A stretch of DNA of 64,000 nucleotides from an uncultured Flavobacteriaceae bacterium (GCA_964475595.1 CAYYXG010000014.1:1326-65325), one strand, 5' to 3'. Shown: positions 1-64,000, counted from the stretch's first letter. Made by a program: numbers and translations. The notes: generated by a model from the letters alone, not told the origin.

Positions 1-248
1 TCTGACTTATCAGTAAGCTCTTTGCACATGCCGGCGCTGATTTCTACAGCATCTACCTCATATCCACTCTGAGCAAGTGGAATTGAAAGACGCCCTGTGC
101 CGGCACCGAAATCTATTATGCTGCCTTTATTGGGCTCCGATTTTATTAGCCTCAACATTTCTTCTGTGAGTTGCCTGTAGTAATTACCAAAACACTGCTC
201 GTATACAAATTCATATACATTGGCCCAGCTGTCGTGTGGATGTGGCAT
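1..248 (-). CDS. class I SAM-dependent methyltransferase, partial (3' end beyond window edge)
   Basis: Reverse-strand translation from the ATG at 248 gives MPHPHDSWANVYEF...IIDFGAGTGRLSIPLAQSGYEVDAVEISAGMCKELT. A Rossmann motif I (DFGAGTGR) is present. Not in the ORF track because it is truncated by the window edge. Confidence 0.5.
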   Translation of the reverse strand, partial: MPHPHDSWANVYEFVYEQCFGNYYRQLTEEMLRLIKSEPNKGSIIDFGAGTGRLSIPLAQSGYEVDAVEISAGMCKELTDKS

Positions 249-379
249 ATTCACAAATATAACTTTTTGGAATTCAAAAATTGTTAAAAATTTATTTGAC
301 CCTAAAAACCTGTCAACGTTGACGAAATGATGTCTTTTTATGTAATGGTACTAGTTTTGCAAGTACAACATTCCTTTTT

Positions 380-1255
380 ATGAATACTTTTATGAAAGCA
401 ACACAACAAAACCTTTACAACCACGTCCAGTTTCTTACCGAGCTCCGTCCTTACCGTAACTACCGAAACCTGCAAAGTTTGCAGCGGGTGCGCGATTACA
501 TCATCCGCGAATTTCAGTCTTATGGCCTGCCAACCGAAGAGCAAACCTGGGTAGCCCGAGGCAATGAGTACGCCAACGTAATTGGCGTGTACAATGCCCA
601 CAAAAGCCGCCGCCTGATTGTAGGCGCCCACTACGATGTGTGTGGCGACCAACCGGGGGCCGATGACAACGCCAGCGCCGTAGCCGGACTGCTGGAAACC
701 GCCCGGATGGTGGCTGCCACCCAACCTGACCTGGACTACCGCATTGATTTTGTTGCCTACAGCCTCGAGGAACCGCCCTTTTACGGCACCAAAGACATGG
801 GAAGCTATGTGCACGCCAAATCCCTGCACGATAAAAAAGCGGATGTCATTGGGCTGATCAATTACGAAATGATTGGCTACTTTTCCGACGAGCCGCACTC
901 ACAGCCCTATCCCAGCCCGGCCCTGGCCAAAATGTACCCGCACACAGCCAATTTTATTGTGGTGGTGGGCATTGAGCGGTTCAAGGAGTTTAACAACAAG
1001 GTACACGCGCTGATGGCGAAGGATTCCGGCATTGATGTGCAAATTATCAACTTCCCGCAGGCCAACGACCTGGCGGCCATGTCTGACCAGCGCAACTACT
1101 GGCCCTTCGGCTACCCCGCATTGATGATTAACGACACATCCTTCCTGCGCAACCCCAACTACCACGAAACTTCCGACACCATAGACTCCCTCGATTTTCC
1201 CAAAATGACCGAGGTGGTGAGCAGCACGTTTAAGGCGGTGTGTGGGATGGGGTGA
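380..1255 (+). CDS. M28 family zinc aminopeptidase
   Basis: 291 aa. Contains GAHYDVCGDQPGADDNASAVAGLLE, the M28 metal-binding core. GC-normal. Confidence 0.75.
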   Translation: MNTFMKATQQNLYNHVQFLTELRPYRNYRNLQSLQRVRDYIIREFQSYGLPTEEQTWVARGNEYANVIGVYNAHKSRRLIVGAHYDVCGDQPGADDNASAVAGLLETARMVAATQPDLDYRIDFVAYSLEEPPFYGTKDMGSYVHAKSLHDKKADVIGLINYEMIGYFSDEPHSQPYPSPALAKMYPHTANFIVVVGIERFKEFNNKVHALMAKDSGIDVQIINFPQANDLAAMSDQRNYWPFGYPALMINDTSFLRNPNYHETSDTIDSLDFPKMTEVVSSTFKAVCGMG

Positions 1256-1477
1256 GATAATCAAACGTCCTATCAAAAAGGACAATTAAACTAATTTTTC
1301 AAAAATCCTAAATTTAAAATGTCTATGGTAAATACTCTGATTTTCCACCTATAAATTTAATATCAATCTATTTATTGTAAAAATATAATATTATATTTGG
1401 AGATACAAATAAAGTGAAATAATATTGTGATAGTTAAAATATGAATTGCACAAATACTCAGAAAAAGAAAGGCAGTT

Positions 1478-1945
1478 GTGCAACTTATTGCACATAAATC
1501 AAAGTATAATTTAAAGAACAAGCACATGAATAATAATTTCGAAAATCTAATCAATGAAAAAACGGATGACCAGTTAAGTGAAATTTATTTGAATGCAAAT
1601 GATTATCAACCAGATTTTATTGAATCAGTTGAAGAAGAACTAGTAAAAAGAAAAATTCCATTAGAATCCTTAACCTATATTAGGACGAAAAAAGAAGAAA
1701 TTACTGATGAAAGAATGGCAATTGGTAATCAAGGGAACCAATTCGTGATTATTTTTTCATTTGTTGCTTCCTTTTTCGGTGGTCTTTGGGGAATATTGGC
1801 TGGCTATCACTATGCATATTCTAAACACAAAAACGTAAAGGGTACAGAGTTTTTTTATTACAATGAATCTACAAGAAAATATGGCCGATGGATGCTTGCT
1901 GTAGGATGTTTTGCATTATGCCTAACACTACTTTCTAAAATATGA
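1478..1945 (+). CDS. hypothetical protein with C-terminal TM helices (AT-rich insert)
   Basis: 155-aa ORF in the AT-rich insert. Hydrophobic stretches IIFSFVASFFGGLWGILAGY and WMLAVGCFALCLTLL. Confidence 0.35.
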   Translation: MQLIAHKSKYNLKNKHMNNNFENLINEKTDDQLSEIYLNANDYQPDFIESVEEELVKRKIPLESLTYIRTKKEEITDERMAIGNQGNQFVIIFSFVASFFGGLWGILAGYHYAYSKHKNVKGTEFFYYNESTRKYGRWMLAVGCFALCLTLLSKI

Positions 1946-2070
1946 TGACATTTGCAGAAACAGTATTGACGGTTACCATCCAAAAACGGCAATTCAGGCA
2001 GTTAAGTATAACGTTTATTTGCAACTATGATGGAACCTAATACACTAAAAATTAAAACAGCTTATTAAAA

Positions 2071-2502
2071 ATGATAACAGATAACCATAATCTGAATAGA
2101 TTTCTTGATGCTCAAGCTACAGAATATGAAATTGCATTAAGCGAAATTAAAACCGGAAGAAAACAAAGCCATTGGATGTGGTATATATTTCCACAATTCA
2201 GAGGTTTGGGATTGAGCCCCACATCAATTTATTATTCAATTAAAGACATTGATGAAGCTAAGAATTATTTAAACCATCCAATTCTTGGTCATAGACTAAA
2301 AGAGATAACAAAAGAACTTTTATATCTCAATGAGAATGATGTGAATAAGATATTTGGAAGTCCTGATGACCTAAAATTAAAATCAAGCATGACTTTATTT
2401 GCCGCGATCGATACTTCCGAAGTTAAATTATTCAATAAAATATTACATAAATATTTTAATGGCCTAACATGTAATACTACTTCAAATCTCATAAAAGAGT
2501 AA
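2071..2502 (+). CDS. DUF1810 family protein
   Basis: 143 aa with the characteristic LNRFLDAQ...KQSHWMWYIFPQ motif of the DUF1810 family. Confidence 0.55.
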   Translation: MITDNHNLNRFLDAQATEYEIALSEIKTGRKQSHWMWYIFPQFRGLGLSPTSIYYSIKDIDEAKNYLNHPILGHRLKEITKELLYLNENDVNKIFGSPDDLKLKSSMTLFAAIDTSEVKLFNKILHKYFNGLTCNTTSNLIKE

Positions 2503-2639
2503 ACATGTCTTACGCTGGAACTCTTTGTTGTGGTCTTATTTTCAAGATTCAATAACTAAAATATAAAATAGCGATACTTCTTAACAACTGATATTGGAGA
2601 CCATAAAGAAGTAACGAGTCCTTCATTTTTCAGAAAAAT

Positions 2640-3071
2640 CTATGAAACATTTTCGCGGATGTCATAGGCCTGATCAATTAAGAAATGATTGGCTACTTCT
2701 CTGACGAGCCGCACTCTCAGCCCTATCCCAGCCCTGCCCTGGTCAAAATGTACCCGCACATAGCCAATTTTATTGTGGTGGTGGGCATTGAGCGCTTCAA
2801 GGAGTTTAACAACAAGGTGCACGCGCTGATGGCGAAGGACTCAGGCATTGATGTGCAAATCATCAACTTCCCGCAGGCCAACGACCTGGCGGCGATGTCT
2901 GACCAGCGCAACTACTGGCCCTTTGGCTACCCAGCATTGATGATCAACGACACGTCCTTCCTGCGCAACCCCAACTACCACGAAACCTCCGAAACCATAG
3001 ACTCCCTCGATTTCCCCAAAATGACCGAGGTGGTGAGCAGCACGTTTAAAGCGGTGTGTGGGATGGACTAG
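2640..3071 (+). pseudogene. duplicated 3' fragment of the M28 peptidase gene (~93% nt identity to 841-1255)
   Basis: Nucleotide-level repeat of the last ~430 bp of the 380-1255 gene. The repeat opens with an in-frame TAA (aattaagaaatg vs aattacgaaatg). It is followed by GC-rich flank and a terminator. Confidence 0.75.
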
Positions 3072-3140
3072 TGCTTATGGTACAAAGAATCGCAGTAACT
3101 ACCAATAAAGTTCCCGCGAACCCTACGATTAGGTGTTTTT

Positions 3141-3170
3141 CCCAAAACCGGGCGGCGTTTTGGGTGTTTT
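3141..3170 (+). terminator. rho-independent terminator (probable native terminator of the peptidase gene)
   Basis: cccaaaac-cgggcggc-gttttggg hairpin followed by tgtttt. Confidence 0.5.
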
Positions 3171-3516
3171 AGGGATGGGACGGGGTTGCAGAGGCATAGC
3201 TCTTTCATGATACGGGGTATTGAAGAATCTGTGATGATGTACTGATGGGTTTGACTATAAAGATTTTGGGATAAGCAAGTATACAATCCAAACAATGTCA
3301 GTAATTTATATTTATATAATTTCATCATATTACAAATATTATCTTTTATTTCTCTCGCAACCCCATGGCCGGCATAAAGTTATTAACAAATTTATATCAA
3401 TTACATTCACCTGGAAATTTCTTTTATTGGAAGATAACTTTCAGGCATAATGCTATTAAGGAACACTTTATCAGTGCAAATATTTCATTTCTCAAATCTG
3501 AGAGTTTCAGTGATTT

Positions 3517-4425
3517 TTATTCTTCCAGCTTCTTCAAAAGATCCGCAATTTCTGCATCCGGATTTTCCATTTTTCTGGTCATGAGTTCATTATAAATACC
3601 ATGCAGGAATTTAAATTCAAACAAAGTAATAATGTACTCATGATTAAAAAATTCTGCTGAGAACGCTTTAATTGTTTTCTTCTTATCTTCCTGAAAATTT
3701 CTAGAAAAACCCGCTGTATCTACAAGATCATTTGCCTTGATACGCTTTAAGAAATTTACGGTGATCTCTTTGTAGATGGTATAAAGATCAAGAGATTCGG
3801 TAAGTGAAGTAATATTGGCAGAACCTTCTTTTCCTGATAAATTCTTTAGTCGTTCTTTTGCCTGTTGGATATCCAAAGTTGTTAATTTACCAAGAAGACT
3901 GTTTTTAATATTGAAATACTCAATTGCACTTTTTAACTTTGAACTAAATTCATTGTTACCGGCAAAAAATACTAAATCTCTTTCCAAAATATCCTTATTG
4001 GTTTTGTTTATGATTTCATCCAAAGAGCAGTTGTAATAAACAGACAGTTTATTAATGGTGCTGATTTCTCCCTTCTGAAATGCCAGTTCTTCAGCTTTCT
4101 TCTGATTGCCAATCTGAGATAAGGAGTCTCCTTTTATTTTAATAGATAAATCGATAATTTTTTTTTGTAATTCGGCATTTTTATCCTGAAGTGTGCGGTT
4201 TTCTGACTGTCTTTTTGCGATTTCATTGTTGAGTGAATCCAGTGTTTCTTTCATCAAAAAACCCTTTTCTTTCTCAAAGATATTTTCAACGGCTTTGGTA
4301 ATCTCCGCATTTAACTTATCTCTTTCTGCTATTTTCTGTTTAACAGAATTGATGTCAGATTTTTTTTGAGCGACTGACATAAAAGGTACTCCAAAAAATA
4401 AAAGTATGGATATATTTTTTTTCAT
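3517..4425 (-). CDS. secreted coiled-coil protein (last gene of island operon)
   Basis: 302 aa. Signal peptide MKKNISILLFFGVPFMSVAQ. K/E-rich heptad-like sequence. Confidence 0.55.
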   Translation of the reverse strand: MKKNISILLFFGVPFMSVAQKKSDINSVKQKIAERDKLNAEITKAVENIFEKEKGFLMKETLDSLNNEIAKRQSENRTLQDKNAELQKKIIDLSIKIKGDSLSQIGNQKKAEELAFQKGEISTINKLSVYYNCSLDEIINKTNKDILERDLVFFAGNNEFSSKLKSAIEYFNIKNSLLGKLTTLDIQQAKERLKNLSGKEGSANITSLTESLDLYTIYKEITVNFLKRIKANDLVDTAGFSRNFQEDKKKTIKAFSAEFFNHEYIITLFEFKFLHGIYNELMTRKMENPDAEIADLLKKLEE

Positions 4426-4429
4426 GATT

Positions 4430-5362
4430 TTAATTACAACCTGGATCTTTATATGGGTTATTGAATGGATATATATTATCTAAATATTCACTGAGAGCTG
4501 CTTTTGTGTCATCAAAGCAATTATCATCAATTCCATAAATGTTAGACAAACTATTCAATTGGCTTTTTACTGCCGGCAGATGCTTTAAGGAGAATTCATT
4601 TTTATAAGATGTCGAATGCTCCATTTTGGACAATTGGCTTATTTTAACAATGAAATAATTTACTACTTTTTTAAACAATACTGTAGATATATTTTCAAGT
4701 TCTTTTCTAATTTGAGGGCAATTAACCGGGAAAGTCAAATCTGACAAGTATGATCTTTGTGGTATCATTAATTCGCTTTCTAATTTAGTTTGTGGAAGTA
4801 TATCATTTATAGCAGGTTTTGAATTACCTTTATATAGCGTCAATGCATTTGCTTTGGCAATAAATTGTTTAATCTCGGTATATTTATTAAGCGTGGCTAA
4901 TATATCTTTCAGTTCATTCTTTTTATCTTCATCATTAAGCGATGAATTGGCTTGTGCATTTCCAACTTCCTTTATTAAATTCAACACCAGGCTTTCTTTA
5001 TCTGTTCCATTGGAGATAACATGTTTCGCAGTTTTGATAAGTTTAGAAACATAAGTCTTATACAACCTGTCTGCCAGGTTAAGTTTCATTGTCTCATTTA
5101 AACTGGGATTATTGGGTGCGAATTCAAGGGCGCTGCCCCGCGTTTCAATATCAAATTTTAAAGCATGATACTGTGCCTGATAAATTATGGTATCATCTGC
5201 CAACGCCTCGAAACTGTCAATTCTGCTTATCATCCATTTCTCCTTATCCTGACCAGTTAGGATTGTCAGTGGGTCAGGAATTCGGCCTTTCATCCAGAAA
5301 TAACAAGCAAAACCGATTAGCGAAACAACGGCCAATATGATTATTATTTTGATACTTTTCAT
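4430..5362 (-). CDS. N-terminally membrane-anchored protein, paralog A
   Basis: Start trimmed to the internal M (MKSIKIIII...) to remove overlap. ~65-70% identical to the upstream neighbour. Ends ...NPYKDPGCN. Confidence 0.55.
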   Translation of the reverse strand: MKSIKIIIILAVVSLIGFACYFWMKGRIPDPLTILTGQDKEKWMISRIDSFEALADDTIIYQAQYHALKFDIETRGSALEFAPNNPSLNETMKLNLADRLYKTYVSKLIKTAKHVISNGTDKESLVLNLIKEVGNAQANSSLNDEDKKNELKDILATLNKYTEIKQFIAKANALTLYKGNSKPAINDILPQTKLESELMIPQRSYLSDLTFPVNCPQIRKELENISTVLFKKVVNYFIVKISQLSKMEHSTSYKNEFSLKHLPAVKSQLNSLSNIYGIDDNCFDDTKAALSEYLDNIYPFNNPYKDPGCN

Positions 5363-5366
5363 GATT

Positions 5367-6302
5367 TCATATACAGCCTGGATCTTTATATGGGTCATCA
5401 AATGAATATATATTTTCTAAATATTCAATAAGTGATTGTTTTGTGTCATCAAAACAATTATTATCTATCCCATAAATGTTAGATAAACTATTCAATTGGC
5501 TTTTTACTGCCGGCAGATATTTTAAGGAGAATTCACCCTTATTTAAACCTGGCCATTCCTTTTTGGATAATTGGCTTATTTTACTTATAAAAAAATTTAC
5601 AGATTTTTTGAACAATATGACAGATACATTTTCCACTTCTTTTTTAATGTGGGGGCAATTAACAGGGAATGTCATATCTGCCAAATATGATCTTTGAGGT
5701 ATTATAAAATCATTTTCTAATTCTGTTTGTTGCAGTATATCGTATATACCGGGTTTTGAACCAGCATTACTTAGCGTCAAGCCATTTGCTTTGGCAATAA
5801 AATTTTTAATCTCAGTATATTTATTAAGCTTATCTAATATATCTTTCAGTTCATTCTTTTTATCTTCATCATTAAGCGATGTATTAGCTTGTGCATTTCC
5901 AACTTCCTTGATTAAATTCAAAATAAGGCCTTCCTTATCTGACCCATTGGAGATAACAAGGTTCGCAGTTTTGATAAGTGAAGAAATATATGTCTTATAT
6001 AACATATCCAACAAATCATTTTTTTGTGTTTCATTTAAATCAGAATCATCGGGCGCGAATTCAAGGGCGCTTCCACGGCTTTCAATTTCAAATTTTAGGG
6101 CATCGTAATGTGACTGGTAAATTGCAGTATCTGCCAATGCATCGAAAGAGTCGATTCTGCTTTTCATCCAATTATACTTGTCTGATGGAGGATTTATTAC
6201 CGTTTCACCACCATCTTTACCATCGTCTTTCATCCAATGGTAACACATAAAACCAATTAACAGTAAAACTACAAATACGATAATTATTTTTAAACTTTTC
6301 AT
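5367..6302 (-). CDS. N-terminally membrane-anchored protein, paralog B
   Basis: 311 aa. TM helix IIIVFVVLLLIGFMCY. Tandem paralog of 4430-5362 with shared blocks SRGSALEFAP, NLIKEVGNAQAN, IYGIDNNCFDDTK. Confidence 0.6.
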   Translation of the reverse strand: MKSLKIIIVFVVLLLIGFMCYHWMKDDGKDGGETVINPPSDKYNWMKSRIDSFDALADTAIYQSHYDALKFEIESRGSALEFAPDDSDLNETQKNDLLDMLYKTYISSLIKTANLVISNGSDKEGLILNLIKEVGNAQANTSLNDEDKKNELKDILDKLNKYTEIKNFIAKANGLTLSNAGSKPGIYDILQQTELENDFIIPQRSYLADMTFPVNCPHIKKEVENVSVILFKKSVNFFISKISQLSKKEWPGLNKGEFSLKYLPAVKSQLNSLSNIYGIDNNCFDDTKQSLIEYLENIYSFDDPYKDPGCI

Positions 6303-6318
6303 ATTTTTAAATGTTAAA

Positions 6319-8409
6319 CTATCTTAGTTTTTCACAGAAACAATTTAAATCAGGACACTGTGATATAATATTTTGATTATTTTTATTTTTATTTTTAATT
6401 TTTTCTATATTATCTTTGACTTTCTTAATATTATTGGTTTGATCTTTTGAATTAAATCTATTAATGGTATTCATCAATTTTTCTTGGTCTATAGCACCAT
6501 TGTAATAATCTCTTATTGCCTTATAAACATCATCTTCTTTTGAAGTTGATTTTGGGGGGTCACCTCCGGTCTCCCCCCCCGAACCGGATCCCGTTTTATT
6601 TCCTCCGGATCCGGCAGCACCACCCTTAGATCCGCCGCCACCTTTAACTATCGGGTCTGGTTCCGGATTTTTGTCACCCAGCTTTCTGGCTATTGCAGCC
6701 AATATGGTCTTTTTCAGGCTGTCGGGCCGGCTAATTTTCTCAACAAGGCCTCTCCGATGTATAAGACTATCCGGAGACTTTATGTTCTTCACTGCGGCTT
6801 CAATCTCAATGAGCTGTTTTATGGTATCAATTAATCTGCCCGCTGCTGACAAACTCATGGTACTTATTTGTTCTTTTATTAAATATCCACCAACTCGCTT
6901 TCTTGTATTTTTATCAGAGATTTTAACTATTTCCTCAATAATAATTTTTAGGCCATCATTCTGACCCATATTTGGATCCTTTGACAAATTTTGCTTGATG
7001 ATACCTTCAAAATCGCCCTTGTTCAGCAATTTCCTGAAAGCAATCGCTTTTTGCAACTTTTCACATTCATCCGCATTATAGGTATCTTTAGTTATATCTA
7101 CACAATTTGCATTACTTCTTTTTTCAAGATCTGCTAGCAGCCAGTTATCATTGGTGAGCAGTACCTCGATTTCATTGTCTTCATTTGGCGGAGGAGGAAA
7201 CAGGTACGTAGCACCCAGGAAAATCATCACACAAAGCATAACAACCGCACCTCCCAAATAGAAGGGCTTGAGGTCCATTTTCTTTTCATATTGAGCAATC
7301 AGAACACCATTCATCAATTCAAAACCTGTAAATCTGTATCCTGGATTGGGTTCAATGTAATGCTTTACATCACTTCCATCATGCTTTCCTGAAGTTACAC
7401 CTTTGCGGGAAAGTTCCCCAAATTCTCCGGCAGATACTTTATATCTGGGCGTTAACTGAACATTCGTGGCTATCCTGAAAGAATTGCTTCCCTGCTGAAA
7501 AATCAAGTTTTTATCAGCACCCGCATTTTTCATCGAAATCTTTACTTCCAGGCTTTCATGATTTTCCTTGGAATAAATGATTTTTAGGGAGTCGTTTAAA
7601 CCAAACTTCACCAAATCACCCGGCTTAAGCCCCTCATTGTTCTTAAACACCTGTATCCTAAGTGAACTGGAAGAAGTCGGACAGACCAATGTATATTCTA
7701 CTTTTTCACGGATGATTTTTATTTTTCCGGTCAAATCGGCGTTTCTAGAATAATCCAATACCTTGAGTGGATTATCTGACTGATCCTTTTTTTGCTTATC
7801 TATAAAATAAATCTGTAAATAAGGCTCAAAATCTTTTTGGTACGGGGCGGAAAGAAGACTATTTAATTCCTCTGAGCTTTCATAATATGCATACGCTTTT
7901 GATCTCTGCTTTGGTTCCTGCTCAGATTCAATAAAAGCAAGTGCTTCATCATCTTTTTTTATCTTATTGTTTGAATTATACCTGTCAAGAATTGACTCGG
8001 TAAAAGACCAGTCTGCAGGCATTCCAACATTAGGGGTATGGTCCGTGGCTTCAAGATAAGGTCGGTAATGATTATGAATCTCATCCAAAATGCTTCGAAT
8101 ATCTTCACCCTCCATTTGCTTATTCCAAGGAAGGGTAATAGCAAAATTAAAGGTACCAATTCTGCCACTACCACCGCCATCTTTAACAATTATTGTTTTG
8201 GTATAAACTTTTTTCTGTTTGTAAAATGCAATCGAGTAGACAAAATTTCCTAACCCGATATGTGTTTCCGGACTTACTGCAGAGGGATCCCACACGTCTA
8301 ATCTATCCGGATTGTCCTCAACAAACTGGTTCTTTTCAGTGAATTGATTACGTTTCGGATTTAAAACCTTGTATCCGCTCCTTATCCCATGTACATAAAT
8401 CTGAATCAT
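6319..8409 (-). CDS. large single-pass membrane protein with Gly-rich segment
   Basis: 696 aa. Central TM LGGAVVMLCVMIFLGATYLFPPPP. GGGGSKGGAAGSGGNKTGSGSGG tract encoded by G6/C8 homopolymers. Confidence 0.6.
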   Translation of the reverse strand: MIQIYVHGIRSGYKVLNPKRNQFTEKNQFVEDNPDRLDVWDPSAVSPETHIGLGNFVYSIAFYKQKKVYTKTIIVKDGGGSGRIGTFNFAITLPWNKQMEGEDIRSILDEIHNHYRPYLEATDHTPNVGMPADWSFTESILDRYNSNNKIKKDDEALAFIESEQEPKQRSKAYAYYESSEELNSLLSAPYQKDFEPYLQIYFIDKQKKDQSDNPLKVLDYSRNADLTGKIKIIREKVEYTLVCPTSSSSLRIQVFKNNEGLKPGDLVKFGLNDSLKIIYSKENHESLEVKISMKNAGADKNLIFQQGSNSFRIATNVQLTPRYKVSAGEFGELSRKGVTSGKHDGSDVKHYIEPNPGYRFTGFELMNGVLIAQYEKKMDLKPFYLGGAVVMLCVMIFLGATYLFPPPPNEDNEIEVLLTNDNWLLADLEKRSNANCVDITKDTYNADECEKLQKAIAFRKLLNKGDFEGIIKQNLSKDPNMGQNDGLKIIIEEIVKISDKNTRKRVGGYLIKEQISTMSLSAAGRLIDTIKQLIEIEAAVKNIKSPDSLIHRRGLVEKISRPDSLKKTILAAIARKLGDKNPEPDPIVKGGGGSKGGAAGSGGNKTGSGSGGETGGDPPKSTSKEDDVYKAIRDYYNGAIDQEKLMNTINRFNSKDQTNNIKKVKDNIEKIKNKNKNNQNIISQCPDLNCFCEKLR

Positions 8410-8411
8410 TT

Positions 8412-9755
8412 TTATTTTTTTAGAAATTTTCTGAAGACCGATGTATTTTCATCCGGTACTTGAGCATGTATTGTTTGTATTATTTCATCTGAATATTCCC
8501 TGTTTATCCTACAAATCCTGTTAAAGTATAAGTCTCCTATTGAAAACATCTTTACCCCGAAGTCCATATTAAAATTTTTGCTTTGTTCTCTTAATAAATC
8601 ATAAAAATTTAAAAACCGTTCTTCAATGAATCTTTTTGCCTCTTCCAGTTTCTCTTCCTCAGTATTCCCCGGGATTGAATCTGCTTTGGTAATAATAATA
8701 TACAACCCTTTGGATTTATGTGACAATATCTTCTGGTGGTTTCTAAAGTAATTTGTAGCCGCGGTCAGATATTCTGCCTGGGTAATATCCTGATTTATAA
8801 TATCCCTTGACTTTTCAGCTTCATAATCTATGAAGAAAAAATGCAGTTTAGGATTGGAACTTGCCACCAGTAGTTTTACAGTCTCAAAGGCCTCTAAAAC
8901 TTTTTCGCCTTTGTCTTCATCCAGCTTCTTTACACCTGTAATTACTTCATAAAAATACTTAAATAATTCGCCGCTCAATTCGAAGAAAGAGACATTCTTA
9001 TATTTTCTTCTGTCCCTTTTTTTAAATTGGAAAGGCATATATTGGGTGGATTCCTCCGGTGTACGGTTGGGAAGGCACGCAATATCATTGAGGAAAACAC
9101 GGGTAAGGTCATTTCTGTATGAATTTCCCATGGTTATGCCTACAGGATCTACGATATTATATTTCTTATTCATCGTGCTCAGAATTGCTGCCAGAGCACA
9201 GGTCTTTCCCGATGTAGAAGTTCCCCAGAAATAGACATCTGTAAAATCATCAGGTATCTCATCTTTTGATTTGGGAATATGATTATAATTGGCATTCAGT
9301 GTTGCATATCTAAATTCTTTAACTATCTTAAAATCTATGCCATAATGCCCGCATAGTTCACGCACATTATCTTCACCCAACTTTCTGATAGGATCATCCT
9401 CGATAAACAACAAATTAGGATTATCAATATACTTCTGTAATTCCTGGTTTAGTTTTGCTGCTTTTTCTTCTTTTAGCGCATTGATTTTCGCTATAACCAA
9501 TTCCTGTTTCCGGGAATTTGGATAATCCACCAAAAACTGCTCCAATTGATGGATATCCGTTGCCGCGTTAAAATCATTATTTTCCTGTTCACCTGCACCA
9601 AGCAATTTCCTAACCTCTTGCTGCCTGAGTGTTGCAAAGTCACCTGTATCCTGTAACTCTTCGAATGTAACGTGTCCATCGCTTATGGCAGCCGCAATAT
9701 CACGGTTATCCATATTGCCTACATTATCCAGATAGTATTGTTTATCCTGATGCAT
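8412..9755 (-). CDS. P-loop NTPase
   Basis: 447 aa. Walker A GTSTSGKT and Walker-B-like LHFFFIDYE. Translationally coupled to neighbours (3-nt gap). Confidence 0.6.
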   Translation of the reverse strand: MHQDKQYYLDNVGNMDNRDIAAAISDGHVTFEELQDTGDFATLRQQEVRKLLGAGEQENNDFNAATDIHQLEQFLVDYPNSRKQELVIAKINALKEEKAAKLNQELQKYIDNPNLLFIEDDPIRKLGEDNVRELCGHYGIDFKIVKEFRYATLNANYNHIPKSKDEIPDDFTDVYFWGTSTSGKTCALAAILSTMNKKYNIVDPVGITMGNSYRNDLTRVFLNDIACLPNRTPEESTQYMPFQFKKRDRRKYKNVSFFELSGELFKYFYEVITGVKKLDEDKGEKVLEAFETVKLLVASSNPKLHFFFIDYEAEKSRDIINQDITQAEYLTAATNYFRNHQKILSHKSKGLYIIITKADSIPGNTEEEKLEEAKRFIEERFLNFYDLLREQSKNFNMDFGVKMFSIGDLYFNRICRINREYSDEIIQTIHAQVPDENTSVFRKFLKK

Positions 9756-9774
9756 TTTTCTCTTTTGTTAAAAA

Positions 9775-10734
9775 TTAAATCTCAACAGTAAATTTATTAT
9801 CGCCTCGCTTGTTGTTATTTTTTCCGATTTTGAAACCCAAAAGTGTTTGCTCGTTTTTAAAATCTCTGTCGGTTACCATGTAATCCAGCATCATCAGTAA
9901 ACACAAAATCAATCCGATTGCAATCGCCAATACCCCGGGCTGGCCTTCTTTCTTGAATTTTCCCTGCACATTGGTTAAAGAGATGCCTGGATCGTACGGT
10001 ATAATTGCTGCAGAATCTTCTGCATTTGCCATGTATGCTGTATATCCCCTAAGTTGATTTATTCTGATACTGATATTCTTTTCAAGGTTATTAATTACAT
10101 CAACCACAGCTATCGGTTTCCAATTTTCTATGCTCTCTTTTGCCATATTTAACCAAACGGAATCTGCTGTTTTTTGTGCCTTATAATTTGCAGGAAACAA
10201 TTTACCTTTTAAAACATTTAACAGCGTACCTGCCTGCTGATTTTCGATACTTGGATTAAATCCAAGCTGATCGTACAGCGGGGGATTGAAATTAAGACTG
10301 TGTGCTTTTATAATACTATTTAATTTTATGTCATACTTCGCAATTCTGCTATGGGCATTTTGTTCGTAAACCTTATACATACCTTTGGCCTTGTCAATAT
10401 CAGCAAGTACGACCTTCTGAATGCTGCTTTTCTTTGAGTAAACATGAAAAAAATGAGAAAACGGTTTAATGAGACAGAAACACAGTGCTATATATGACAG
10501 CACCAACAGACGCTCCACCATAATCATCCTCTTAAAATTGTTGTGCGCCTTTTTGGTTGCTCTCGCCATCAGAACAAGAACATACAGGGAAAACATCATC
10601 AAAAATGCCGTCAACAGGGCATCTTTAGCATCTCCTATATTTAGGTAATTCTGTCCCAGAAATGCAATAAATCCATATCCAAGGGCAGCAAGGGCAGCAA
10701 GTACGCCTGCCAGTGAAATTTTCGCCTTACTCAT
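9775..10734 (-). CDS. polytopic membrane protein
   Basis: 319 aa. Three to four N-terminal TM helices followed by a soluble domain. Confidence 0.55.
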   Translation of the reverse strand: MSKAKISLAGVLAALAALGYGFIAFLGQNYLNIGDAKDALLTAFLMMFSLYVLVLMARATKKAHNNFKRMIMVERLLVLSYIALCFCLIKPFSHFFHVYSKKSSIQKVVLADIDKAKGMYKVYEQNAHSRIAKYDIKLNSIIKAHSLNFNPPLYDQLGFNPSIENQQAGTLLNVLKGKLFPANYKAQKTADSVWLNMAKESIENWKPIAVVDVINNLEKNISIRINQLRGYTAYMANAEDSAAIIPYDPGISLTNVQGKFKKEGQPGVLAIAIGLILCLLMMLDYMVTDRDFKNEQTLLGFKIGKNNNKRGDNKFTVEI

Positions 10735-10780
10735 TTTACAAATATTATGGTTTTTTTCTAAACTTTATCGGTTTTATCTG

Positions 10781-13630
10781 TTACGGACGGAGATTTCTTA
10801 ACTCACTGTCAATTCTATCCAGCTCACGTCGAAGTCTTTCCCTTTCGCGTTCAAGTTCATCCCTGTTTCCTCGGGGCGTGCCACCTCCGAACTCCCCACT
10901 GCGGTTATCTGTGTTACCATCTCCGATACCGCCTTCAAGCGTAAATGAACAAATCTTTATTCTGCCTTGACTTTTAGCTATATTTCCTGTGTATTCTTCT
11001 TCCTTGTCACCATAAATCACCTTGATTTTGTAGGGATTGGTTGAGACGTCTGGAAGATGTTGTCGATAGAGCCATAAATAAACTGAATAGGTGCCTGAGG
11101 GTGCTGTTCCGGTGGGCCAGTATATATTTTCAATAGGAGTATTGGAACCGCCTGGCTGAACATTCATATCAATCTCGAGCATTCCACCACTGCCCACACG
11201 CCTGTTTCCATACCAGATGGTTTGCCCAGCCGGATCCACACAGGCCAGGTCCAGATCGTTCTGGTTGTCCCAGTTGAGCAGAATCTGTACATCACCCGTA
11301 GAAGGGGTGGGGTTCTCATTAGCACAATTGACTGCACCGCCTGATTTGACCTTTTGCAGTGCTTTATCAATTTGAATCAAGTTACCGATTTTACCATTTG
11401 CCGGCACACCTGTTGACTGTAAGATACATTTGATCTGCTCGGTTGTTAAATCGGGCTTTATACTTTTCATCAATGCCACAGCACCGGTTACGATGGGTGT
11501 TGCCATACTGGTACCATCCATATATTGATATCCGTCTGAACCTGAGGTGCTGTATATCTTTACACCAGGGGCAGATATGGTGGCATTATTACCATAATTA
11601 CTAAAACCGGCTTTTTTAACTGCTGAACTGGATTGATCCACAGCCGATACAACAATGAAGTGTTTTGGCCTTTTCAACGGATCTACGCCGGCCAGGACAT
11701 TATCGTTTCCTGCTGCGGTAACAATAGTTGCGTTATGAGATTCCGCAATATCCATAATTTTTGTCCACAGCCGCTCTTCCTCCTTAAAATGATACTGCTG
11801 TAATTCACGCTGTTCATTTTCACTGATATTGCCATTGAACTTCATGCCCACAGACATATTTACCACATCAGCACCCTGATACAGTGCGTACAAAACCCCA
11901 TCGAGCAAAGATGTCGTTGTCATAACATCCTGGTCATTCGATACCTGTATAGGCATCAGTGCGCATTCACCGGCAATACCACTAATGCCTGTTCCATTAT
12001 TGATAGAAGCCACTGCCGTTCCGGCAACGTGGGTGCCGTGATCAATATCCTGGGCGCTGATTCTATTATTATGCTTCCACACATTGTAGGGCATAACAAT
12101 TTTATTTTTCAGTTCCGGATGATCCGTATTGAATCCATTATCCACAACTGCGACGGTAATGGTGCGCGAACCTTTTGTTATATCCCATGCCGCTGCTGCG
12201 TTTACTGCTTTCAAATACCATGATTTTTCGTTGTCACTAAAAGAAGGGTCGTTGGGACTAAAATTGCTCTCAAAAAGTGCCTCATCAAAGATAAAAATTT
12301 TAAAATCCGGAGAAACCTGACCGGGGAATTCCTGTTTTATTTTATTTCTATCCTCCGGTGGAACCTTTATCTGCATTCGCTTTACAACATCATCATAATA
12401 AATCACCTCATACTCTTCAGCAGGATACAGTTGTTTAAATTTTCTCGCTAAATCCATGATGCTCTTATTTTCATCTTCAAGCAACACGTTCAGTCGATCA
12501 TTAAAAATAACTGGCCTTCCGGGCTCTCTAACAAGATTAGAAGTATCCGGATCAGGCAGCACACCTTGCTCAGGTGGTAATATATCGCGATATTCAGGTG
12601 GTGTTGGAACCGGCTCGTAGGGATGACCTGGATTGTAAATACCTCCATGACCTGCCCTTGGATCCTTGTCTACCCATGGCTTTTTCTCAATAGGTGATGG
12701 AATAGGTCGTGATTCTACATGGTTACAAGTTCTGAACAACCAGCAAATCAACAATAGCAGCAAGAGAAAGAGCAGTAGATACAGCAACCACTTCAAACAA
12801 CCGGAACCGGTTAACCAAAGCCATAAACGCCTGTACCAAGGCAATCTGACTGCTTTGTATAAAGCTGTAAACTGGACATCCCCGTTTACCTCATGACCAA
12901 GAGGTTGAGTATCCCAACCTGCAAATTTAAAACCATCTTTCGGAACAACAGATGGAATATCACCATCTGTAATGAGGTCACCAGACTTTTTATTTATATC
13001 AATCCACTGCTTATCACTGTTTGAGTTTGGCCCTAATATAAAAGTGACAGTATGGTTGTTCTGAGGAATGGTCTCAGAAGTTGGCTGTTCGTCGACAGAC
13101 TGATTTTCTTCAGTCGGTTGTATCGGGCGGTTCTTGGAGGAGAAAATATTTTTCATGGCTATACCAAGCGGCTCTCGCACATGTTCCCGTAGCTCCATGC
13201 CCCAAATCCCCAATACTACCTTATCATCGTAGCAGTAAACAAAATCTTTATTGACAAACTTTATTGCCCTTTCCAGACAGTCAGCCTCATCAACTTTTCC
13301 AGTTTCTTTTAAATTAGAAATTACAGCATTGTAATGATTGCGGGTTTTCTCTAATATCTCTTCATATCGGCTCAATTCATCGGATTCCAGTTTGGTTAAC
13401 TGCTGTGGAGTTTCAGAATAAGGAACGGCATACCACGTAATTTCTTCCCCGTGAAAAACCGGCTGAGCAAGAAAATGTCTGTATTCAGGCAGTATATTCC
13501 TGTTTACAATACTGGAGAGGGCTTCATACCTGTCAAATAGTTTTCTTCCCCTATATTCCTGAACTGATTTGAAAAAGGTTTCAAATCTTTCGCAACTGCA
13601 AAGTTTGTCTAATCCGTATACTACAGGCAT
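10781..13630 (-). CDS. membrane-anchored subtilisin-like (S8) serine protease with long N-terminal cytoplasmic region
   Basis: 949 aa. Catalytic Asp VAVVDNGFNTDHPEL, His HGTHVAGT, Ser GTSMATPIVTGA. Central TM WLLYLLLFLLLLLLICWLF. C-terminal coiled-coil ERERERLRRELDRID. Confidence 0.8.
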   Translation of the reverse strand: MPVVYGLDKLCSCERFETFFKSVQEYRGRKLFDRYEALSSIVNRNILPEYRHFLAQPVFHGEEITWYAVPYSETPQQLTKLESDELSRYEEILEKTRNHYNAVISNLKETGKVDEADCLERAIKFVNKDFVYCYDDKVVLGIWGMELREHVREPLGIAMKNIFSSKNRPIQPTEENQSVDEQPTSETIPQNNHTVTFILGPNSNSDKQWIDINKKSGDLITDGDIPSVVPKDGFKFAGWDTQPLGHEVNGDVQFTALYKAVRLPWYRRLWLWLTGSGCLKWLLYLLLFLLLLLLICWLFRTCNHVESRPIPSPIEKKPWVDKDPRAGHGGIYNPGHPYEPVPTPPEYRDILPPEQGVLPDPDTSNLVREPGRPVIFNDRLNVLLEDENKSIMDLARKFKQLYPAEEYEVIYYDDVVKRMQIKVPPEDRNKIKQEFPGQVSPDFKIFIFDEALFESNFSPNDPSFSDNEKSWYLKAVNAAAAWDITKGSRTITVAVVDNGFNTDHPELKNKIVMPYNVWKHNNRISAQDIDHGTHVAGTAVASINNGTGISGIAGECALMPIQVSNDQDVMTTTSLLDGVLYALYQGADVVNMSVGMKFNGNISENEQRELQQYHFKEEERLWTKIMDIAESHNATIVTAAGNDNVLAGVDPLKRPKHFIVVSAVDQSSSAVKKAGFSNYGNNATISAPGVKIYSTSGSDGYQYMDGTSMATPIVTGAVALMKSIKPDLTTEQIKCILQSTGVPANGKIGNLIQIDKALQKVKSGGAVNCANENPTPSTGDVQILLNWDNQNDLDLACVDPAGQTIWYGNRRVGSGGMLEIDMNVQPGGSNTPIENIYWPTGTAPSGTYSVYLWLYRQHLPDVSTNPYKIKVIYGDKEEEYTGNIAKSQGRIKICSFTLEGGIGDGNTDNRSGEFGGGTPRGNRDELERERERLRRELDRIDSELRNLRP

Positions 13631-13640
13631 CTTATCTACA

Positions 13641-16499
13641 TTAATTAAAACCTATGGCCGAACATTCATCTAAAACAACTTTAAGGCGCTCATTTGCGCG
13701 GATGTCATAATTTGGAATATCACAAACATAAACAAAACCTGTTTTCAAAGCATTACACCAATTTATGTAGTTTTTTACATGTGGTAATTCATTTAATTCA
13801 GCGGGATTCTCCTGTAGGATTTTATTTAGTTCTTCCAAACGGTTTATATTTAAATCGCTTTTTTTGTTTTGAGCATTGAAGATAGAATCGGATTGTGGAA
13901 AATCGAGAATTAGGTCCAGCGAATTTTTTTCATTAGCAATTTTAAGGTCATTTAAATCTTCAGTAGAAAAATATGCTCTACCAAATGTTGACATAAAAGA
14001 ATTAAGGATTTCGCAACTTATATCAGAAATCATTTCATAGACTACCTCCTGATTCTTAGATCCGTTAACATGAAGCCATATTTTATCCGAAATGTATTTT
14101 GACATTTGTAATTTATTATAGAGCTTCTTGAAAGTATCCAAAATGTTTTCAGCCTCAAGTTCGCTTAAATAATTAACGGTAGACTTCAATTTGGCAGGCA
14201 GACCTTCATTAAACCAATAACGCTCCAACGCTTCCGCCAAAATTTGTGAAAAATGCTTTACCCTGTCAAGTCCACCATAAAACAACTCATTCAGATCCAC
14301 TCCCTGTTCTTCAAAGAATTGTCTGCAGGCTTCAGCACTTTCTTTCTCATAGTGCTGACGCAAATATTCCAGATTTTCATCAAATGATGCATTGGAGTCC
14401 AAACGGGGCACCAACAGCCTAATTGAACTGTAATTGGTTACATCTACATTATTTCTGTGCTCAATATCTCTGATTTCATCGATAAAAATTTCATAAACTT
14501 CTCCGTTAGAAATCATCAAATCTTTAAGCATTGGTCCAAAGAAATGCTGACTTCTGCTGAAGGCAATATCAAGTTTCGCCTTTATTCTGCCTGCCATAGC
14601 CCTGGCTGCCAATATATTTTGGGATTTATCAGAGCTGTTATAATATTCACTCAACAAACTAAAGATGCCATTATTGATGGCTTCAAGATCACGGCGCCAT
14701 TTCTTTTCCCTGGCATTGACAGTGTTCACTGCTGCAATCCCAAGTTTCTCAATAATCAATCCCGTTCCATCTTCGTTAATTCCGGCAGCCCGATCCCAGG
14801 AAACAGCCGGATTTTCAAAATGTTTTTTGACAAAATCATAATCGAGAAATGACTTTCTAAGCTGCTCCCTAAAATCAAGATAATCGTTTGGTTTAATCTC
14901 TTCTGTCTCTATACCATGCCTGCTGTAACCGCTAAACAGGTTGCCCTTTTCAGAATAGACAAAATCCCTTAGCAGATAAATGTTTTGAAAATTAGGCTTG
15001 GAAATGGTCCACTGGCGAAACCAATTGTACGTTTTTACATCCAGTAACTCAGTAGCCAGTGTGCTTTCAAACCTCAGATTCCATCGATGGTTTAATGAAT
15101 CTATATTATCCCGACGATCCTGATTAAGATTATATTCAAGATTTTCATTAAAAAATGTACCTACTATAAACAATGGAGAAACAACAGCGTTTTCGATGAA
15201 CTCTTCCCTGCTTTCAGGGGTTTCTCCAATATAACGTTTCACCCAGTTATTAAGCATTTCCGGCAGGCTGCGCTGTGCAGCCTGTTCATGTTTTGCACAT
15301 AAAATGAAAATGCTGATTTTTTCAGCTTCTGAATATTTATTGAACAGGTATGCAACCTTACCACGAATAAATAAATCGGGGATGTTTTTTTGCTCAAGTA
15401 AAGCAGCCGGATGAGACATTCGTGCTCTTGCTCCCGGAAAATCCAGCAAATCCATCTCTTTTAAAAAAGGCTTGGAATCAAGAATGGATTCCCGGATTGA
15501 AAACACAATTTCCGCCACCATAAGGCACAGGTATGGTTTTTCAACTTCACGGATCTGTTCATTGCAAAATACTTTTGTGGTTGAACAGTATTGCTCGGGA
15601 AGATTTTTTTGCTCTGATATATCTGTATATAATTCTTTCAGTCTCTGAACATCCAAAATGGTTCCGTATTTTGAAAGCACGGATTCAATGGGCAGAAAAA
15701 TGGTTTCAGCAAAATTCAATGCCTTCATTTGTTCCACAGTGGTGCTAAAAAGATTGTGGAATGTGATATTGTTGTTCCATAATGGGGCAAAAACCGCAGC
15801 CCATTTCTCAGGTGCTATATTATTAATTAGCCTGGCAACCACTTTGAAATAATCCGAGCTGAGCAACAGATTTGCTTTGGTTGCAAAATGAGCTTTATAA
15901 TATTCCTGAATACCCCAGATATCATCTTCAGAGAGGGCATTTTGAATATTTTTTCCACCTGAGCTATAGTCAACCTTGAGATTTTCTACAAAATCATTCA
16001 GCACTGCTAAATCAATAATGGAGTCATGATCCACTTTAACATCGTTGTAGTAGCTATCAGATAAGATAAGAATTATATCAGCAGCTGACAGCATTAAAGC
16101 CTTTACAGGAAAATTGGGGTTTTGGGGCTTATAATTCACTGAGAAACGGGTTACCAGACTGGTAGACTCCATTCCCCCACCGGTGGGATTTATGTCCTTA
16201 ATAAAATTGTGATAGGTATTTTCATTCCCCATCACACAAAAAGGTTCATTCGATTCGGATAGCAGGCTGCTAATGAGATAAGATTTGCCAACCTGACTTT
16301 CGCCATAAACGGCAGCTGCACTGTTATCCTGCATGGCGAATTTTTTCTTTTTAAGTTCACGTCGGTAACCTACCAGTTTATTGTATAGAAATTCACCCTT
16401 TTTCCCATGCATAGCCTCCGTTTCTTCAATCCATTTTTCGGAGTTTTTAATCACATTGAGCTGTGCGTTTATTTTATTTATCATTTCCACCTTTTCCAC
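13641..16499 (-). CDS. large P-loop NTPase, possibly SrfC-like
   Basis: 952 aa. Walker A VYGESQVGKSYLISSL near the N-terminus. 11-nt gap to the downstream gene and 1-nt overlap with the upstream SrfB-like gene. Confidence 0.6.
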   Translation of the reverse strand: MEKVEMINKINAQLNVIKNSEKWIEETEAMHGKKGEFLYNKLVGYRRELKKKKFAMQDNSAAAVYGESQVGKSYLISSLLSESNEPFCVMGNENTYHNFIKDINPTGGGMESTSLVTRFSVNYKPQNPNFPVKALMLSAADIILILSDSYYNDVKVDHDSIIDLAVLNDFVENLKVDYSSGGKNIQNALSEDDIWGIQEYYKAHFATKANLLLSSDYFKVVARLINNIAPEKWAAVFAPLWNNNITFHNLFSTTVEQMKALNFAETIFLPIESVLSKYGTILDVQRLKELYTDISEQKNLPEQYCSTTKVFCNEQIREVEKPYLCLMVAEIVFSIRESILDSKPFLKEMDLLDFPGARARMSHPAALLEQKNIPDLFIRGKVAYLFNKYSEAEKISIFILCAKHEQAAQRSLPEMLNNWVKRYIGETPESREEFIENAVVSPLFIVGTFFNENLEYNLNQDRRDNIDSLNHRWNLRFESTLATELLDVKTYNWFRQWTISKPNFQNIYLLRDFVYSEKGNLFSGYSRHGIETEEIKPNDYLDFREQLRKSFLDYDFVKKHFENPAVSWDRAAGINEDGTGLIIEKLGIAAVNTVNAREKKWRRDLEAINNGIFSLLSEYYNSSDKSQNILAARAMAGRIKAKLDIAFSRSQHFFGPMLKDLMISNGEVYEIFIDEIRDIEHRNNVDVTNYSSIRLLVPRLDSNASFDENLEYLRQHYEKESAEACRQFFEEQGVDLNELFYGGLDRVKHFSQILAEALERYWFNEGLPAKLKSTVNYLSELEAENILDTFKKLYNKLQMSKYISDKIWLHVNGSKNQEVVYEMISDISCEILNSFMSTFGRAYFSTEDLNDLKIANEKNSLDLILDFPQSDSIFNAQNKKSDLNINRLEELNKILQENPAELNELPHVKNYINWCNALKTGFVYVCDIPNYDIRANERLKVVLDECSAIGFN

Positions 16500-19400
16500 T
16501 ATTTTAAAGTGACTATTTTTAAATTTTGAAATACCCCGGTATCCATCCAGTATTCGCTATCCTCGCTCATACTTTGCAATTGAAGCGTGAAATAGGCAGG
16601 CGTGATATCTTCACCCTCCCTTGATTCCACACTATCTATTTTAATAATTTCCTTGTCATCCCTGTAACTCTCTCTAATTATTGTAAACTTAAAAGGTTCC
16701 TGCTTTTTCAATTTTTCAAATTCAGCTTGGAATGCCATTTGAATCTCCTGCTTTTGTTCATCAAACAACCCTTTTTTATTTTTAATTTTTTCTTCAATCT
16801 TCTCTCGGTTAAAATCCAAAAAATAAAAGGGCCTTGTCGGATAAAGCTTTGTATCAAGCTGCCTTGTCCATATCCTCCAGGGCAATTGAGGTACTGATAC
16901 TTTGTTGCTGTTAAGCGCTGGTGTTATAAATGCTTCCTCTGTTTCCTTCAATGCGAAGTAATCACTGGTCGGAACCATTTTTTTGCCCAGTTCAGATAAA
17001 TCCAATGCAAAACCATTCAAACTCCCTGCAGTGGAAGAATAATGTCCAATCATCGCTCCCACCGCCACAACCGATTTGGAGTCTTTGAAATATCCGTTAC
17101 CATCTTGAAAAGGATACCATCTTCCAACCCTGTATTTATTCAGTGCAACAATTCTATTAGGTGAAACTGCAAAGTATTTTAAGAATAAATCCGAAATGGG
17201 TTTCAATCCTGTAGGTCTTCCGGAAAGCAAAACAATATCGCATTTATAGTGTGCCAGGATGGCGGAGATCTTACCTACAAGAGAATCAAACACACTTTCA
17301 ACTATCGGGGCAATAATTTTACGGTCATATTGCCAGGCAATATCCTTAAGGCTAAATCCAAAGTGATTTTGGAAATAATCCTGCACTCTCTCCGTAGGCA
17401 TATTATGACTAAAAATATCATTGAAGGTGAGTACACGGGAATTTTGCTTGTCTTCAGCAAGAAGCTCAAGATACTTTACAACGACTGGAACAGAAACCTG
17501 CAAATTAAATTCGCTTCTTATTTGCCGTGCAGTTTTAGACTGACGTGCAGTGTTCTCCCCAAAAAAATCATTGATGAGTTTGGATGCCTCCGCTTTTTTT
17601 AGCTTTTTCAGCCATAATTCCATCGCGCCAAACTCACCTTCTATAATAAGTTTTCTGACCAGGTCTTTAAGCATATCATCACCTGCCAGATAGAAACTCT
17701 CCCAAAACAATGGTTCCGGTTTGAGAAGACACTGCCCAGTATCGCCATAGGTATAATCTGCAATCATCAGATCTGTTGTTCCGGCACCGATGTCTACAGA
17801 GCCGATTGTAAGATGTTTGCTCGTCTCTCCAGATCCGGATTTGCCACCATAGAATTCGAAAAACTCCTTGCAATTATTATTGTATCGTTTATTGATTTCA
17901 GCATACAGATATAAGAATTGCGTGCAGGTGGCTTCGTCATATATCCAGGATTTATCCTCTGAATTTTTTGATACACTTGCAGAACTGGGTATTATCTGTA
18001 CATTTTTTCGAGCAGCTTTTTCATCTAAATCATCAAGATGTGTTTCATTATAAAAACGATCTAACATAATAGCTGCGTCTTCAGCACACTTTCGCAGTGC
18101 TATCTGCTCTACTTTAGACATAGCAGTAGGACATGTTATCAGTATACGATCCAATCTTCTCGGCTTCGCTTCATCACCCCATCTTTGTCTGAAGGCGTAA
18201 CCGTTAATCTGCATTCGTGCCTGGCTAAATATTTCAAGAAAAGCGAAGGTCATCAAAGATCTTCTTGAATAGTTAGAAACAAATCCCCCGCTACCATCAG
18301 TATTAAGGGTACCATCAGCATTAACCTGCTCAGAAATACCCTTAATCCAAATATTTTTGCTGCGTTCCTTGTCAAATGAAATAAACTCCCATTCTTTCTT
18401 TTGAGGTTTAGAGTCCCATAAGAAACGTTTTGGACTGGAAAATGTAGTGATTTTGTCCAGGCCTATATTTAAACTGGCCGTATTGTGAATTAATTCGTTG
18501 GCTTCAATCCCAAGACGAACTGCGCTCGGATAAACGAACTGAGGACTATTTTTAATAAAATGGCCTCCAAAACTTGCTTCATGAAATGCCAGTCGCATGT
18601 CAAAGGGTTCACGGGATTTATTTAGCTCTCCATTAACTACAGGATTGGTAAAATTTTGCAACTCCAGATTCTCTACCTTGGTGAAATCATGGTTATCAAA
18701 TAACACTGCACAGGTGCGCGAATTCCCCATATCCACAACAAGATCTACATCACCATAGGCCACATTTCTGTTTGAAAACAGGGTCACTTCAGGCACAGTC
18801 TTTAGCTGCTGTATATATCTTAGTAAAAAAACATACTGGGCCAAATAACTCATTTTTGGTTTTTTTATCCGCATTCCATCAAGGCTTTTCTCCCCGTGAA
18901 ATAACTCCAGGATATATTCATCAACCCACTCACAATTCATTGATTTTGAGAAAAAATCAATGAGTGAAAATTCACTATTGCATAATGAAAACTGCTTGGA
19001 TCTGTCATAATTTGAAAAAGTTGGTGTTTCTACCAAATCATCAGCTTCAAAACCTTGGCTTTCAAATCGTGTTCGGGTATCAAATGCAATTAACAATGTA
19101 TATTTTCTGACTTGGTCTTTTTGTTCGCCTGGGACCAATTTAAACCTGCACCAGTTTACAGGTCCAAATTTTGACTTGTTATTTTTACCGAGTGCAAAAA
19201 ATGGCATTGGCAACCAATGGTTTTCGAATTTATCCCATTTCAAACGGTTTAGAGATATAGGAAAACAATCGGTTTCATCGCTGTCAGAATTAACATTAGG
19301 GATAACCTCCCTGAACTTTCCGCTTAAAAACTCTTCACTTTTATTTACTGCTGACCAAGGTTCTTTCACAGTCCCAGCCTTAATGAGTTTATCGCCGGAC

Positions 19401-19630
19401 ATTTCATCTGTTTTTTGAAGTGCACCCAACTTTAAAAGATCCTGTTTTCTGACCCAAACGTCCTCTTCTGCGTAATGATGCACCAATTCAAGTTTTAGTT
19501 GATCGTCTTCAGCGTCAAACCATTCATGAAAATACATTTTGAAATTATCGGAGAGCTCAATCTCCAGATCTGTGGAATATAACTGAATCCCCGAGTTGGC
19601 TATCAGACTTATATCTTTTTTCATTACCAC
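16499..19630 (-). CDS. large actin/Hsp70-fold (ASKHA) ATPase, SrfB-like
   Basis: 1043 aa. Phosphate-1 motif DLVVDMGNSRTCAVLFD, phosphate-2 motif SVDIGAGTTDLMIADY, adenosine motif IVLLSGRPTGLKPI. The size and architecture recall the virulence-factor SrfB family. Confidence 0.6.
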   Translation of the reverse strand: MVMKKDISLIANSGIQLYSTDLEIELSDNFKMYFHEWFDAEDDQLKLELVHHYAEEDVWVRKQDLLKLGALQKTDEMSGDKLIKAGTVKEPWSAVNKSEEFLSGKFREVIPNVNSDSDETDCFPISLNRLKWDKFENHWLPMPFFALGKNNKSKFGPVNWCRFKLVPGEQKDQVRKYTLLIAFDTRTRFESQGFEADDLVETPTFSNYDRSKQFSLCNSEFSLIDFFSKSMNCEWVDEYILELFHGEKSLDGMRIKKPKMSYLAQYVFLLRYIQQLKTVPEVTLFSNRNVAYGDVDLVVDMGNSRTCAVLFDNHDFTKVENLELQNFTNPVVNGELNKSREPFDMRLAFHEASFGGHFIKNSPQFVYPSAVRLGIEANELIHNTASLNIGLDKITTFSSPKRFLWDSKPQKKEWEFISFDKERSKNIWIKGISEQVNADGTLNTDGSGGFVSNYSRRSLMTFAFLEIFSQARMQINGYAFRQRWGDEAKPRRLDRILITCPTAMSKVEQIALRKCAEDAAIMLDRFYNETHLDDLDEKAARKNVQIIPSSASVSKNSEDKSWIYDEATCTQFLYLYAEINKRYNNNCKEFFEFYGGKSGSGETSKHLTIGSVDIGAGTTDLMIADYTYGDTGQCLLKPEPLFWESFYLAGDDMLKDLVRKLIIEGEFGAMELWLKKLKKAEASKLINDFFGENTARQSKTARQIRSEFNLQVSVPVVVKYLELLAEDKQNSRVLTFNDIFSHNMPTERVQDYFQNHFGFSLKDIAWQYDRKIIAPIVESVFDSLVGKISAILAHYKCDIVLLSGRPTGLKPISDLFLKYFAVSPNRIVALNKYRVGRWYPFQDGNGYFKDSKSVVAVGAMIGHYSSTAGSLNGFALDLSELGKKMVPTSDYFALKETEEAFITPALNSNKVSVPQLPWRIWTRQLDTKLYPTRPFYFLDFNREKIEEKIKNKKGLFDEQKQEIQMAFQAEFEKLKKQEPFKFTIIRESYRDDKEIIKIDSVESREGEDITPAYFTLQLQSMSEDSEYWMDTGVFQNLKIVTLK

Positions 19631-20031
19631 TCTTTATTATTATTACTTTTATTATTTATCTTATATATTTTCACCATACAAGCTTATGTTTCTATGATGA
19701 CTGGCATTAAGAAGCGAACTTCAAATATATAGAATTAACTGAAAAAAACATTATAAGTGAATATTTTGATATACAATCAATTAAGGATATTAACGCATAT
19801 TTTGAAGATAACCGTTTATTCATTTCGCCTGTAACAGACATTTTTAGCACATTGTTTCTAATTCGTGGCATTTTATTTAAACTATCCAACCGCACATAAC
19901 TCTCATTAAAAAATATGCCCCGCCTTGGCAATGTTTTAGTTGCTTTATGTTTTGATACATACAATAATAACAAACCCAACATCAACAAACCAAACATGTT
20001 GAAAAAATAATCCTCATACAAACAGCTCAAG

Positions 20032-21009
20032 CTACAATACCCGGCCACCAGAGTATAGCTTATCCGCTACCCTCCCCGCCAAATCACCTATTTCCTTGTG
20101 CCTGGCAAGCTGTTGCAGCCACTTTTCTGGAATGTTATCTAAGCCATAATATAGTCCTGCCAGGCCACCTGTGACAGCCCCGGTAGTGTCAGTATCGCGG
20201 CCTAGATTCACTGCTTTTAAAACAGCATCCGGGTAATTGTCTGTCGTTAGAAAACACCATATACTCGCTTCCAGCGTATGTAAAACATAACCGCTACTTT
20301 GTATTGCATCTTTTTCAAGCCTGTGTATGTCACTTTTTAACAAACGAACAAATACAGCAATTTCGGTTGGGTGTACCTTACGGCTGTGCAAATGCGCAAG
20401 AACTTTAGCTTGCAAATTTTTGTATATTTCAAACTTCTCTTTGCCTTCCAAAACCTGCAGCGCAAATTCCATGTAATAAAAACACGCTATAATGGAACGA
20501 ATATGTCCATGTGTGATTGATGAAACCTCTTTGGTAAGTTCAAACCGCTCATAAATGGGCTTATTGTAGATATGGAATAACAATGGCAAAATGCGCATCA
20601 GTGAACCATTCCCATTGTCTTCTTCATTGAAACCACCGGCAAGTTCCGGCTTCGCTCCGCGGGCAAGACGCAAAATGGCATCACTTGTTGCTATGCCAAT
20701 ATCAAACACATCTCCATACGGAGTCCAGTAATTCTCATAGCACCATTTCACAAAGTTTTGCCCGATGGTGTTCAGATCAAATTCCTGCGTTAAGGCTTCG
20801 GCCAGGCAAAAGGTCATGGAGCTGTCGTCCGACCATGTACCAGGCGGCAGGTTGTATGTACCATAACCGATCATATCCGTTACAGGATTTTTTCTTATGG
20901 TTTCGCGGCTCTTAAATTCAACGGGCACGCCCAAAGCGTCGCCCACGGCTAAGCCAAACAGTGCGGATTGAATGTGGTGAAGAGTGGGATGCATATGAAT
21001 TTGAATCAA
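20032..21009 (-). CDS. ADP-ribosylglycohydrolase family protein
   Basis: 325 aa. FGLAVGDALGVPVEF...NGSLMRILPL...RDTDTTGAVTGGLAGLYYG are typical ARH/DraG motifs. GC-normal within an AT-rich island. Confidence 0.8.
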   Translation of the reverse strand: MIQIHMHPTLHHIQSALFGLAVGDALGVPVEFKSRETIRKNPVTDMIGYGTYNLPPGTWSDDSSMTFCLAEALTQEFDLNTIGQNFVKWCYENYWTPYGDVFDIGIATSDAILRLARGAKPELAGGFNEEDNGNGSLMRILPLLFHIYNKPIYERFELTKEVSSITHGHIRSIIACFYYMEFALQVLEGKEKFEIYKNLQAKVLAHLHSRKVHPTEIAVFVRLLKSDIHRLEKDAIQSSGYVLHTLEASIWCFLTTDNYPDAVLKAVNLGRDTDTTGAVTGGLAGLYYGLDNIPEKWLQQLARHKEIGDLAGRVADKLYSGGRVL

Positions 21010-21490
21010 TTAAAATTTTAAAATGCTGCCGGAAACGTAGTAGAGATATTACTTTTGGTCATAGGATCCAGAATTTATGAAAGTGTTACATCAACCTTGT
21101 CATGTGGATGAGAAATTTAGCTTTAACCTTTATACTAAGATAATGGATAATTGTGCTAAAGTTTGATTCCTGATGTGGACCGGTCTGTTCCATTTAGAAC
21201 CGATGTTATCGTGGGCGGGGAATACCCATATTTGCTCATGAACCCAACAAAAGCAATACGGACCAAAACTTACCAAGATCAACGAGGAATAATAAAGTTG
21301 CGGGTATCAAGGCATAAAACAAGCTAATTGTGAAATATGCCAAAACAACAAAAAGGGTATATCTAATGAATTTCATAATACGAATATATGAAATACCTAA
21401 AATGATTTACAAGCTATACAGTTAATTAAAAGTTAAGCTCACAGTGTTTTCTTTTAATTATGATATATCCGTTATTTATAGATATTTACA

Positions 21491-22570
21491 TTACCTCAAA
21501 AATCTAATCTGTAAATTAAGATTAAAAAATAACTTTTCATCCTCTTTGTAAATAGTGCCGAACTCATGTTTTGAACTGCTGGCTGTATCAAATTTAGTAT
21601 TATTCAATAAATAGTTCTCAAATTCGTTTCTATTGTATATATGATAACACAAAATATCACCGTCTTCTTTGACAACTAAATAGCCACCTGTTGCATCAAG
21701 TTCCCCTTCCCATGCTTTTGACGGCATCATGCCTAAGGCTATGTCTGTTAAAAATCGTTTAATCTTATATTTATAAAATGGATGATTATTTTTAAGGTCA
21801 AAATCAAGAGGATTTAATAAGGTTATCTCATCAACTAAATCCTTAGTCTTTGAATGACCCGTGGTGAAGAAAATTAAAATTAATTCTGACAGAATTTCTG
21901 GTAGGGCAGTATCAATCAATCTTAGATTGTTCCCAAAAACAGCACTCTCTGTTTTTCTATAAATAAATTTCCCCGAATAGCTACTGATTTTTTCAATTCT
22001 ATCCTTTATTTTACTTCTTGTATCAATTTCATTAATATTTTGAATTTCTTCATCAGATAAAATGGTATTTTTAATTTCATAAATAAAATTGGTAGTCTTG
22101 CCTGCGTTTAATAGCGTTGATGCACTTCCAAGTTGAGATTTTATACTAAATCCGAGTTCTGGTGTTATTCCTGTCCTTTGGTCATGAATTACTATTCTTA
22201 TGTCGCTTTTTATGGTTGATTTAGCCTTAAGAGAAATACAGTTAAATGATTTAATGAAAGCTTCAATTTCAGGAATTGAGAATGTCGGCGATTTAGTTGA
22301 TTTTAACTTTGAAAGCAGTAAAACCGCATTCTCTCTAAATCTGTTAATAGGAATTTTAAACTCCTCATTTACACCTTTAACAATAATTATATTACCATCG
22401 TAACCATATTCAAAAGTTCCGTTAGATTCATCACGCAGAATTTTAATAATTGGAAATATTAGGCTTTCAATTTTATTTAAATCACTGTCTCCTGTATACA
22501 GCTTTTTATCGGATATGATTTTAAGAAGTGTATATATTTCACTCCATTCACCTATGTTTCCGGTCAGCAT
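21491..22570 (-). CDS. putative type II restriction endonuclease (partner of adjacent Dcm/Vsr)
   Basis: 359 aa with no recognisable motif. Assigned only by its position immediately downstream of the methyltransferase and vsr genes on the same strand. Confidence 0.4.
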   Translation of the reverse strand: MLTGNIGEWSEIYTLLKIISDKKLYTGDSDLNKIESLIFPIIKILRDESNGTFEYGYDGNIIIVKGVNEEFKIPINRFRENAVLLLSKLKSTKSPTFSIPEIEAFIKSFNCISLKAKSTIKSDIRIVIHDQRTGITPELGFSIKSQLGSASTLLNAGKTTNFIYEIKNTILSDEEIQNINEIDTRSKIKDRIEKISSYSGKFIYRKTESAVFGNNLRLIDTALPEILSELILIFFTTGHSKTKDLVDEITLLNPLDFDLKNNHPFYKYKIKRFLTDIALGMMPSKAWEGELDATGGYLVVKEDGDILCYHIYNRNEFENYLLNNTKFDTASSSKHEFGTIYKEDEKLFFNLNLQIRFLR

Positions 22571-22576
22571 TAGAAT

Positions 22577-23848
22577 TTACTTTATTTTATCCAAAATTTG
22601 CTTAGCTGTTGCTTTAATTGCAGGTATGGCCACGGAGTTGCCGAACTGTTTATAAGCAGATGCATCTGCGACAGCATCTATGATAAATTTATCAGGAAAC
22701 CCTTGCAATCTTGCCCATTCTCTGGGAGTCATTTTTCTAATTCCCTCACGATTCACCTCGCCCTTTATGTGGGTAGTAGGGGTGTAGTCCGTAATTCTAT
22801 TGTCAATCACAAGGTTTCTTTCGCGGCCCATACCACCGCAAACCACAGCATTAGCAATGTCGTCATCAGATATGATTTGATATCCAAAACCATTGCCTTT
22901 ATGCTCATGTCTGGCTTTATGATTTTTTAATGTTTGCAAATACTGTGTCGATAGAAAGAACTTGGTAGCCGGAACATTCTTCTCCTTGATGTCGGCAAAA
23001 GTTACTTTTTTATTAGAAGGTTGAGGGTACTCAAATTCGTTTATGCCAAGGTCTTTCCTGAAGCCAACAATAAAAATCCTTTCTCTATTTTGCGGGACTT
23101 CAAAATCTTTTGCATTTATAATTTGAGGTTCGGGTACATAATAACCAAGGTCGTCTCGTAACACATGTAAAATGGTTGATAGTGTCTTGCCTTTATCATG
23201 ATTTCTGAGGCCCTTTACATTTTCCAAGAAAAATGCTTTAGGTTGTTTTCGCTGAATGATTTCTGCCACATCAAAAAATAATGTTCCTCTAGTATCTTCA
23301 AATCCGCCTCTTTTGCCAGCAATAGAGAAAGCTTGACAAGGGAAACCGGCACAGAGAACATCAAATCCATTAGGAATATAACTTTTTGTAAGTTCTTTTG
23401 TGATATCACCGAAAGGCACTTCCCCGAAGTTGGCACGATAAGTTTTCTGCGCTTCTTTATCCCATTCGCTTGTAAAAACACATTTACCTCCCAAACTTTG
23501 CATGGCTAATCTAAAACCACCGATACCTGCAAATAAATCAATGAATTTGAACGTATAATTTTCGGGAGTCGGAAAAGGAACAGCATTTACCTCAAAAAGC
23601 AATTGTTGCAGTGCCTTATCCGAGACTAAGTTCAGACCATCATTTTCATTTTTATATTCTACGTATTCGCTAATTGCCTTAATGGCATCTTCCTCAAAAT
23701 GGCTCGAGACACCGTTGTCGCGGTTATGTAGATAATGTGTCACAATAGCCTTTTTAACATTGGAAACACCCTGTTCTTGTGTTCTAAAAATTTTGTCTTC
23801 AAACTGGTCGATGCTTATTTTCTTTTTTAAACTCATAAATGGCTTCAA
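22577..23848 (-). CDS. DNA (cytosine-5)-methyltransferase
   Basis: 423 aa. Motif I FIDLFAGIGGFRLA, motif IV GFPCQAFSIAGKRGG, motif VI ENVKGL, motif VIII QNRERIFIVGF. Confidence 0.9.
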   Translation of the reverse strand: MKPFMSLKKKISIDQFEDKIFRTQEQGVSNVKKAIVTHYLHNRDNGVSSHFEEDAIKAISEYVEYKNENDGLNLVSDKALQQLLFEVNAVPFPTPENYTFKFIDLFAGIGGFRLAMQSLGGKCVFTSEWDKEAQKTYRANFGEVPFGDITKELTKSYIPNGFDVLCAGFPCQAFSIAGKRGGFEDTRGTLFFDVAEIIQRKQPKAFFLENVKGLRNHDKGKTLSTILHVLRDDLGYYVPEPQIINAKDFEVPQNRERIFIVGFRKDLGINEFEYPQPSNKKVTFADIKEKNVPATKFFLSTQYLQTLKNHKARHEHKGNGFGYQIISDDDIANAVVCGGMGRERNLVIDNRITDYTPTTHIKGEVNREGIRKMTPREWARLQGFPDKFIIDAVADASAYKQFGNSVAIPAIKATAKQILDKIK

Positions 23849-24239
23849 TAATTTTGTCCGTGCAATTTCGCAAGTTTTTGGTAATGTCCTTGCCCCAAAA
23901 ACGCAAAACTTTCCACCCTGATTTCAACAATTCTTCATTAACCTCAATATCTCGCTGAATGTTTCGCTCTATTTTGTTATGCCAAAACTGTTGGTTGGAC
24001 TTATGGTCGTACTTGCGCTTTTCCCAGTCCTTGCCATGCCAAAACTCGCTGTCAACAAAAATGGCCAGCTTATATCTTTTCATGGTAAGATCGGGCTTGC
24101 CAAAAACTGTCTTGTCATTTTTTCTGTAGCGATAGCCCATAGACCAAAGCTCCCGCGCAAGTGCCTTTTCTATCTTTGATCCTGCCGATTTAACGGCTCG
24201 CATGTTTTTACTCCTGGCACTATGTGTTGATATATTCAT
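23799..24239 (-). CDS. vsr: very short patch repair endonuclease
   Basis: 146 aa. N-terminal RSKNMRAVKS and GKPDL...AIFVDSEFWHGK...WKVLRFW match the Vsr family. Overlaps the methyltransferase gene by ~50 nt. Confidence 0.8.
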   Translation of the reverse strand: MNISTHSARSKNMRAVKSAGSKIEKALARELWSMGYRYRKNDKTVFGKPDLTMKRYKLAIFVDSEFWHGKDWEKRKYDHKSNQQFWHNKIERNIQRDIEVNEELLKSGWKVLRFWGKDITKNLRNCTDKIIEAIYEFKKENKHRPV

Positions 24240-24316
24240 AGCATGTAAACTACAAATTTCAAATATAGCTTATATGGATTTTATTTAAGCGATATATTAG
24301 TATATTTGCAATATTA

Positions 24317-24565
24317 ATGACTATAAACAGTAAAACATCAAGCTCCTCAAAACGAAATAGGTTTGAAAAAGTTGCTTCGAATCGAGTAAGCAAGATAATA
24401 GGCCTACTTGATCTTTTGGGAAACTGCGCCAACAAACACAACTACGATTATTCAGAAAAAGATGTAGAATTGATGTTCAGAGAAATTAACCGAGCTTTAA
24501 AAGAATCCAGGGCTCAGTTCAGCAGACAGAGAACCAAATCCAATAAAAGTATATTTAAATTCTAA
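24317..24565 (+). CDS. small basic hypothetical protein upstream of GHKL ATPase
   Basis: 82-aa ORF, K/R/S-rich, 8 nt upstream of the next gene. Confidence 0.3.
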   Translation: MTINSKTSSSSKRNRFEKVASNRVSKIIGLLDLLGNCANKHNYDYSEKDVELMFREINRALKESRAQFSRQRTKSNKSIFKF

Positions 24566-24573
24566 AATAAAAT

Positions 24574-26526
24574 ATGGAAAACAATTGTAAATGGCATTTC
24601 GATAAAAGCGGCATTTCGATTACGGGGCCAAACGACGCAATTCACGAAGTATTCAGAGCCAATCCTTACTATTCTATCGTTCGAGAAGCTGTTCAAAATA
24701 GCCTGGATGCCGTTGATAATGAAGAAGAGCCGGTTAAAGTGGTGTTTGAATTTGATTCTATAGAGAAGCAGTCATATCCAAATTTATTTGCAATAAAAGA
24801 ACATATCGTGGCCTGTTGGCAATTTCATCGTGGAGATGTACAAGCAGAAAAACACTTCAAGCCCATGTCTAATTACATAGACAGACATCATAAAATTAGA
24901 TTCTTGCGGATTGGAGACTATAATACCAAAGGAATGGAGTATTCGACAGTCGACAACAATAGTCCGTTTGTCTCTTTCGTTCGAGGTGAGGGAAAGAGCG
25001 CCAAACAAGCAGGATCGGGCGGCTCCTTTGGCTTTGGTAAAGGAGCGTATTATGTTTTATCACCAATAAAAACCCTGCTGATATCAACCAAAACAAAGGG
25101 AGGGAATGTGTTTTTTGAGGGCAGAACTAGGTTGGCGACACATCAAATCAATGATGAATTGTTCTCTAGAGATGGATTTTATAATGTAAATTATGTAACA
25201 CCTGTTTCAACAGAAGCCGACATGCCAAGGCTATTCATACGAAATGAATCAGGAACAGATGTTTATATCATTGGTTTGATAGAAGCACAAAACAGAAAAC
25301 AAGAAATAATCAAATCAGTTTTAAACAATTTTTGGCTGGCAATACACGATAAGAAATTAGAAGTAGAAATAATTGAAAATGGCGATAGCACGCATATTGC
25401 GAAGGACACCCTCGAAAATATGATTGAATCATATTTTCCGGATATCTTGGAAAAAGGCAAAGCCACTGATATTACAAGTTGGAATCCAAAATCTTACTAC
25501 AAAGCAGTAAGATATTCCGGGCAAAATGAAGATTACCCATATTTTGAGGAGACCCTTCCTAATTTGGGTAATGTAAAATTGTATGTATATCTTGATAAAA
25601 GCCTGCCAAACAGGATTGCTTACTTGAGAAAACCAAGGATGGTTGTTCAAAAGAAAACTATCAATAGTTTAAATGGATATGTGGCGGTTCTGCTTTGTGA
25701 TAATAATGTGGGAAATGAACTGTTGCGACAAATGGAAAATTCGGCTCACAACGAGTGGAAAACTGAGAACTGCAGAGATGATACAAACCAATCTAATATT
25801 AATCAGGCATACAAAGAACTCAATCAATTCATTAATAACAAATTAGAAATGCTTTCCAAAGTTGATGCACAAAGCAGTGTAGCATTTTTAGGCTTGGAGG
25901 AGTTTTTGGCAATTCCGGATGATTTGATTGAAAAAGACGAAGATTCAAACCTGACGGGAGAGAGTGACAATGAATTTTCAGGAGCAGCCACAAACAGGCC
26001 GAACGAAGGTGAAACAGGCATGCAAACCACCAATACTTTCGGAAAAGTTCAAATTACACCAACAATCATTAAACCTAATAATATAAAAGAGGACAAAAAC
26101 ATAGAGCAAGCGGAAGATGGAACGGAAATTATGATGACGGGTGGAGATAACGAATCCGATGGGGGCGATATGCCTGGCCTTGAAGAAGGTGATTCCAAAA
26201 CTATCGGCATGTCGGGTGATGGCAATGAAAATAATCGCGTACCTGTTATTGTGCAATTAAAAATAGCTGCCCAATTTGAGGGTGGCGTATGGTATCATAA
26301 TCTTATAATTAACGCAGTTAAAAGTATTGCAAAAGCTGAAATAGAATTACTGGCAGGTGGAGATAATGAGGATGAAAAAGGAGTAAGTATTGCAACCGCT
26401 AATTCTGGTATAATACAAGGAAACATTTTAAAGAATGTTCAATTGAACACTGGTAAAAATATTATAAGGGTCAGTTTTAACAACAACATAAAACAGTCAT
26501 TAAAAATAAAAGCCTATGAACTTTAA
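24574..26526 (+). CDS. GHKL-superfamily ATPase (HATPase_c_3 / paraMORC-like)
   Basis: 650 aa. N-box VREAVQNSLDA, G1 box IGDYNTKGM, G2 box GSGGSFGFGKGA. Confidence 0.7.
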   Translation: MENNCKWHFDKSGISITGPNDAIHEVFRANPYYSIVREAVQNSLDAVDNEEEPVKVVFEFDSIEKQSYPNLFAIKEHIVACWQFHRGDVQAEKHFKPMSNYIDRHHKIRFLRIGDYNTKGMEYSTVDNNSPFVSFVRGEGKSAKQAGSGGSFGFGKGAYYVLSPIKTLLISTKTKGGNVFFEGRTRLATHQINDELFSRDGFYNVNYVTPVSTEADMPRLFIRNESGTDVYIIGLIEAQNRKQEIIKSVLNNFWLAIHDKKLEVEIIENGDSTHIAKDTLENMIESYFPDILEKGKATDITSWNPKSYYKAVRYSGQNEDYPYFEETLPNLGNVKLYVYLDKSLPNRIAYLRKPRMVVQKKTINSLNGYVAVLLCDNNVGNELLRQMENSAHNEWKTENCRDDTNQSNINQAYKELNQFINNKLEMLSKVDAQSSVAFLGLEEFLAIPDDLIEKDEDSNLTGESDNEFSGAATNRPNEGETGMQTTNTFGKVQITPTIIKPNNIKEDKNIEQAEDGTEIMMTGGDNESDGGDMPGLEEGDSKTIGMSGDGNENNRVPVIVQLKIAAQFEGGVWYHNLIINAVKSIAKAEIELLAGGDNEDEKGVSIATANSGIIQGNILKNVQLNTGKNIIRVSFNNNIKQSLKIKAYEL

Positions 26527-27370
26527 TAACATTTCTTTGCCACATCCGGTTTTAAGATCTAACTATGATGATATTGCAAGTAGGATTGCTTTAGATCCAC
26601 CTCCAAACATTACCGAAAGCAACAATACCTATTATATTACTGTTACGTGTGAGCATGATAATTCTGATTTACATGAATTGATTAAATCCGAAAAGGCTGA
26701 ATATTATTGTGAAGTCACATGTTCCCATACTCTATACAGGAGCTTTGTAACATCTCAAGATAAAACACTATTCATCGAAATTCCCAAAAAACACCTAAAA
26801 GGCAAAGTTGAATTCTCATGCGCATTATTAGCAAAATCATCGTTTTCAGAATATCAAAACAGCAATGCTCATCATGATTATACAGGTTTCCGTTTTGAAA
26901 TCGAATCGGGAGATATATTGGCGTTTTTCGGTAAATTTACTTTCAATGCTGATATCAGATATGAAAAACTAAAAGCAGTATCTTCCTTTATGGAAGTAGT
27001 GGCAAATGAGGATAATAATGTTATTTATACAAATGTTAATTTGAACAAAAATAAAATCGAAGTACAATTGCCTATAGAAGATTACAATCTATTTGCAAAC
27101 GACAGCATATCTAAAGAACCAAAATTTGCATCCGTCTTTCACTCATCAATTGTATTGAATGCACTGTTGATTGCTTTGTATAAAATTGAACATTTCGAGG
27201 ATAAATTGTGGGCTAAAACCATTGAATACCGACTTAATGAAGAAAATATCTCTTTAGATGAAGACAACATTCCTGAAATTGCCCAAAAGCTTTTGGGAAA
27301 TCCTTATAAAAGACTTATAGAAGATCTTCACAATATTACAGTTAATCAACATTCAAGCATCAACGAATAG
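26516..27370 (+). CDS. hypothetical protein (operon partner of GHKL ATPase)
   Basis: 284 aa. Start overlaps the ATPase stop by 11 nt. Confidence 0.5.
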   Translation: MNFNNISLPHPVLRSNYDDIASRIALDPPPNITESNNTYYITVTCEHDNSDLHELIKSEKAEYYCEVTCSHTLYRSFVTSQDKTLFIEIPKKHLKGKVEFSCALLAKSSFSEYQNSNAHHDYTGFRFEIESGDILAFFGKFTFNADIRYEKLKAVSSFMEVVANEDNNVIYTNVNLNKNKIEVQLPIEDYNLFANDSISKEPKFASVFHSSIVLNALLIALYKIEHFEDKLWAKTIEYRLNEENISLDEDNIPEIAQKLLGNPYKRLIEDLHNITVNQHSSINE

Positions 27371-27374
27371 CACT

Positions 27375-28097
27375 ATGAATAAACAACTTGTTTTTAGAGA
27401 AAAATACCTTCAAAAACTTAGGGAAGAGATCAATGTTGAAAGATACCAAAGCAGTGAATTTGTATACGACAGGAAACAAACCCTTATGATGGCCAACATA
27501 ATCCAACCCCTGGATTTGGTTGGAAAACTTAACCACAAAGACGATTTTATTTCCGCTATAGCTATTTATGAAGCATATAAAAATCTAGAACCTATTCAGG
27601 CTTCCGATGAACGTTTCTGGGGCTATTTGGCACATGTTGATTTATATCAATACATGATTAAACGATGGCCAAAAGTGATTAACATAGAAGAAAGCAATCC
27701 GATAAAATATATTAGGGACCACTGGTTTATGGGCACTACATCACAAGGGAACCTCATGCGTCATTCACTGGCAGGACTATGGTGGTCGGTGCATTTAACA
27801 GTTGACGAACAAAGGACAAACAAATATGAATTGACTGAAGTTCTATTCAGTAATCAAACACTTAGAACAAGAACACTCGGTAATTACAGGTTATTTAGAC
27901 ATAAAGAAGCTGTAATTGGTTTGCTTGAATTTTGTAAAGAAAACAAATCTATTTTGAAGAACTTTGATAAGCAGCACCAACAATTAACAGAGCATTTGAA
28001 TTTAATTGGAGGGGTGAAATTTCTAGCTTACCGAGATAGAGATTTCTTTAAATTAGAGCTACTTAAGATACTACCCTTATTGAATAAGAGTAGTTAA
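27375..28097 (+). CDS. hypothetical protein (operon partner of GHKL ATPase)
   Basis: 240 aa. Begins 4 nt after the previous stop. Confidence 0.5.
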   Translation: MNKQLVFREKYLQKLREEINVERYQSSEFVYDRKQTLMMANIIQPLDLVGKLNHKDDFISAIAIYEAYKNLEPIQASDERFWGYLAHVDLYQYMIKRWPKVINIEESNPIKYIRDHWFMGTTSQGNLMRHSLAGLWWSVHLTVDEQRTNKYELTEVLFSNQTLRTRTLGNYRLFRHKEAVIGLLEFCKENKSILKNFDKQHQQLTEHLNLIGGVKFLAYRDRDFFKLELLKILPLLNKSS

Positions 28098-28162
28098 TTT
28101 TATAAATATTGGATTGTATATAATTATATATGTATTCGGAAATGTTACATTGTTCTATATTT

Positions 28163-29659
28163 TTATTTTTTGGATAAAGCAAGGATTCCTTTTTTAATCT
28201 TTCCTGTTATTATTCTATTTAGAACACCTTCCTTTAAATCTAATATTTTTTGTAAAACCGCTATTACTATATCTTCAACAGAATTCCTTTCATCATAGTA
28301 AACATCTGATTCACTAATTTGAGTTAGACCAGTTTGCCTTATTCTAATTACCGGATGCCCATTAGCTTTTAAAAATTCTGTTTTCTCTATATCTTTTTGT
28401 AGCGAATTTTTATGCGTATGAAATGGATCATATTCCAATCCCAAGTGTATCTCCGGAATCCAAATATCTATTGAAGGTATGCTGTTCCTAAACTTAAGCC
28501 CGCTTATTTTGTAGGGAGAATCAGGTATTTGGCTAAAATACATTTGCAAAAGTTTCCTAATTTCTGCTTCAGCTTTTGATGTACCTTGTTTATTCCTTCG
28601 CGTTGAGCATTGAGGACATCCCGTTTTATTTACCCCAGTCCTATTTGCCGGTGTAGCTATCCAGCAGAAACCACAGGTAGGATTCGAACAAATCCAGTTA
28701 ATCTGCTTACTTGATTTTAACGAAACTTTTTCTATTGAATAACCTTTTTTAATATTTGCTTCAGCGTCCCATTCTTCACTTAATAATTTATCAGATGCAA
28801 CACTCTTTTCAGGACTTGTTATAATATTTTTGCAATACGGACAACCTGTTGGCTTGTTCTTTTTAATCCTGTTGTATAAAATAGAATGATATTTGTGTCC
28901 AATTGGGCATATCCAATGTAATTCTGTGGAGCTTAAATTTTTGGCAGTATATTTAAAAGGATTTAGATTGTTTTTTTCAAAGTCCCATTCATTAATTATT
29001 AAATCTAAATGTGTTGAAGCAAGACAATTTTTTAAAGTAGCCGTTTTATCCCTACATTGGGGACAACCTTCCCTATTACTAGTTCTTTTTCTGACCTCAT
29101 TTTCCCATTTAAACTGACACACATGACATACCCATCCGACCTTTGCTTTACTTCCCGGCAATATATCTTGAGCAGTATTTTTATTTACAAACTCATCATA
29201 ATCTTTAGCAATCTCAGGATATTCAGTTTCAAGATTGTATTCCTTTGATGCTAATTTATGGGCACAGTAAGGACATCCCGTAGGTTTAATGCGTGCTCTT
29301 GAATTTATTTGTGCTTCCCATTTATGTTTTAACTTTGTACATTCCCAAGTAACTTTATCCGTGCTTCCCGCAACAACCTCCGAAGGTGATTTTGCATTAT
29401 CACGAGACCACTCTGAAACTAAATGCGGATGAGTGGAAGCCAAGCAATTTCTTGTATTTACTCTATGATTTTGACAGTAATGGCAGTCACGCCCCCTAAC
29501 TAAACGATTATACATACTTGCCTCCCATTCATCTCCAAACTTCACGCATTTCCACTTAAATTGCATTCTCGAATCATCCTTATGCTTGAGTGCATCCTCA
29601 AATTCAAGGACATTATCATTGGAATACTCTAATTTTAAAATATCTAATCTGTTTTGCAT
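28163..29659 (-). CDS. multi-Zn-ribbon protein with C-terminal Vsr/DUF559-like endonuclease-fold domain
   Basis: 498 aa. At least five repeats of W.C...H.W......R.....GCP.C (e.g. WECTKLKHKWEAQINSRARIKPTGCPYCAHK). C-terminus GLEYDPFHTH...GHPVIRIR. Confidence 0.55.
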   Translation of the reverse strand: MQNRLDILKLEYSNDNVLEFEDALKHKDDSRMQFKWKCVKFGDEWEASMYNRLVRGRDCHYCQNHRVNTRNCLASTHPHLVSEWSRDNAKSPSEVVAGSTDKVTWECTKLKHKWEAQINSRARIKPTGCPYCAHKLASKEYNLETEYPEIAKDYDEFVNKNTAQDILPGSKAKVGWVCHVCQFKWENEVRKRTSNREGCPQCRDKTATLKNCLASTHLDLIINEWDFEKNNLNPFKYTAKNLSSTELHWICPIGHKYHSILYNRIKKNKPTGCPYCKNIITSPEKSVASDKLLSEEWDAEANIKKGYSIEKVSLKSSKQINWICSNPTCGFCWIATPANRTGVNKTGCPQCSTRRNKQGTSKAEAEIRKLLQMYFSQIPDSPYKISGLKFRNSIPSIDIWIPEIHLGLEYDPFHTHKNSLQKDIEKTEFLKANGHPVIRIRQTGLTQISESDVYYDERNSVEDIVIAVLQKILDLKEGVLNRIITGKIKKGILALSKK

Positions 29660-29689
29660 TTAATATACTATTACTCCACAACAAAATAT

Positions 29690-30313
29690 TTATCTAATCC
29701 ATAAATTTTTTGTTTCAAATTCCAATTTACAGCTCAATATTCGCTGATTTGTCAACCTTTGTATGAAAGATTGAATATTATTATATGTCATTTTATTATC
29801 TAATTTTGACCAAGGCACCTTATAGCCATCAATTATAAATCTTGCCTGTCCCCCAATTATAATTATATTGTTTAAATCCTCCGCGTTATATTTCCGTTTT
29901 AGTTCAAGAAGTACAATATTATCAATAGGAGCATGAAAATAAGAAAAACTATTAACCAAAAACTTATGTAGTTCATTAAATTTACTATCTTTTTCTGAGT
30001 AATAAAAACAGAAATAATACTTAAATAATATATTAATGACTTTCTGACTTTGGCCAAATGTTAAATTGCCAATTGTTTGAACTTTTTCAGCAGCAGCGTA
30101 AAACCAAACATCAAATTCACCCTGATTTTTAAATTTGAATCTAGGATCATATAACTCAGTATATAGAAATTCTTTAATCTCGGTTCTTTGGGCATTTGTG
30201 GTACCTCCTCTGTTGGTTCTCTGCATGGTGGCAAAAGTTGCTGTAAACCATTTATCTCTATTGAAGGCTTGAAGCCCTATAGTTTCGCAAAAATCAACAC
30301 AAAACTTTTTCAT
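29690..30313 (-). CDS. hypothetical protein
   Basis: 207-aa ORF in the AT-rich island. No motif recognised. Confidence 0.4.
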   Translation of the reverse strand: MKKFCVDFCETIGLQAFNRDKWFTATFATMQRTNRGGTTNAQRTEIKEFLYTELYDPRFKFKNQGEFDVWFYAAAEKVQTIGNLTFGQSQKVINILFKYYFCFYYSEKDSKFNELHKFLVNSFSYFHAPIDNIVLLELKRKYNAEDLNNIIIIGGQARFIIDGYKVPWSKLDNKMTYNNIQSFIQRLTNQRILSCKLEFETKNLWIR

Positions 30314-30377
30314 TTAGTTACGTAATTCACTAACAAAAATACTAATTATATTGATAAATACAAGTTGCAGACACATC

Positions 30378-30647
30378 CTACCCGCATTCCCGGAACCATT
30401 TCACAAAGTTTTGTGCAACGGTATTCAGGTCAAAATCCTGCGTTAGGGCTTCGGCCAGGCAAAAGGTCATGGAGCTGTCGTCCGACCATGTACCAGGCGG
30501 CAGGTTGTATGTACCATAACCGATCATATCAGTTACAGGATTTTTTCTTATGGTTTCGCGGCTCTTAAATTCAATGGGCACGCCCAAAGCGTCACCCACG
30601 GCTAAGCCAAACAGTACGGATTGAATGTGGTGACGAGTGGGATGCAT
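30378..30647 (-). pseudogene. duplicated 5' fragment (codons 1-~88) of the ADP-ribosylglycohydrolase gene
   Basis: ~95% nt identity to 20736-21001. Identity begins ~8 bp upstream of the ATG and ends abruptly at tggt|gctatgag vs tggt|tccgggaa. Stop after 89 codons. Confidence 0.75.
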
Positions 30648-30899
30648 ATGAAGCCTTAATAGATTTTATTGCCACTGTTGTTTTTTGATGATATTTATAT
30701 TCTAGAAAAATTTTGTAACAAACTTGAGCCTACACAATGAAATTCTTTTTTTATTTTCAAAAATAAACAATCTGTATATCTCATTTAGGCACCCATCCAT
30801 ATACGCCCGAAATAATCCTGACATTATTCATCAAAGTATACATTGTTTTCATGATGGTTGCCTAATAAATGGCTCAAGACAATGATAATACAATCATCA

Positions 30900-31520
30900 A
30901 CAAACCAAATGTGTGGAAAAATATAACACACACATATTGCGCGATTATCTGACGGTATATAACAACCTTCCTTGCCATTATACAATCATTAAACGTTCAA
31001 TCGTGATTATCGATGTTCTTATACCACAAACAATCGCGATGATTAATCATGATATACAAATTTGCTTTGCGATTAATCAGATCAACCATTTCTGCGCCTC
31101 CAGATAATCAAGTTCAACATACATTTTATATGGTCTCGTTCCGCGATTAATATAATTGCATTATTCAGCAATCACGACATATAAACAGCCAATGAGAATG
31201 TGTGTGTCAATCATCACATTTAACCGACTATCGATAATAATCAATACGGTCTCATTTTACGTTCAATACAATTGCACTCTCAATATATCATAATATATTA
31301 ACGACAATCCCGACTCAATATACATCATACATCTGACATGCCGTCACAATACAATGTTGATTAATCATAAATGGTGTTAAAATCCTGTGAATTCACGGAA
31401 ATTTATCACAAGCAAAATAGCTGGTTTATCATTGTCATTTTTCACATTTTGTTTGTTGATAGCATGTTTGTCATAGCTCGTGTTATATCATTGATCATTT
31501 ATCATTTTATTGATTTATAC
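30900..31520. repeat. non-coding AT-rich region with reiterated palindromic TGATTAATCA / CGCGATTA motifs
   Basis: No ORF longer than 64 aa across 30650-32020. At least 8 copies of GATTA(A)TCA-type motifs, including the 12-bp palindrome ATGATTAATCAT. Further ATCATT reiterations at 31420-31520. Confidence 0.45.
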
Positions 31521-31956
31521 CAGGCCCAGAATATTCCAAAAACAAAATGATTGTTGTTTATCATCGTTCATACTTTGATATACATAAACTGTATTATCCG
31601 GGAACAGCGAAAAGACCGATTCGATTATTTGTTTGTTAGCCGATATATCAAGTTGGATGGTGTATGTTGTTTATTCATCCAATCCTTCCAAAATTACAAT
31701 GGCTGAATTTGATGATTATCTGAGTATCCAACTCAAACCACTATCCCAAAAAATTGATGGTGCGTAAAAGTGGTAAATGGAATAATGACACTTTGAATGT
31801 TAACCTTCACGAAATTTTACATTCATGTATATAATTTATACGAAACAGAATCTACTGAAAATACCGGCGATGAATGAAAACATATGCTGGTCAAAAAAAG
31901 CCATTGAAAAAGCGATCACATCTTTCTTTGAGAGTATTTCACCAAACCCCTTAAAG

Positions 31957-31992
31957 TAAAAAAGCCAACTACCCTGGGCAGTTGGCTTTTTC
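31957..31992. terminator. bidirectional rho-independent terminator
   Basis: aaaaa-agccaact-accctgggc-agttggct-ttttt. Confidence 0.5.
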
Positions 31993-32023
31993 GAGCTGTT
32001 TAGCAAGTTTCTAAAAGGCCTTG

Positions 32024-32212
32024 TCAGTCGGAATTGCAGGCGCCATCCTGGATGAAGCTATATAAGTCCTCCTCCTTGTACCAAACAGTGGCGGTTCCCT
32101 TGGGTTTGTAGTACTTGAGACCCCTTTTTTTCATTACGTGAAACCAAGTGCGCTTTTTGCCAAGCAATTCCATGGCCTGTTTTTCGGTTAAAAATGTAAA
32201 TTTTTTGTCCAT
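32024..32212 (-). CDS. helix-turn-helix DNA-binding protein, excisionase (Xis/AlpA)-like
   Basis: 62 aa. LTEKQAMELLGKKRTWFHVMKKRGLKYYK is typical of small HTH Xis proteins in Bacteroidota mobile elements. Lies next to the integrase module. Confidence 0.5.
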   Translation of the reverse strand: MDKKFTFLTEKQAMELLGKKRTWFHVMKKRGLKYYKPKGTATVWYKEEDLYSFIQDGACNSD

Positions 32213-32273
32213 AATATTTTATGTTTATACCTACAAAACAAAAACCGAAAAGTTCCCGGGAATTTTAAAATGT

Positions 32274-33161
32274 TCATACTTTAACGAATTCGTAGTTAAG
32301 CTTACGGATAATTTTTTTTCTTGCGCCAAGATAGTCACGATTATTGACAAAAGTGGCTATATCGGTTTTGTAATAATTGGGATATATTATATTTATTAAC
32401 GCAGCATGCTGTTTTAAAAAGTGCCATATTTTCCCACTACTATATTTGCAAATAATAGGTTCGGATTTTACAAACCCCAGGCTGTCCAGGAACATAAAAT
32501 CGATTAGGTGTTCGTCAGAAGGGTTATTCATCAGAACGAAATCTTTGAAATTTCTGCAGCGTATAGGTTTGGAAGATTTGACATCGTCCGTAAATGTCTG
32601 CCAGGAGGAGCGATCAATTTTGTTGATATCAATGTCAGGCATGGTTATTTGCGTCTGCCCCAGATAGCGCAGAAATGTCACATCCGAATCGCTTCTCCAT
32701 GTTGTCATTTCAAAGTTCCACTGAAACTGCTTGAGAAAATTGCCTGTTAGGGTATTAACGGCATTGCGCAAAAGCAAGGATGTGTCAAATTCAAAACCCA
32801 GATGACCCAATCGCTCGACCTCGTTAATGATGTTATCCAGTGGTGTAAAAAAAGAGCGTAACAAAGGCCTCAGGGGTATTTCCACCATAGTCTGTTTAGC
32901 CAGAATGGATTCCTTTACCACCGGATTTGTACTTAAACAGGCGAAGGGCAGAATCTCATAGAAAACACAAAAAAGCTTTAACAAATCCGATTTCTCTTCT
33001 TCGCTGTCAAACGATTCATGGCCCTTATTGGACATAAATTCTTTCAAACGCGTGATATCGGCAAAAACACTGTCAGCATTGTCAAGCAACATGCGCTCTG
33101 CCAGACTGACTTTCTCTCTATAATTAGCCATCATTCGCTGCATTTCAGATTCGTTTGTCAT
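32274..33161 (-). CDS. hypothetical protein (integrase-module gene)
   Basis: 295 aa. Stop overlaps the integrase gene region (4-nt overlap with the int stop side). Confidence 0.45.
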   Translation of the reverse strand: MTNESEMQRMMANYREKVSLAERMLLDNADSVFADITRLKEFMSNKGHESFDSEEEKSDLLKLFCVFYEILPFACLSTNPVVKESILAKQTMVEIPLRPLLRSFFTPLDNIINEVERLGHLGFEFDTSLLLRNAVNTLTGNFLKQFQWNFEMTTWRSDSDVTFLRYLGQTQITMPDIDINKIDRSSWQTFTDDVKSSKPIRCRNFKDFVLMNNPSDEHLIDFMFLDSLGFVKSEPIICKYSSGKIWHFLKQHAALINIIYPNYYKTDIATFVNNRDYLGARKKIIRKLNYEFVKV

Positions 33162-34399
33162 GCGCTTAGTATTAGGGATTCTACTTCACGTAGCTTTTTC
33201 AGCATCGTCATATTTGAAATATTGCGAGAGTATCGCGCAGACATAGAGTTGTTGGCATGCCCCATTATTTTATCTTTGATAATATCAGAGCCGTCGGTGC
33301 CCGCATTGCTTATAGAACTGCTAAGGGTATGACGTGATAGGTGAAAGGTCAAAGGCTCCTCATGCCAGTTTATCATCTCCTGCAGCTCCTTCAGCTTTTT
33401 ATTGGTTTTTTGGTTGGAAACCGTCGGCAGCAGCCGGTCAAGCCCAGCCGTCAATGGATGGTCTTTGTATTTATTGATAATATCCAATGCACTGCCAACC
33501 AATGGGATTCTGTTAGCGACTTTCTTATTGGAAGCCATGGTTATTTCTTCACTGCGTAAAAGCACGTAAGCATCAATTTGTTCATCAAAGTACATGTTTT
33601 TCGGGGATATTTTCCTGCTGTAGCTAAATCTTAATCCCGTAAAACAGCAAAACAAAAAACAATCCCGGGTTATCTCAAGTTCGGGCCGGTTTGAGAGGTC
33701 TAATTGCATGAGCTTTTTGACATAGTAATAGTCTAAACCCGACCGTTCGCTTACCTCTTTCTTTATACGATGCCCCATAAACGGATTCCTGTTTATCACC
33801 TCTTGCTGATAGGCATATATAAAAATCGCTTTTATCTTGGTGAGGTATTTATGGATGGTATTTGTCTTAAACGGCTTGCTGTGCACACCATATTTCTTGT
33901 TTTGCAGAAATACCTCAAAGTCCCGCAGGTTAGCCTGTTTGAAGTCTGCCAATAGCATGTCAGGGCATTTGTTTTTAATCAGAAACTCTTCCAGATAACC
34001 TACGGCCACTTCAGCTTGCCTTATGATCACTTTTTCTCCCTCTTCGCCCTTCCTTTTGTTGATGTAATAGCGGGCATATTCCAATATGGTGTATTCGGTT
34101 TTGTGATTATTCAGCAGTATTTGTTTCAGTGTAGCTGCTGTAAGCGTTTTATTGCTATTTTGGTAGTTTAGCCTAATGTTCAGGATACTATTCTCAATCT
34201 GGATCAGGCCATCATTCACCTGGCTGTGTTTTGTACGGCAGCGTTGCAACGCTTCATCCCAATCCTCGGGAGCACATTTAAACCCCGTGGCAAATTCGCT
34301 TTTTTTGCGGTTGATGATGACCCTGCCGTAAATGGCATGTTGCTTGGTTGACTGGAGTTCTCTCAAGTAGAATTTTGTAATAATTTTGATTTGTTTCAT
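33158..34399 (-). CDS. tyrosine-type site-specific recombinase/integrase
   Basis: 413 aa. C-terminal catalytic region LSRHTLSSSISNAGTDGSDIIKDKIMGHANNSMSARYSR (H-x-x-R ... Y) and an N-terminal SAM-like domain. ~320 bp from ssrA. Confidence 0.8.
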   Translation of the reverse strand: MKQIKIITKFYLRELQSTKQHAIYGRVIINRKKSEFATGFKCAPEDWDEALQRCRTKHSQVNDGLIQIENSILNIRLNYQNSNKTLTAATLKQILLNNHKTEYTILEYARYYINKRKGEEGEKVIIRQAEVAVGYLEEFLIKNKCPDMLLADFKQANLRDFEVFLQNKKYGVHSKPFKTNTIHKYLTKIKAIFIYAYQQEVINRNPFMGHRIKKEVSERSGLDYYYVKKLMQLDLSNRPELEITRDCFLFCCFTGLRFSYSRKISPKNMYFDEQIDAYVLLRSEEITMASNKKVANRIPLVGSALDIINKYKDHPLTAGLDRLLPTVSNQKTNKKLKELQEMINWHEEPLTFHLSRHTLSSSISNAGTDGSDIIKDKIMGHANNSMSARYSRNISNMTMLKKLREVESLILSA

Positions 34400-34651
34400 A
34401 TTTTTTTACGTGGGTTTAAATGCTTTCGGCAAAGGTTGGATCAGAAAGTTCCCGAAATTTTTAAAAGTGGGAGGGTGGGGATGAATCCTGAATATTATTG
34501 GGGTCTTTGGTTGTCTTGGCAACAGGGGTTGGCTTTGGCGTTGCATTGCAGCCAAAAGTGAAGCATTTTGGGGCTCAGGTGAAACACTCAGGGGCCCAGG
34601 TGAAACAGAAGTGAAACAAAATGCGGTTTGAAACGAAAAGTTCCGAGCAGC

Positions 34652-34684
34652 TAAAAAAAAGAAAACCCTTGCCATGACAAGGGT
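34652..34684 (-). terminator. rho-independent terminator of ssrA
   Basis: On the minus strand: acccttgtcatggcaagggt hairpin followed by ttttctttttttt. Confidence 0.5.
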
Positions 34685-34719
34685 TCAAAGGAATACGAAA
34701 AATTCCGAAAACTAATCAG

Positions 34720-35086
34720 TGGAGCTGGAGGGAATCGAACCCTCGTCCAGAGATGCGACTACTGGCGCTTTCTACATGTTTATTTCTGTTTGTTGTCGGG
34801 ATGGGGCGGGTACAGAAATAACCTTACTCCATCCTTATCCGGCGTGTTAATGGCTCACCTGGCCGGTGTGAGTGACCATACCTGTGTTCGTCGATTGCTC
34901 CGTTTCGTCAGTTACACAGACAAAAGCGACGGGAGCAACACGCAATGCTAATTACTCCGAATTAGGCAGCGAGGGCGTAGTTATTTTCGCCTCTTATGGT
35001 TTTGAACATTGAGATTTAAGTGCCTACATCCAAAGCACTACATGCTTACACCGCAACCAATCATCCTGTCAAGTCCGGTCAGCCCC
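34720..35086 (-). ncRNA. ssrA: tmRNA (transfer-messenger RNA)
   Basis: On the minus strand: 5' GGGGCTGACCGGACTTGACAGG... An internal ORF GGC GAA AAT AAC TAC GCC CTC GCT GCC TAA encodes GENNYALAA*. 3' tRNA-like GGGTTCGATTCCCTCCAGCTCCA. Confidence 0.85.
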
Positions 35087-35220
35087 AAAGAACGTAACCC
35101 CAAATTTACAATAATTTTTGAGAAAAGTCAAGGGGTTTGGGAGGTTTTAGTGTCTTTTTTTATTTAGACTAAGGCCAATTTCCGTTTGCAAGCCCACCCA
35201 ATACACCACATCTTTGCAGT

Positions 35221-36243
35221 ATGCCATCCGTTGTAAAAGCCGCACAATATCCATGGGATGGCAAAACCCTCATTGATGTGCGCAGTGAGGGTGAATTTGA
35301 GCGTGGGCATATTCCCGGTGCCATTAACATTCCGCTATTGCGCAATGATGAACGGGTGCTCGTAGGAACCACATACAAACAACAGGGCAGAGATGCTGCA
35401 GTGGCACTGGGTTTTAAGCTGATTGGGCCGCGATTTCATGAACTCTATGAGGCGTTCAAGACAGTAGGTCCGGAACCCGTTTTTTACTGCTGGCGCGGTG
35501 GGCTCAGAAGTCACATTTCCGCTACCCTGCTGGAATGGGGCGGACAGCCCGTGGGCTTGATTTCGGGAGGGTACAAGGCCTATCGCCATTTTGTGCAGAG
35601 AGCGCTGGCTGAGCCCCGAAAGTTTTTTCTACTGGGCGGCATGACCGGTGTGGGGAAAACCGAAATTTTGCAGTTGCTGGTCCAAAAAGGATTTGCTGTG
35701 GTAGATCTGGAAGCCCTGGCATCGCACCGGGGCAGCGTTTTGGGGAGTCTGGGCATGCCGGCGCAGCCAACGGTGGAAATGTTTGAAAATCTTTTGCATC
35801 AGGCCGTGACTTCATTCCCCGATGGCAGCACCATCCTCATGGAAAGCGAAAGCCGTAAAATAGGCGCCTGTGTGATGCCGGATGAATTCTGGAAGAGCAT
35901 GTTGCAAAGCCCAGTGCTCGATATTGTGGTGCCGCAAGCCCAGCGCCTGGATCGACTGGTAAAGGAATACGCAAATTTTGATGCACAGATTCTTGCAGAT
36001 AAAACCGAAAAACTGAGTAAACGGCTGGGGGGCTTGCTCTGCAAGCAGGCCAAAGAGGCCATTCTGGAAGGCAGAAAATCGGATTGGGTGCAGATTTTGA
36101 TGGGGTATTACGACAAATCGTATCGTTATTTTGTGGAGGAAAATGGTTACAGGCCCGAACCCATGGAGTGGGAATGGAATCAAACCGAAAAAAGTGTTGG
36201 ATTGTTAATAGATAAATTAAAAGAATATGGAATTGAAAAATAA
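35221..36243 (+). CDS. selU: tRNA 2-selenouridine synthase-like (rhodanese + P-loop)
   Basis: 340 aa. N-terminal rhodanese domain and P-loop LGGMTGVGKTEIL. Confidence 0.7.
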   Translation: MPSVVKAAQYPWDGKTLIDVRSEGEFERGHIPGAINIPLLRNDERVLVGTTYKQQGRDAAVALGFKLIGPRFHELYEAFKTVGPEPVFYCWRGGLRSHISATLLEWGGQPVGLISGGYKAYRHFVQRALAEPRKFFLLGGMTGVGKTEILQLLVQKGFAVVDLEALASHRGSVLGSLGMPAQPTVEMFENLLHQAVTSFPDGSTILMESESRKIGACVMPDEFWKSMLQSPVLDIVVPQAQRLDRLVKEYANFDAQILADKTEKLSKRLGGLLCKQAKEAILEGRKSDWVQILMGYYDKSYRYFVEENGYRPEPMEWEWNQTEKSVGLLIDKLKEYGIEK

Positions 36244-36916
36244 AATAGCGGTGATTACCGGGGCCAATAAGGGCATTGGGCTGGAGTGTGTGAAAATGTT
36301 GCTGGAAAAAGGCGCCATCGTATATGGAATATGCCGAAGCGGCTGCAGTCTTCAGCATGAAAATTACCATTGTCTGCACGCGGATGTAGGAAATCAACAG
36401 CAGGTAGATGCGGTGATGGATGGCATACTGCAACAGCACAATGCGGTGGATATTTTAATTAACAATGCAGGGCTGGGGTATTTTGGGCTTTGTGAGGAGT
36501 TGAGCACAGCCCAATGGCAGGAAATGTTCAATACCAACGTGAGCGGTATCTTTTATTTCACCCGCAGAGTACTGCCGGGCATGAAAAAGCAAGATTCGGG
36601 GCATATTGTGAACATCGCGAGCATTGCCGGACTGGAGGGTTATCAGCAGGTATCGGGGTATTGCGCCACCAAGTTTGCAGTGCGTGGTTTCAGCGATGCG
36701 CTGTATAAAGAGGTTCGCGATTTTGGCGTGAAAGTAACCTGTGTGTACCCGGGCAGTGTAAAAACCGACTTTTTCAGGCACAGTGAAAACATCAAGCCCC
36801 ACGACAATATGCTGATGCCTGAGGATGTGGCCTCACAGATTGTGTTTGCACTGGAAAGCCCGGCCAATTATCATCCGGTGAACCTGGAGATCAGACCGCT
36901 GAAACCCAGGGGTTGA
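36227..36916 (+). CDS. SDR family oxidoreductase
   Basis: ITGANKGIGLE (TGxxxGxG), NNAG, YCATKFAV (YxxxK). Confidence 0.8.
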   Translation: MELKNKIAVITGANKGIGLECVKMLLEKGAIVYGICRSGCSLQHENYHCLHADVGNQQQVDAVMDGILQQHNAVDILINNAGLGYFGLCEELSTAQWQEMFNTNVSGIFYFTRRVLPGMKKQDSGHIVNIASIAGLEGYQQVSGYCATKFAVRGFSDALYKEVRDFGVKVTCVYPGSVKTDFFRHSENIKPHDNMLMPEDVASQIVFALESPANYHPVNLEIRPLKPRG

Positions 36917-37047
36917 GGTTCCGGAAATATGGTGTGGCATAGCTCGGCGAGGTTGGCCCCGTAGGCTTAATACCAACTGAATTCAATACACAACATTTTA
37001 ATAACTTGTTTTTTTAACCCGTTGTATATATTTGTGGTTTATTCACC

Positions 37048-37464
37048 ATGAAATACAGCTACTTACTGCTTATTTGTCTGCTTGGTTCCGGCGTTTTTGC
37101 CGCTTGTAACAAGGACGGTAAATCCACTGACTTAACGAGGGCCGAAATGCTCAGGTCAGATGGTTCCAAGACATGGCAACTGGAAAAAATGTATGTCAGC
37201 GATACCCTGTATATCTTATCTGAAGAGGAGCTTGCTTATAACATAACGTACAAATCCGACAATACTTTTGTGGATTCTGATGGCATGGGGGGTACGTATC
37301 AGTTCGATGAAGGAGCCAACAAAATCACTGAAACCATCACTACCGGCGGAACCGGAAAACTTGTTTACAACGTAGAAGCATTATCTGCGGGCAATTTGGT
37401 ATTGCGTCTGATTGACGATGGATCCGGAAATCCAAACGTACAAATTCATTATCGTGCGAAATAA
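37048..37464 (+). CDS. lipoprotein
   Basis: LLLICLLGSGVFAAC lipobox. Confidence 0.5.
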   Translation: MKYSYLLLICLLGSGVFAACNKDGKSTDLTRAEMLRSDGSKTWQLEKMYVSDTLYILSEEELAYNITYKSDNTFVDSDGMGGTYQFDEGANKITETITTGGTGKLVYNVEALSAGNLVLRLIDDGSGNPNVQIHYRAK

Positions 37465-37951
37465 TATCATACTTATCGGGCTGCTGCTTTCAACCTTCAC
37501 GGCTGTTAAAGCCCAGACACTGGTGTTTGGCGGGTTTGCTTCATTTGCCATATCAGACAGCGCGAGTGCCAACTCGGGTGGCGCCATTGTGTGGCAAGAC
37601 AGCCGAACACGATGCATCATGGTTCAGGGTGGCCACATATACGGGCAATCAGAACTGTATAATGCTGCCGGCAATTTCAGGGAAAACTGCATAGAAACGC
37701 CTGAGGTATCGGATTTGCGCCTGTATCCCAACCCGGGTTTTGGTCAATACTGGCTGGAAGGTTCCGGAATCAGCGGGTTAGAAATTTACGACAATACCGG
37801 TCGCTTTATCAGCAGTCAGCATGTGGTGTTGTCAGAAAATCAGCGCATAAACATTTCTCTTGCGGGCCAATCTGAAGGTAATTATTTTGTAAAGGTTACC
37901 GGAGCAGAGGGTTTGAACCGTGTTTTTTCTATCATTAAACTGAAATCATAA
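37412..37951 (+). CDS. secreted protein with T9SS C-terminal sorting domain
   Basis: C-terminus LYPNPGFGQYW...GNYFVKVTGAEG...IIKLKS resembles a type A Por-secretion tail. Start uncertain (overlaps previous gene). Confidence 0.45.
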   Translation: MTMDPEIQTYKFIIVRNNIILIGLLLSTFTAVKAQTLVFGGFASFAISDSASANSGGAIVWQDSRTRCIMVQGGHIYGQSELYNAAGNFRENCIETPEVSDLRLYPNPGFGQYWLEGSGISGLEIYDNTGRFISSQHVVLSENQRINISLAGQSEGNYFVKVTGAEGLNRVFSIIKLKS

Positions 37952-37987
37952 GTCCGATAGTTAGCTACAAAATAAAAAGACATACAT

Positions 37988-39022
37988 ATGATAAAAATTG
38001 CCTTAAATCTTTACAATTTTTTAAATGTTAATGTAGTATTACATACCCCTGCATTGAATGTTAATGCAATTAGACTATGGGGGGCAAATTGGCAGAATGT
38101 TTATAATCATTATAGTTCTTACTTATTAAATATTCAAGCACCTAATTCAGCAGGGCCAATTGAAAAGCATCCATATATTGATCTTTATTCGGCTGATTGT
38201 AACTTTCAGAGGGAAACATTATTATTGGGAACTTTTCCGCCATCATCTTATATTAACAATTTGCCAGTACAAAACTTACCGAATCCTAATGTTCAAAATA
38301 ATAATCCAACTCATTATTTTTATGGTAATATGAATGATTTGTGGTTTTACTTATTTGGACTTAATGGTAGGGCATTAACAATCCAAACTATTCAAGAAGC
38401 ATTAATTGCGAATGATATATCTATTTCTGACGTTTTTGCTTATGTGCAAAGAAAAACAATGATTAGTGCTTTTGATAGCGAATATAAAAACATTGTTTTA
38501 AATTGTAATTTAAGAGAAATTTTCAACCTAGAATCGAAGATTAATACAATTCTTTTTACAAGTGGCAGTTTAAGCTCATTTTTAACCAATACAACATCTG
38601 CCTTAACAGGATTTCGGTGGATATTAGAAGATTGTTGTAACGGACTAAATAATTTCACGATTAGTGGAGATGTTAATGGGAATGGTCCATATTATCCAAT
38701 TAATATGAATGGAGTTCGAAATGCAGTAAATCAGCAAAAAGATGGAATAGTTTGGTGGTTAAAATGTGGAGCAAAAAAAATCAGAATTATAAACTTGCCG
38801 AGTCCTGCACCAATGGCAGCGCAAAGAATGATTAATAGTCCTTTCTTCAAAAAATGGATTAATTACAAGGCAAAGGAAAATGGAATTCCACCACTAGTTT
38901 TTGGAGCAAATTTAAAGCAACATTTAAATTTATATCCTAGAATATTTAATGAGCCATTCACAAAGCAATATAGAAGAGAGACATATCAAATGGTTTTAAA
39001 TAATACAATTCATCTTGTTTAA
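37988..39022 (+). CDS. AT-rich gene encoding a protein with a UDG-superfamily (family-6/hypoxanthine-DNA-glycosylase-like) core
   Basis: LLLGTFPPSSY...HYFYGNMNDLWFYLFGL resembles the LILGSFPS...YYA.P.N.FW motif pair of HDG/MUG-type glycosylases. ~33% GC in ~50% GC surroundings. About twice the size of canonical family members. Confidence 0.35.
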   Translation: MIKIALNLYNFLNVNVVLHTPALNVNAIRLWGANWQNVYNHYSSYLLNIQAPNSAGPIEKHPYIDLYSADCNFQRETLLLGTFPPSSYINNLPVQNLPNPNVQNNNPTHYFYGNMNDLWFYLFGLNGRALTIQTIQEALIANDISISDVFAYVQRKTMISAFDSEYKNIVLNCNLREIFNLESKINTILFTSGSLSSFLTNTTSALTGFRWILEDCCNGLNNFTISGDVNGNGPYYPINMNGVRNAVNQQKDGIVWWLKCGAKKIRIINLPSPAPMAAQRMINSPFFKKWINYKAKENGIPPLVFGANLKQHLNLYPRIFNEPFTKQYRRETYQMVLNNTIHLV

Positions 39023-39116
39023 TATACAGCAGCTAACAGCGTGTAAGCAACATTGCCTTGCCGCCCCGAAAGTTTTCGGGGCAACACAAGGCAACATCGC
39101 CTCGACGCAAAACGAT

Positions 39117-39500
39117 ATGAGAAATGTGCTAATAATTCCCCTCTTTTTGATGTTTGGGTGCATGGTCTCCGAATCCAATGCGCAAAATCTTCAATTTAGC
39201 AAGGCCAAGCTGGTTTCTTCTACTGCCGATACAGTTCCTACGGGCCGGGTATGGAAAATAGAGAGTTTTCTGTTTAGCCGCAATCTTTCTACCTATCCCA
39301 ATTTGGCCTGGGGGGAAGACGATAAAATTGAGGTAAATGGCGATGTGTTTGTAGTTCGCGCATACCGAACGGATGCCGGCAACAGGCGCTATTTTGTTTG
39401 GAAACAGGATTTACCCATCTGGCTACCTGCCGGCTCTGTGGTGAAAGCGGATGTAGGGGTAAAACACATCAGTATTATCGAATTTAAAGAGGTACCGTAA
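39117..39500 (+). CDS. small secreted paralog S0 (divergent member of array family)
   Basis: Start moved to the internal M. Signal peptide ...SESNA-QNLQF. Conserved DTVPTGRVWKIESF and WLPAGS...IIEFKEVP. Confidence 0.55.
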   Translation: MRNVLIIPLFLMFGCMVSESNAQNLQFSKAKLVSSTADTVPTGRVWKIESFLFSRNLSTYPNLAWGEDDKIEVNGDVFVVRAYRTDAGNRRYFVWKQDLPIWLPAGSVVKADVGVKHISIIEFKEVP

Positions 39501-39528
39501 TTAAAAACACCAATAAAACACCAATAAA

Positions 39529-40827
39529 ATGAAAAGAATAATACCATTTTTTGTGCTCTTTTGGCTTGTGGGAGCCCAAAATGTAAAGGCACAGACAACA
39601 TCGCCTAACGGAATGATTTACCAGGCGGTAGCCAGGGATGGAAGTGGCAATCTGGCTGCCAAACGCAGCATCTTGGTGCAAACCACCATTCACAAGGGCA
39701 GTGCCACCGGAACCGTCATGTACCGCGATGAACACAAGGTGAACAGCAATGCCGACGCCATGTTTACGGTTATTGTGGGTCAGGGCACATTTTTGTCCGG
39801 ACTGCATAAAAAGATTGTGGACATTCCGTGGGGCAGCGACAAATACTTCTTCAACCTGAAAATATGCGTTACCCCTTCCATTCCTCGTTGGGGCTGGAAA
39901 CCTGTTTACACAGACATGGGTACCACACAATTTTGGAGCGTTCCTTATGCCCTGTCTTCAGGCAGCAGCGCAGATTCGCTTCAACTGACGGTGGTTGGAA
40001 ATAACAGGATGCTGAAGCTGGGCGGTTATCAGCCCATTTTATTCTCTGTTTCGGATGGTGACAGTGTTGCAACCAATGAAATTCAAAAGCTGACCCGCAC
40101 CGGCGGTCGCTTGCTGCTGAGTTTGAATGGCGGTATGGTAAGTCTTCCCGATTCCAGTGCGGTAAATGAATTGCAGAGCATCATCAGAACCGGTGGCAGA
40201 ATATCTTTGAGCATGGGAGGAGGGGTAATCACCCTTCCGGATAGCAGCTCTACCAATGAATTGCAAACACTTTCACGCATTGGAGGGAGAGTTATCCTCA
40301 ACCAGGGAGGAGGCGTAATCAACTTACCCGATAGCAGTGCTACAAATGAGCTGCAGGTGTTGACCAAAAAAGACGATCAGATAACCTTGAGCAATGGCGG
40401 TGGAACCGTCACCGATGCGGATTCACAGACCCTGGCCATCGATACCAATAAACTGGAGCGCACCATACGCATCAGCAAGGGCAATAAGGTGAGTTTTGAT
40501 GTGGCAGATGGCGATACAACGCACTGGAAGCAGGCCAAAACCACTACTTATTACAACAAAGGCAGCGTTGGGATTGGAACTTCAGCCGTAGATTCAACCG
40601 CAGCGTTTCAGGTGAACTCTACTACCCAAGGCGTGCTGTTTCCCCGAATGACGGAGGCACAGCGTTTGTTGATTAGCAAACCGGCTACGGGCTTGCTGGT
40701 TTTCCAAACGGATAAAACCGGCGGTTTCTACTATTATGAAGGTACGGCCTGGATACGCCTCAGTTCGGGAAGTGGCAGTGGCGGGGGCAGCAGCAACACC
40801 CTCATTTACACTACCCAAGGATTTTAA
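39529..40827 (+). CDS. large secreted repeat protein L1 (NELQ-repeat family)
   Basis: 432 aa. Signal peptide. N-terminal domain shared with L2. Four ~20-aa repeats (LPDSS..NELQ...GGRI.L..GGG). C-terminus GVLFPRMTEAQR...GLLVFQTD...YYYEGTAWI. Confidence 0.65.
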   Translation: MKRIIPFFVLFWLVGAQNVKAQTTSPNGMIYQAVARDGSGNLAAKRSILVQTTIHKGSATGTVMYRDEHKVNSNADAMFTVIVGQGTFLSGLHKKIVDIPWGSDKYFFNLKICVTPSIPRWGWKPVYTDMGTTQFWSVPYALSSGSSADSLQLTVVGNNRMLKLGGYQPILFSVSDGDSVATNEIQKLTRTGGRLLLSLNGGMVSLPDSSAVNELQSIIRTGGRISLSMGGGVITLPDSSSTNELQTLSRIGGRVILNQGGGVINLPDSSATNELQVLTKKDDQITLSNGGGTVTDADSQTLAIDTNKLERTIRISKGNKVSFDVADGDTTHWKQAKTTTYYNKGSVGIGTSAVDSTAAFQVNSTTQGVLFPRMTEAQRLLISKPATGLLVFQTDKTGGFYYYEGTAWIRLSSGSGSGGGSSNTLIYTTQGF

Positions 40828-40841
40828 AGCGATCGTATAGC

Positions 40842-41258
40842 ATGATGGCTAAGCTTTATATCTTTGGGTTGCTTTTCTTTTCTTTTAACGGACTGTCAGC
40901 CCAGAATTTACAATTTGGAACCACCAAGCTGATAGATAGCAAATCCGATACTGTACCTGCAGGAAAGATATGGAAGATAGAATGCTTTGTATATTCACAG
41001 CCCATAGCACAATGCCCAAACAGCGGTGCTCCCAAAGTAAATATTTCTGATTCTATTATCTTGAATGGGAAACCCATGATGGTGAGAGCCCAGCGTTTCT
41101 CAGCGATGTATGAGAATACCTGGGATGATTATGGCTGGAATACTGAATTTTTTCTGTGGGAACAAAAAACCCCGATGTGGCTACCTGCAGGTAGCACCCT
41201 GTCAGTTGGAAGTGGTGTACGATACATCAGTGTGTTAGAGTTTAAGGAATCGCCCTAA
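40842..41258 (+). CDS. small secreted paralog S1
   Basis: 138 aa. Family consensus AQNLQFGKTKLIDSK.DTVP.GK.WKIESFVYS...CP...VNISDSI.LNG....VRAQRF...PEF..WEQKTPMWLPAGTTLAAGRGV.YISVLEFKE.P. Confidence 0.65.
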   Translation: MMAKLYIFGLLFFSFNGLSAQNLQFGTTKLIDSKSDTVPAGKIWKIECFVYSQPIAQCPNSGAPKVNISDSIILNGKPMMVRAQRFSAMYENTWDDYGWNTEFFLWEQKTPMWLPAGSTLSVGSGVRYISVLEFKESP

Positions 41259-41731
41259 TGCAAAAGCCAGCCATAAAAGCAGTATTGCAAAGCAGATGGA
41301 CAGAAAAGGATACTGTCAAAAATAGTATCAGGGGGTTGATATGCTTTTTGTTATTCATGACAGCCGGTGGATTAAGTGCTCAGAACCTGGAATTTGTGGA
41401 TGCCCGCATGGTGGATTCAAAAACCGATACGGTACCTACTGGCAGGATCTGGAAGGTGGAGAGCATTGTGTATTCGCAGGGAGTTACCCATTGCCCTACC
41501 AGCAGCAATTACATTAACATTTCCGATTCAATCATGTTAGACGGTAAAGGGACCATGGTGAGGGCGCAGCGTTTCTCGGGTTTGCATCCGGGTTGGAGTT
41601 CACAAGCGTTTTCTCCGGAATTTATCGTGTGGGAACAAAAATTGCCCATGTGGCTTCCCTCCGGAACAACGGTGGCTGCGGGTCGTGGGGTAATGTACCT
41701 CAGTGTGCTGGAATTTAAGAAAACCCCTTGA
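41258..41731 (+). CDS. small secreted paralog S2
   Basis: Family consensus. Start shares a nucleotide with the previous stop. Confidence 0.6.
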   Translation: MQKPAIKAVLQSRWTEKDTVKNSIRGLICFLLFMTAGGLSAQNLEFVDARMVDSKTDTVPTGRIWKVESIVYSQGVTHCPTSSNYINISDSIMLDGKGTMVRAQRFSGLHPGWSSQAFSPEFIVWEQKLPMWLPSGTTVAAGRGVMYLSVLEFKKTP

Positions 41732-41737
41732 TGCAAA

Positions 41738-42181
41738 ATGAATAAACCGATGAGAAATAGTATACTGATATTGCTCAAATCCTCCCTGCTACTGGGATTG
41801 TTGGTTGTAAGCCAAAATCTTGTCGCACAGAATCTTCAATTTGGCAAAACCAAGTTAATTGGCAGCAAAACCGATACTGTGCCCACAGGAAAGGTTTGGA
41901 AATTAGAGTCCATTATCTACAAGCAAGGCATTGTGCCTTGCCCCACCAGTGGTGTATCTATAGATATTTCCGATTCCATCGCGCTGGACGGAACCAAATT
42001 AATGGTGCGGGCTCAGCGTTTTTCGGGATTATATGAAAATATCAACTATCGTTATGCCCATGCTCCTGAATTTTTGGTATGGGAACAAAAGCTGCCCATG
42101 TGGTTGCCGGCGGGCACTACGCTAGCGGCAGGTCGTGGTGTTTTTTACCTCAGTGTTTTGGAGTTTAATGAAACCCCTTAA
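41738..42181 (+). CDS. small secreted paralog S3
   Basis: Family consensus. Confidence 0.65.
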   Translation: MNKPMRNSILILLKSSLLLGLLVVSQNLVAQNLQFGKTKLIGSKTDTVPTGKVWKLESIIYKQGIVPCPTSGVSIDISDSIALDGTKLMVRAQRFSGLYENINYRYAHAPEFLVWEQKLPMWLPAGTTLAAGRGVFYLSVLEFNETP

Positions 42182-42187
42182 AGTACT

Positions 42188-42607
42188 ATGCATACAAAAA
42201 TAAAATTAATTACCGTCTTGTTACTGGTGCTGTCAGGTATGCCCTTGAACGCGCAAAACCTGCAGTTTGGGAAAACCAAGCTCATCGACAGTAAAACTGA
42301 TACCGTGCCTAATGGGAAAATATGGAAGATTGAGAGCTTCGTATATTCCAAGACCCTTGCCGACTGCCCGGGCAGCGGTGCAACAGTTAATATTTCGGAC
42401 TCGATTGTGCTGAATGGCAATAAGCTATCGGTGCGGGCACAGCGCTTTGCAGGGCTGGTTGATTGGCGTAACTGGAACACATCACCCTCACCGGAGTTTC
42501 TGGTATGGGAGCAAAAAACGCCCATGTGGCTTCCTGCGGGGACAACGCTTGCGGCAGGTCGTGGTGTGTTGTATATTAGTATATTAGAGTTTAAAGATGT
42601 TCCATAA
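42188..42607 (+). CDS. small secreted paralog S4
   Basis: Family consensus. Confidence 0.65.
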   Translation: MHTKIKLITVLLLVLSGMPLNAQNLQFGKTKLIDSKTDTVPNGKIWKIESFVYSKTLADCPGSGATVNISDSIVLNGNKLSVRAQRFAGLVDWRNWNTSPSPEFLVWEQKTPMWLPAGTTLAAGRGVLYISILEFKDVP

Positions 42608-43064
42608 TATGGTTATGGTTGAATATATCGGGACTGTACACCGTTTTATGCTCTTTTTTAGGTATATGATCATGTTGTTGGTTCTAGGCATGGGCACCCG
42701 TTTATCTGCCCAAAACCTGCAATTCGGAAGAACCAAGCTCATCGACAGTAAGACGGACACGGTTCCGGTTGGTAAAATATGGAAGATAGAAAATTTTACC
42801 TACAGTAAAAGTCTGGCAAATTGCCCAACTGGTGGATCTGTGGTGAATATTACAGATTCCATTGTGTTGAACGGCAACAAAATGGCGGTGCGGGCGCAGC
42901 GATTTTCAGGGGTAGATGACCTTAGGCCTTGGGGTACCTCGCTTGCACCTGAATATTTGTTATGGGAGCAAAGAACCCCCTTGTGGTTACCGGCAGGAAC
43001 TACATTGGCAGCAGGTAGGGGTGTGCTGTATATCAGTGTATTGGAATTTAAAGAGTCGCCATAA
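42597..43064 (+). CDS. small secreted paralog S5
   Basis: Family consensus. The true start may be a downstream Met. Confidence 0.6.
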   Translation: MFHNMVMVEYIGTVHRFMLFFRYMIMLLVLGMGTRLSAQNLQFGRTKLIDSKTDTVPVGKIWKIENFTYSKSLANCPTGGSVVNITDSIVLNGNKMAVRAQRFSGVDDLRPWGTSLAPEYLLWEQRTPLWLPAGTTLAAGRGVLYISVLEFKESP

Positions 43065-43079
43065 TCACAGAATTTACGC

Positions 43080-43490
43080 ATGATGAAAAAACATATATTT
43101 TGCAGTTTGTTAATGATGGTCTTTGCCATGGGGTTGTATTCTCAAAACCTCCAGTATGGGAAATCCAAGTTGATTGACAGCAAGGTGGATACTGTTCCTG
43201 CAGGCAGGGCCTGGAAGCTGGAGGGATTCGTCTTTACGAATAGCATAGCTAACTGTCCCAGCAGTTCAACCGAGGTAAATATTACTGATTCTATTCTCTT
43301 GAATGGAAATAATTTTGCGGTGAGGGCCCAGCGATTTTTCGGACCTACTTACACTTCACGTGGTTCTACCGCTCCTACATATTTAATATGGAAGCAGGAA
43401 ACACCACTTTGGTTGCCTGCAGGCACTACGCTGGCAGCAGGCCGTGGTGTGAGTTATATCAATATAATAGAATTTAACGAGTCGCCATAA
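43080..43490 (+). CDS. small secreted paralog S6
   Basis: Family consensus. 5' ~150 bp nearly identical to S7. Confidence 0.65.
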   Translation: MMKKHIFCSLLMMVFAMGLYSQNLQYGKSKLIDSKVDTVPAGRAWKLEGFVFTNSIANCPSSSTEVNITDSILLNGNNFAVRAQRFFGPTYTSRGSTAPTYLIWKQETPLWLPAGTTLAAGRGVSYINIIEFNESP

Positions 43491-43505
43491 TCACAGAATG
43501 TACGC

Positions 43506-43916
43506 ATGATGAAAAAACATATATTATGCAGTTTGTTAATGATGGTCTTTGCCATGGGGTTGTATTCTCAAAACCTCCAGTATGGGAAATCCAAGTTGAT
43601 TGACAGCAAGGTGGATACTGTTCCTTCAGGTAGGGCCTGGAAGGTTGAAGGGTTTATTTTTTCCAATACCATGGCCAACTGTCCCGGCAGCTATTCTGTT
43701 GTCAATATTGATGATTCTATCGTACTAAATGGTCACAGAATGGCCGTGAGGACACAGCGTATGTACGGACCGTCATCCAATTCTTGGGGAGCCATTTCAC
43801 CACAATACATACTTTGGCAGCAGACAACGCCCATGTGGCTACCGGCAGGGGCCACGCTGTCGGCGGGCCGAGGCGTGAAATTTATTAATGTGATTGAGTT
43901 TAAAGAGGTACCATAA
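43506..43916 (+). CDS. small secreted paralog S7
   Basis: Family consensus. 5' ~150 bp nearly identical to S6. Confidence 0.65.
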   Translation: MMKKHILCSLLMMVFAMGLYSQNLQYGKSKLIDSKVDTVPSGRAWKVEGFIFSNTMANCPGSYSVVNIDDSIVLNGHRMAVRTQRMYGPSSNSWGAISPQYILWQQTTPMWLPAGATLSAGRGVKFINVIEFKEVP

Positions 43917-43924
43917 TTCCAGAA

Positions 43925-44350
43925 ATGAAGATGTTGCGTTTAATAGCTGTTTTTTTTATTTATGTATGCGTTGTTAAGGTGCATGCGCAAAATTTGCAGT
44001 TTGGCAAGTCTAAGCTGATAGACAGTAAAAGGGATACAGTGCCTTCCGGCAAGGTATGGAAGATAGAGAGTTTTGTATATAAGCTGCCTCCGGCAAATTG
44101 TCCTACCGGTAGCACCGCCATTAATATTACAGATTCAATTGTACTGAATGGAAACAAAATAGGGGTAAGGGCACAGCGATTTACAGGAACGGTAACCTAT
44201 CAGGCGGGCAGTCAAGGGGTAGCAGCTACTTCGCCCAATTTGGTAATTTGGGAGCAAAAAACGCCCATGTGGATTCCTGCCGGAACTACGTTGTCGGCAG
44301 CAGGTGGGGTGTTGTATATCAATGTATTGGAGTTTAATGAAACCCCTTAA
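43925..44350 (+). CDS. small secreted paralog S8
   Basis: Family consensus. Confidence 0.65.
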   Translation: MKMLRLIAVFFIYVCVVKVHAQNLQFGKSKLIDSKRDTVPSGKVWKIESFVYKLPPANCPTGSTAINITDSIVLNGNKIGVRAQRFTGTVTYQAGSQGVAATSPNLVIWEQKTPMWIPAGTTLSAAGGVLYINVLEFNETP

Positions 44351-44789
44351 ATGTAAAGATTCCGTGAAAAATAGCTATTTATTAATCGTCATCCTGGCCA
44401 CGTTTGGTTATACTCATCAGGTGGGTGCACAAAACCTGCAGTTTGGCAAGTCTAAACTGATAGATAGTAAGACAGATACGGTACCTGTTGGTAAGGTATG
44501 GAAGGTTGAAAGCTTTATGTTCTCTAAAGCCATTACCGATTGTCCTACCAATACCACGCCAGTCAACATTACCGACTCTATTGTGTTGAATGGAAATAAG
44601 ATGCCTGTTAGGGCTCAGCGCTTTGTTGGTACCATCGTTAATTATTATGTAAATGCCACTGCCGCTTCCTCCCCTGAGTTTATCATTTGGGAACAAAAGA
44701 CCCCGATGTGGTTACCTGCCAAAACAACCTTGTCGGCGGGTAGGGGTGTTTTGTATATCAATGTATTAGAATTTAATGAAACACCCTAG
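44337..44789 (+). CDS. small secreted paralog S9
   Basis: Family consensus. Start trimmed to MKPLKCKDSV.... Confidence 0.6.
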   Translation: MKPLKCKDSVKNSYLLIVILATFGYTHQVGAQNLQFGKSKLIDSKTDTVPVGKVWKVESFMFSKAITDCPTNTTPVNITDSIVLNGNKMPVRAQRFVGTIVNYYVNATAASSPEFIIWEQKTPMWLPAKTTLSAGRGVLYINVLEFNETP

Positions 44790-45228
44790 TATTCAAAAAC
44801 ATAAAAGGCCAATGCATCAATATTTAAAGTCTGTAATGCTCATGTTGATAGGTTGTCAAGCCGGAATATTATCTGCTCAAAACCTTCAATTTGGGCTTAC
44901 AAAGCTGGTAGGAAGCAAGCAGGATACTGTACCTACCGGAAAAATATGGAAGATAGAGAGTTTTGTTTATTCCAGAACACTGGCCGATTGTCCCGGAGGT
45001 TCTACATCCATAAATTTATCTGATTCTATTGTGCTAAATGGTTTTAATACTGCGGTGCGTGCACAGCGGTTTGCAGGTCTTTGGAATCCGTGGAGATCGG
45101 ATACATACGGTCCGGAATTTTTTCTTTGGGAACAAAAAACACCCATGTGGCTGCCTTCCGGTACAACCCTTGCCGCAGGAACCGGTGTCAGGTATATCAG
45201 CATACTGGAATTTAAAGAAACACCATAA
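44776..45228 (+). CDS. small secreted paralog S10
   Basis: Family consensus. Confidence 0.6.
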   Translation: MKHPSIQKHKRPMHQYLKSVMLMLIGCQAGILSAQNLQFGLTKLVGSKQDTVPTGKIWKIESFVYSRTLADCPGGSTSINLSDSIVLNGFNTAVRAQRFAGLWNPWRSDTYGPEFFLWEQKTPMWLPSGTTLAAGTGVRYISILEFKETP

Positions 45229-45252
45229 AAAAGCAAAGAATAAACAAATAAT

Positions 45253-45681
45253 ATGCAAAAAATATCGTGCTTCACCATACTGCTCTTGATATTGATATGT
45301 CAAAAACTGATTGCCCAGAATCTTCAATTCGGGAAGTCTCGGCTGGTAAGCAGCAGGACCGATACGGTTCCGACCGGTATGGTATGGAAAATTGAGAGTT
45401 TTGTATATTCAAGGCCTGTAGCAGATTGTCCTGCGGGCACAACACCGGTTAACATATCGGACTCAATTGTTATTAACGGCAATAAGCTGATGGTGAGGGC
45501 ACAGCGTTTCTCGGCCCAGAACGCTAGTTACCAGTGGAGTCATGGCTTTGGAGTCTCATGGTCACCGGAGTACATCATTTGGGAGCAGAAAACACCCATG
45601 TGGCTACCGGCTGCCACTACCATTGCCGCCGGCAGCGGTGTTTTGTATATCAGTGTGCTGGAGTTTAAAGAGACCCCCTAA
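45253..45681 (+). CDS. small secreted paralog S11
   Basis: Family consensus. Confidence 0.65.
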   Translation: MQKISCFTILLLILICQKLIAQNLQFGKSRLVSSRTDTVPTGMVWKIESFVYSRPVADCPAGTTPVNISDSIVINGNKLMVRAQRFSAQNASYQWSHGFGVSWSPEYIIWEQKTPMWLPAATTIAAGSGVLYISVLEFKETP

Positions 45682-47411
45682 TGAAAATTACTGCTGGTAT
45701 GTTGTACGAAATTTTATTAGGCAGAAAGCCGGTTGTCCTATTATGGGCTTTATTGTTCATGGCTATCTGCTATTGCACCGGGGTAACAGCTCAGACTGCA
45801 CCCAACGGCATGTTGTATCAGGCCGTGGCCAGGGATGGAAGTGGCAACCTGGCAGCGAAACGCAGCATACTGGTGCAGACCACCATATTAAAAAGCACAG
45901 CCACAGGAACCGTGATGTATAAGGATGAACACAAGGTGATGAGTAACGCCGATGCCATGTTCACCGTGGTGGTAGGTCAGGGCAAGTACCTATCCGGGAC
46001 GTACAAAAAAATCACGGATATCCCCTGGGGCAGCGATAAGTATTTTTTCAACCTAAAGATATGTGTAATGCCTTCAATACCGCGTTGGGGATGGAAACCG
46101 GTTTACACAGACATGGGTACGACACAGTTTTGGAGTGTGCCTTATGCCTTGTCATCGGGCAGTAGTTCAGACTCGCTGCAACTGACCGTGATTGGCAACA
46201 ACAGACAACTGAAACTGGGCAATTATAAACCTGTTTCGTTTTCTGTGTCGGATGGAGACAGTTTATCCACCAACGAACTTCAGAAACTTACCCGCGTGGG
46301 TGGTCGTTTGCTGCTGAGCCTGAATGGTGGAACATTATTTTTACCCGATAGCAGTTCTACCAATGAGCTGCAAAGCATTAGCAGAATTGGGGGAAGGATT
46401 ATACTGAATCAAGGTGGTGGTATGATCACAGTGCCGGATAGCAGCGCATCAAACGAGCTGCAAAGCATCAACCGAAACGGGGGCAGAATTATCCTCAGTC
46501 AAGGAGGGGGCATAATCTACTTGCCAGATAGCAGCGCAGTGAATGAGCTACAGGTTCTGACCAAAAAAGGCAATCAGATTTCCCTGAACAATGGGGGTGG
46601 AACCATCACAGATGCTGATTCTCAACAGCTTGTGGTAACTGCCAGCAACATGGACAGAACCTTAGAAATCACCAAAGGGAATTCAGTAACCTTTAGTGTG
46701 GCTGATGGCGACACAGCCAACTGGAAACAGAACAGTTTGGTAAGTTATTACCCAAAAGGGCCTGTGGCAATTGGGACATCCAAAGTAGATACTGCAGCGT
46801 TATTTCAGGTGAATTCAACCCAAAAAGGGGTGTTGTTTCCAAGGATGTCAAAGATACAGATGCAGGCAATTAAAAGCCCGTCTGCCGGTTTGCTGGTTTT
46901 CAACACAGATGATAATCTATTTTATTACTGGGAAGGGGCAAAATGGATTGCCTTGGTAAATGCAGGAACATCACCTTCAGCCGCCAAAGGCACTGTGGTA
47001 TTGTTGAATGCGGATGAATCTCAAAGTAGCAACATCAATGTCAATTACTCGCCCTGTGGCACCGGAACCAGCAGCGGAACCATCAAAACCTATTCCCTTG
47101 CGGCCAATACGTATAGCCGCATCATTGCTGAAGCAGAGGGTTACATGGAAATTGGGGCCAATGGGGGGTCATTCAATTATGGAGAGGTAACCATTGCCTT
47201 GCCCAGTGGTCCAAGCACCACAACCCAGGCGCGGCGAAGTGTAACCGGCGGGGGCACCGGCAATACGGGCTGGATTTTTCCGTTCAAGGTATCTGTTTCC
47301 GGGGCCAGCACAACGGCAGGAAACGTTGTTTTATCCGGGGTGCTCGGCCTCGGAGGCTGCACAGGAGGCAGAATTACGGTAACCTCCATGCGAGTGTATG
47401 GGGTTTATTAA
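45681..47411 (+). CDS. large secreted repeat protein L2 (NELQ-repeat family, with C-terminal extension)
   Basis: 576 aa. Collinear with L1 through the GVLFPRM...GLLVFNTD...YYWEGAKWI block, then ~170 extra Gly/Thr/Ser-rich residues. Confidence 0.65.
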   Translation: MKITAGMLYEILLGRKPVVLLWALLFMAICYCTGVTAQTAPNGMLYQAVARDGSGNLAAKRSILVQTTILKSTATGTVMYKDEHKVMSNADAMFTVVVGQGKYLSGTYKKITDIPWGSDKYFFNLKICVMPSIPRWGWKPVYTDMGTTQFWSVPYALSSGSSSDSLQLTVIGNNRQLKLGNYKPVSFSVSDGDSLSTNELQKLTRVGGRLLLSLNGGTLFLPDSSSTNELQSISRIGGRIILNQGGGMITVPDSSASNELQSINRNGGRIILSQGGGIIYLPDSSAVNELQVLTKKGNQISLNNGGGTITDADSQQLVVTASNMDRTLEITKGNSVTFSVADGDTANWKQNSLVSYYPKGPVAIGTSKVDTAALFQVNSTQKGVLFPRMSKIQMQAIKSPSAGLLVFNTDDNLFYYWEGAKWIALVNAGTSPSAAKGTVVLLNADESQSSNINVNYSPCGTGTSSGTIKTYSLAANTYSRIIAEAEGYMEIGANGGSFNYGEVTIALPSGPSTTTQARRSVTGGGTGNTGWIFPFKVSVSGASTTAGNVVLSGVLGLGGCTGGRITVTSMRVYGVY

Positions 47412-47631
47412 AATAGCAGCGAATTATGAAGTTGAGCTAGCTACCCGCAGATTTTCTGTATCGGTTTGTGCATTCAGGACAAATCCTAACTCAATCAGAA
47501 TGAACATCAGTGCAATCTGATTGGGTAGCTTGATGACAGCGCATTAAACTTAATCGGCGAAGCGCTTCACATGTGGTTTTTAATGGAAATAATTAGCGCT
47601 TCGAGGGCTGCCTGTATTTAAAGCCTTACTT

Positions 47632-47844
47632 TTATTGCTTTTGTACCTTGCAGGTGCTAATACCTAGCAGGGCGTAAATGCCACAAAACTGAAGAAATGC
47701 GGTGGCAAGCAGTGCGCCACCAATCAACAATAAAACCAACCCAACGATTCCACCAACGGTACCGGTAAAATAGAGTACCGAAAAGATCAGTGAAAGGGTA
47801 ATGCGCACCAAACGGTCTGTTTTTCCGATGTTTGTTTTCATCAT
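47632..47844 (-). CDS. DUF2892 (YgaP-like) small membrane protein
   Basis: Trimmed to MMKTNIGKTDRLVRITLSLIF...GGALLATAFLQFCGIYALLG. The upstream extension of the ORF is probably spurious. Confidence 0.4.
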   Translation of the reverse strand: MMKTNIGKTDRLVRITLSLIFSVLYFTGTVGGIVGLVLLLIGGALLATAFLQFCGIYALLGISTCKVQKQ

Positions 47845-47932
47845 GTATACCTTCAAATATACGATAAATGTCTCAAAATTCCTAATTCCTGCTTTGATTA
47901 AAATTTTGCATCTTTGCATTTCCTTTAAACCT

Positions 47933-50104
47933 ATGAAAAAAACCATCTTTTCTTTATTGCTTGCTGTGTTCAGCACTTTCGGATTGCGTGCTGATGAAGG
48001 CATGTGGCCCCTGACCATGGTGGCAAAACTGCAGGATCCCATGCAGGCAAAAGGCCTGAAACTTACCGCAGAAGACATTTACAGCATTAACAATGCTTCA
48101 CTCAAAGACGCTGTTGTGCGCCTCATGAGCAAGCAGGGCCGTATGTTTTGTACCGGTGAAATCATTAGCCGTGAAGGATTGTTTCTTACTAACCACCATT
48201 GCGGTTATGGCGCTATTCAGGAGCTTAGCACCCCCCAGGACAATATTCTGAGTAATGGTTTCTGGGCCAAATCTAAAGAGGAGGAGCGCCCTGCCAATTT
48301 TAATATTGGATTGCTGCGCAAAGTGGAGGATGTTACAGAGCAGGTGCTTGCCATCATTCCCATTAATATGGTGGAAGCCGACCGCAATAAAGCCGTGATG
48401 GAATCGGTGAGCAGGTCTAAAAAAGAGCTGGAAGCATCCCTTGGCGATGATAAGGCAAACTACATTGTGGAATTGGTGCCTTTTTGGGGAGGAAATCGCT
48501 TTCTTGCCATGTATTACGAGGTGTATCGCGACATTCGCCTGGTAGGCACGCCACCCGAAAACGTGGGCAAATTCGGTGGGGAAACCGATAACTGGCGCTG
48601 GCCCCGTCATACCTGCGATTTCAGCATGTTCCGCATTTATTCCGGCACCGACAATAAGCCCGCCGACATGAACAAAAACAACAAGCCCTACGAGCCCAAA
48701 AAGTTTTTCCCGGTTAGTCTGAAGGGTGCATCAACAGGCGATTTTGCTATGATTATGGGCTATCCCGGCCGCACCACCCGTTACACCTACAGTGAAGGTG
48801 TGCGCTACCTGGGTGGCAAAGAGCGTCCCATGCGTGTGCAGGTTCGCCGCGATATCATGGACGTGTATGAAAAATACATGAAGCAGGATGCCAACATCCG
48901 ACTGATGTACAGCGATAGACTGGCAGGTCTGGGCAACTACTGGAATAAGTTCAACGGGGAGGCCGGAGAGCTCAGCAAGCCCGAGATTTTTGCGGCCCGT
49001 AAAAAAGTAGAACTTGAATTTGAAGCATGGGTGAAAGCCAACAATAAACAGGATGTGTATGGCGAGGTGACATCGCTGTACGACGAAGTTTATCAAAAAC
49101 TGAATCAATATGGGTTGTATCCGGTGTATTTGCAGGATGGTATTGCCAACAGCCAGCCCATGATGTTTGCTCTGCAGTCTTCTGCGTTGTTGCGCGATGC
49201 CAAAGACGGTAAAATGGGACCTGAGGGTATTAAAACGGCTGAAAGAATGTCGGGCATGCTGGATGAAATGTTCAAGGAATTTCATGCTCCCATTGAGAAA
49301 GAAGTTCTATCAGCTGTGCTCAAGCATTTGTATGAAGATTTAGACCATGCCAATCTGCCAGTGAGTCTCAATAATTTGGTAGTAAAGCATAAGCGTGATT
49401 ACAACAAGCTTGCAGCATATCTATGGAAAAGCAGCATATTCACCGACAAGGCCAAACTTGCTAAGTTTATGAAAGCCCCTAAGGTTGCTGTCCTAACCAA
49501 AGATCCCATATTTGCTATAGTGAGCGGCTACAATGGAAAACTAAATGGTGATCTGAAACCCATTTATGATGATATCACTGCCAAAAAAGCCCGTGCTGAA
49601 CGATTATTTCTGGCAGCTTTGAGCGAAATGAATCCTGAGAAGGTAATGGCTCCCGATGCCAATGGAACCATGCGTATGACCTATGGCACGGTGTTGAACT
49701 ACGATCCAAAAGATGGTGTTGTATACAAAGAATTCACTACGGCAAAGGGTTATCTGGAGAAGTACAAGGCCGGAGATTTTGAATTTGATGCGCCGTCTGC
49801 CTTGCTGGATTTGATTCGCAAAAAGGACTATGGCATGTATGCAGATAAAGACGGAGAATTGCACACCTGCTTCCTCACAGATAATGACATTACCGGCGGC
49901 AACAGCGGTAGCCCTGTAATCAACGGAAATGGGGAGCTGATTGGTACTGCATTTGACGGAAACTGGGAGGCCATTGCCAGCGACTTTGGTTTTATGCCTG
50001 CCGTTCAGCGCACCATCAGCGTAGACATCCGTTTCACCCTGTTTATCATGGATAAACTGGGTGGTGCCGGACACCTCCTTAATGAAATGACCCTTGTAAA
50101 ATAA
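47933..50104 (+). CDS. S46 family dipeptidyl-peptidase (DPP7/DPP11-like)
   Basis: Start at MKKTIFSLL.... Hallmark ADEGMWPL after the signal peptide and catalytic-Ser region TGGNSGSPVINGNGELIGTAFDGNWE. Confidence 0.85.
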   Translation: MKKTIFSLLLAVFSTFGLRADEGMWPLTMVAKLQDPMQAKGLKLTAEDIYSINNASLKDAVVRLMSKQGRMFCTGEIISREGLFLTNHHCGYGAIQELSTPQDNILSNGFWAKSKEEERPANFNIGLLRKVEDVTEQVLAIIPINMVEADRNKAVMESVSRSKKELEASLGDDKANYIVELVPFWGGNRFLAMYYEVYRDIRLVGTPPENVGKFGGETDNWRWPRHTCDFSMFRIYSGTDNKPADMNKNNKPYEPKKFFPVSLKGASTGDFAMIMGYPGRTTRYTYSEGVRYLGGKERPMRVQVRRDIMDVYEKYMKQDANIRLMYSDRLAGLGNYWNKFNGEAGELSKPEIFAARKKVELEFEAWVKANNKQDVYGEVTSLYDEVYQKLNQYGLYPVYLQDGIANSQPMMFALQSSALLRDAKDGKMGPEGIKTAERMSGMLDEMFKEFHAPIEKEVLSAVLKHLYEDLDHANLPVSLNNLVVKHKRDYNKLAAYLWKSSIFTDKAKLAKFMKAPKVAVLTKDPIFAIVSGYNGKLNGDLKPIYDDITAKKARAERLFLAALSEMNPEKVMAPDANGTMRMTYGTVLNYDPKDGVVYKEFTTAKGYLEKYKAGDFEFDAPSALLDLIRKKDYGMYADKDGELHTCFLTDNDITGGNSGSPVINGNGELIGTAFDGNWEAIASDFGFMPAVQRTISVDIRFTLFIMDKLGGAGHLLNEMTLVK

Positions 50105-50153
50105 TCATTCAGAGCGGCGCCGAACGGCGCCGCTTTTTTCATCATCATCACCC

Positions 50154-50900
50154 ATGGAACTCACCACCCGCAAATTCTGGTCAGATTACTGGCACAGCAA
50201 GATAGAGGAGTTTGAAAAACCCGTAAGAACCGAATACGTTTTTACCCGTCTTTTTCAAGAAGTAATGACCGGAAAGACATTCGAGAATGCATGCGAACTT
50301 GGCGGGTTCCCCGGTACTTTTTCCATTCACGTACAGCGCGATTTGGGACTTCCCTGTTCTCTGGTTGATTATTTTATTGATGAATCATTGTTGCACCGGT
50401 TTCTGAGTGCCAATCACCTTGACAAGGATGCATTGAAATGGAAAGAGGCCGATATTCTGGCAGCCGAGCCGGCGCACCAAACCTTTGATTTTGTTTTTTC
50501 CATTGGTCTGATTGAGCATTTTGAGGATACTCAAGCCATTCTGAAGGCCCATGTAAAATATGTGAAATCCGGTGGCAGACTTTTTCTGATACTTCCCAAT
50601 TTTACCGGTATTAACGGCTGGTTTCAGCGCAAGTTTGACAAGGAAAATTATGACAAGCATTTTATCCCTTGCATGGATCCCGAATTGTTGAAGCGCATGC
50701 TGGCAGGGCTGGGAGGGAAGCAGGTACAGGGTGGTTACTGGGGTAATTTCAGTATATGGCTGGAAAACTATGCTTCACAGCCCGCGTGGGTCAAACTTTT
50801 CTTCAAGGCCTCATGGTTTTCGGGAAAAGTTATCGCCAAATTATTGGGGTTGAAGGGTAAAACAACCGCTCCCTATATCTGGGTTGCTTGTGATGTGTAG
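50154..50900 (+). CDS. putative SAM-dependent methyltransferase
   Basis: CELGGFPGTF and DFVFSIGLIEHFED resemble class I methyltransferase motifs. Confidence 0.4.
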   Translation: MELTTRKFWSDYWHSKIEEFEKPVRTEYVFTRLFQEVMTGKTFENACELGGFPGTFSIHVQRDLGLPCSLVDYFIDESLLHRFLSANHLDKDALKWKEADILAAEPAHQTFDFVFSIGLIEHFEDTQAILKAHVKYVKSGGRLFLILPNFTGINGWFQRKFDKENYDKHFIPCMDPELLKRMLAGLGGKQVQGGYWGNFSIWLENYASQPAWVKLFFKASWFSGKVIAKLLGLKGKTTAPYIWVACDV

Positions 50901-50901
50901 A

Positions 50902-52191
50902 TCAATCAGCCCCTAGATTAGCGGCATGATAAATTGGCATAAACTGCAATGCCCCTTCATTTCCCGGGGCCATCTTAGCCATGACAATGCCTTTTTTAAC
51001 GTGTTGGTTTTCTTTTAGCAAGAGATGCATACTTCTCAATTTACCCGATCGACCGGATTTTACTTCGATGGGTATTATTTCACCGTTTTGTTCGATGACA
51101 AAATCCACCTCAGCGCTGCTGTTTTTTTGCATTCTTGCCCAGAAATACAGAGGATTGCAGCCCCTGCACAGCAATTGCTGACCTACAAATTGTTCTGCCC
51201 AAGATCCGGAAAAATTGGAATTTATATCCTTATTGTGAAAAAGGTTTTCCCAGGCCACATTGCTGCGGCAAAGCAATAATCCTATATCCAGGAACAACGC
51301 CTTGAATTGTTTGCCGGTTTTGGAAAATGGCAGGTCCTGTACCGACACATTGCTGACTTTGTATATCAGTTTGGCGGTACTAAGCACTTCAAATCCCTTT
51401 TTGATGGTGGGAAGGGTAAATCGATTGCTAAGCTTGGTATAGATAATTTGTGACCCAACATTAAGGGAAACATTATCCAGTATGTCAAGTAAGCAATCTT
51501 TGTTTACCATAGGGTTGTAGCTGGAAAAATCCTGTTGGAATGTGAACAGCAAATCCTGTTGTATTTTTCTTACTTCACGATAATTCTCACTGCAGATAAA
51601 TTCATACACACAAGCCGGCATACCCCCAACCCAAAAGTAATTGAGTAATTCTTGGTAAATCTTCTGCTCGATAAGCTGAGGAATGCTTTTCTGTGGGCTG
51701 CTTATGTGTTTGAGTAAGGCCTCATTATTCCTGGCCCTTAAAAATTCCTCGAAGTCCATTGGAAACATGTCCATTAGCTCAACCCGGCCCACTGGAAACG
51801 ATATCTCTTTCAGCTGAAATTCCAACAGTGAACCTGCAGCAATTACATGCAGGTGGGGCAGGTCCTCATAAAAATAGCGAAGAGCAACAATGGCCTTGGG
51901 GCATTGCTGTATTTCATCAAAGAACAGCAAGGTTTTGTTGCTGATGGAAACATTGAGCAACACCTCCAATTCTTGCACGATGCGGCTTACATTCAGGTCT
52001 TGCTCAAAAAGCGTTGACAACTGCGGTGTTTTTTCAAAGTTGATCTCTATATAGTTGCCGGCATATTTTGTTTTGCCAAGCTGTCGCACTGTCCAGCTTT
52101 TACCAATTTGTCTTGCACCATTGATAATCAGTGGTTTTCGTCTGGGTTTGGAAGCCCATTTCTCCAGTTGATTTATCGCCTTTCTGTACAT
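50902..52191 (-). CDS. AAA+ ATPase (DUF4143-type)
   Basis: PLIINGARQIGKSWT Walker A with a DUF4143-like C-terminal region. Confidence 0.7.
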   Translation of the reverse strand: MYRKAINQLEKWASKPRRKPLIINGARQIGKSWTVRQLGKTKYAGNYIEINFEKTPQLSTLFEQDLNVSRIVQELEVLLNVSISNKTLLFFDEIQQCPKAIVALRYFYEDLPHLHVIAAGSLLEFQLKEISFPVGRVELMDMFPMDFEEFLRARNNEALLKHISSPQKSIPQLIEQKIYQELLNYFWVGGMPACVYEFICSENYREVRKIQQDLLFTFQQDFSSYNPMVNKDCLLDILDNVSLNVGSQIIYTKLSNRFTLPTIKKGFEVLSTAKLIYKVSNVSVQDLPFSKTGKQFKALFLDIGLLLCRSNVAWENLFHNKDINSNFSGSWAEQFVGQQLLCRGCNPLYFWARMQKNSSAEVDFVIEQNGEIIPIEVKSGRSGKLRSMHLLLKENQHVKKGIVMAKMAPGNEGALQFMPIYHAANLGAD

Positions 52192-52318
52192 TGGATTTAA
52201 AATAACAAGGCAAAAATAGTATTATAACTTTAATATACCAAGGTAAAAAATGAAGTGTAACTTTAATAAACCAAGGTAAAAATAAAATATAAAGTTTAAA
52301 ATACCAAGGTATTTGGGT

Positions 52319-53866
52319 TTATCCGCCCCAGTTTTCTCTGTCCAGACTGCGGTAGTGAATGGCCTCTGCCAGGTGTTCAATTTTAATATTGTCTGAACCC
52401 GCCAGATCAGCAATGGTGCGGCTTACTTTCAAAATTCTGTCGTAGGCACGGGCACTGAGATTGAGTTTTTGCATGGCAGATTTCAGCAGAAGCTGACCGG
52501 CTGCATCAATGCCACAGACGTCATGAACTTTATTGCCGGGAAGCTGGGCATTGCAGTAAACCCCATTCCATTCGCTGTATCGCTGTTGCTGAATATCGCG
52601 CGCCTGCTGCACGCGGGCCCTGATATCGGCGCTTTTTTCAGTTTGTCGGTTTCGGGCGGTAAGCTCATCAAACCCCACCGGAGTAACCTCAATGTGGATG
52701 TCGATTCTATCCAGCAGCGGACCTGAGATGCGGCTCAGGTAGCGATCTACCACACCCGGTCCGCAAACGCAGTCTTTTTCAGGATGGTTGTAGTAACCGC
52801 AAGGGCAGGGGTTCATACTGGCCACCAGCATAAAACTGGAAGGGTAATCTACGGTCCATCGAGCGCGGGAGATGGTTACTTTGCGCTCTTCCAGGGGTTG
52901 CCGCATTACCTCCAGGACGGTGCGTTTAAATTCGGGCAGTTCATCCAAAAACAGTACCCCGTTGTGGGCCAGACTGATTTCACCGGGCTGTGGGTGGTTT
53001 CCGCCGCCCACCAGGGCTACATCGCTGATGGTATGGTGCGGACTGCGAAAGGGTCTGTGCGCCACAAGGCCGCCGCTGTTGCCCAGTTTTCCTGCTACAG
53101 AATGAATTTTGGTGGTTTCCAGGGCTTCATGCAGGTTTAATGGGGGCATAATGGTGGGAAGGCGCTTTGCCAACATGGTTTTCCCTGCACCCGGAGGGCC
53201 GATGAGTATGATGTTGTGTCCGCCGGCAGCGGCAATTTCCATGGCCCGTTTGATGTTTTCCTGTCCCTGAACATCGCAAAAGTCCACATCGTACTGTTGC
53301 TGTGCCTCCTCAAATTCGCTGCGAGGGTCGGCAAAAGCCCGTGTGAGTTGGGTTTTACCGGACAGAAAATCGGCTACTTCCTTCAGGTTTTTAACACCGT
53401 ATACTTCAAGGTCTTTGACTATGGCGGCTTCCCGGGCATTTTGTTCCGGCAGAATCAAGCCTTTGAAACCGTCCTTCATGGCCTGTATGGCGATGGGCAA
53501 TGCTCCGCGGATGGGTAAAATTCCACCATCCAGGCCCAGTTCGCCCATGAGGATGTAGTGACTGAGTGAGTGGTCAGAAAGCTGATAGGTAGCGGCCAAC
53601 ATCCCGATGGCAATGGGCAAATCGTATGCACTGCCTTCCTTTCGCAGGTCTGCCGGTGCCATGTTCACCACTACGCGCTGCCGGATGGGTTCAAAACCGC
53701 TGTTTTTAATGGCTGCATCTGTCCTGAACAGGCTTTCTTTAACGGCATTGTCCGGTAGCCCGATGACAAATGTTTTAAATTCGGCCCCGGTAGTTGCGTT
53801 TACCTCTACTGTAATAGGCGTAGCGTTCACACCGTGAACGGCGCTCGCAAATAATTTTACCAGCAT
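52319..53866 (-). CDS. yifB: YifB/ComM family Mg-chelatase-like ATPase
   Basis: 515 aa. MLVKLFASAVHGVNATPITVEV start. ATPase core GPPGAGKTMLAKRL. Confidence 0.85.
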   Translation of the reverse strand: MLVKLFASAVHGVNATPITVEVNATTGAEFKTFVIGLPDNAVKESLFRTDAAIKNSGFEPIRQRVVVNMAPADLRKEGSAYDLPIAIGMLAATYQLSDHSLSHYILMGELGLDGGILPIRGALPIAIQAMKDGFKGLILPEQNAREAAIVKDLEVYGVKNLKEVADFLSGKTQLTRAFADPRSEFEEAQQQYDVDFCDVQGQENIKRAMEIAAAGGHNIILIGPPGAGKTMLAKRLPTIMPPLNLHEALETTKIHSVAGKLGNSGGLVAHRPFRSPHHTISDVALVGGGNHPQPGEISLAHNGVLFLDELPEFKRTVLEVMRQPLEERKVTISRARWTVDYPSSFMLVASMNPCPCGYYNHPEKDCVCGPGVVDRYLSRISGPLLDRIDIHIEVTPVGFDELTARNRQTEKSADIRARVQQARDIQQQRYSEWNGVYCNAQLPGNKVHDVCGIDAAGQLLLKSAMQKLNLSARAYDRILKVSRTIADLAGSDNIKIEHLAEAIHYRSLDRENWGG

Positions 53867-53869
53867 GGT

Positions 53870-54355
53870 TTAATAGATTTTACCGGTTTTTACCACCTTG
53901 AGCCCTACATCGCTTACCCCGGAGAGTTTTTCATCGCGCATATTCTGTGCGAGTTCTACGGTGTATTGCCCCGGTTTAAGTTTCAATCCGCTCACAAAGG
54001 GTTTTTCGTAGCTGATCAGATTGCCCTGGCCTTTGCCAAGCCATTTCCCGGTATTATCTGAAAGGACTATCTCAAACTGATTTTTTTGGGAACCAACCGG
54101 CCCATCCAGTTTGTAGACCATCCATATGTTGGAGTAGCTGTAACCGGTTTGAATTCTCAGACCGCAAATCAATGAATAGTAATAAGTGGAATCTTCAACG
54201 GTAAAAGTAAACTTTTTGCCTTGCTTCCATTGCCAGCCGCCGGCATCGGTTTTTTCAAAAGTGTTTAAGACCACATTTTCATCAGTGGTGCAGGAATGAA
54301 ACAAAGGCAGAGTGAATAGTAAAACAAACGCAAAACGAAAAAATAGATGATTCAT
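53870..54355 (-). CDS. small lipoprotein (possibly GldH-like)
   Basis: LFTLPLFHSC lipobox. 161 aa. The family call is weak. Confidence 0.45.
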   Translation of the reverse strand: MNHLFFRFAFVLLFTLPLFHSCTTDENVVLNTFEKTDAGGWQWKQGKKFTFTVEDSTYYYSLICGLRIQTGYSYSNIWMVYKLDGPVGSQKNQFEIVLSDNTGKWLGKGQGNLISYEKPFVSGLKLKPGQYTVELAQNMRDEKLSGVSDVGLKVVKTGKIY

Positions 54356-54371
54356 AACTCAACAAATAAAA

Positions 54372-55373
54372 TTAATTAAATAATATGCGAAGAAACGCAT
54401 CTTCCTGTTGAAAAAGAAATTTTGGGGTGGTAAATGTCATAAAAATTCGTCTTTTCATGTCATCCGGTAAACCTTGCATTCTTGCAAAATCCTTGCGGGT
54501 AGTGACAATTGCGTTGGTTTGAGACTCAGACAAGAACTTTTGCCATTGCTTGTAATCACCATCACTAAAAAGGTAATGGTCAGGATAACCCTTGCAGTCA
54601 ATTACATGGGAGCGTTGCTTCACCCAATGCTGAAATACTTCATTATTTGCCAAACCCGAAACAACCATTATGTGGGCGTCTGAGGGGCATTTGTTTCCGA
54701 GATTATTTTCCGGATCAGCGTTTATATAATGGCAGAAAAACACAGGTTTATCATATTTTTCTAGGCGTCTGCATATTATATCTGCTTCGGTCTCCTGCAA
54801 ATCAATTGGGCATTTGGTAACCACAATAACATCCGCCTGAGATGCCGTGCAGGCGAATTCTCGCAATCTTCCTGCAGGCATAGGCCAATCCTTGTAAAAG
54901 GGTAAATTAAAATCGGTAAGTAGCACATATTTATTGGCGAGCAGTGGTACGTGCTGAAAGGCGTCATCCAGAATAACCGTTTCAGTTTGAGGAAGCAGCT
55001 TTTTTATGGATGCAATGCCTTCGAGGCGTTTTTCACAAACGAATACGGGCAAATTCGGATTCGCAATTTTCATTTCAAGGGGCTCATCACCGCACAAAGC
55101 AGCATCATCGGTTAACTGCACCTCCCTGAAACCTTTGGTTTTGCGTTTATAGCCCCTTGAGAGCATGGCTGTTGCGTTTTTGGTGTGTTGGGCAAGGTAG
55201 AGTGCCATTGGGGTTTTTCCAGTGCCTCCTACGGCCAAATTTCCAACAGCAATAGAAAATAGGGTACTCCTTTTTCGTTTATGAAGGCGCTGAAAATACT
55301 GCCTGCGAAACCAGGCGGCTAACGCGTAAATGAAACCTAAGGGGATTAAAAAAACCTGAAGTAAAGCCCTCAC
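54372..55373 (-). CDS. lpxK: tetraacyldisaccharide 4'-kinase
   Basis: VGNLAVGGTGKTPMALYLAQ motif. Confidence 0.8.
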   Translation of the reverse strand: MRALLQVFLIPLGFIYALAAWFRRQYFQRLHKRKRSTLFSIAVGNLAVGGTGKTPMALYLAQHTKNATAMLSRGYKRKTKGFREVQLTDDAALCGDEPLEMKIANPNLPVFVCEKRLEGIASIKKLLPQTETVILDDAFQHVPLLANKYVLLTDFNLPFYKDWPMPAGRLREFACTASQADVIVVTKCPIDLQETEADIICRRLEKYDKPVFFCHYINADPENNLGNKCPSDAHIMVVSGLANNEVFQHWVKQRSHVIDCKGYPDHYLFSDGDYKQWQKFLSESQTNAIVTTRKDFARMQGLPDDMKRRIFMTFTTPKFLFQQEDAFLRILFN

Positions 55374-55389
55374 AATGGAACAAAGGTAG

Positions 55390-55935
55390 CTAATCCAGAA
55401 TATGCTTCAGCACATACCAGCCGGAATGCAGGATTCGGTTCATTTCTTTTTCGCCCCATGCCAGTAAAAATCCGGGGCCAGGATGATTGGGCAGTAACAT
55501 CCATCTTTCTCCGTTCTCAGCGATAAAGACGAGGGTATTTTCTGTTAACTGAGTTTTGTCACGCACACCGCTGCTATCCCTTGTTTTTTCTGCCCAGATT
55601 TCTATCTTTCGTATCACGAAGGGTTTGTTAAATTGAAAAACCGCCGCGTGGTGTTTGGGTGGCTCGTTGTCAATTCTCAGGGCAAAGCTAATGGGCACGT
55701 CTTCCATTGCTATTTCTTCCTGCCAAACCTTTATGGGCTGTCCCAATGGATGAAGTATCAGTCCCAGTTCAGATGAAAGGAACATTTCTTTTGCAGTCCA
55801 GTCTTTTTGCATCTGAGCGGCGGAGATACTGAGTATTTCTTTGCCAATCCATGATTTACAGGTTTCCATGACCGAATCGCTAAGCCGCAGATAGAATTTT
55901 AGTGCTTCCATTGCACCAAAAATAAGAAAGGCCAC
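55390..55935 (-). CDS. hypothetical protein
   Basis: 181-aa ORF, GC-normal, co-directional with lpxK. Confidence 0.45.
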   Translation of the reverse strand: MAFLIFGAMEALKFYLRLSDSVMETCKSWIGKEILSISAAQMQKDWTAKEMFLSSELGLILHPLGQPIKVWQEEIAMEDVPISFALRIDNEPPKHHAAVFQFNKPFVIRKIEIWAEKTRDSSGVRDKTQLTENTLVFIAENGERWMLLPNHPGPGFLLAWGEKEMNRILHSGWYVLKHILD

Positions 55936-55969
55936 CTTTCGGGTGGCCTTTCCATGATATAGTTCAGTT

Positions 55970-57556
55970 TTAGTAGGTTACAACAATTTCTACGCGACGG
56001 TTGGTGGCTTTATTAACCACACTGGTGTTGGGAACCTTAGGACGGGTGTCACCAAAACCTACTGCTTTCATGCGCTCAGGCGAAATTCCTTTGCCTAACA
56101 TGTACACAACAACTGCATCGGCACGGCGCTGAGAGAGGTCCAGGTTTTTGGCAGGATCACCGTCAGAATCTGTGTGCCCCTCGATGGTTACAGAAGCTTC
56201 AGCATATTCCTTCAGAATTTTCACCAGACGGTCAATGTCGTCATAAGATTCTCTCTTCAGGATATCTTTGCTGGTTTCGAAGAAAATATTTTTCGCTGCC
56301 TGTTCGATGGCTCTCTTGGTTTCCACCTTGATTTCAGGACAACCCTTATTGGCAGCGATACCGGGCTTGGTTGGACACTTGTCCAAGTGATCGAATATTC
56401 CGTCACCATCGGTATCGGGGCAACCTTCACCGGCTATGCTACCGGCCACATCGGGACATTTATCAGAACCATCCTCTACGCCGTCTCCATCGCGGTCAGG
56501 GCAGCCATTGAGGGCGAGGATACCGGCCACGGTGGGGCATTTGTCGTCTTTATCGAGTACACCATCACCGTCAGTGTCAGGGCAGCCGCCGCTCTCGGGA
56601 CTTCCCGCATCCTTAGGACATTTGTCTTTACTATCTTCAATACCGTCACCGTCAGTATCGGGGCAACCGGCAAATTTTTTCAGGCCTTTTACATCCGGGC
56701 AGGCGTCATCTGCATCATAAACTGAATCTTGGTCACGATCTGCAGGGCAACCCACGCTGTCAACATATTTGCGGTATTTTTCAGGCGTGTTTTTACAGAG
56801 GTCGTATTTGTCACAAACACCATCTTCATCTTTATCCTTGCACCTGCTTGGGCCTTTGCTTTCACCCAATGCAAGGGTAATGCCGATGGCATTGTAACCC
56901 CACATATCGTTGGTTTTCCAAAGTTTGTTTACCAAGGGCATTGAAGGGTCTGCGTCACCTGGCTGATTGGCACCATCCCAACGATCGTTCATGGTATAAG
57001 TAGCGGTCCATGACCAACGAACTCCGATGCGATCACTTACGTTGAAAGATACGCCCAGACCACCTTGAACAGAGGCTCCCATTTCCGTGATAGCATTCTG
57101 GATTTCGTTTTGATTGCCCCAGCGCACCTGGCTGTGAACATAATAACCTCCAAAACCACCATACACGTAGGGAATAATTTTGGATTCTTCGTTGAAGAAT
57201 GAATTTAACTTAAATCGAGCACCCAGGGTAAGGTCCATGGTGTTGGCTCTGAAGGACTGATACTTCCAAGGTTCAGTTTGCCAGTCAACCACCCTTTTGA
57301 AACCCACATCACCGGCAGTAAAATTTACAACACCGTCGAACATAGGGTTCAGGTAATAGCCGAAGTTGATACCGGCACCCTGGTAGTCGGGTTTTTTGGC
57401 GAAGAACAGGGAAGAACCCTGGTCACCTAAATATTCTCTCAAGCCAAAGTTGGCTTCAACACTCATTGGGGCATCTGCAGTCTGTGCCTGCGCAACTGTG
57501 AAGGTTGTGAAAGCCAGCGCTGTGCTTAGTAATCGTCCCAGGTATTTTTGCATCAT
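55970..57556 (-). CDS. OmpA family outer-membrane protein with thrombospondin type-3 repeats
   Basis: Repeated CPDTDGDG.D..DKCP units and a C-terminal OmpA domain ...LSQRRADAVVVYM...RRVEIVVTY. Confidence 0.8.
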   Translation of the reverse strand: MMQKYLGRLLSTALAFTTFTVAQAQTADAPMSVEANFGLREYLGDQGSSLFFAKKPDYQGAGINFGYYLNPMFDGVVNFTAGDVGFKRVVDWQTEPWKYQSFRANTMDLTLGARFKLNSFFNEESKIIPYVYGGFGGYYVHSQVRWGNQNEIQNAITEMGASVQGGLGVSFNVSDRIGVRWSWTATYTMNDRWDGANQPGDADPSMPLVNKLWKTNDMWGYNAIGITLALGESKGPSRCKDKDEDGVCDKYDLCKNTPEKYRKYVDSVGCPADRDQDSVYDADDACPDVKGLKKFAGCPDTDGDGIEDSKDKCPKDAGSPESGGCPDTDGDGVLDKDDKCPTVAGILALNGCPDRDGDGVEDGSDKCPDVAGSIAGEGCPDTDGDGIFDHLDKCPTKPGIAANKGCPEIKVETKRAIEQAAKNIFFETSKDILKRESYDDIDRLVKILKEYAEASVTIEGHTDSDGDPAKNLDLSQRRADAVVVYMLGKGISPERMKAVGFGDTRPKVPNTSVVNKATNRRVEIVVTY

Positions 57557-57730
57557 AAGCTTATTTTTTACTTTTTAAACGGGGTTATCAGGCAACAAAT
57601 ATAGGAACTTCATGTAAAAAAAAAGTTTTTTAAAAAAATTTAATGTCAGCAAAATATTTCATTTTGTCACAGCAGTGTCAAAAATAAAGGCCTTGTTCGC
57701 TGATTTTCAAATGCCCGGCAAGGGCATGAA

Positions 57731-58177
57731 TCAATTGTAAACGAAAAGTAAATTTCCGGTTCTACTAATGTTGTATCGCGCTAAAGAACCTGCTGCAGGT
57801 CCTTTTACAGGCAAGCCATTGAACATGTAGCGGCTTTCGCAGCATGTTTCAAATTTGCCGGGGCGGGGTGTTCCGCAACGTAGCTGGATGGCCTGCGTAT
57901 CTACCCAAATGCGGGAGCAGGAATTGAGTGGCTGCCAGGCGCAGGTTCTTTCAAATGCATGCCAGGTATCGTCATAATCATGGATGATAAGCACTCCTTT
58001 TACCCCACCATCGGCATAGGTAAAACTTCCGGGAACTATTAGGTGTTGGTAATCCAGCAGATTCAAATCGAGGGTGACGTTGACCGGGCCGGTGGGTATG
58101 GCTTCTGTAGCATTGTTATTGCGGCAATTACCCAGTAACAACAGCATGCATGCTGATAGAAAAAACCTATTCCTCAT
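57731..58177 (-). CDS. putative lipoprotein
   Basis: Trimmed to MRNRFFLSACMLLLLGNC lipobox-like start. Overlaps the hbd 3' end slightly. Confidence 0.35.
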   Translation of the reverse strand: MRNRFFLSACMLLLLGNCRNNNATEAIPTGPVNVTLDLNLLDYQHLIVPGSFTYADGGVKGVLIIHDYDDTWHAFERTCAWQPLNSCSRIWVDTQAIQLRCGTPRPGKFETCCESRYMFNGLPVKGPAAGSLARYNISRTGNLLFVYN

Positions 58178-59018
58178 ATCGATAAAAACCCTGACCGGAC
58201 TTTCTGCCATGGTGGCCTGCATCAACTTTTTGTTTTTGTATGCGGCTGGGTCTGAATTTGGCATCTTGTCCAAAAAGATTAAACATAGAGCCGGTGACAG
58301 CGTAGTTGGTGTCTACTCCAATAAGGTCCATGAGCCGGAACGGTCCCATTTTAAAACCCGAGGCCTCGCAAAGTCTGTCTATACTTTCCAGTGGCGCTAC
58401 CTGCTCTTCCAGTATTTTCAATCCTTCTACGTAGTAATGTCGTGCTACCCTGTTCACAATGAAACCCGGTGCATCTGCTGCATATACGGCAGTTTTACCC
58501 AATGACTCTGCCCAATCAAAGGCCTTTTTAGCTATGTCACAGTGTGTTTCTGCGCCTGAAATAATCTCAACCAGTTTCATGATATGTGCCGGGTTAAAGA
58601 AATGCACACCCACTACACGTTCCGGATGTTGAAGTCCCCGTGCAATCTGGGTGATAGGAATAGAGCTGGTGTTGGTAGCGAGAATGGTATCTGAAGGATT
58701 GATGGCTTCCAGTTGCTGAAAAAGCGTTTGTTTTATTTCCAGATTTTCCAGAACTGCTTCTATGATGATGTCCGCGTGCAGTGCCGTAACCTCTGTAACG
58801 GGAGTGAGTAGCTGAAGTGCGGATTGGGCTTTGTCGCCGGTTAATTTTCCTTTTGCAACTGCCTTTTCGAGCTCTTTTTGGATATAGGATTTCCCTTTCA
58901 GGAGTGCGGCTTCATTGACATCAAACAACAGGGTTGTATAACCTGCCTGAATGCTACTTAGGGCAATTCCGGCTCCCATCACGCCTGCACCTGCTACGGC
59001 CACTTTCATCATATACAA
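58167..59018 (-). CDS. 3-hydroxyacyl/3-hydroxybutyryl-CoA dehydrogenase
   Basis: MKVAVAGAGVMGAGIA NAD-binding N-terminus. 283 aa. Confidence 0.8.
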   Translation of the reverse strand: MYMMKVAVAGAGVMGAGIALSSIQAGYTTLLFDVNEAALLKGKSYIQKELEKAVAKGKLTGDKAQSALQLLTPVTEVTALHADIIIEAVLENLEIKQTLFQQLEAINPSDTILATNTSSIPITQIARGLQHPERVVGVHFFNPAHIMKLVEIISGAETHCDIAKKAFDWAESLGKTAVYAADAPGFIVNRVARHYYVEGLKILEEQVAPLESIDRLCEASGFKMGPFRLMDLIGVDTNYAVTGSMFNLFGQDAKFRPSRIQKQKVDAGHHGRKSGQGFYRYEE

Positions 59019-59030
59019 ATATAAGACTGA

Positions 59031-60299
59031 TTAGCGAGAAGTAAGCCAGCCGGCTGGGTTTAACTTTGATTGGCCTTGCCAAAGTTGAAACTGTAGAATG
59101 GTTTTGGATTCATCATCGGTCCATACGGTTCCCAGCACCTGTTTGGCTTCCACCTGTTGGCCCCTACTCACGTATACCTGACTCAGGCGGCTGTATACCG
59201 TATAATATTCCCCATGATTGAGCAATACGGCTTTTTCTTGTCCGGGTATTTCCAAGATGGCAGAAACCGTGCCCTTGAATACAGCCCTTGCTTTGCTGCC
59301 ACCGGCAGTAGTAATATCCACACCATTATTCACCAGGGTAATACCGGCAAGGTCAGGGTGGGCATGGACTCCAAAATATTGTGAAATGTAACCTCTTTCA
59401 ACGGGCCACGGCAGACTACCTTTTCCGGATTCAAAATTATCACTGATCAATCTGGCTTCGGGAGTGAGTAGTATTGCGCCTGCCGATTTAGCTACACTGC
59501 CCCCTGTAGACTTACGAGCAGCCGAAGCTACATTTGCATTATCCCTTTTTGCTTGCTCTCTGGCGCGTTTTTTAGCTGCAGCAATTTCACGGGCAATCAT
59601 AGCAGATATGGCAGAATTGAGTTTCGCTATGGCCTTTTCGTTCTGTTTAATTTTTTTTCGGAGTTCAGCTTCTTTCCCTGCTAAAGACTGCACCAGTTTA
59701 GTTTTTTGCTGTTTATCAGTTTCCAGCTGCTGTTTTTCTTGTTTTTCGGCCAGTAGTATCCCGTTTTTTTCCTGCCGAATTTCTTCCAGTGTTTCCAGTC
59801 CGTTTTTTACTTCTGCTGCTTTGGATTGCAATAGACCAATCTGCTGGTTGCGGTAGTCAGAAAGGCTGCTCAAGTAGTACATTCTACGCACGGCTTGCCG
59901 GAAGGAGGCTGCTGCAAAAACAAAAGCCAGGCGGTTTGCTGATTTTCTGCCTTTATATGCCTTGAGTATTGTTTTTCGAAGTTTGAGCTGCTCTGACTGA
60001 TAGGATTCTTTTAGTTGTTCCAGCGTTTCAGTTTGTTTGCTGATTTCGTTATCTGCCTCTGAAAGTTCTGTATTTAGGTCCTTAATAACCTCTGCTTGTT
60101 GATCGATAATACGGTTGAGAGCTCCTATTTTATGGAGTGTGGCACTTTTTTCTGCGCTTGTTTTTTGTAGAATACCCCTCGTATATTGTATTTCTTGCTG
60201 AACTTTTTTGCGTTTTTTTTCCAGTTCCCGTCGGGATTGGGCTAATCCTGAAAAGGGAATTAGCAGCGATAAAAACCCTATGCAGGCGAGGCGCAACAT
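59031..60299 (-). CDS. M23 family peptidase with N-terminal coiled-coil (EnvC-like)
   Basis: Signal peptide, long Q/K/E-rich coiled-coil, C-terminal M23/LytM block ...HGEYYTVYSRLSQVYV. Confidence 0.7.
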   Translation of the reverse strand: MLRLACIGFLSLLIPFSGLAQSRRELEKKRKKVQQEIQYTRGILQKTSAEKSATLHKIGALNRIIDQQAEVIKDLNTELSEADNEISKQTETLEQLKESYQSEQLKLRKTILKAYKGRKSANRLAFVFAAASFRQAVRRMYYLSSLSDYRNQQIGLLQSKAAEVKNGLETLEEIRQEKNGILLAEKQEKQQLETDKQQKTKLVQSLAGKEAELRKKIKQNEKAIAKLNSAISAMIAREIAAAKKRAREQAKRDNANVASAARKSTGGSVAKSAGAILLTPEARLISDNFESGKGSLPWPVERGYISQYFGVHAHPDLAGITLVNNGVDITTAGGSKARAVFKGTVSAILEIPGQEKAVLLNHGEYYTVYSRLSQVYVSRGQQVEAKQVLGTVWTDDESKTILQFQLWQGQSKLNPAGWLTSR

Positions 60300-60301
60300 A
60301 T

Positions 60302-61066
60302 TTACTTTTTTGGGGTGTAGCCCGGAGGAATGCTGAATGGGTACGAAGGTATTGCAGCATCGCTTGGCTTTGTGAACGATGCCTGCAAGCGTACAGTATT
60401 TTTGTCACCAAAAGCGGTAAGGCGCATCTGGCTTGGCACAGAGAAAGCTCCGGAACGTTGTTCGCCCTCATAAACCACCTTAATTTGTCTGTTTTTTTCG
60501 GTATCTGCAATCACAGAACTGTCAATATTGCCATTGCTATTGGTGAATAGGAGATTGGTAACAGGAGGGTTTGCCGAAAACCAAGCACCGGTAGGGGTGT
60601 CTTTACGATAAAACAGGGTGTCGAAAATGGGGTTAGAGACGATCAGATTTTGGAGCTCCCTGAGTGAAACGGAGGCTCCCAGCATTGAAGAAAGATCGTT
60701 AATACCCAGTCGCATATATTCTTTATGATACAAGTCCAGCACCAGCACACTGTCTTGGGTGATAATGCCTTTGGCAACCTGTATGCCGAAGGCAACCGAA
60801 ACGGAAAACCAGAGTATGCTGTCGTTGCGCATGCGCAAGCTTAGGGTACCGCTCATTTCCTGACCATCGTCGGATGTGTAATCAATGCTGAGTTTATCTG
60901 AGAAATGGGACCAGCTTTTTCGGTTAATATTGTCGCCTTTCAGCACTGTGATGGTATCAGCATTTAGTGTTCCTAAGCGCACAGGAGCATCTGTAAAGGC
61001 ATGTTTTTTTGATTTACAAGCGATGGTTGAAGCCAGAATGGCAAGTAAAACGATAAGATTTCTCAA
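60302..61066 (-). CDS. lipoprotein (DUF4292-like)
   Basis: LAILASTIACKS lipobox. 3-nt gap to the M23 peptidase gene. Confidence 0.4.
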   Translation of the reverse strand: MRNLIVLLAILASTIACKSKKHAFTDAPVRLGTLNADTITVLKGDNINRKSWSHFSDKLSIDYTSDDGQEMSGTLSLRMRNDSILWFSVSVAFGIQVAKGIITQDSVLVLDLYHKEYMRLGINDLSSMLGASVSLRELQNLIVSNPIFDTLFYRKDTPTGAWFSANPPVTNLLFTNSNGNIDSSVIADTEKNRQIKVVYEGEQRSGAFSVPSQMRLTAFGDKNTVRLQASFTKPSDAAIPSYPFSIPPGYTPKK

Positions 61067-61073
61067 TGGATGA

Positions 61074-62831
61074 TTAACGTTTTTTAAGGATGTTTATTTT
61101 TTGAATTACCGAGTTTTTATTGGGAAAGGAGGAACAAAGCAGTGCTTTTTCATAACATTTCAGGGCTTTTTGGGTGTCCGTGTCATACAAATCTCCCATC
61201 AATTCCAGTGCCAAAGCGTTTTCCGGTAAGTACTTAGTTAGTAAAGCAATGGCTGTTTCCGGGTTTTGACGGGTGATTTTGGCGAGTCGGGCTTGTTGTA
61301 GCACACACTGAAAAAACGACCAGCAATCTCCCGTATTATACCCGCTGTAGCGTATTTCTTTTAAGATTTTAGGATTGCCGAACAGATTATTGAGTAAGGT
61401 GGTTGCTTCAGTGGAGTTATTTTGGGTTAAAGCCCATTCCACATTCACCATTAACGCATCGGTATTGATGGATGAATCTACTAATAAATAGCCAAGATCG
61501 GGTTTTTCGGTGGGAATCCCAATCTGCAGGGTTATATAGGATTTTAGTGCTGATAGGGCCAAATCATCCTCAGTGAAATTCTCTCCCTGAATACAAAAAA
61601 GCAGCGCTTCATCCAAATTGTTGTGGATATAAGCGGCAATGGCTTTCATTCGATATCCGGCGGGAATTAAGGGATATAACTCTGTAATAGAATCTGATTG
61701 TGAAACCGCCTTCAAGGTTTCGCAACCATAAGAGAGCGCGGTGATATATTGTTGCCAGAGCATGAGATTTTGCTCACCATCCTGAAGACGTGCCTTGAGA
61801 AATTCTGCTGCTTCGGCATGTTTCCCATGAAAGAGACACCATAATCCCAGGGCGTTTAAGGGGGTAAGTTCATCGGGGTGTGTTTCATGAAGACTACGCC
61901 ACAACCATTCACTGGAATCATAGGAGGGGTGACGTGGATGGTTATAGTTTTCAAGACATTCCCATTTGGTATCGAAAGAAAGTTTATTGGATTTTGCAAT
62001 TTGCAAAAGGTATGCGGGCAGTTCAGTATCAAGGCCACTACCCCTTGTTTTGCAGAGCAATATCTGTAATTCGGGGTTTTCCGGGTCTTTAGAGATCATG
62101 CTATCAAGCAGTCGGGCTGCTGCTTCGGTTTGGTTACCTTCTGTCAAAGTACTAACCTGTTTGAAAATATAATTTCTGCGATCCGGGTATTTTCTGCTCA
62201 AGGCGGCCCATTGTTCTGCTGCTTTCACCGGTTCATCCATCATATTCAGGGCCTGAGATTTATATTCCACAATGGGTTCTAAGAGCCCAAATTGCTGTTC
62301 CCATCGTTGGCACAGGTTGAGCACGTCTGACCATTCCCCGCCTAGGGAATAGTATTTTGCAGCATCTGAAAAGCAGGTCCAGGAGCGGGGGTGTTTCAGA
62401 GTATATCGGGCATAAATATCACCGGCATTTTTATAATCCCCCTTTTTTTGGAACAAACTTGCTTGCAGCCAAAGCCAATCCTCTACAGTACTATCGGTTT
62501 TTATAGCCTTTAAATTCCAGTCGAATGCATAATCTGTTTTGCCTGTTTTTACGGCGATACATGCTAACCGATGGTAGGCAGGGCCTGAGGGGAGTCCGCT
62601 TTGAATGTATCTTTTGAAGAGAGAGTCTGCCAGTTTCCAATTTTCCTGCACGTATTGTACTTCGGCGGCATAATACAATTCCCTAACTGCGCTGGTATCT
62701 ATGGCTTTGGATGATGCATCGGGAATTGGTTTTCGGGTTCCGCATCCCCATGCCAGCCAAAGCAACGGCAGCAAATAACTGCCGAGTCGAATCATGACTG
62801 TGTGGAATAATCGCCAATGCTGAGCTCGCAA
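61074..62831 (-). CDS. tetratricopeptide-repeat protein
   Basis: 585 aa with recurring W/LG/Y/A/F/P TPR-like spacing. Confidence 0.55.
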   Translation of the reverse strand: MRAQHWRLFHTVMIRLGSYLLPLLWLAWGCGTRKPIPDASSKAIDTSAVRELYYAAEVQYVQENWKLADSLFKRYIQSGLPSGPAYHRLACIAVKTGKTDYAFDWNLKAIKTDSTVEDWLWLQASLFQKKGDYKNAGDIYARYTLKHPRSWTCFSDAAKYYSLGGEWSDVLNLCQRWEQQFGLLEPIVEYKSQALNMMDEPVKAAEQWAALSRKYPDRRNYIFKQVSTLTEGNQTEAAARLLDSMISKDPENPELQILLCKTRGSGLDTELPAYLLQIAKSNKLSFDTKWECLENYNHPRHPSYDSSEWLWRSLHETHPDELTPLNALGLWCLFHGKHAEAAEFLKARLQDGEQNLMLWQQYITALSYGCETLKAVSQSDSITELYPLIPAGYRMKAIAAYIHNNLDEALLFCIQGENFTEDDLALSALKSYITLQIGIPTEKPDLGYLLVDSSINTDALMVNVEWALTQNNSTEATTLLNNLFGNPKILKEIRYSGYNTGDCWSFFQCVLQQARLAKITRQNPETAIALLTKYLPENALALELMGDLYDTDTQKALKCYEKALLCSSFPNKNSVIQKINILKKR

Positions 62832-63793
62832 CTTTCGCCGTTTAGGGTCACGTGGTTGCCGATCATGCTGTTGGTGAAGTTTAGGTTGCTGATTTGACTG
62901 TTGTTTTGAATGATGCTATTGGAAACCACGCAATTTTCGAGTTTTGAATGGTCTCCAATGCTTACATAAGGTCCAATCGTACAACCTTTCAGTTCCACGT
63001 TTTCTCCAATGAAACAGGGCTGAATAATTTGAGTTCCTCCGTTATACCTTTCAGGGGCAATGTGAAACAGTTCACGGCGGGTTTCCAGCAGACGCTTATT
63101 GGTATTTACGGTGGCGTCTTTGTTGCCGCAATCCCACCATTCATCCACCGCACCGGGCTTGAATCGCATGCCTTTGTTTTTCATGTTTTCCAGTGCATTG
63201 GTCAGCTGATATTCGCCTTTTTCTCGGATGTTGTTATCAATCAGATATTGCAGTTCGGTGTGCAATGTCTCACCACTCTTGAAATAGTAGATGCCGATGA
63301 TGGCCATGTCAGAGACAAACTCAGCCGGTTTTTCTACGAAATCGGTGATATAGTTTTCGTTATCGAGTTTTACCACGCCAAAGCTGGATGGATTGTCTAC
63401 CCTGTGCACCCAGATTACCCCATCGGGGTTGGTATCGAGGTGAAATTTTGCCCTGAAAAGGGTATCTGCAAAGGCCACAATGACTTCACCTTGGAGACTT
63501 TCTTTGGCACACAAAATGGCATGGGCTGTGCCCAGCGGGTCGTGCTGATAGCAAATTCTGCCTTTCGCGCCAACACTTTCCGCTATCTGCAGAAGATGTT
63601 TTTCGGTTTCGGTTCCAAAATCGCCAATCACAAAAGCAATTTCGTCTATGGGTTGATCACAGACAGCTGCAATATCTTCAATGAGCCAGTGAACGATGGG
63701 TTTGCCTGCTACGGGAAGCAGCGGTTTAGGTACGGTAAGTGTATGGGGCCGCATGCGTTTGCCCATGCCGGCCATGGGAATAATTAATTTCAT
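62792..63793 (-). CDS. sugar-phosphate nucleotidyltransferase with C-terminal left-handed beta-helix
   Basis: MKLIIPMAGMGKRMRP...PKPLLPVAGKPIV nucleotidyltransferase signature and hexapeptide-repeat tail. Confidence 0.65.
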   Translation of the reverse strand: MKLIIPMAGMGKRMRPHTLTVPKPLLPVAGKPIVHWLIEDIAAVCDQPIDEIAFVIGDFGTETEKHLLQIAESVGAKGRICYQHDPLGTAHAILCAKESLQGEVIVAFADTLFRAKFHLDTNPDGVIWVHRVDNPSSFGVVKLDNENYITDFVEKPAEFVSDMAIIGIYYFKSGETLHTELQYLIDNNIREKGEYQLTNALENMKNKGMRFKPGAVDEWWDCGNKDATVNTNKRLLETRRELFHIAPERYNGGTQIIQPCFIGENVELKGCTIGPYVSIGDHSKLENCVVSNSIIQNNSQISNLNFTNSMIGNHVTLNGESCELSIGDYSTQS

Positions 63794-64000
63794 GTATCAG
63801 TCAGGTTTTGGGTTTTTGCCCAAAAACAATGCAAATTAAATACAAAGGTATCAATTTTGATGTTTTGTTAACATTAAGTAAGCCAAGAATCATGTGAGGC
63901 TGGTCATAGCATCGTGTTATTGTAAATAATACAATATGCCGTATGAATGGCCATTGATTGCGTATGGGAAAAGCACTATTTTAGATTAAATATGCAGGTA

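What the first reader, a model, noticed from the sequence alone, without database searches (positions are those of the whole stretch)
39117..47411. Array of 13 diversified small secreted paralogs bracketed by two large NELQ-repeat secreted paralogs
The region contains thirteen co-directional genes for ~115-aa mature secreted proteins plus two large repeat proteins. The genes are contiguous or overlapping. Eleven small genes lie between the two large ones; one small gene precedes the first large one. The small proteins share a rigid scaffold: AQNLQFGKTKLIDSKTDTVP.GK.WKIESFVYS, a single CP cysteine, VNISDSIVLNG, VRAQRF, and WEQKTPMWLPAGTTLAAGRGVLYISVLEFKE.P. They differ almost exclusively in two short segments, before and after the Cys and between RAQRF and PEF. 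Conserved framework with hypervariable loops and a tandem family of this size suggests diversifying selection on a binding surface, as in adhesin tips, immunity or receptor-decoy families, or cognate partners of the large proteins. The two large proteins share an N-terminal domain, 20-aa LPDSS..NELQ..GGRI repeats and a C-terminal GVLFPRMT...GLLVFNTD...YY.EG..W block. Nothing in the array matches a family I can name.
Basis: seen in the sequence. Interest (0 to 1): 0.8.

Follow-up and report, generated by a model that had tools for sequence, protein, structure and literature searches.

The report
Fibre genes with separate tip-gene array
An uncultured freshwater Bacteroidota bacterium encodes two phage-tail-fibre-like surface fibres and 12 small secreted jelly-roll proteins that look like separately encoded, interchangeable binding tips for one of the fibres, an arrangement that is widespread in environmental Bacteroidota and that I could not find described.

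Summary
The array is real, with 12 small paralogs rather than 13, and the stalk repeat is 30 aa rather than 20.

**Small proteins.**
- They are Sec-exported and 105-121 aa when mature. The AF2 model is an 8-stranded jelly roll (pLDDT 90).
- They match no Pfam, NCBIfam or PHROG family.
- Variation sits in two loops: 31% identity there against 71% in the scaffold.
- The paralogs are ancient (synonymous sites saturated). Each has a 91-100% identical ortholog in related MAGs, and the loops are under purifying selection (omega 0.07-0.14). Ongoing diversifying selection is therefore not supported. Copy number does vary (7-14 between the two fibre genes).

**Large proteins.** They are chimeric fibres of the phage-tail-fibre / Bdellovibrio MAT type.

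**Key new result.** Large-1 ends in a Gly/Ser linker followed by NTLIYTTQGF.
- In 80 metagenome contigs chosen only by a DNA pattern for that tail, 73 of 77 testable are immediately followed by a small-family gene.
- Fibres with fused tips show no such array.
- One 731-aa fibre-like protein carries the small domain fused at its C-terminus.
- Elsewhere the conserved small-family segments are attached to glycine-rich tip domains.

**Best model (0.55).** A split fibre whose tail docks interchangeable tip modules. Docking, surface location and ligand are inferred, not shown.

The parts
37048..37464 (+). 138-aa lipoprotein-like protein (signal peptide ...VFAAC, weak lipocalin-like match). A conserved upstream partner of this fibre subfamily.
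   Evidence: Lipocalin_4, E 0.009. Homologs sit in the same position in the 7 close syntenic loci where that position lies within the contig, and in L082 and L083. L084 shows the same gene order.
37418..37951 (+). Small T9SS cargo: signal peptide, a passenger of about 65 aa, and a type-A C-terminal sorting domain. Candidate surface anchor or export partner of the fibres.
   Evidence: TIGR04183 at E 2.5e-9 and PF18962 at E 2.4e-6. A small Por_Secre_tail protein lies directly upstream of the fibre gene, or directly after the array, in many loci.
39117..39500 (+). Small paralog s1: divergent, no Cys, short loop B. It lies upstream of large-1.
   Evidence: Its ortholog is conserved in all syntenic loci (86-99% identity).
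39529..40827 (+). Large-1, a 432-aa fibre. Order of parts: signal peptide, N-terminal beta-sandwich, four 30-aa NELQ repeats, PTL_trimer block (GVLFPRMT...GLLVFQTD...YYYEG..W), G/S linker, C-terminal tail NTLIYTTQGF.
   Evidence: PF26696 is recorded on the corresponding 432-aa gene call in the same-strain contig L001. Tail analysis.
40842..41258 (+). Small paralog s2 (two Cys)
41258..41731 (+). Small paralog s3
41738..42181 (+). Small paralog s4
42188..42607 (+). Small paralog s5, the copy that was modelled: 8-stranded jelly roll, pLDDT 90.1.
42597..43064 (+). Small paralog s6
43080..43490 (+). Small paralog s7. Its signal peptide differs from that of s8 at one residue.
   Evidence: D8: 86% identity over 300 nt. 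(426-nt period).
43506..43916 (+). Small paralog s8. With s7 it forms the most recent duplicate pair.
43925..44350 (+). Small paralog s9
44304..44789 (+). Small paralog s10. The start is uncertain: ATG at 44322 or 44337 is likelier than GTG at 44304.
   Evidence: The gene call for the L005 ortholog is 155 aa.
44776..45228 (+). Small paralog s11
45253..45681 (+). Small paralog s12. It overlaps the large-2 start by 1 nt.
45681..47411 (+). Large-2, a 576-aa fibre. It has the same N-terminal domain, repeats and PTL_trimer block as large-1, but a fused 136-aa all-beta tip domain replaces the linker and tail.
   Evidence: AF2 gives N-terminal pLDDT 80-95 and tip pLDDT 70-87. The tip is rare: only P0309 and P0310 as further relatives, besides the close orthologs (P0054; syntenic loci). 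PDB matches are weak, to phage fibre and TNF-like folds.

Best explanation
This is a gene cluster for phage-tail-fibre-like cell-surface fibres whose binding tips are encoded as separate genes.

**Large-1.** A Sec-exported fibre with these parts in order:
- a conserved N-terminal beta-sandwich (base);
- four 30-aa NELQ beta-repeats (stalk);
- a PTL_trimer block;
- a flexible Gly/Ser linker;
- the C-terminal peptide NTLIYTTQGF.

**The 12 small genes.** They encode Sec-exported jelly-roll proteins of 105-121 aa.
- The conserved first two and last two or three strands (NLQF, TVPxGKxWKIE, PxWLPxG, LEFxxxP) form a common adaptor half.
- The two hypervariable loops differ between paralogs. [quoted passage not shown]

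**Proposed mechanism.** Each small protein docks non-covalently on the tail peptide, probably by beta-strand addition. A fibre trimer has three tethered tails, so it could display a mixture drawn from 12 binding heads. The likely ligands are glycans or surfaces of other cells or particles, because loop B is rich in Trp, Tyr, Asn, Ser and Thr.

**Large-2.** The same fibre with a fused tip in place of the tail.

**Upstream genes.** The adjacent small T9SS-cargo protein and lipoprotein probably serve in anchoring or export.

**Shown:** gene anatomy, predicted folds, family distribution, tail-to-array linkage, fusion architectures and the selection regime.
**Inferred:** physical docking, trimer stoichiometry, surface location and ligand class.
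For: 1. **Fibre nature of the large proteins.**
   - Relatives share the N-terminal domain but carry different stalks (NELQ repeats, collagen) and different C-termini: Peptidase_S74 chaperone, phage tail collar, Gly_rich_2 and Lcl_C.
   - There is a weak hit to the Bdellovibrio MAT N-terminal model.
   - The AF2 N-terminal domain is confident, and the repeats have a 30-residue beta periodicity.
2. **Tail-to-array linkage within the first loci.** In 77 loci (the window and fetched loci, redundant same-strain loci excluded) found through the small family, 41 of 41 ORFs ending in ..[LI][IV][YF]T..GF are directly followed by a small-family gene.
3. **Independent sample.** 80 metagenome contigs were selected only by the DNA pattern for TL[IVM]YTxDGF-stop. 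Of 77 testable, 73 have a small-family ORF (E<1e-3) within 500 nt downstream. One of the 4 'failures' (L090) is visibly a divergent member.
4. **The tail is the correlate, not the stalk or PTL_trimer.** Tails occur after collagen stalks, after PTL-only 155-aa proteins, and directly after the N-terminal domain.
5. **Fused versus split logic.**
   - P0259 (731 aa) has two small-family domains fused at its very C-terminus and ends IEFTP (hhalign 97.4%).
   - P0065 has Gly_rich_2 fused to the stalk and carries no PTL_trimer annotation or tail.
   - Tail-bearing P0060 and P0057 are followed by separate Gly_rich_2 proteins that carry the two conserved small-family segments in permuted order.
   - The fused-tip fibre P0072 has no downstream array. 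P0086 is followed only by one 166-aa gene whose family could not be checked, because no DNA was available.
6. **Conservation pattern.** Across 542 members only the N- and C-terminal segments are conserved and the whole middle is free to vary. P0233 and P0261 carry an insertion of about 120 aa in loop B.
7. **Each paralog is individually conserved.** Ortholog omega is 0.03-0.14, as expected for distinct maintained specificities.
Against: - No physical interaction was tested. Multimer modelling was not available.
- Neither the fibres nor the small proteins carry a recognisable T9SS C-terminal domain or any other outer-membrane export signal. Surface exposure is therefore assumed.
- Some arrays are divergently transcribed from the fibre genes, and s1 lies upstream of large-1.
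- The small fold is complete on its own (8 strands). A strand-addition site is therefore hypothetical.
- The Rosetta-stone evidence rests on one clear fusion protein (P0259) from a distant organism.
Confidence: 0.55

Rival explanations
1. The small proteins are free-standing secreted binding proteins (lectin-like or scavenging). They are co-regulated with the fibres but not attached to them. The conserved tail has another role, for example recognition by an export or anchoring factor.
For: - Every copy has its own signal peptide, and the predicted fold is complete on its own.
- Some arrays are transcribed divergently from the fibre genes.
- Small jelly-roll lectins exist: the TNF-like lectin PLTL appears among the weak matches of large-2.
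Against: - The tail-to-array adjacency of roughly 95-100% is hard to explain by co-regulation alone.
- The domain occurs fused to the C-terminus of a fibre (P0259).
- The conserved segments travel with unrelated payloads (Gly_rich_2) downstream of tail-bearing fibres.
Confidence: 0.2
2. The small proteins are polymerising subunits. They would extend the fibre into a filament by donor-strand or disulfide linkage, as in Bacteroidota type V pili or Bacillus Ena appendages, with the tail as the first donor strand.
For: - The mature N-terminus (QNLQF) and the extreme C-terminus (LEFxxxP) are strongly conserved.
- 11 of the 12 copies share one conserved Cys, in the CP motif (s2 has a second Cys).
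Against: - The Cys is not conserved in the wider family or in s1.
- There is no lipoprotein signal and no sign of an N-terminal propeptide cleaved during assembly, unlike type V pilins.
- A structural polymer does not explain 12-23 different subunits with hypervariable loops.
Confidence: 0.1
3. The small proteins are trans-acting assembly chaperones for fibre trimerisation, like phage tail-fibre assembly proteins.
For: - Phage fibres often have a small downstream assembly gene.
- Related fibres use a fused S74 chaperone instead.
Against: - A chaperone would not need 12-23 diversified copies, each under purifying selection.
- It would not be fused as the mature C-terminus of a fibre (P0259).
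- Family-wide, the variable part is the majority of the protein.
Confidence: 0.05
4. The small proteins are immunity or decoy proteins that neutralise the fibre, or a toxin it delivers, as in the orphan immunity arrays of polymorphic toxin loci.
For: Tandem arrays of small diversified genes downstream of a large secreted protein resemble CDI/Rhs loci (a general resemblance only).
Against: - No toxin domain was found in the large proteins.
- The C-terminus of the upstream protein is the most conserved part rather than the variable part.
- No orphan toxin tips are interleaved with the small genes.
Confidence: 0.05

Closest known systems
Bdellovibrio bacteriovorus MAT (mosaic adhesive trimer) chimeric fibres (PMC10769870)
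   Same: - Both are chromosomally encoded, signal-peptide-bearing, phage-tail-fibre-like fibres.
- Both have an invariant N-terminal domain, a variable beta-rich stalk, and swapped C-terminal tips. Relatives here include both S74-chaperone and non-S74 groups.
- There is weak sequence similarity to the MAT N-terminal model.
   Different: - The MAT N-terminal model scores far below its cutoff (26.9 against 60 bits).
- MAT tips are fused to the fibre and the genes are dispersed. Here the tips appear to be separate genes in arrays of 7-23, coupled to a conserved C-terminal tail peptide.
- The hosts are non-predatory-type freshwater and marine Bacteroidota with a T9SS-cargo partner gene.
T2/T6-type phage long tail fibre gp37 plus separate gp38 adhesin (PMC3157838)
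   Same: - Both are two-component fibre tips. A small, separately encoded adhesin attaches through a conserved attachment part to the distal end of the fibre.
- In both, the adhesin carries hypervariable segments set in a conserved core that determine specificity.
   Different: - No sequence or fold homology was detected.
- There is one adhesin gene per phage, against 12-23 per locus here.
- The context is a cellular chromosome: no relatives were found in 2.9 million viral contigs.
Pfam PF26696 PTL_trimer domain
   Same: The GVLFPRMT...GLLVFNTD...YY.G..W block of both large proteins carries this precomputed annotation in their orthologs.
   Different: - The model was not in the Pfam copy I could search, and I found no paper on it. 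Its function is unknown to me.
- It is not the correlate of the arrays. The tail peptide is.
Jelly-roll oligomeric heads and lectins (nucleoplasmin core, viral capsid jelly rolls, TNF/C1q-like lectins such as PLTL)
   Same: An eight-stranded beta-sandwich. [quoted passage not shown]

Membership tests
Bdellovibrio MAT fibre family (NCBIfam NF053851 Bdello_MAT_N) | N-terminal domain matching the family model above its curated cutoff | tested here: not met
   Large-2 scores E 3.6e-6 and 26.9 bits against a cutoff of 60. Large-1 has no hit. Relatives P0072 and P0086 are similarly weak.
Bdellovibrio MAT fibre family | Chimeric architecture: constant N-terminus, variable stalk, swapped C-terminal tip (S74 or other) | tested here: met
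   Homologs share the N-terminus but end in S74, collar, Gly_rich_2, Lcl_C, the large-2 tip, or the tail peptide.
Bdellovibrio MAT fibre family | Homotrimeric intertwined fibre on the cell surface | not testable with these tools
   Only monomer AF2 was available. Stalk pLDDT is 33-66.
Pfam PF26696 PTL_trimer | Match to the Pfam model | tested here: met
   A precomputed PF26696 hit is recorded on the corresponding 432-aa gene call in the same-strain contigs L001-L003, and on the 576-aa orthologs. I could not rerun it: the model is absent from the local Pfam copy.
T9SS cargo proteins | C-terminal sorting domain (type A TIGR04183/PF18962, type B, or type C) | tested here: not met
   There is no CTD hit for the small-family copies scanned (four: s1, s3 and s5 in Pfam and NCBIfam; s1 and s5 in PHROGs) or for either large protein. 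It is met only by the neighbouring gene 37418-37951. The 9-aa tail is far shorter than the shortest known CTDs of 40-55 aa (PMC11969387).
Phage gp38-type tail-fibre adhesins | Homologous N-terminal attachment domain and glycine-rich-motif/HVS specificity domain | tested here: not met
   The small proteins have no significant PHROG or Pfam match (s1 has only a marginal head-tail adaptor hit, E 0.0047) and no viral structural match. The relation is a functional analogy only.
Polymorphic-toxin immunity arrays | Variable C-terminal toxin domain on the upstream large protein, followed by a cognate immunity gene | tested here: not met
   No toxin domain is present. The upstream C-terminus is the most conserved element.
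Jelly-roll / TNF-C1q-like lectin heads | Significant structural match to a solved member | tested here: inconclusive

The most novel reading that the evidence does not exclude
Environmental Bacteroidota carry a widespread, undescribed 'plug-in' adhesin system.
- A short C-terminal docking peptide (..TLIYTxDGF) on a trimeric fibre captures any of 10-20 separately encoded modules through a shared adaptor half-domain.
- The modules include jelly rolls with hypervariable CD and EF loops, loop-inserted domains, and glycine-rich domains.
- One stalk could then display mixed heads, giving a combinatorial repertoire for recognising surfaces.
- Export may be piggy-backed on a small T9SS cargo protein.
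Probability: 0.4. Interest if true: 0.85.

Novelty: new variant of a known kind. Interest (0 to 1): 0.7.

Why it matters
- **Scale.** The small family has about 1,000 clusters at 50% identity. It forms arrays of up to 23 genes in freshwater, wastewater and marine Bacteroidota, and it has no annotation.
- **If the docking model holds.** It would be a bacterial counterpart of split phage receptor-binding fibres. It would give a simple genetic route, gain or loss of whole tip genes, for retuning what abundant uncultured particle- and bloom-associated bacteria stick to.
- **Possible tool.** The tail and adaptor pair would be a compact natural protein-tagging module.
- **Open question.** It would raise the problem of how proteins without a T9SS signal reach the surface in this phylum.
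- **Practical rule.** A gene ending in ..TLIYTxDGF predicts a downstream tip array. This can be used at once to annotate thousands of hypothetical proteins.

Tried and rejected
It is unusable because pS is about 0.77, which is saturated. I replaced it with ortholog comparisons.
2. **Small-family profile against PDB sequences.** It gave E 2e-8 to the designed propeller Tako8, through 6-7 repeated weak stretches. I rejected this as a repeat or composition artefact, because the confident AF2 model is a single 8-strand sandwich.
3. **Is the large-2 fused tip homologous to the small family?** hhalign found nothing (probability 0.2%). The third database search found only two further relatives of that tip.
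4. **Phage origin.** No relatives were found in the viral contigs, and there is no PHROG hit for the small proteins.
5. **Shufflon or invertible-element and recombinase mechanisms.** There are no meaningful inverted repeats in the array and no recombinase there. The integrase at 33158-34399 belongs to a separate island.
6. **Sigma-70 promoter and terminator scan.** Counts were no better than in shuffled sequence, and Bacteroidota promoters are not covered by the scan.
7. **Meaning of 'PTL_trimer'.** Literature searches found nothing.
8. **The tail as a T9SS signal.** Rejected on length and motifs.
9. **afdb50 fold search.** The library was unavailable.

Full report
**1. Checking the observation**

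The + strand between 39.1 and 47.4 kb carries a dense run of co-directional ORFs.
- Aligning them gives 12 small paralogs. A family HMM finds exactly 12 in the whole 64-kb window. One (39117-39500) precedes the first large gene and eleven lie between the two large genes. 'Thirteen' is a miscount.
- Gaps between genes run from about 47 nt of overlap (counting s10 from its uncertain GTG start) to 28 nt of spacing.
- Each small protein has a typical signal peptide ending ..A/S|QNLQF. Mature lengths are 105-121 aa.
- The two large proteins (432 and 576 aa) are 70% identical over 420 aa.
- Their repeat has a 90-nt (30-aa) period, not 20 aa.
- Large-2 has an extra C-terminal domain of 136 aa. Large-1 ends in SSGSGSGGGSS-NTLIYTTQGF.

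**2. How the variation is distributed and what selection it reflects**

- Among s2-s12, mean pairwise identity is 71% in the scaffold and 31% in two segments. In mature s5 numbering these are residues 32-44, around the CP motif, and 67-80, between RAQRF and PEF.
- Loop B is enriched in Trp and Tyr (12.8% against 6.0% in the scaffold) and in Asn, Ser, Thr and Gly.
- Synonymous differences between paralogs are saturated (pS about 0.77 in both loops and scaffold). The duplications are therefore old, and dN/dS between paralogs is meaningless.
- The exception is s7/s8. They share an 86%-identical 300-nt stretch that spans the end of the preceding gene and the 5' part of the gene itself.
- Every window paralog has a reciprocal-best ortholog of 91-100% identity in the closest syntenic metagenome contigs (81-97% in the more distant L007).
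- Pooled ortholog comparisons give omega 0.07-0.14 in the loops and 0.03-0.07 in the scaffold.
- The loops are thus maintained, not diversifying.
- Copy number between the two fibre genes differs among syntenic loci (7, 11, 12, 13, 14). The repertoire changes by gain and loss of whole genes.

**3. What the proteins are**

*Small proteins*
- They match nothing in Pfam, NCBIfam or PHROGs.
- AF2 with a 56-sequence alignment gives a confident (pLDDT 90.1) eight-stranded beta-sandwich.
[quoted passage not shown] I inferred this from strand order and did not check it on coordinates.

*Large proteins*
- Their relatives share the N-terminal domain but have other stalks (more NELQ repeats, collagen Gly-X-Y) and other C-termini: Peptidase_S74 chaperone, phage tail collar, Gly_rich_2 and Lcl_C.
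- This is the chimeric logic described for Bdellovibrio MAT fibres (PMC10769870). The N-terminal domain hits the MAT N-terminal model only weakly (26.9 bits against a cutoff of 60).
- The AF2 monomer model shows three things:
  - a confident N-terminal beta-sandwich;
  - a low-confidence stalk with 30-residue periodicity;
  - an 8-strand tip with pLDDT 70-87.
- PDB matches are weak: phage tail and baseplate fibres, Pgp3, and the TNF-like lectin PLTL, all at E >= 1.4e-3.
- The GVLFPRMT...GLLVFNTD block corresponds to the precomputed Pfam PF26696 'PTL_trimer'. I placed the domain there by comparing which homologs carry the annotation.

**4. Distribution**

- The small family is large and exclusively cellular. 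It has 1,024 50%-identity cluster representatives at E <= 1e-3, almost all stand-alone proteins of 112-160 aa.
- There are 182 tblastn relatives in GTDB species representatives. All listed loci are MAGs, labelled Flavobacteriales, Crocinitomicaceae, Cryomorphaceae, Chitinophagales, Saprospiraceae and others.
- None was found in 2.9 million viral contigs.
- Arrays reach 19 contiguous genes and 23 genes per locus.

**5. The key linkage**

- In the loci found through the small family, the gene just upstream of an array almost always ends in a Gly/Ser/Ala-rich linker plus ..TL[IV]YT.DGF, whatever the rest of the protein looks like.
- 41 of 41 ORFs with that ending are directly followed by a small-family gene.
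- The tail also occurs without PTL_trimer: after collagen, or straight after the N-terminal domain in a 162-aa ORF. The tail itself is therefore the correlate.
- Those loci were chosen through the small family, so I made an independent sample:
  - I scanned the metagenome collection with a degenerate DNA pattern for TL[IVM]YTxDGF-stop.
  - Of the 80 loci returned, 3 have too little downstream sequence.
  - 73 of the remaining 77 have a small-family ORF within 500 nt downstream.
  - One of the four 'misses' (L090) is a recognisable divergent member: QGNLQFNRV...KVWKV...PIWISSG...SIIEFNVVP.
- A second independent sample came from fibres found through the large-protein search:
  - Tail-bearing P0060, P0057 and P0095 are each followed by proteins with small-family segments.
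  - The fused-tip fibre P0072 has no downstream array. P0086 (Lcl_C tip) is followed only by one 166-aa gene, which I could not check because no DNA was available.

**6. Fusion and permutation evidence**

- P0259 (731 aa) is a fibre-like protein with two small-family domains at its very C-terminus, ending IEFTP (hhalign 97.4%, E 1e-11).
- Downstream of tail-bearing fibres in L082 and L084 lie proteins of 280-320 aa. In these, the conserved C-terminal segment (LPxWLxxG...SVLEF) comes first and the conserved N-terminal segment (L.F...VPxxKxWKIE) follows directly, after which comes a Gly_rich_2 domain.
- When Gly_rich_2 is fused directly to a stalk (P0065), neither the tail nor these segments are present.
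- Across 542 family members only these N- and C-terminal segments are conserved. P0233 and P0261 carry an insertion of about 120 aa in loop B.
- Together these results point to a conserved adaptor half (beta1-2 plus beta7-8, which pair with each other in a jelly roll) and a free payload half.

**7. Model**

- I read the locus as a split fibre: a stalk with a docking tail (large-1), a set of 12 alternative tip modules, and a sister fibre with a fused tip (large-2).
- The closest functional precedent is the separately encoded gp38 adhesin, which attaches to the tip of the T2/T6 long tail fibre and carries hypervariable segments in a conserved core (PMC3157838).
- The closest architectural precedent is the MAT fibre family.
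- Docking, stoichiometry, surface location and ligands are inferences.
- One unexplained point is export. The fibres and all small-family copies scanned lack a T9SS C-terminal domain. The tail is far shorter than the shortest known CTDs.
- A small T9SS-cargo gene (37418-37951 here) lies directly upstream of the fibre gene, or directly after the array, in many loci. It may provide the anchor or carrier.
- In the window's subfamily a lipocalin-like lipoprotein gene (37048-37464) accompanies it.

**8. Rivals and verdict**

- The rivals are free secreted lectins, polymerising subunits, assembly chaperones, and immunity or decoy proteins. Each is weighed under rival explanations.
- None accounts as well for three observations taken together:
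  - the near-obligate tail-to-array adjacency;
  - the fused and split architectures;
  - the adaptor segments travelling with unrelated payloads.
- I found no description of this system in the literature searched.
- I rate it a new variant of a known kind, namely chimeric fibres with a separately encoded tip. Confidence in the docking model is about 0.55 and interest is 0.7.

Noticed in passing
window 37988-39022: A 344-aa ORF with low G+C (the 38-40 kb bin is 38.6% against about 45% around it). It sits between the T9SS-cargo gene and s1. It is present only in this strain (L001-L003) and absent from the syntenic loci L005, L007, L009 and L010. It has no Pfam, NCBIfam, PHROG or PADLOC match.
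   Followed up: partly
window 1-34400 and tmRNA gene at 34719-35086: The left half of the window has low G+C (32-42%) and looks like a genomic island integrated next to the tmRNA gene. A tyrosine integrase lies at 33158-34399. The island carries an HpaII restriction enzyme (21491-22570) and a C5 methylase (22577-23848).
   Followed up: partly
window 24574-28097: Three genes match the PADLOC candidate defence system PDC-M33 A, B and C (E 3e-98, 3e-55 and 1e-33).
   Followed up: no
window 10781-19630 (- strand): Three large genes in a row: SrfB (E 1e-191), a 'Virul_Fac' SrfC-like gene (E 1e-106), and a 949-aa subtilase. They form an SrfABC-like module inside the island.
   Followed up: no
window 42945-43244 and 43371-43670: A direct repeat, 86% identical over 300 nt. 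It covers the 3' end of one small gene, the spacer, and the signal peptide and 5' part of the next (s7/s8). TRF reports a 426-nt period with 2.2 copies. It is the only young duplication in the array and hints that unequal crossing-over, offset from gene boundaries, drives copy-number change.
   Followed up: partly
window 39504-39529: A perfect 11-nt tandem repeat (AAAACACCAAT, 2.4 copies) in the 28-nt spacer just upstream of the large-1 start codon. It may be a translational or regulatory element, or a slippage site.
   Followed up: no
P0233, P0261 (database proteins): Small-family members of 253 and 268 aa with an insertion of about 120 aa at the position of hypervariable loop B. The loop can therefore host a whole extra domain.
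   Followed up: partly
L046, L047, L050, L057, L060 (Crocinitomicaceae-type loci): Fibre genes come in pairs. The first ends in a Peptidase_S74-like self-cleaving chaperone. The second has a collagen stalk and ends in the tail peptide. Small-gene arrays lie on both sides, one of them divergently transcribed, and a 175-aa T9SS-cargo gene closes the downstream array in related loci.
   Followed up: partly
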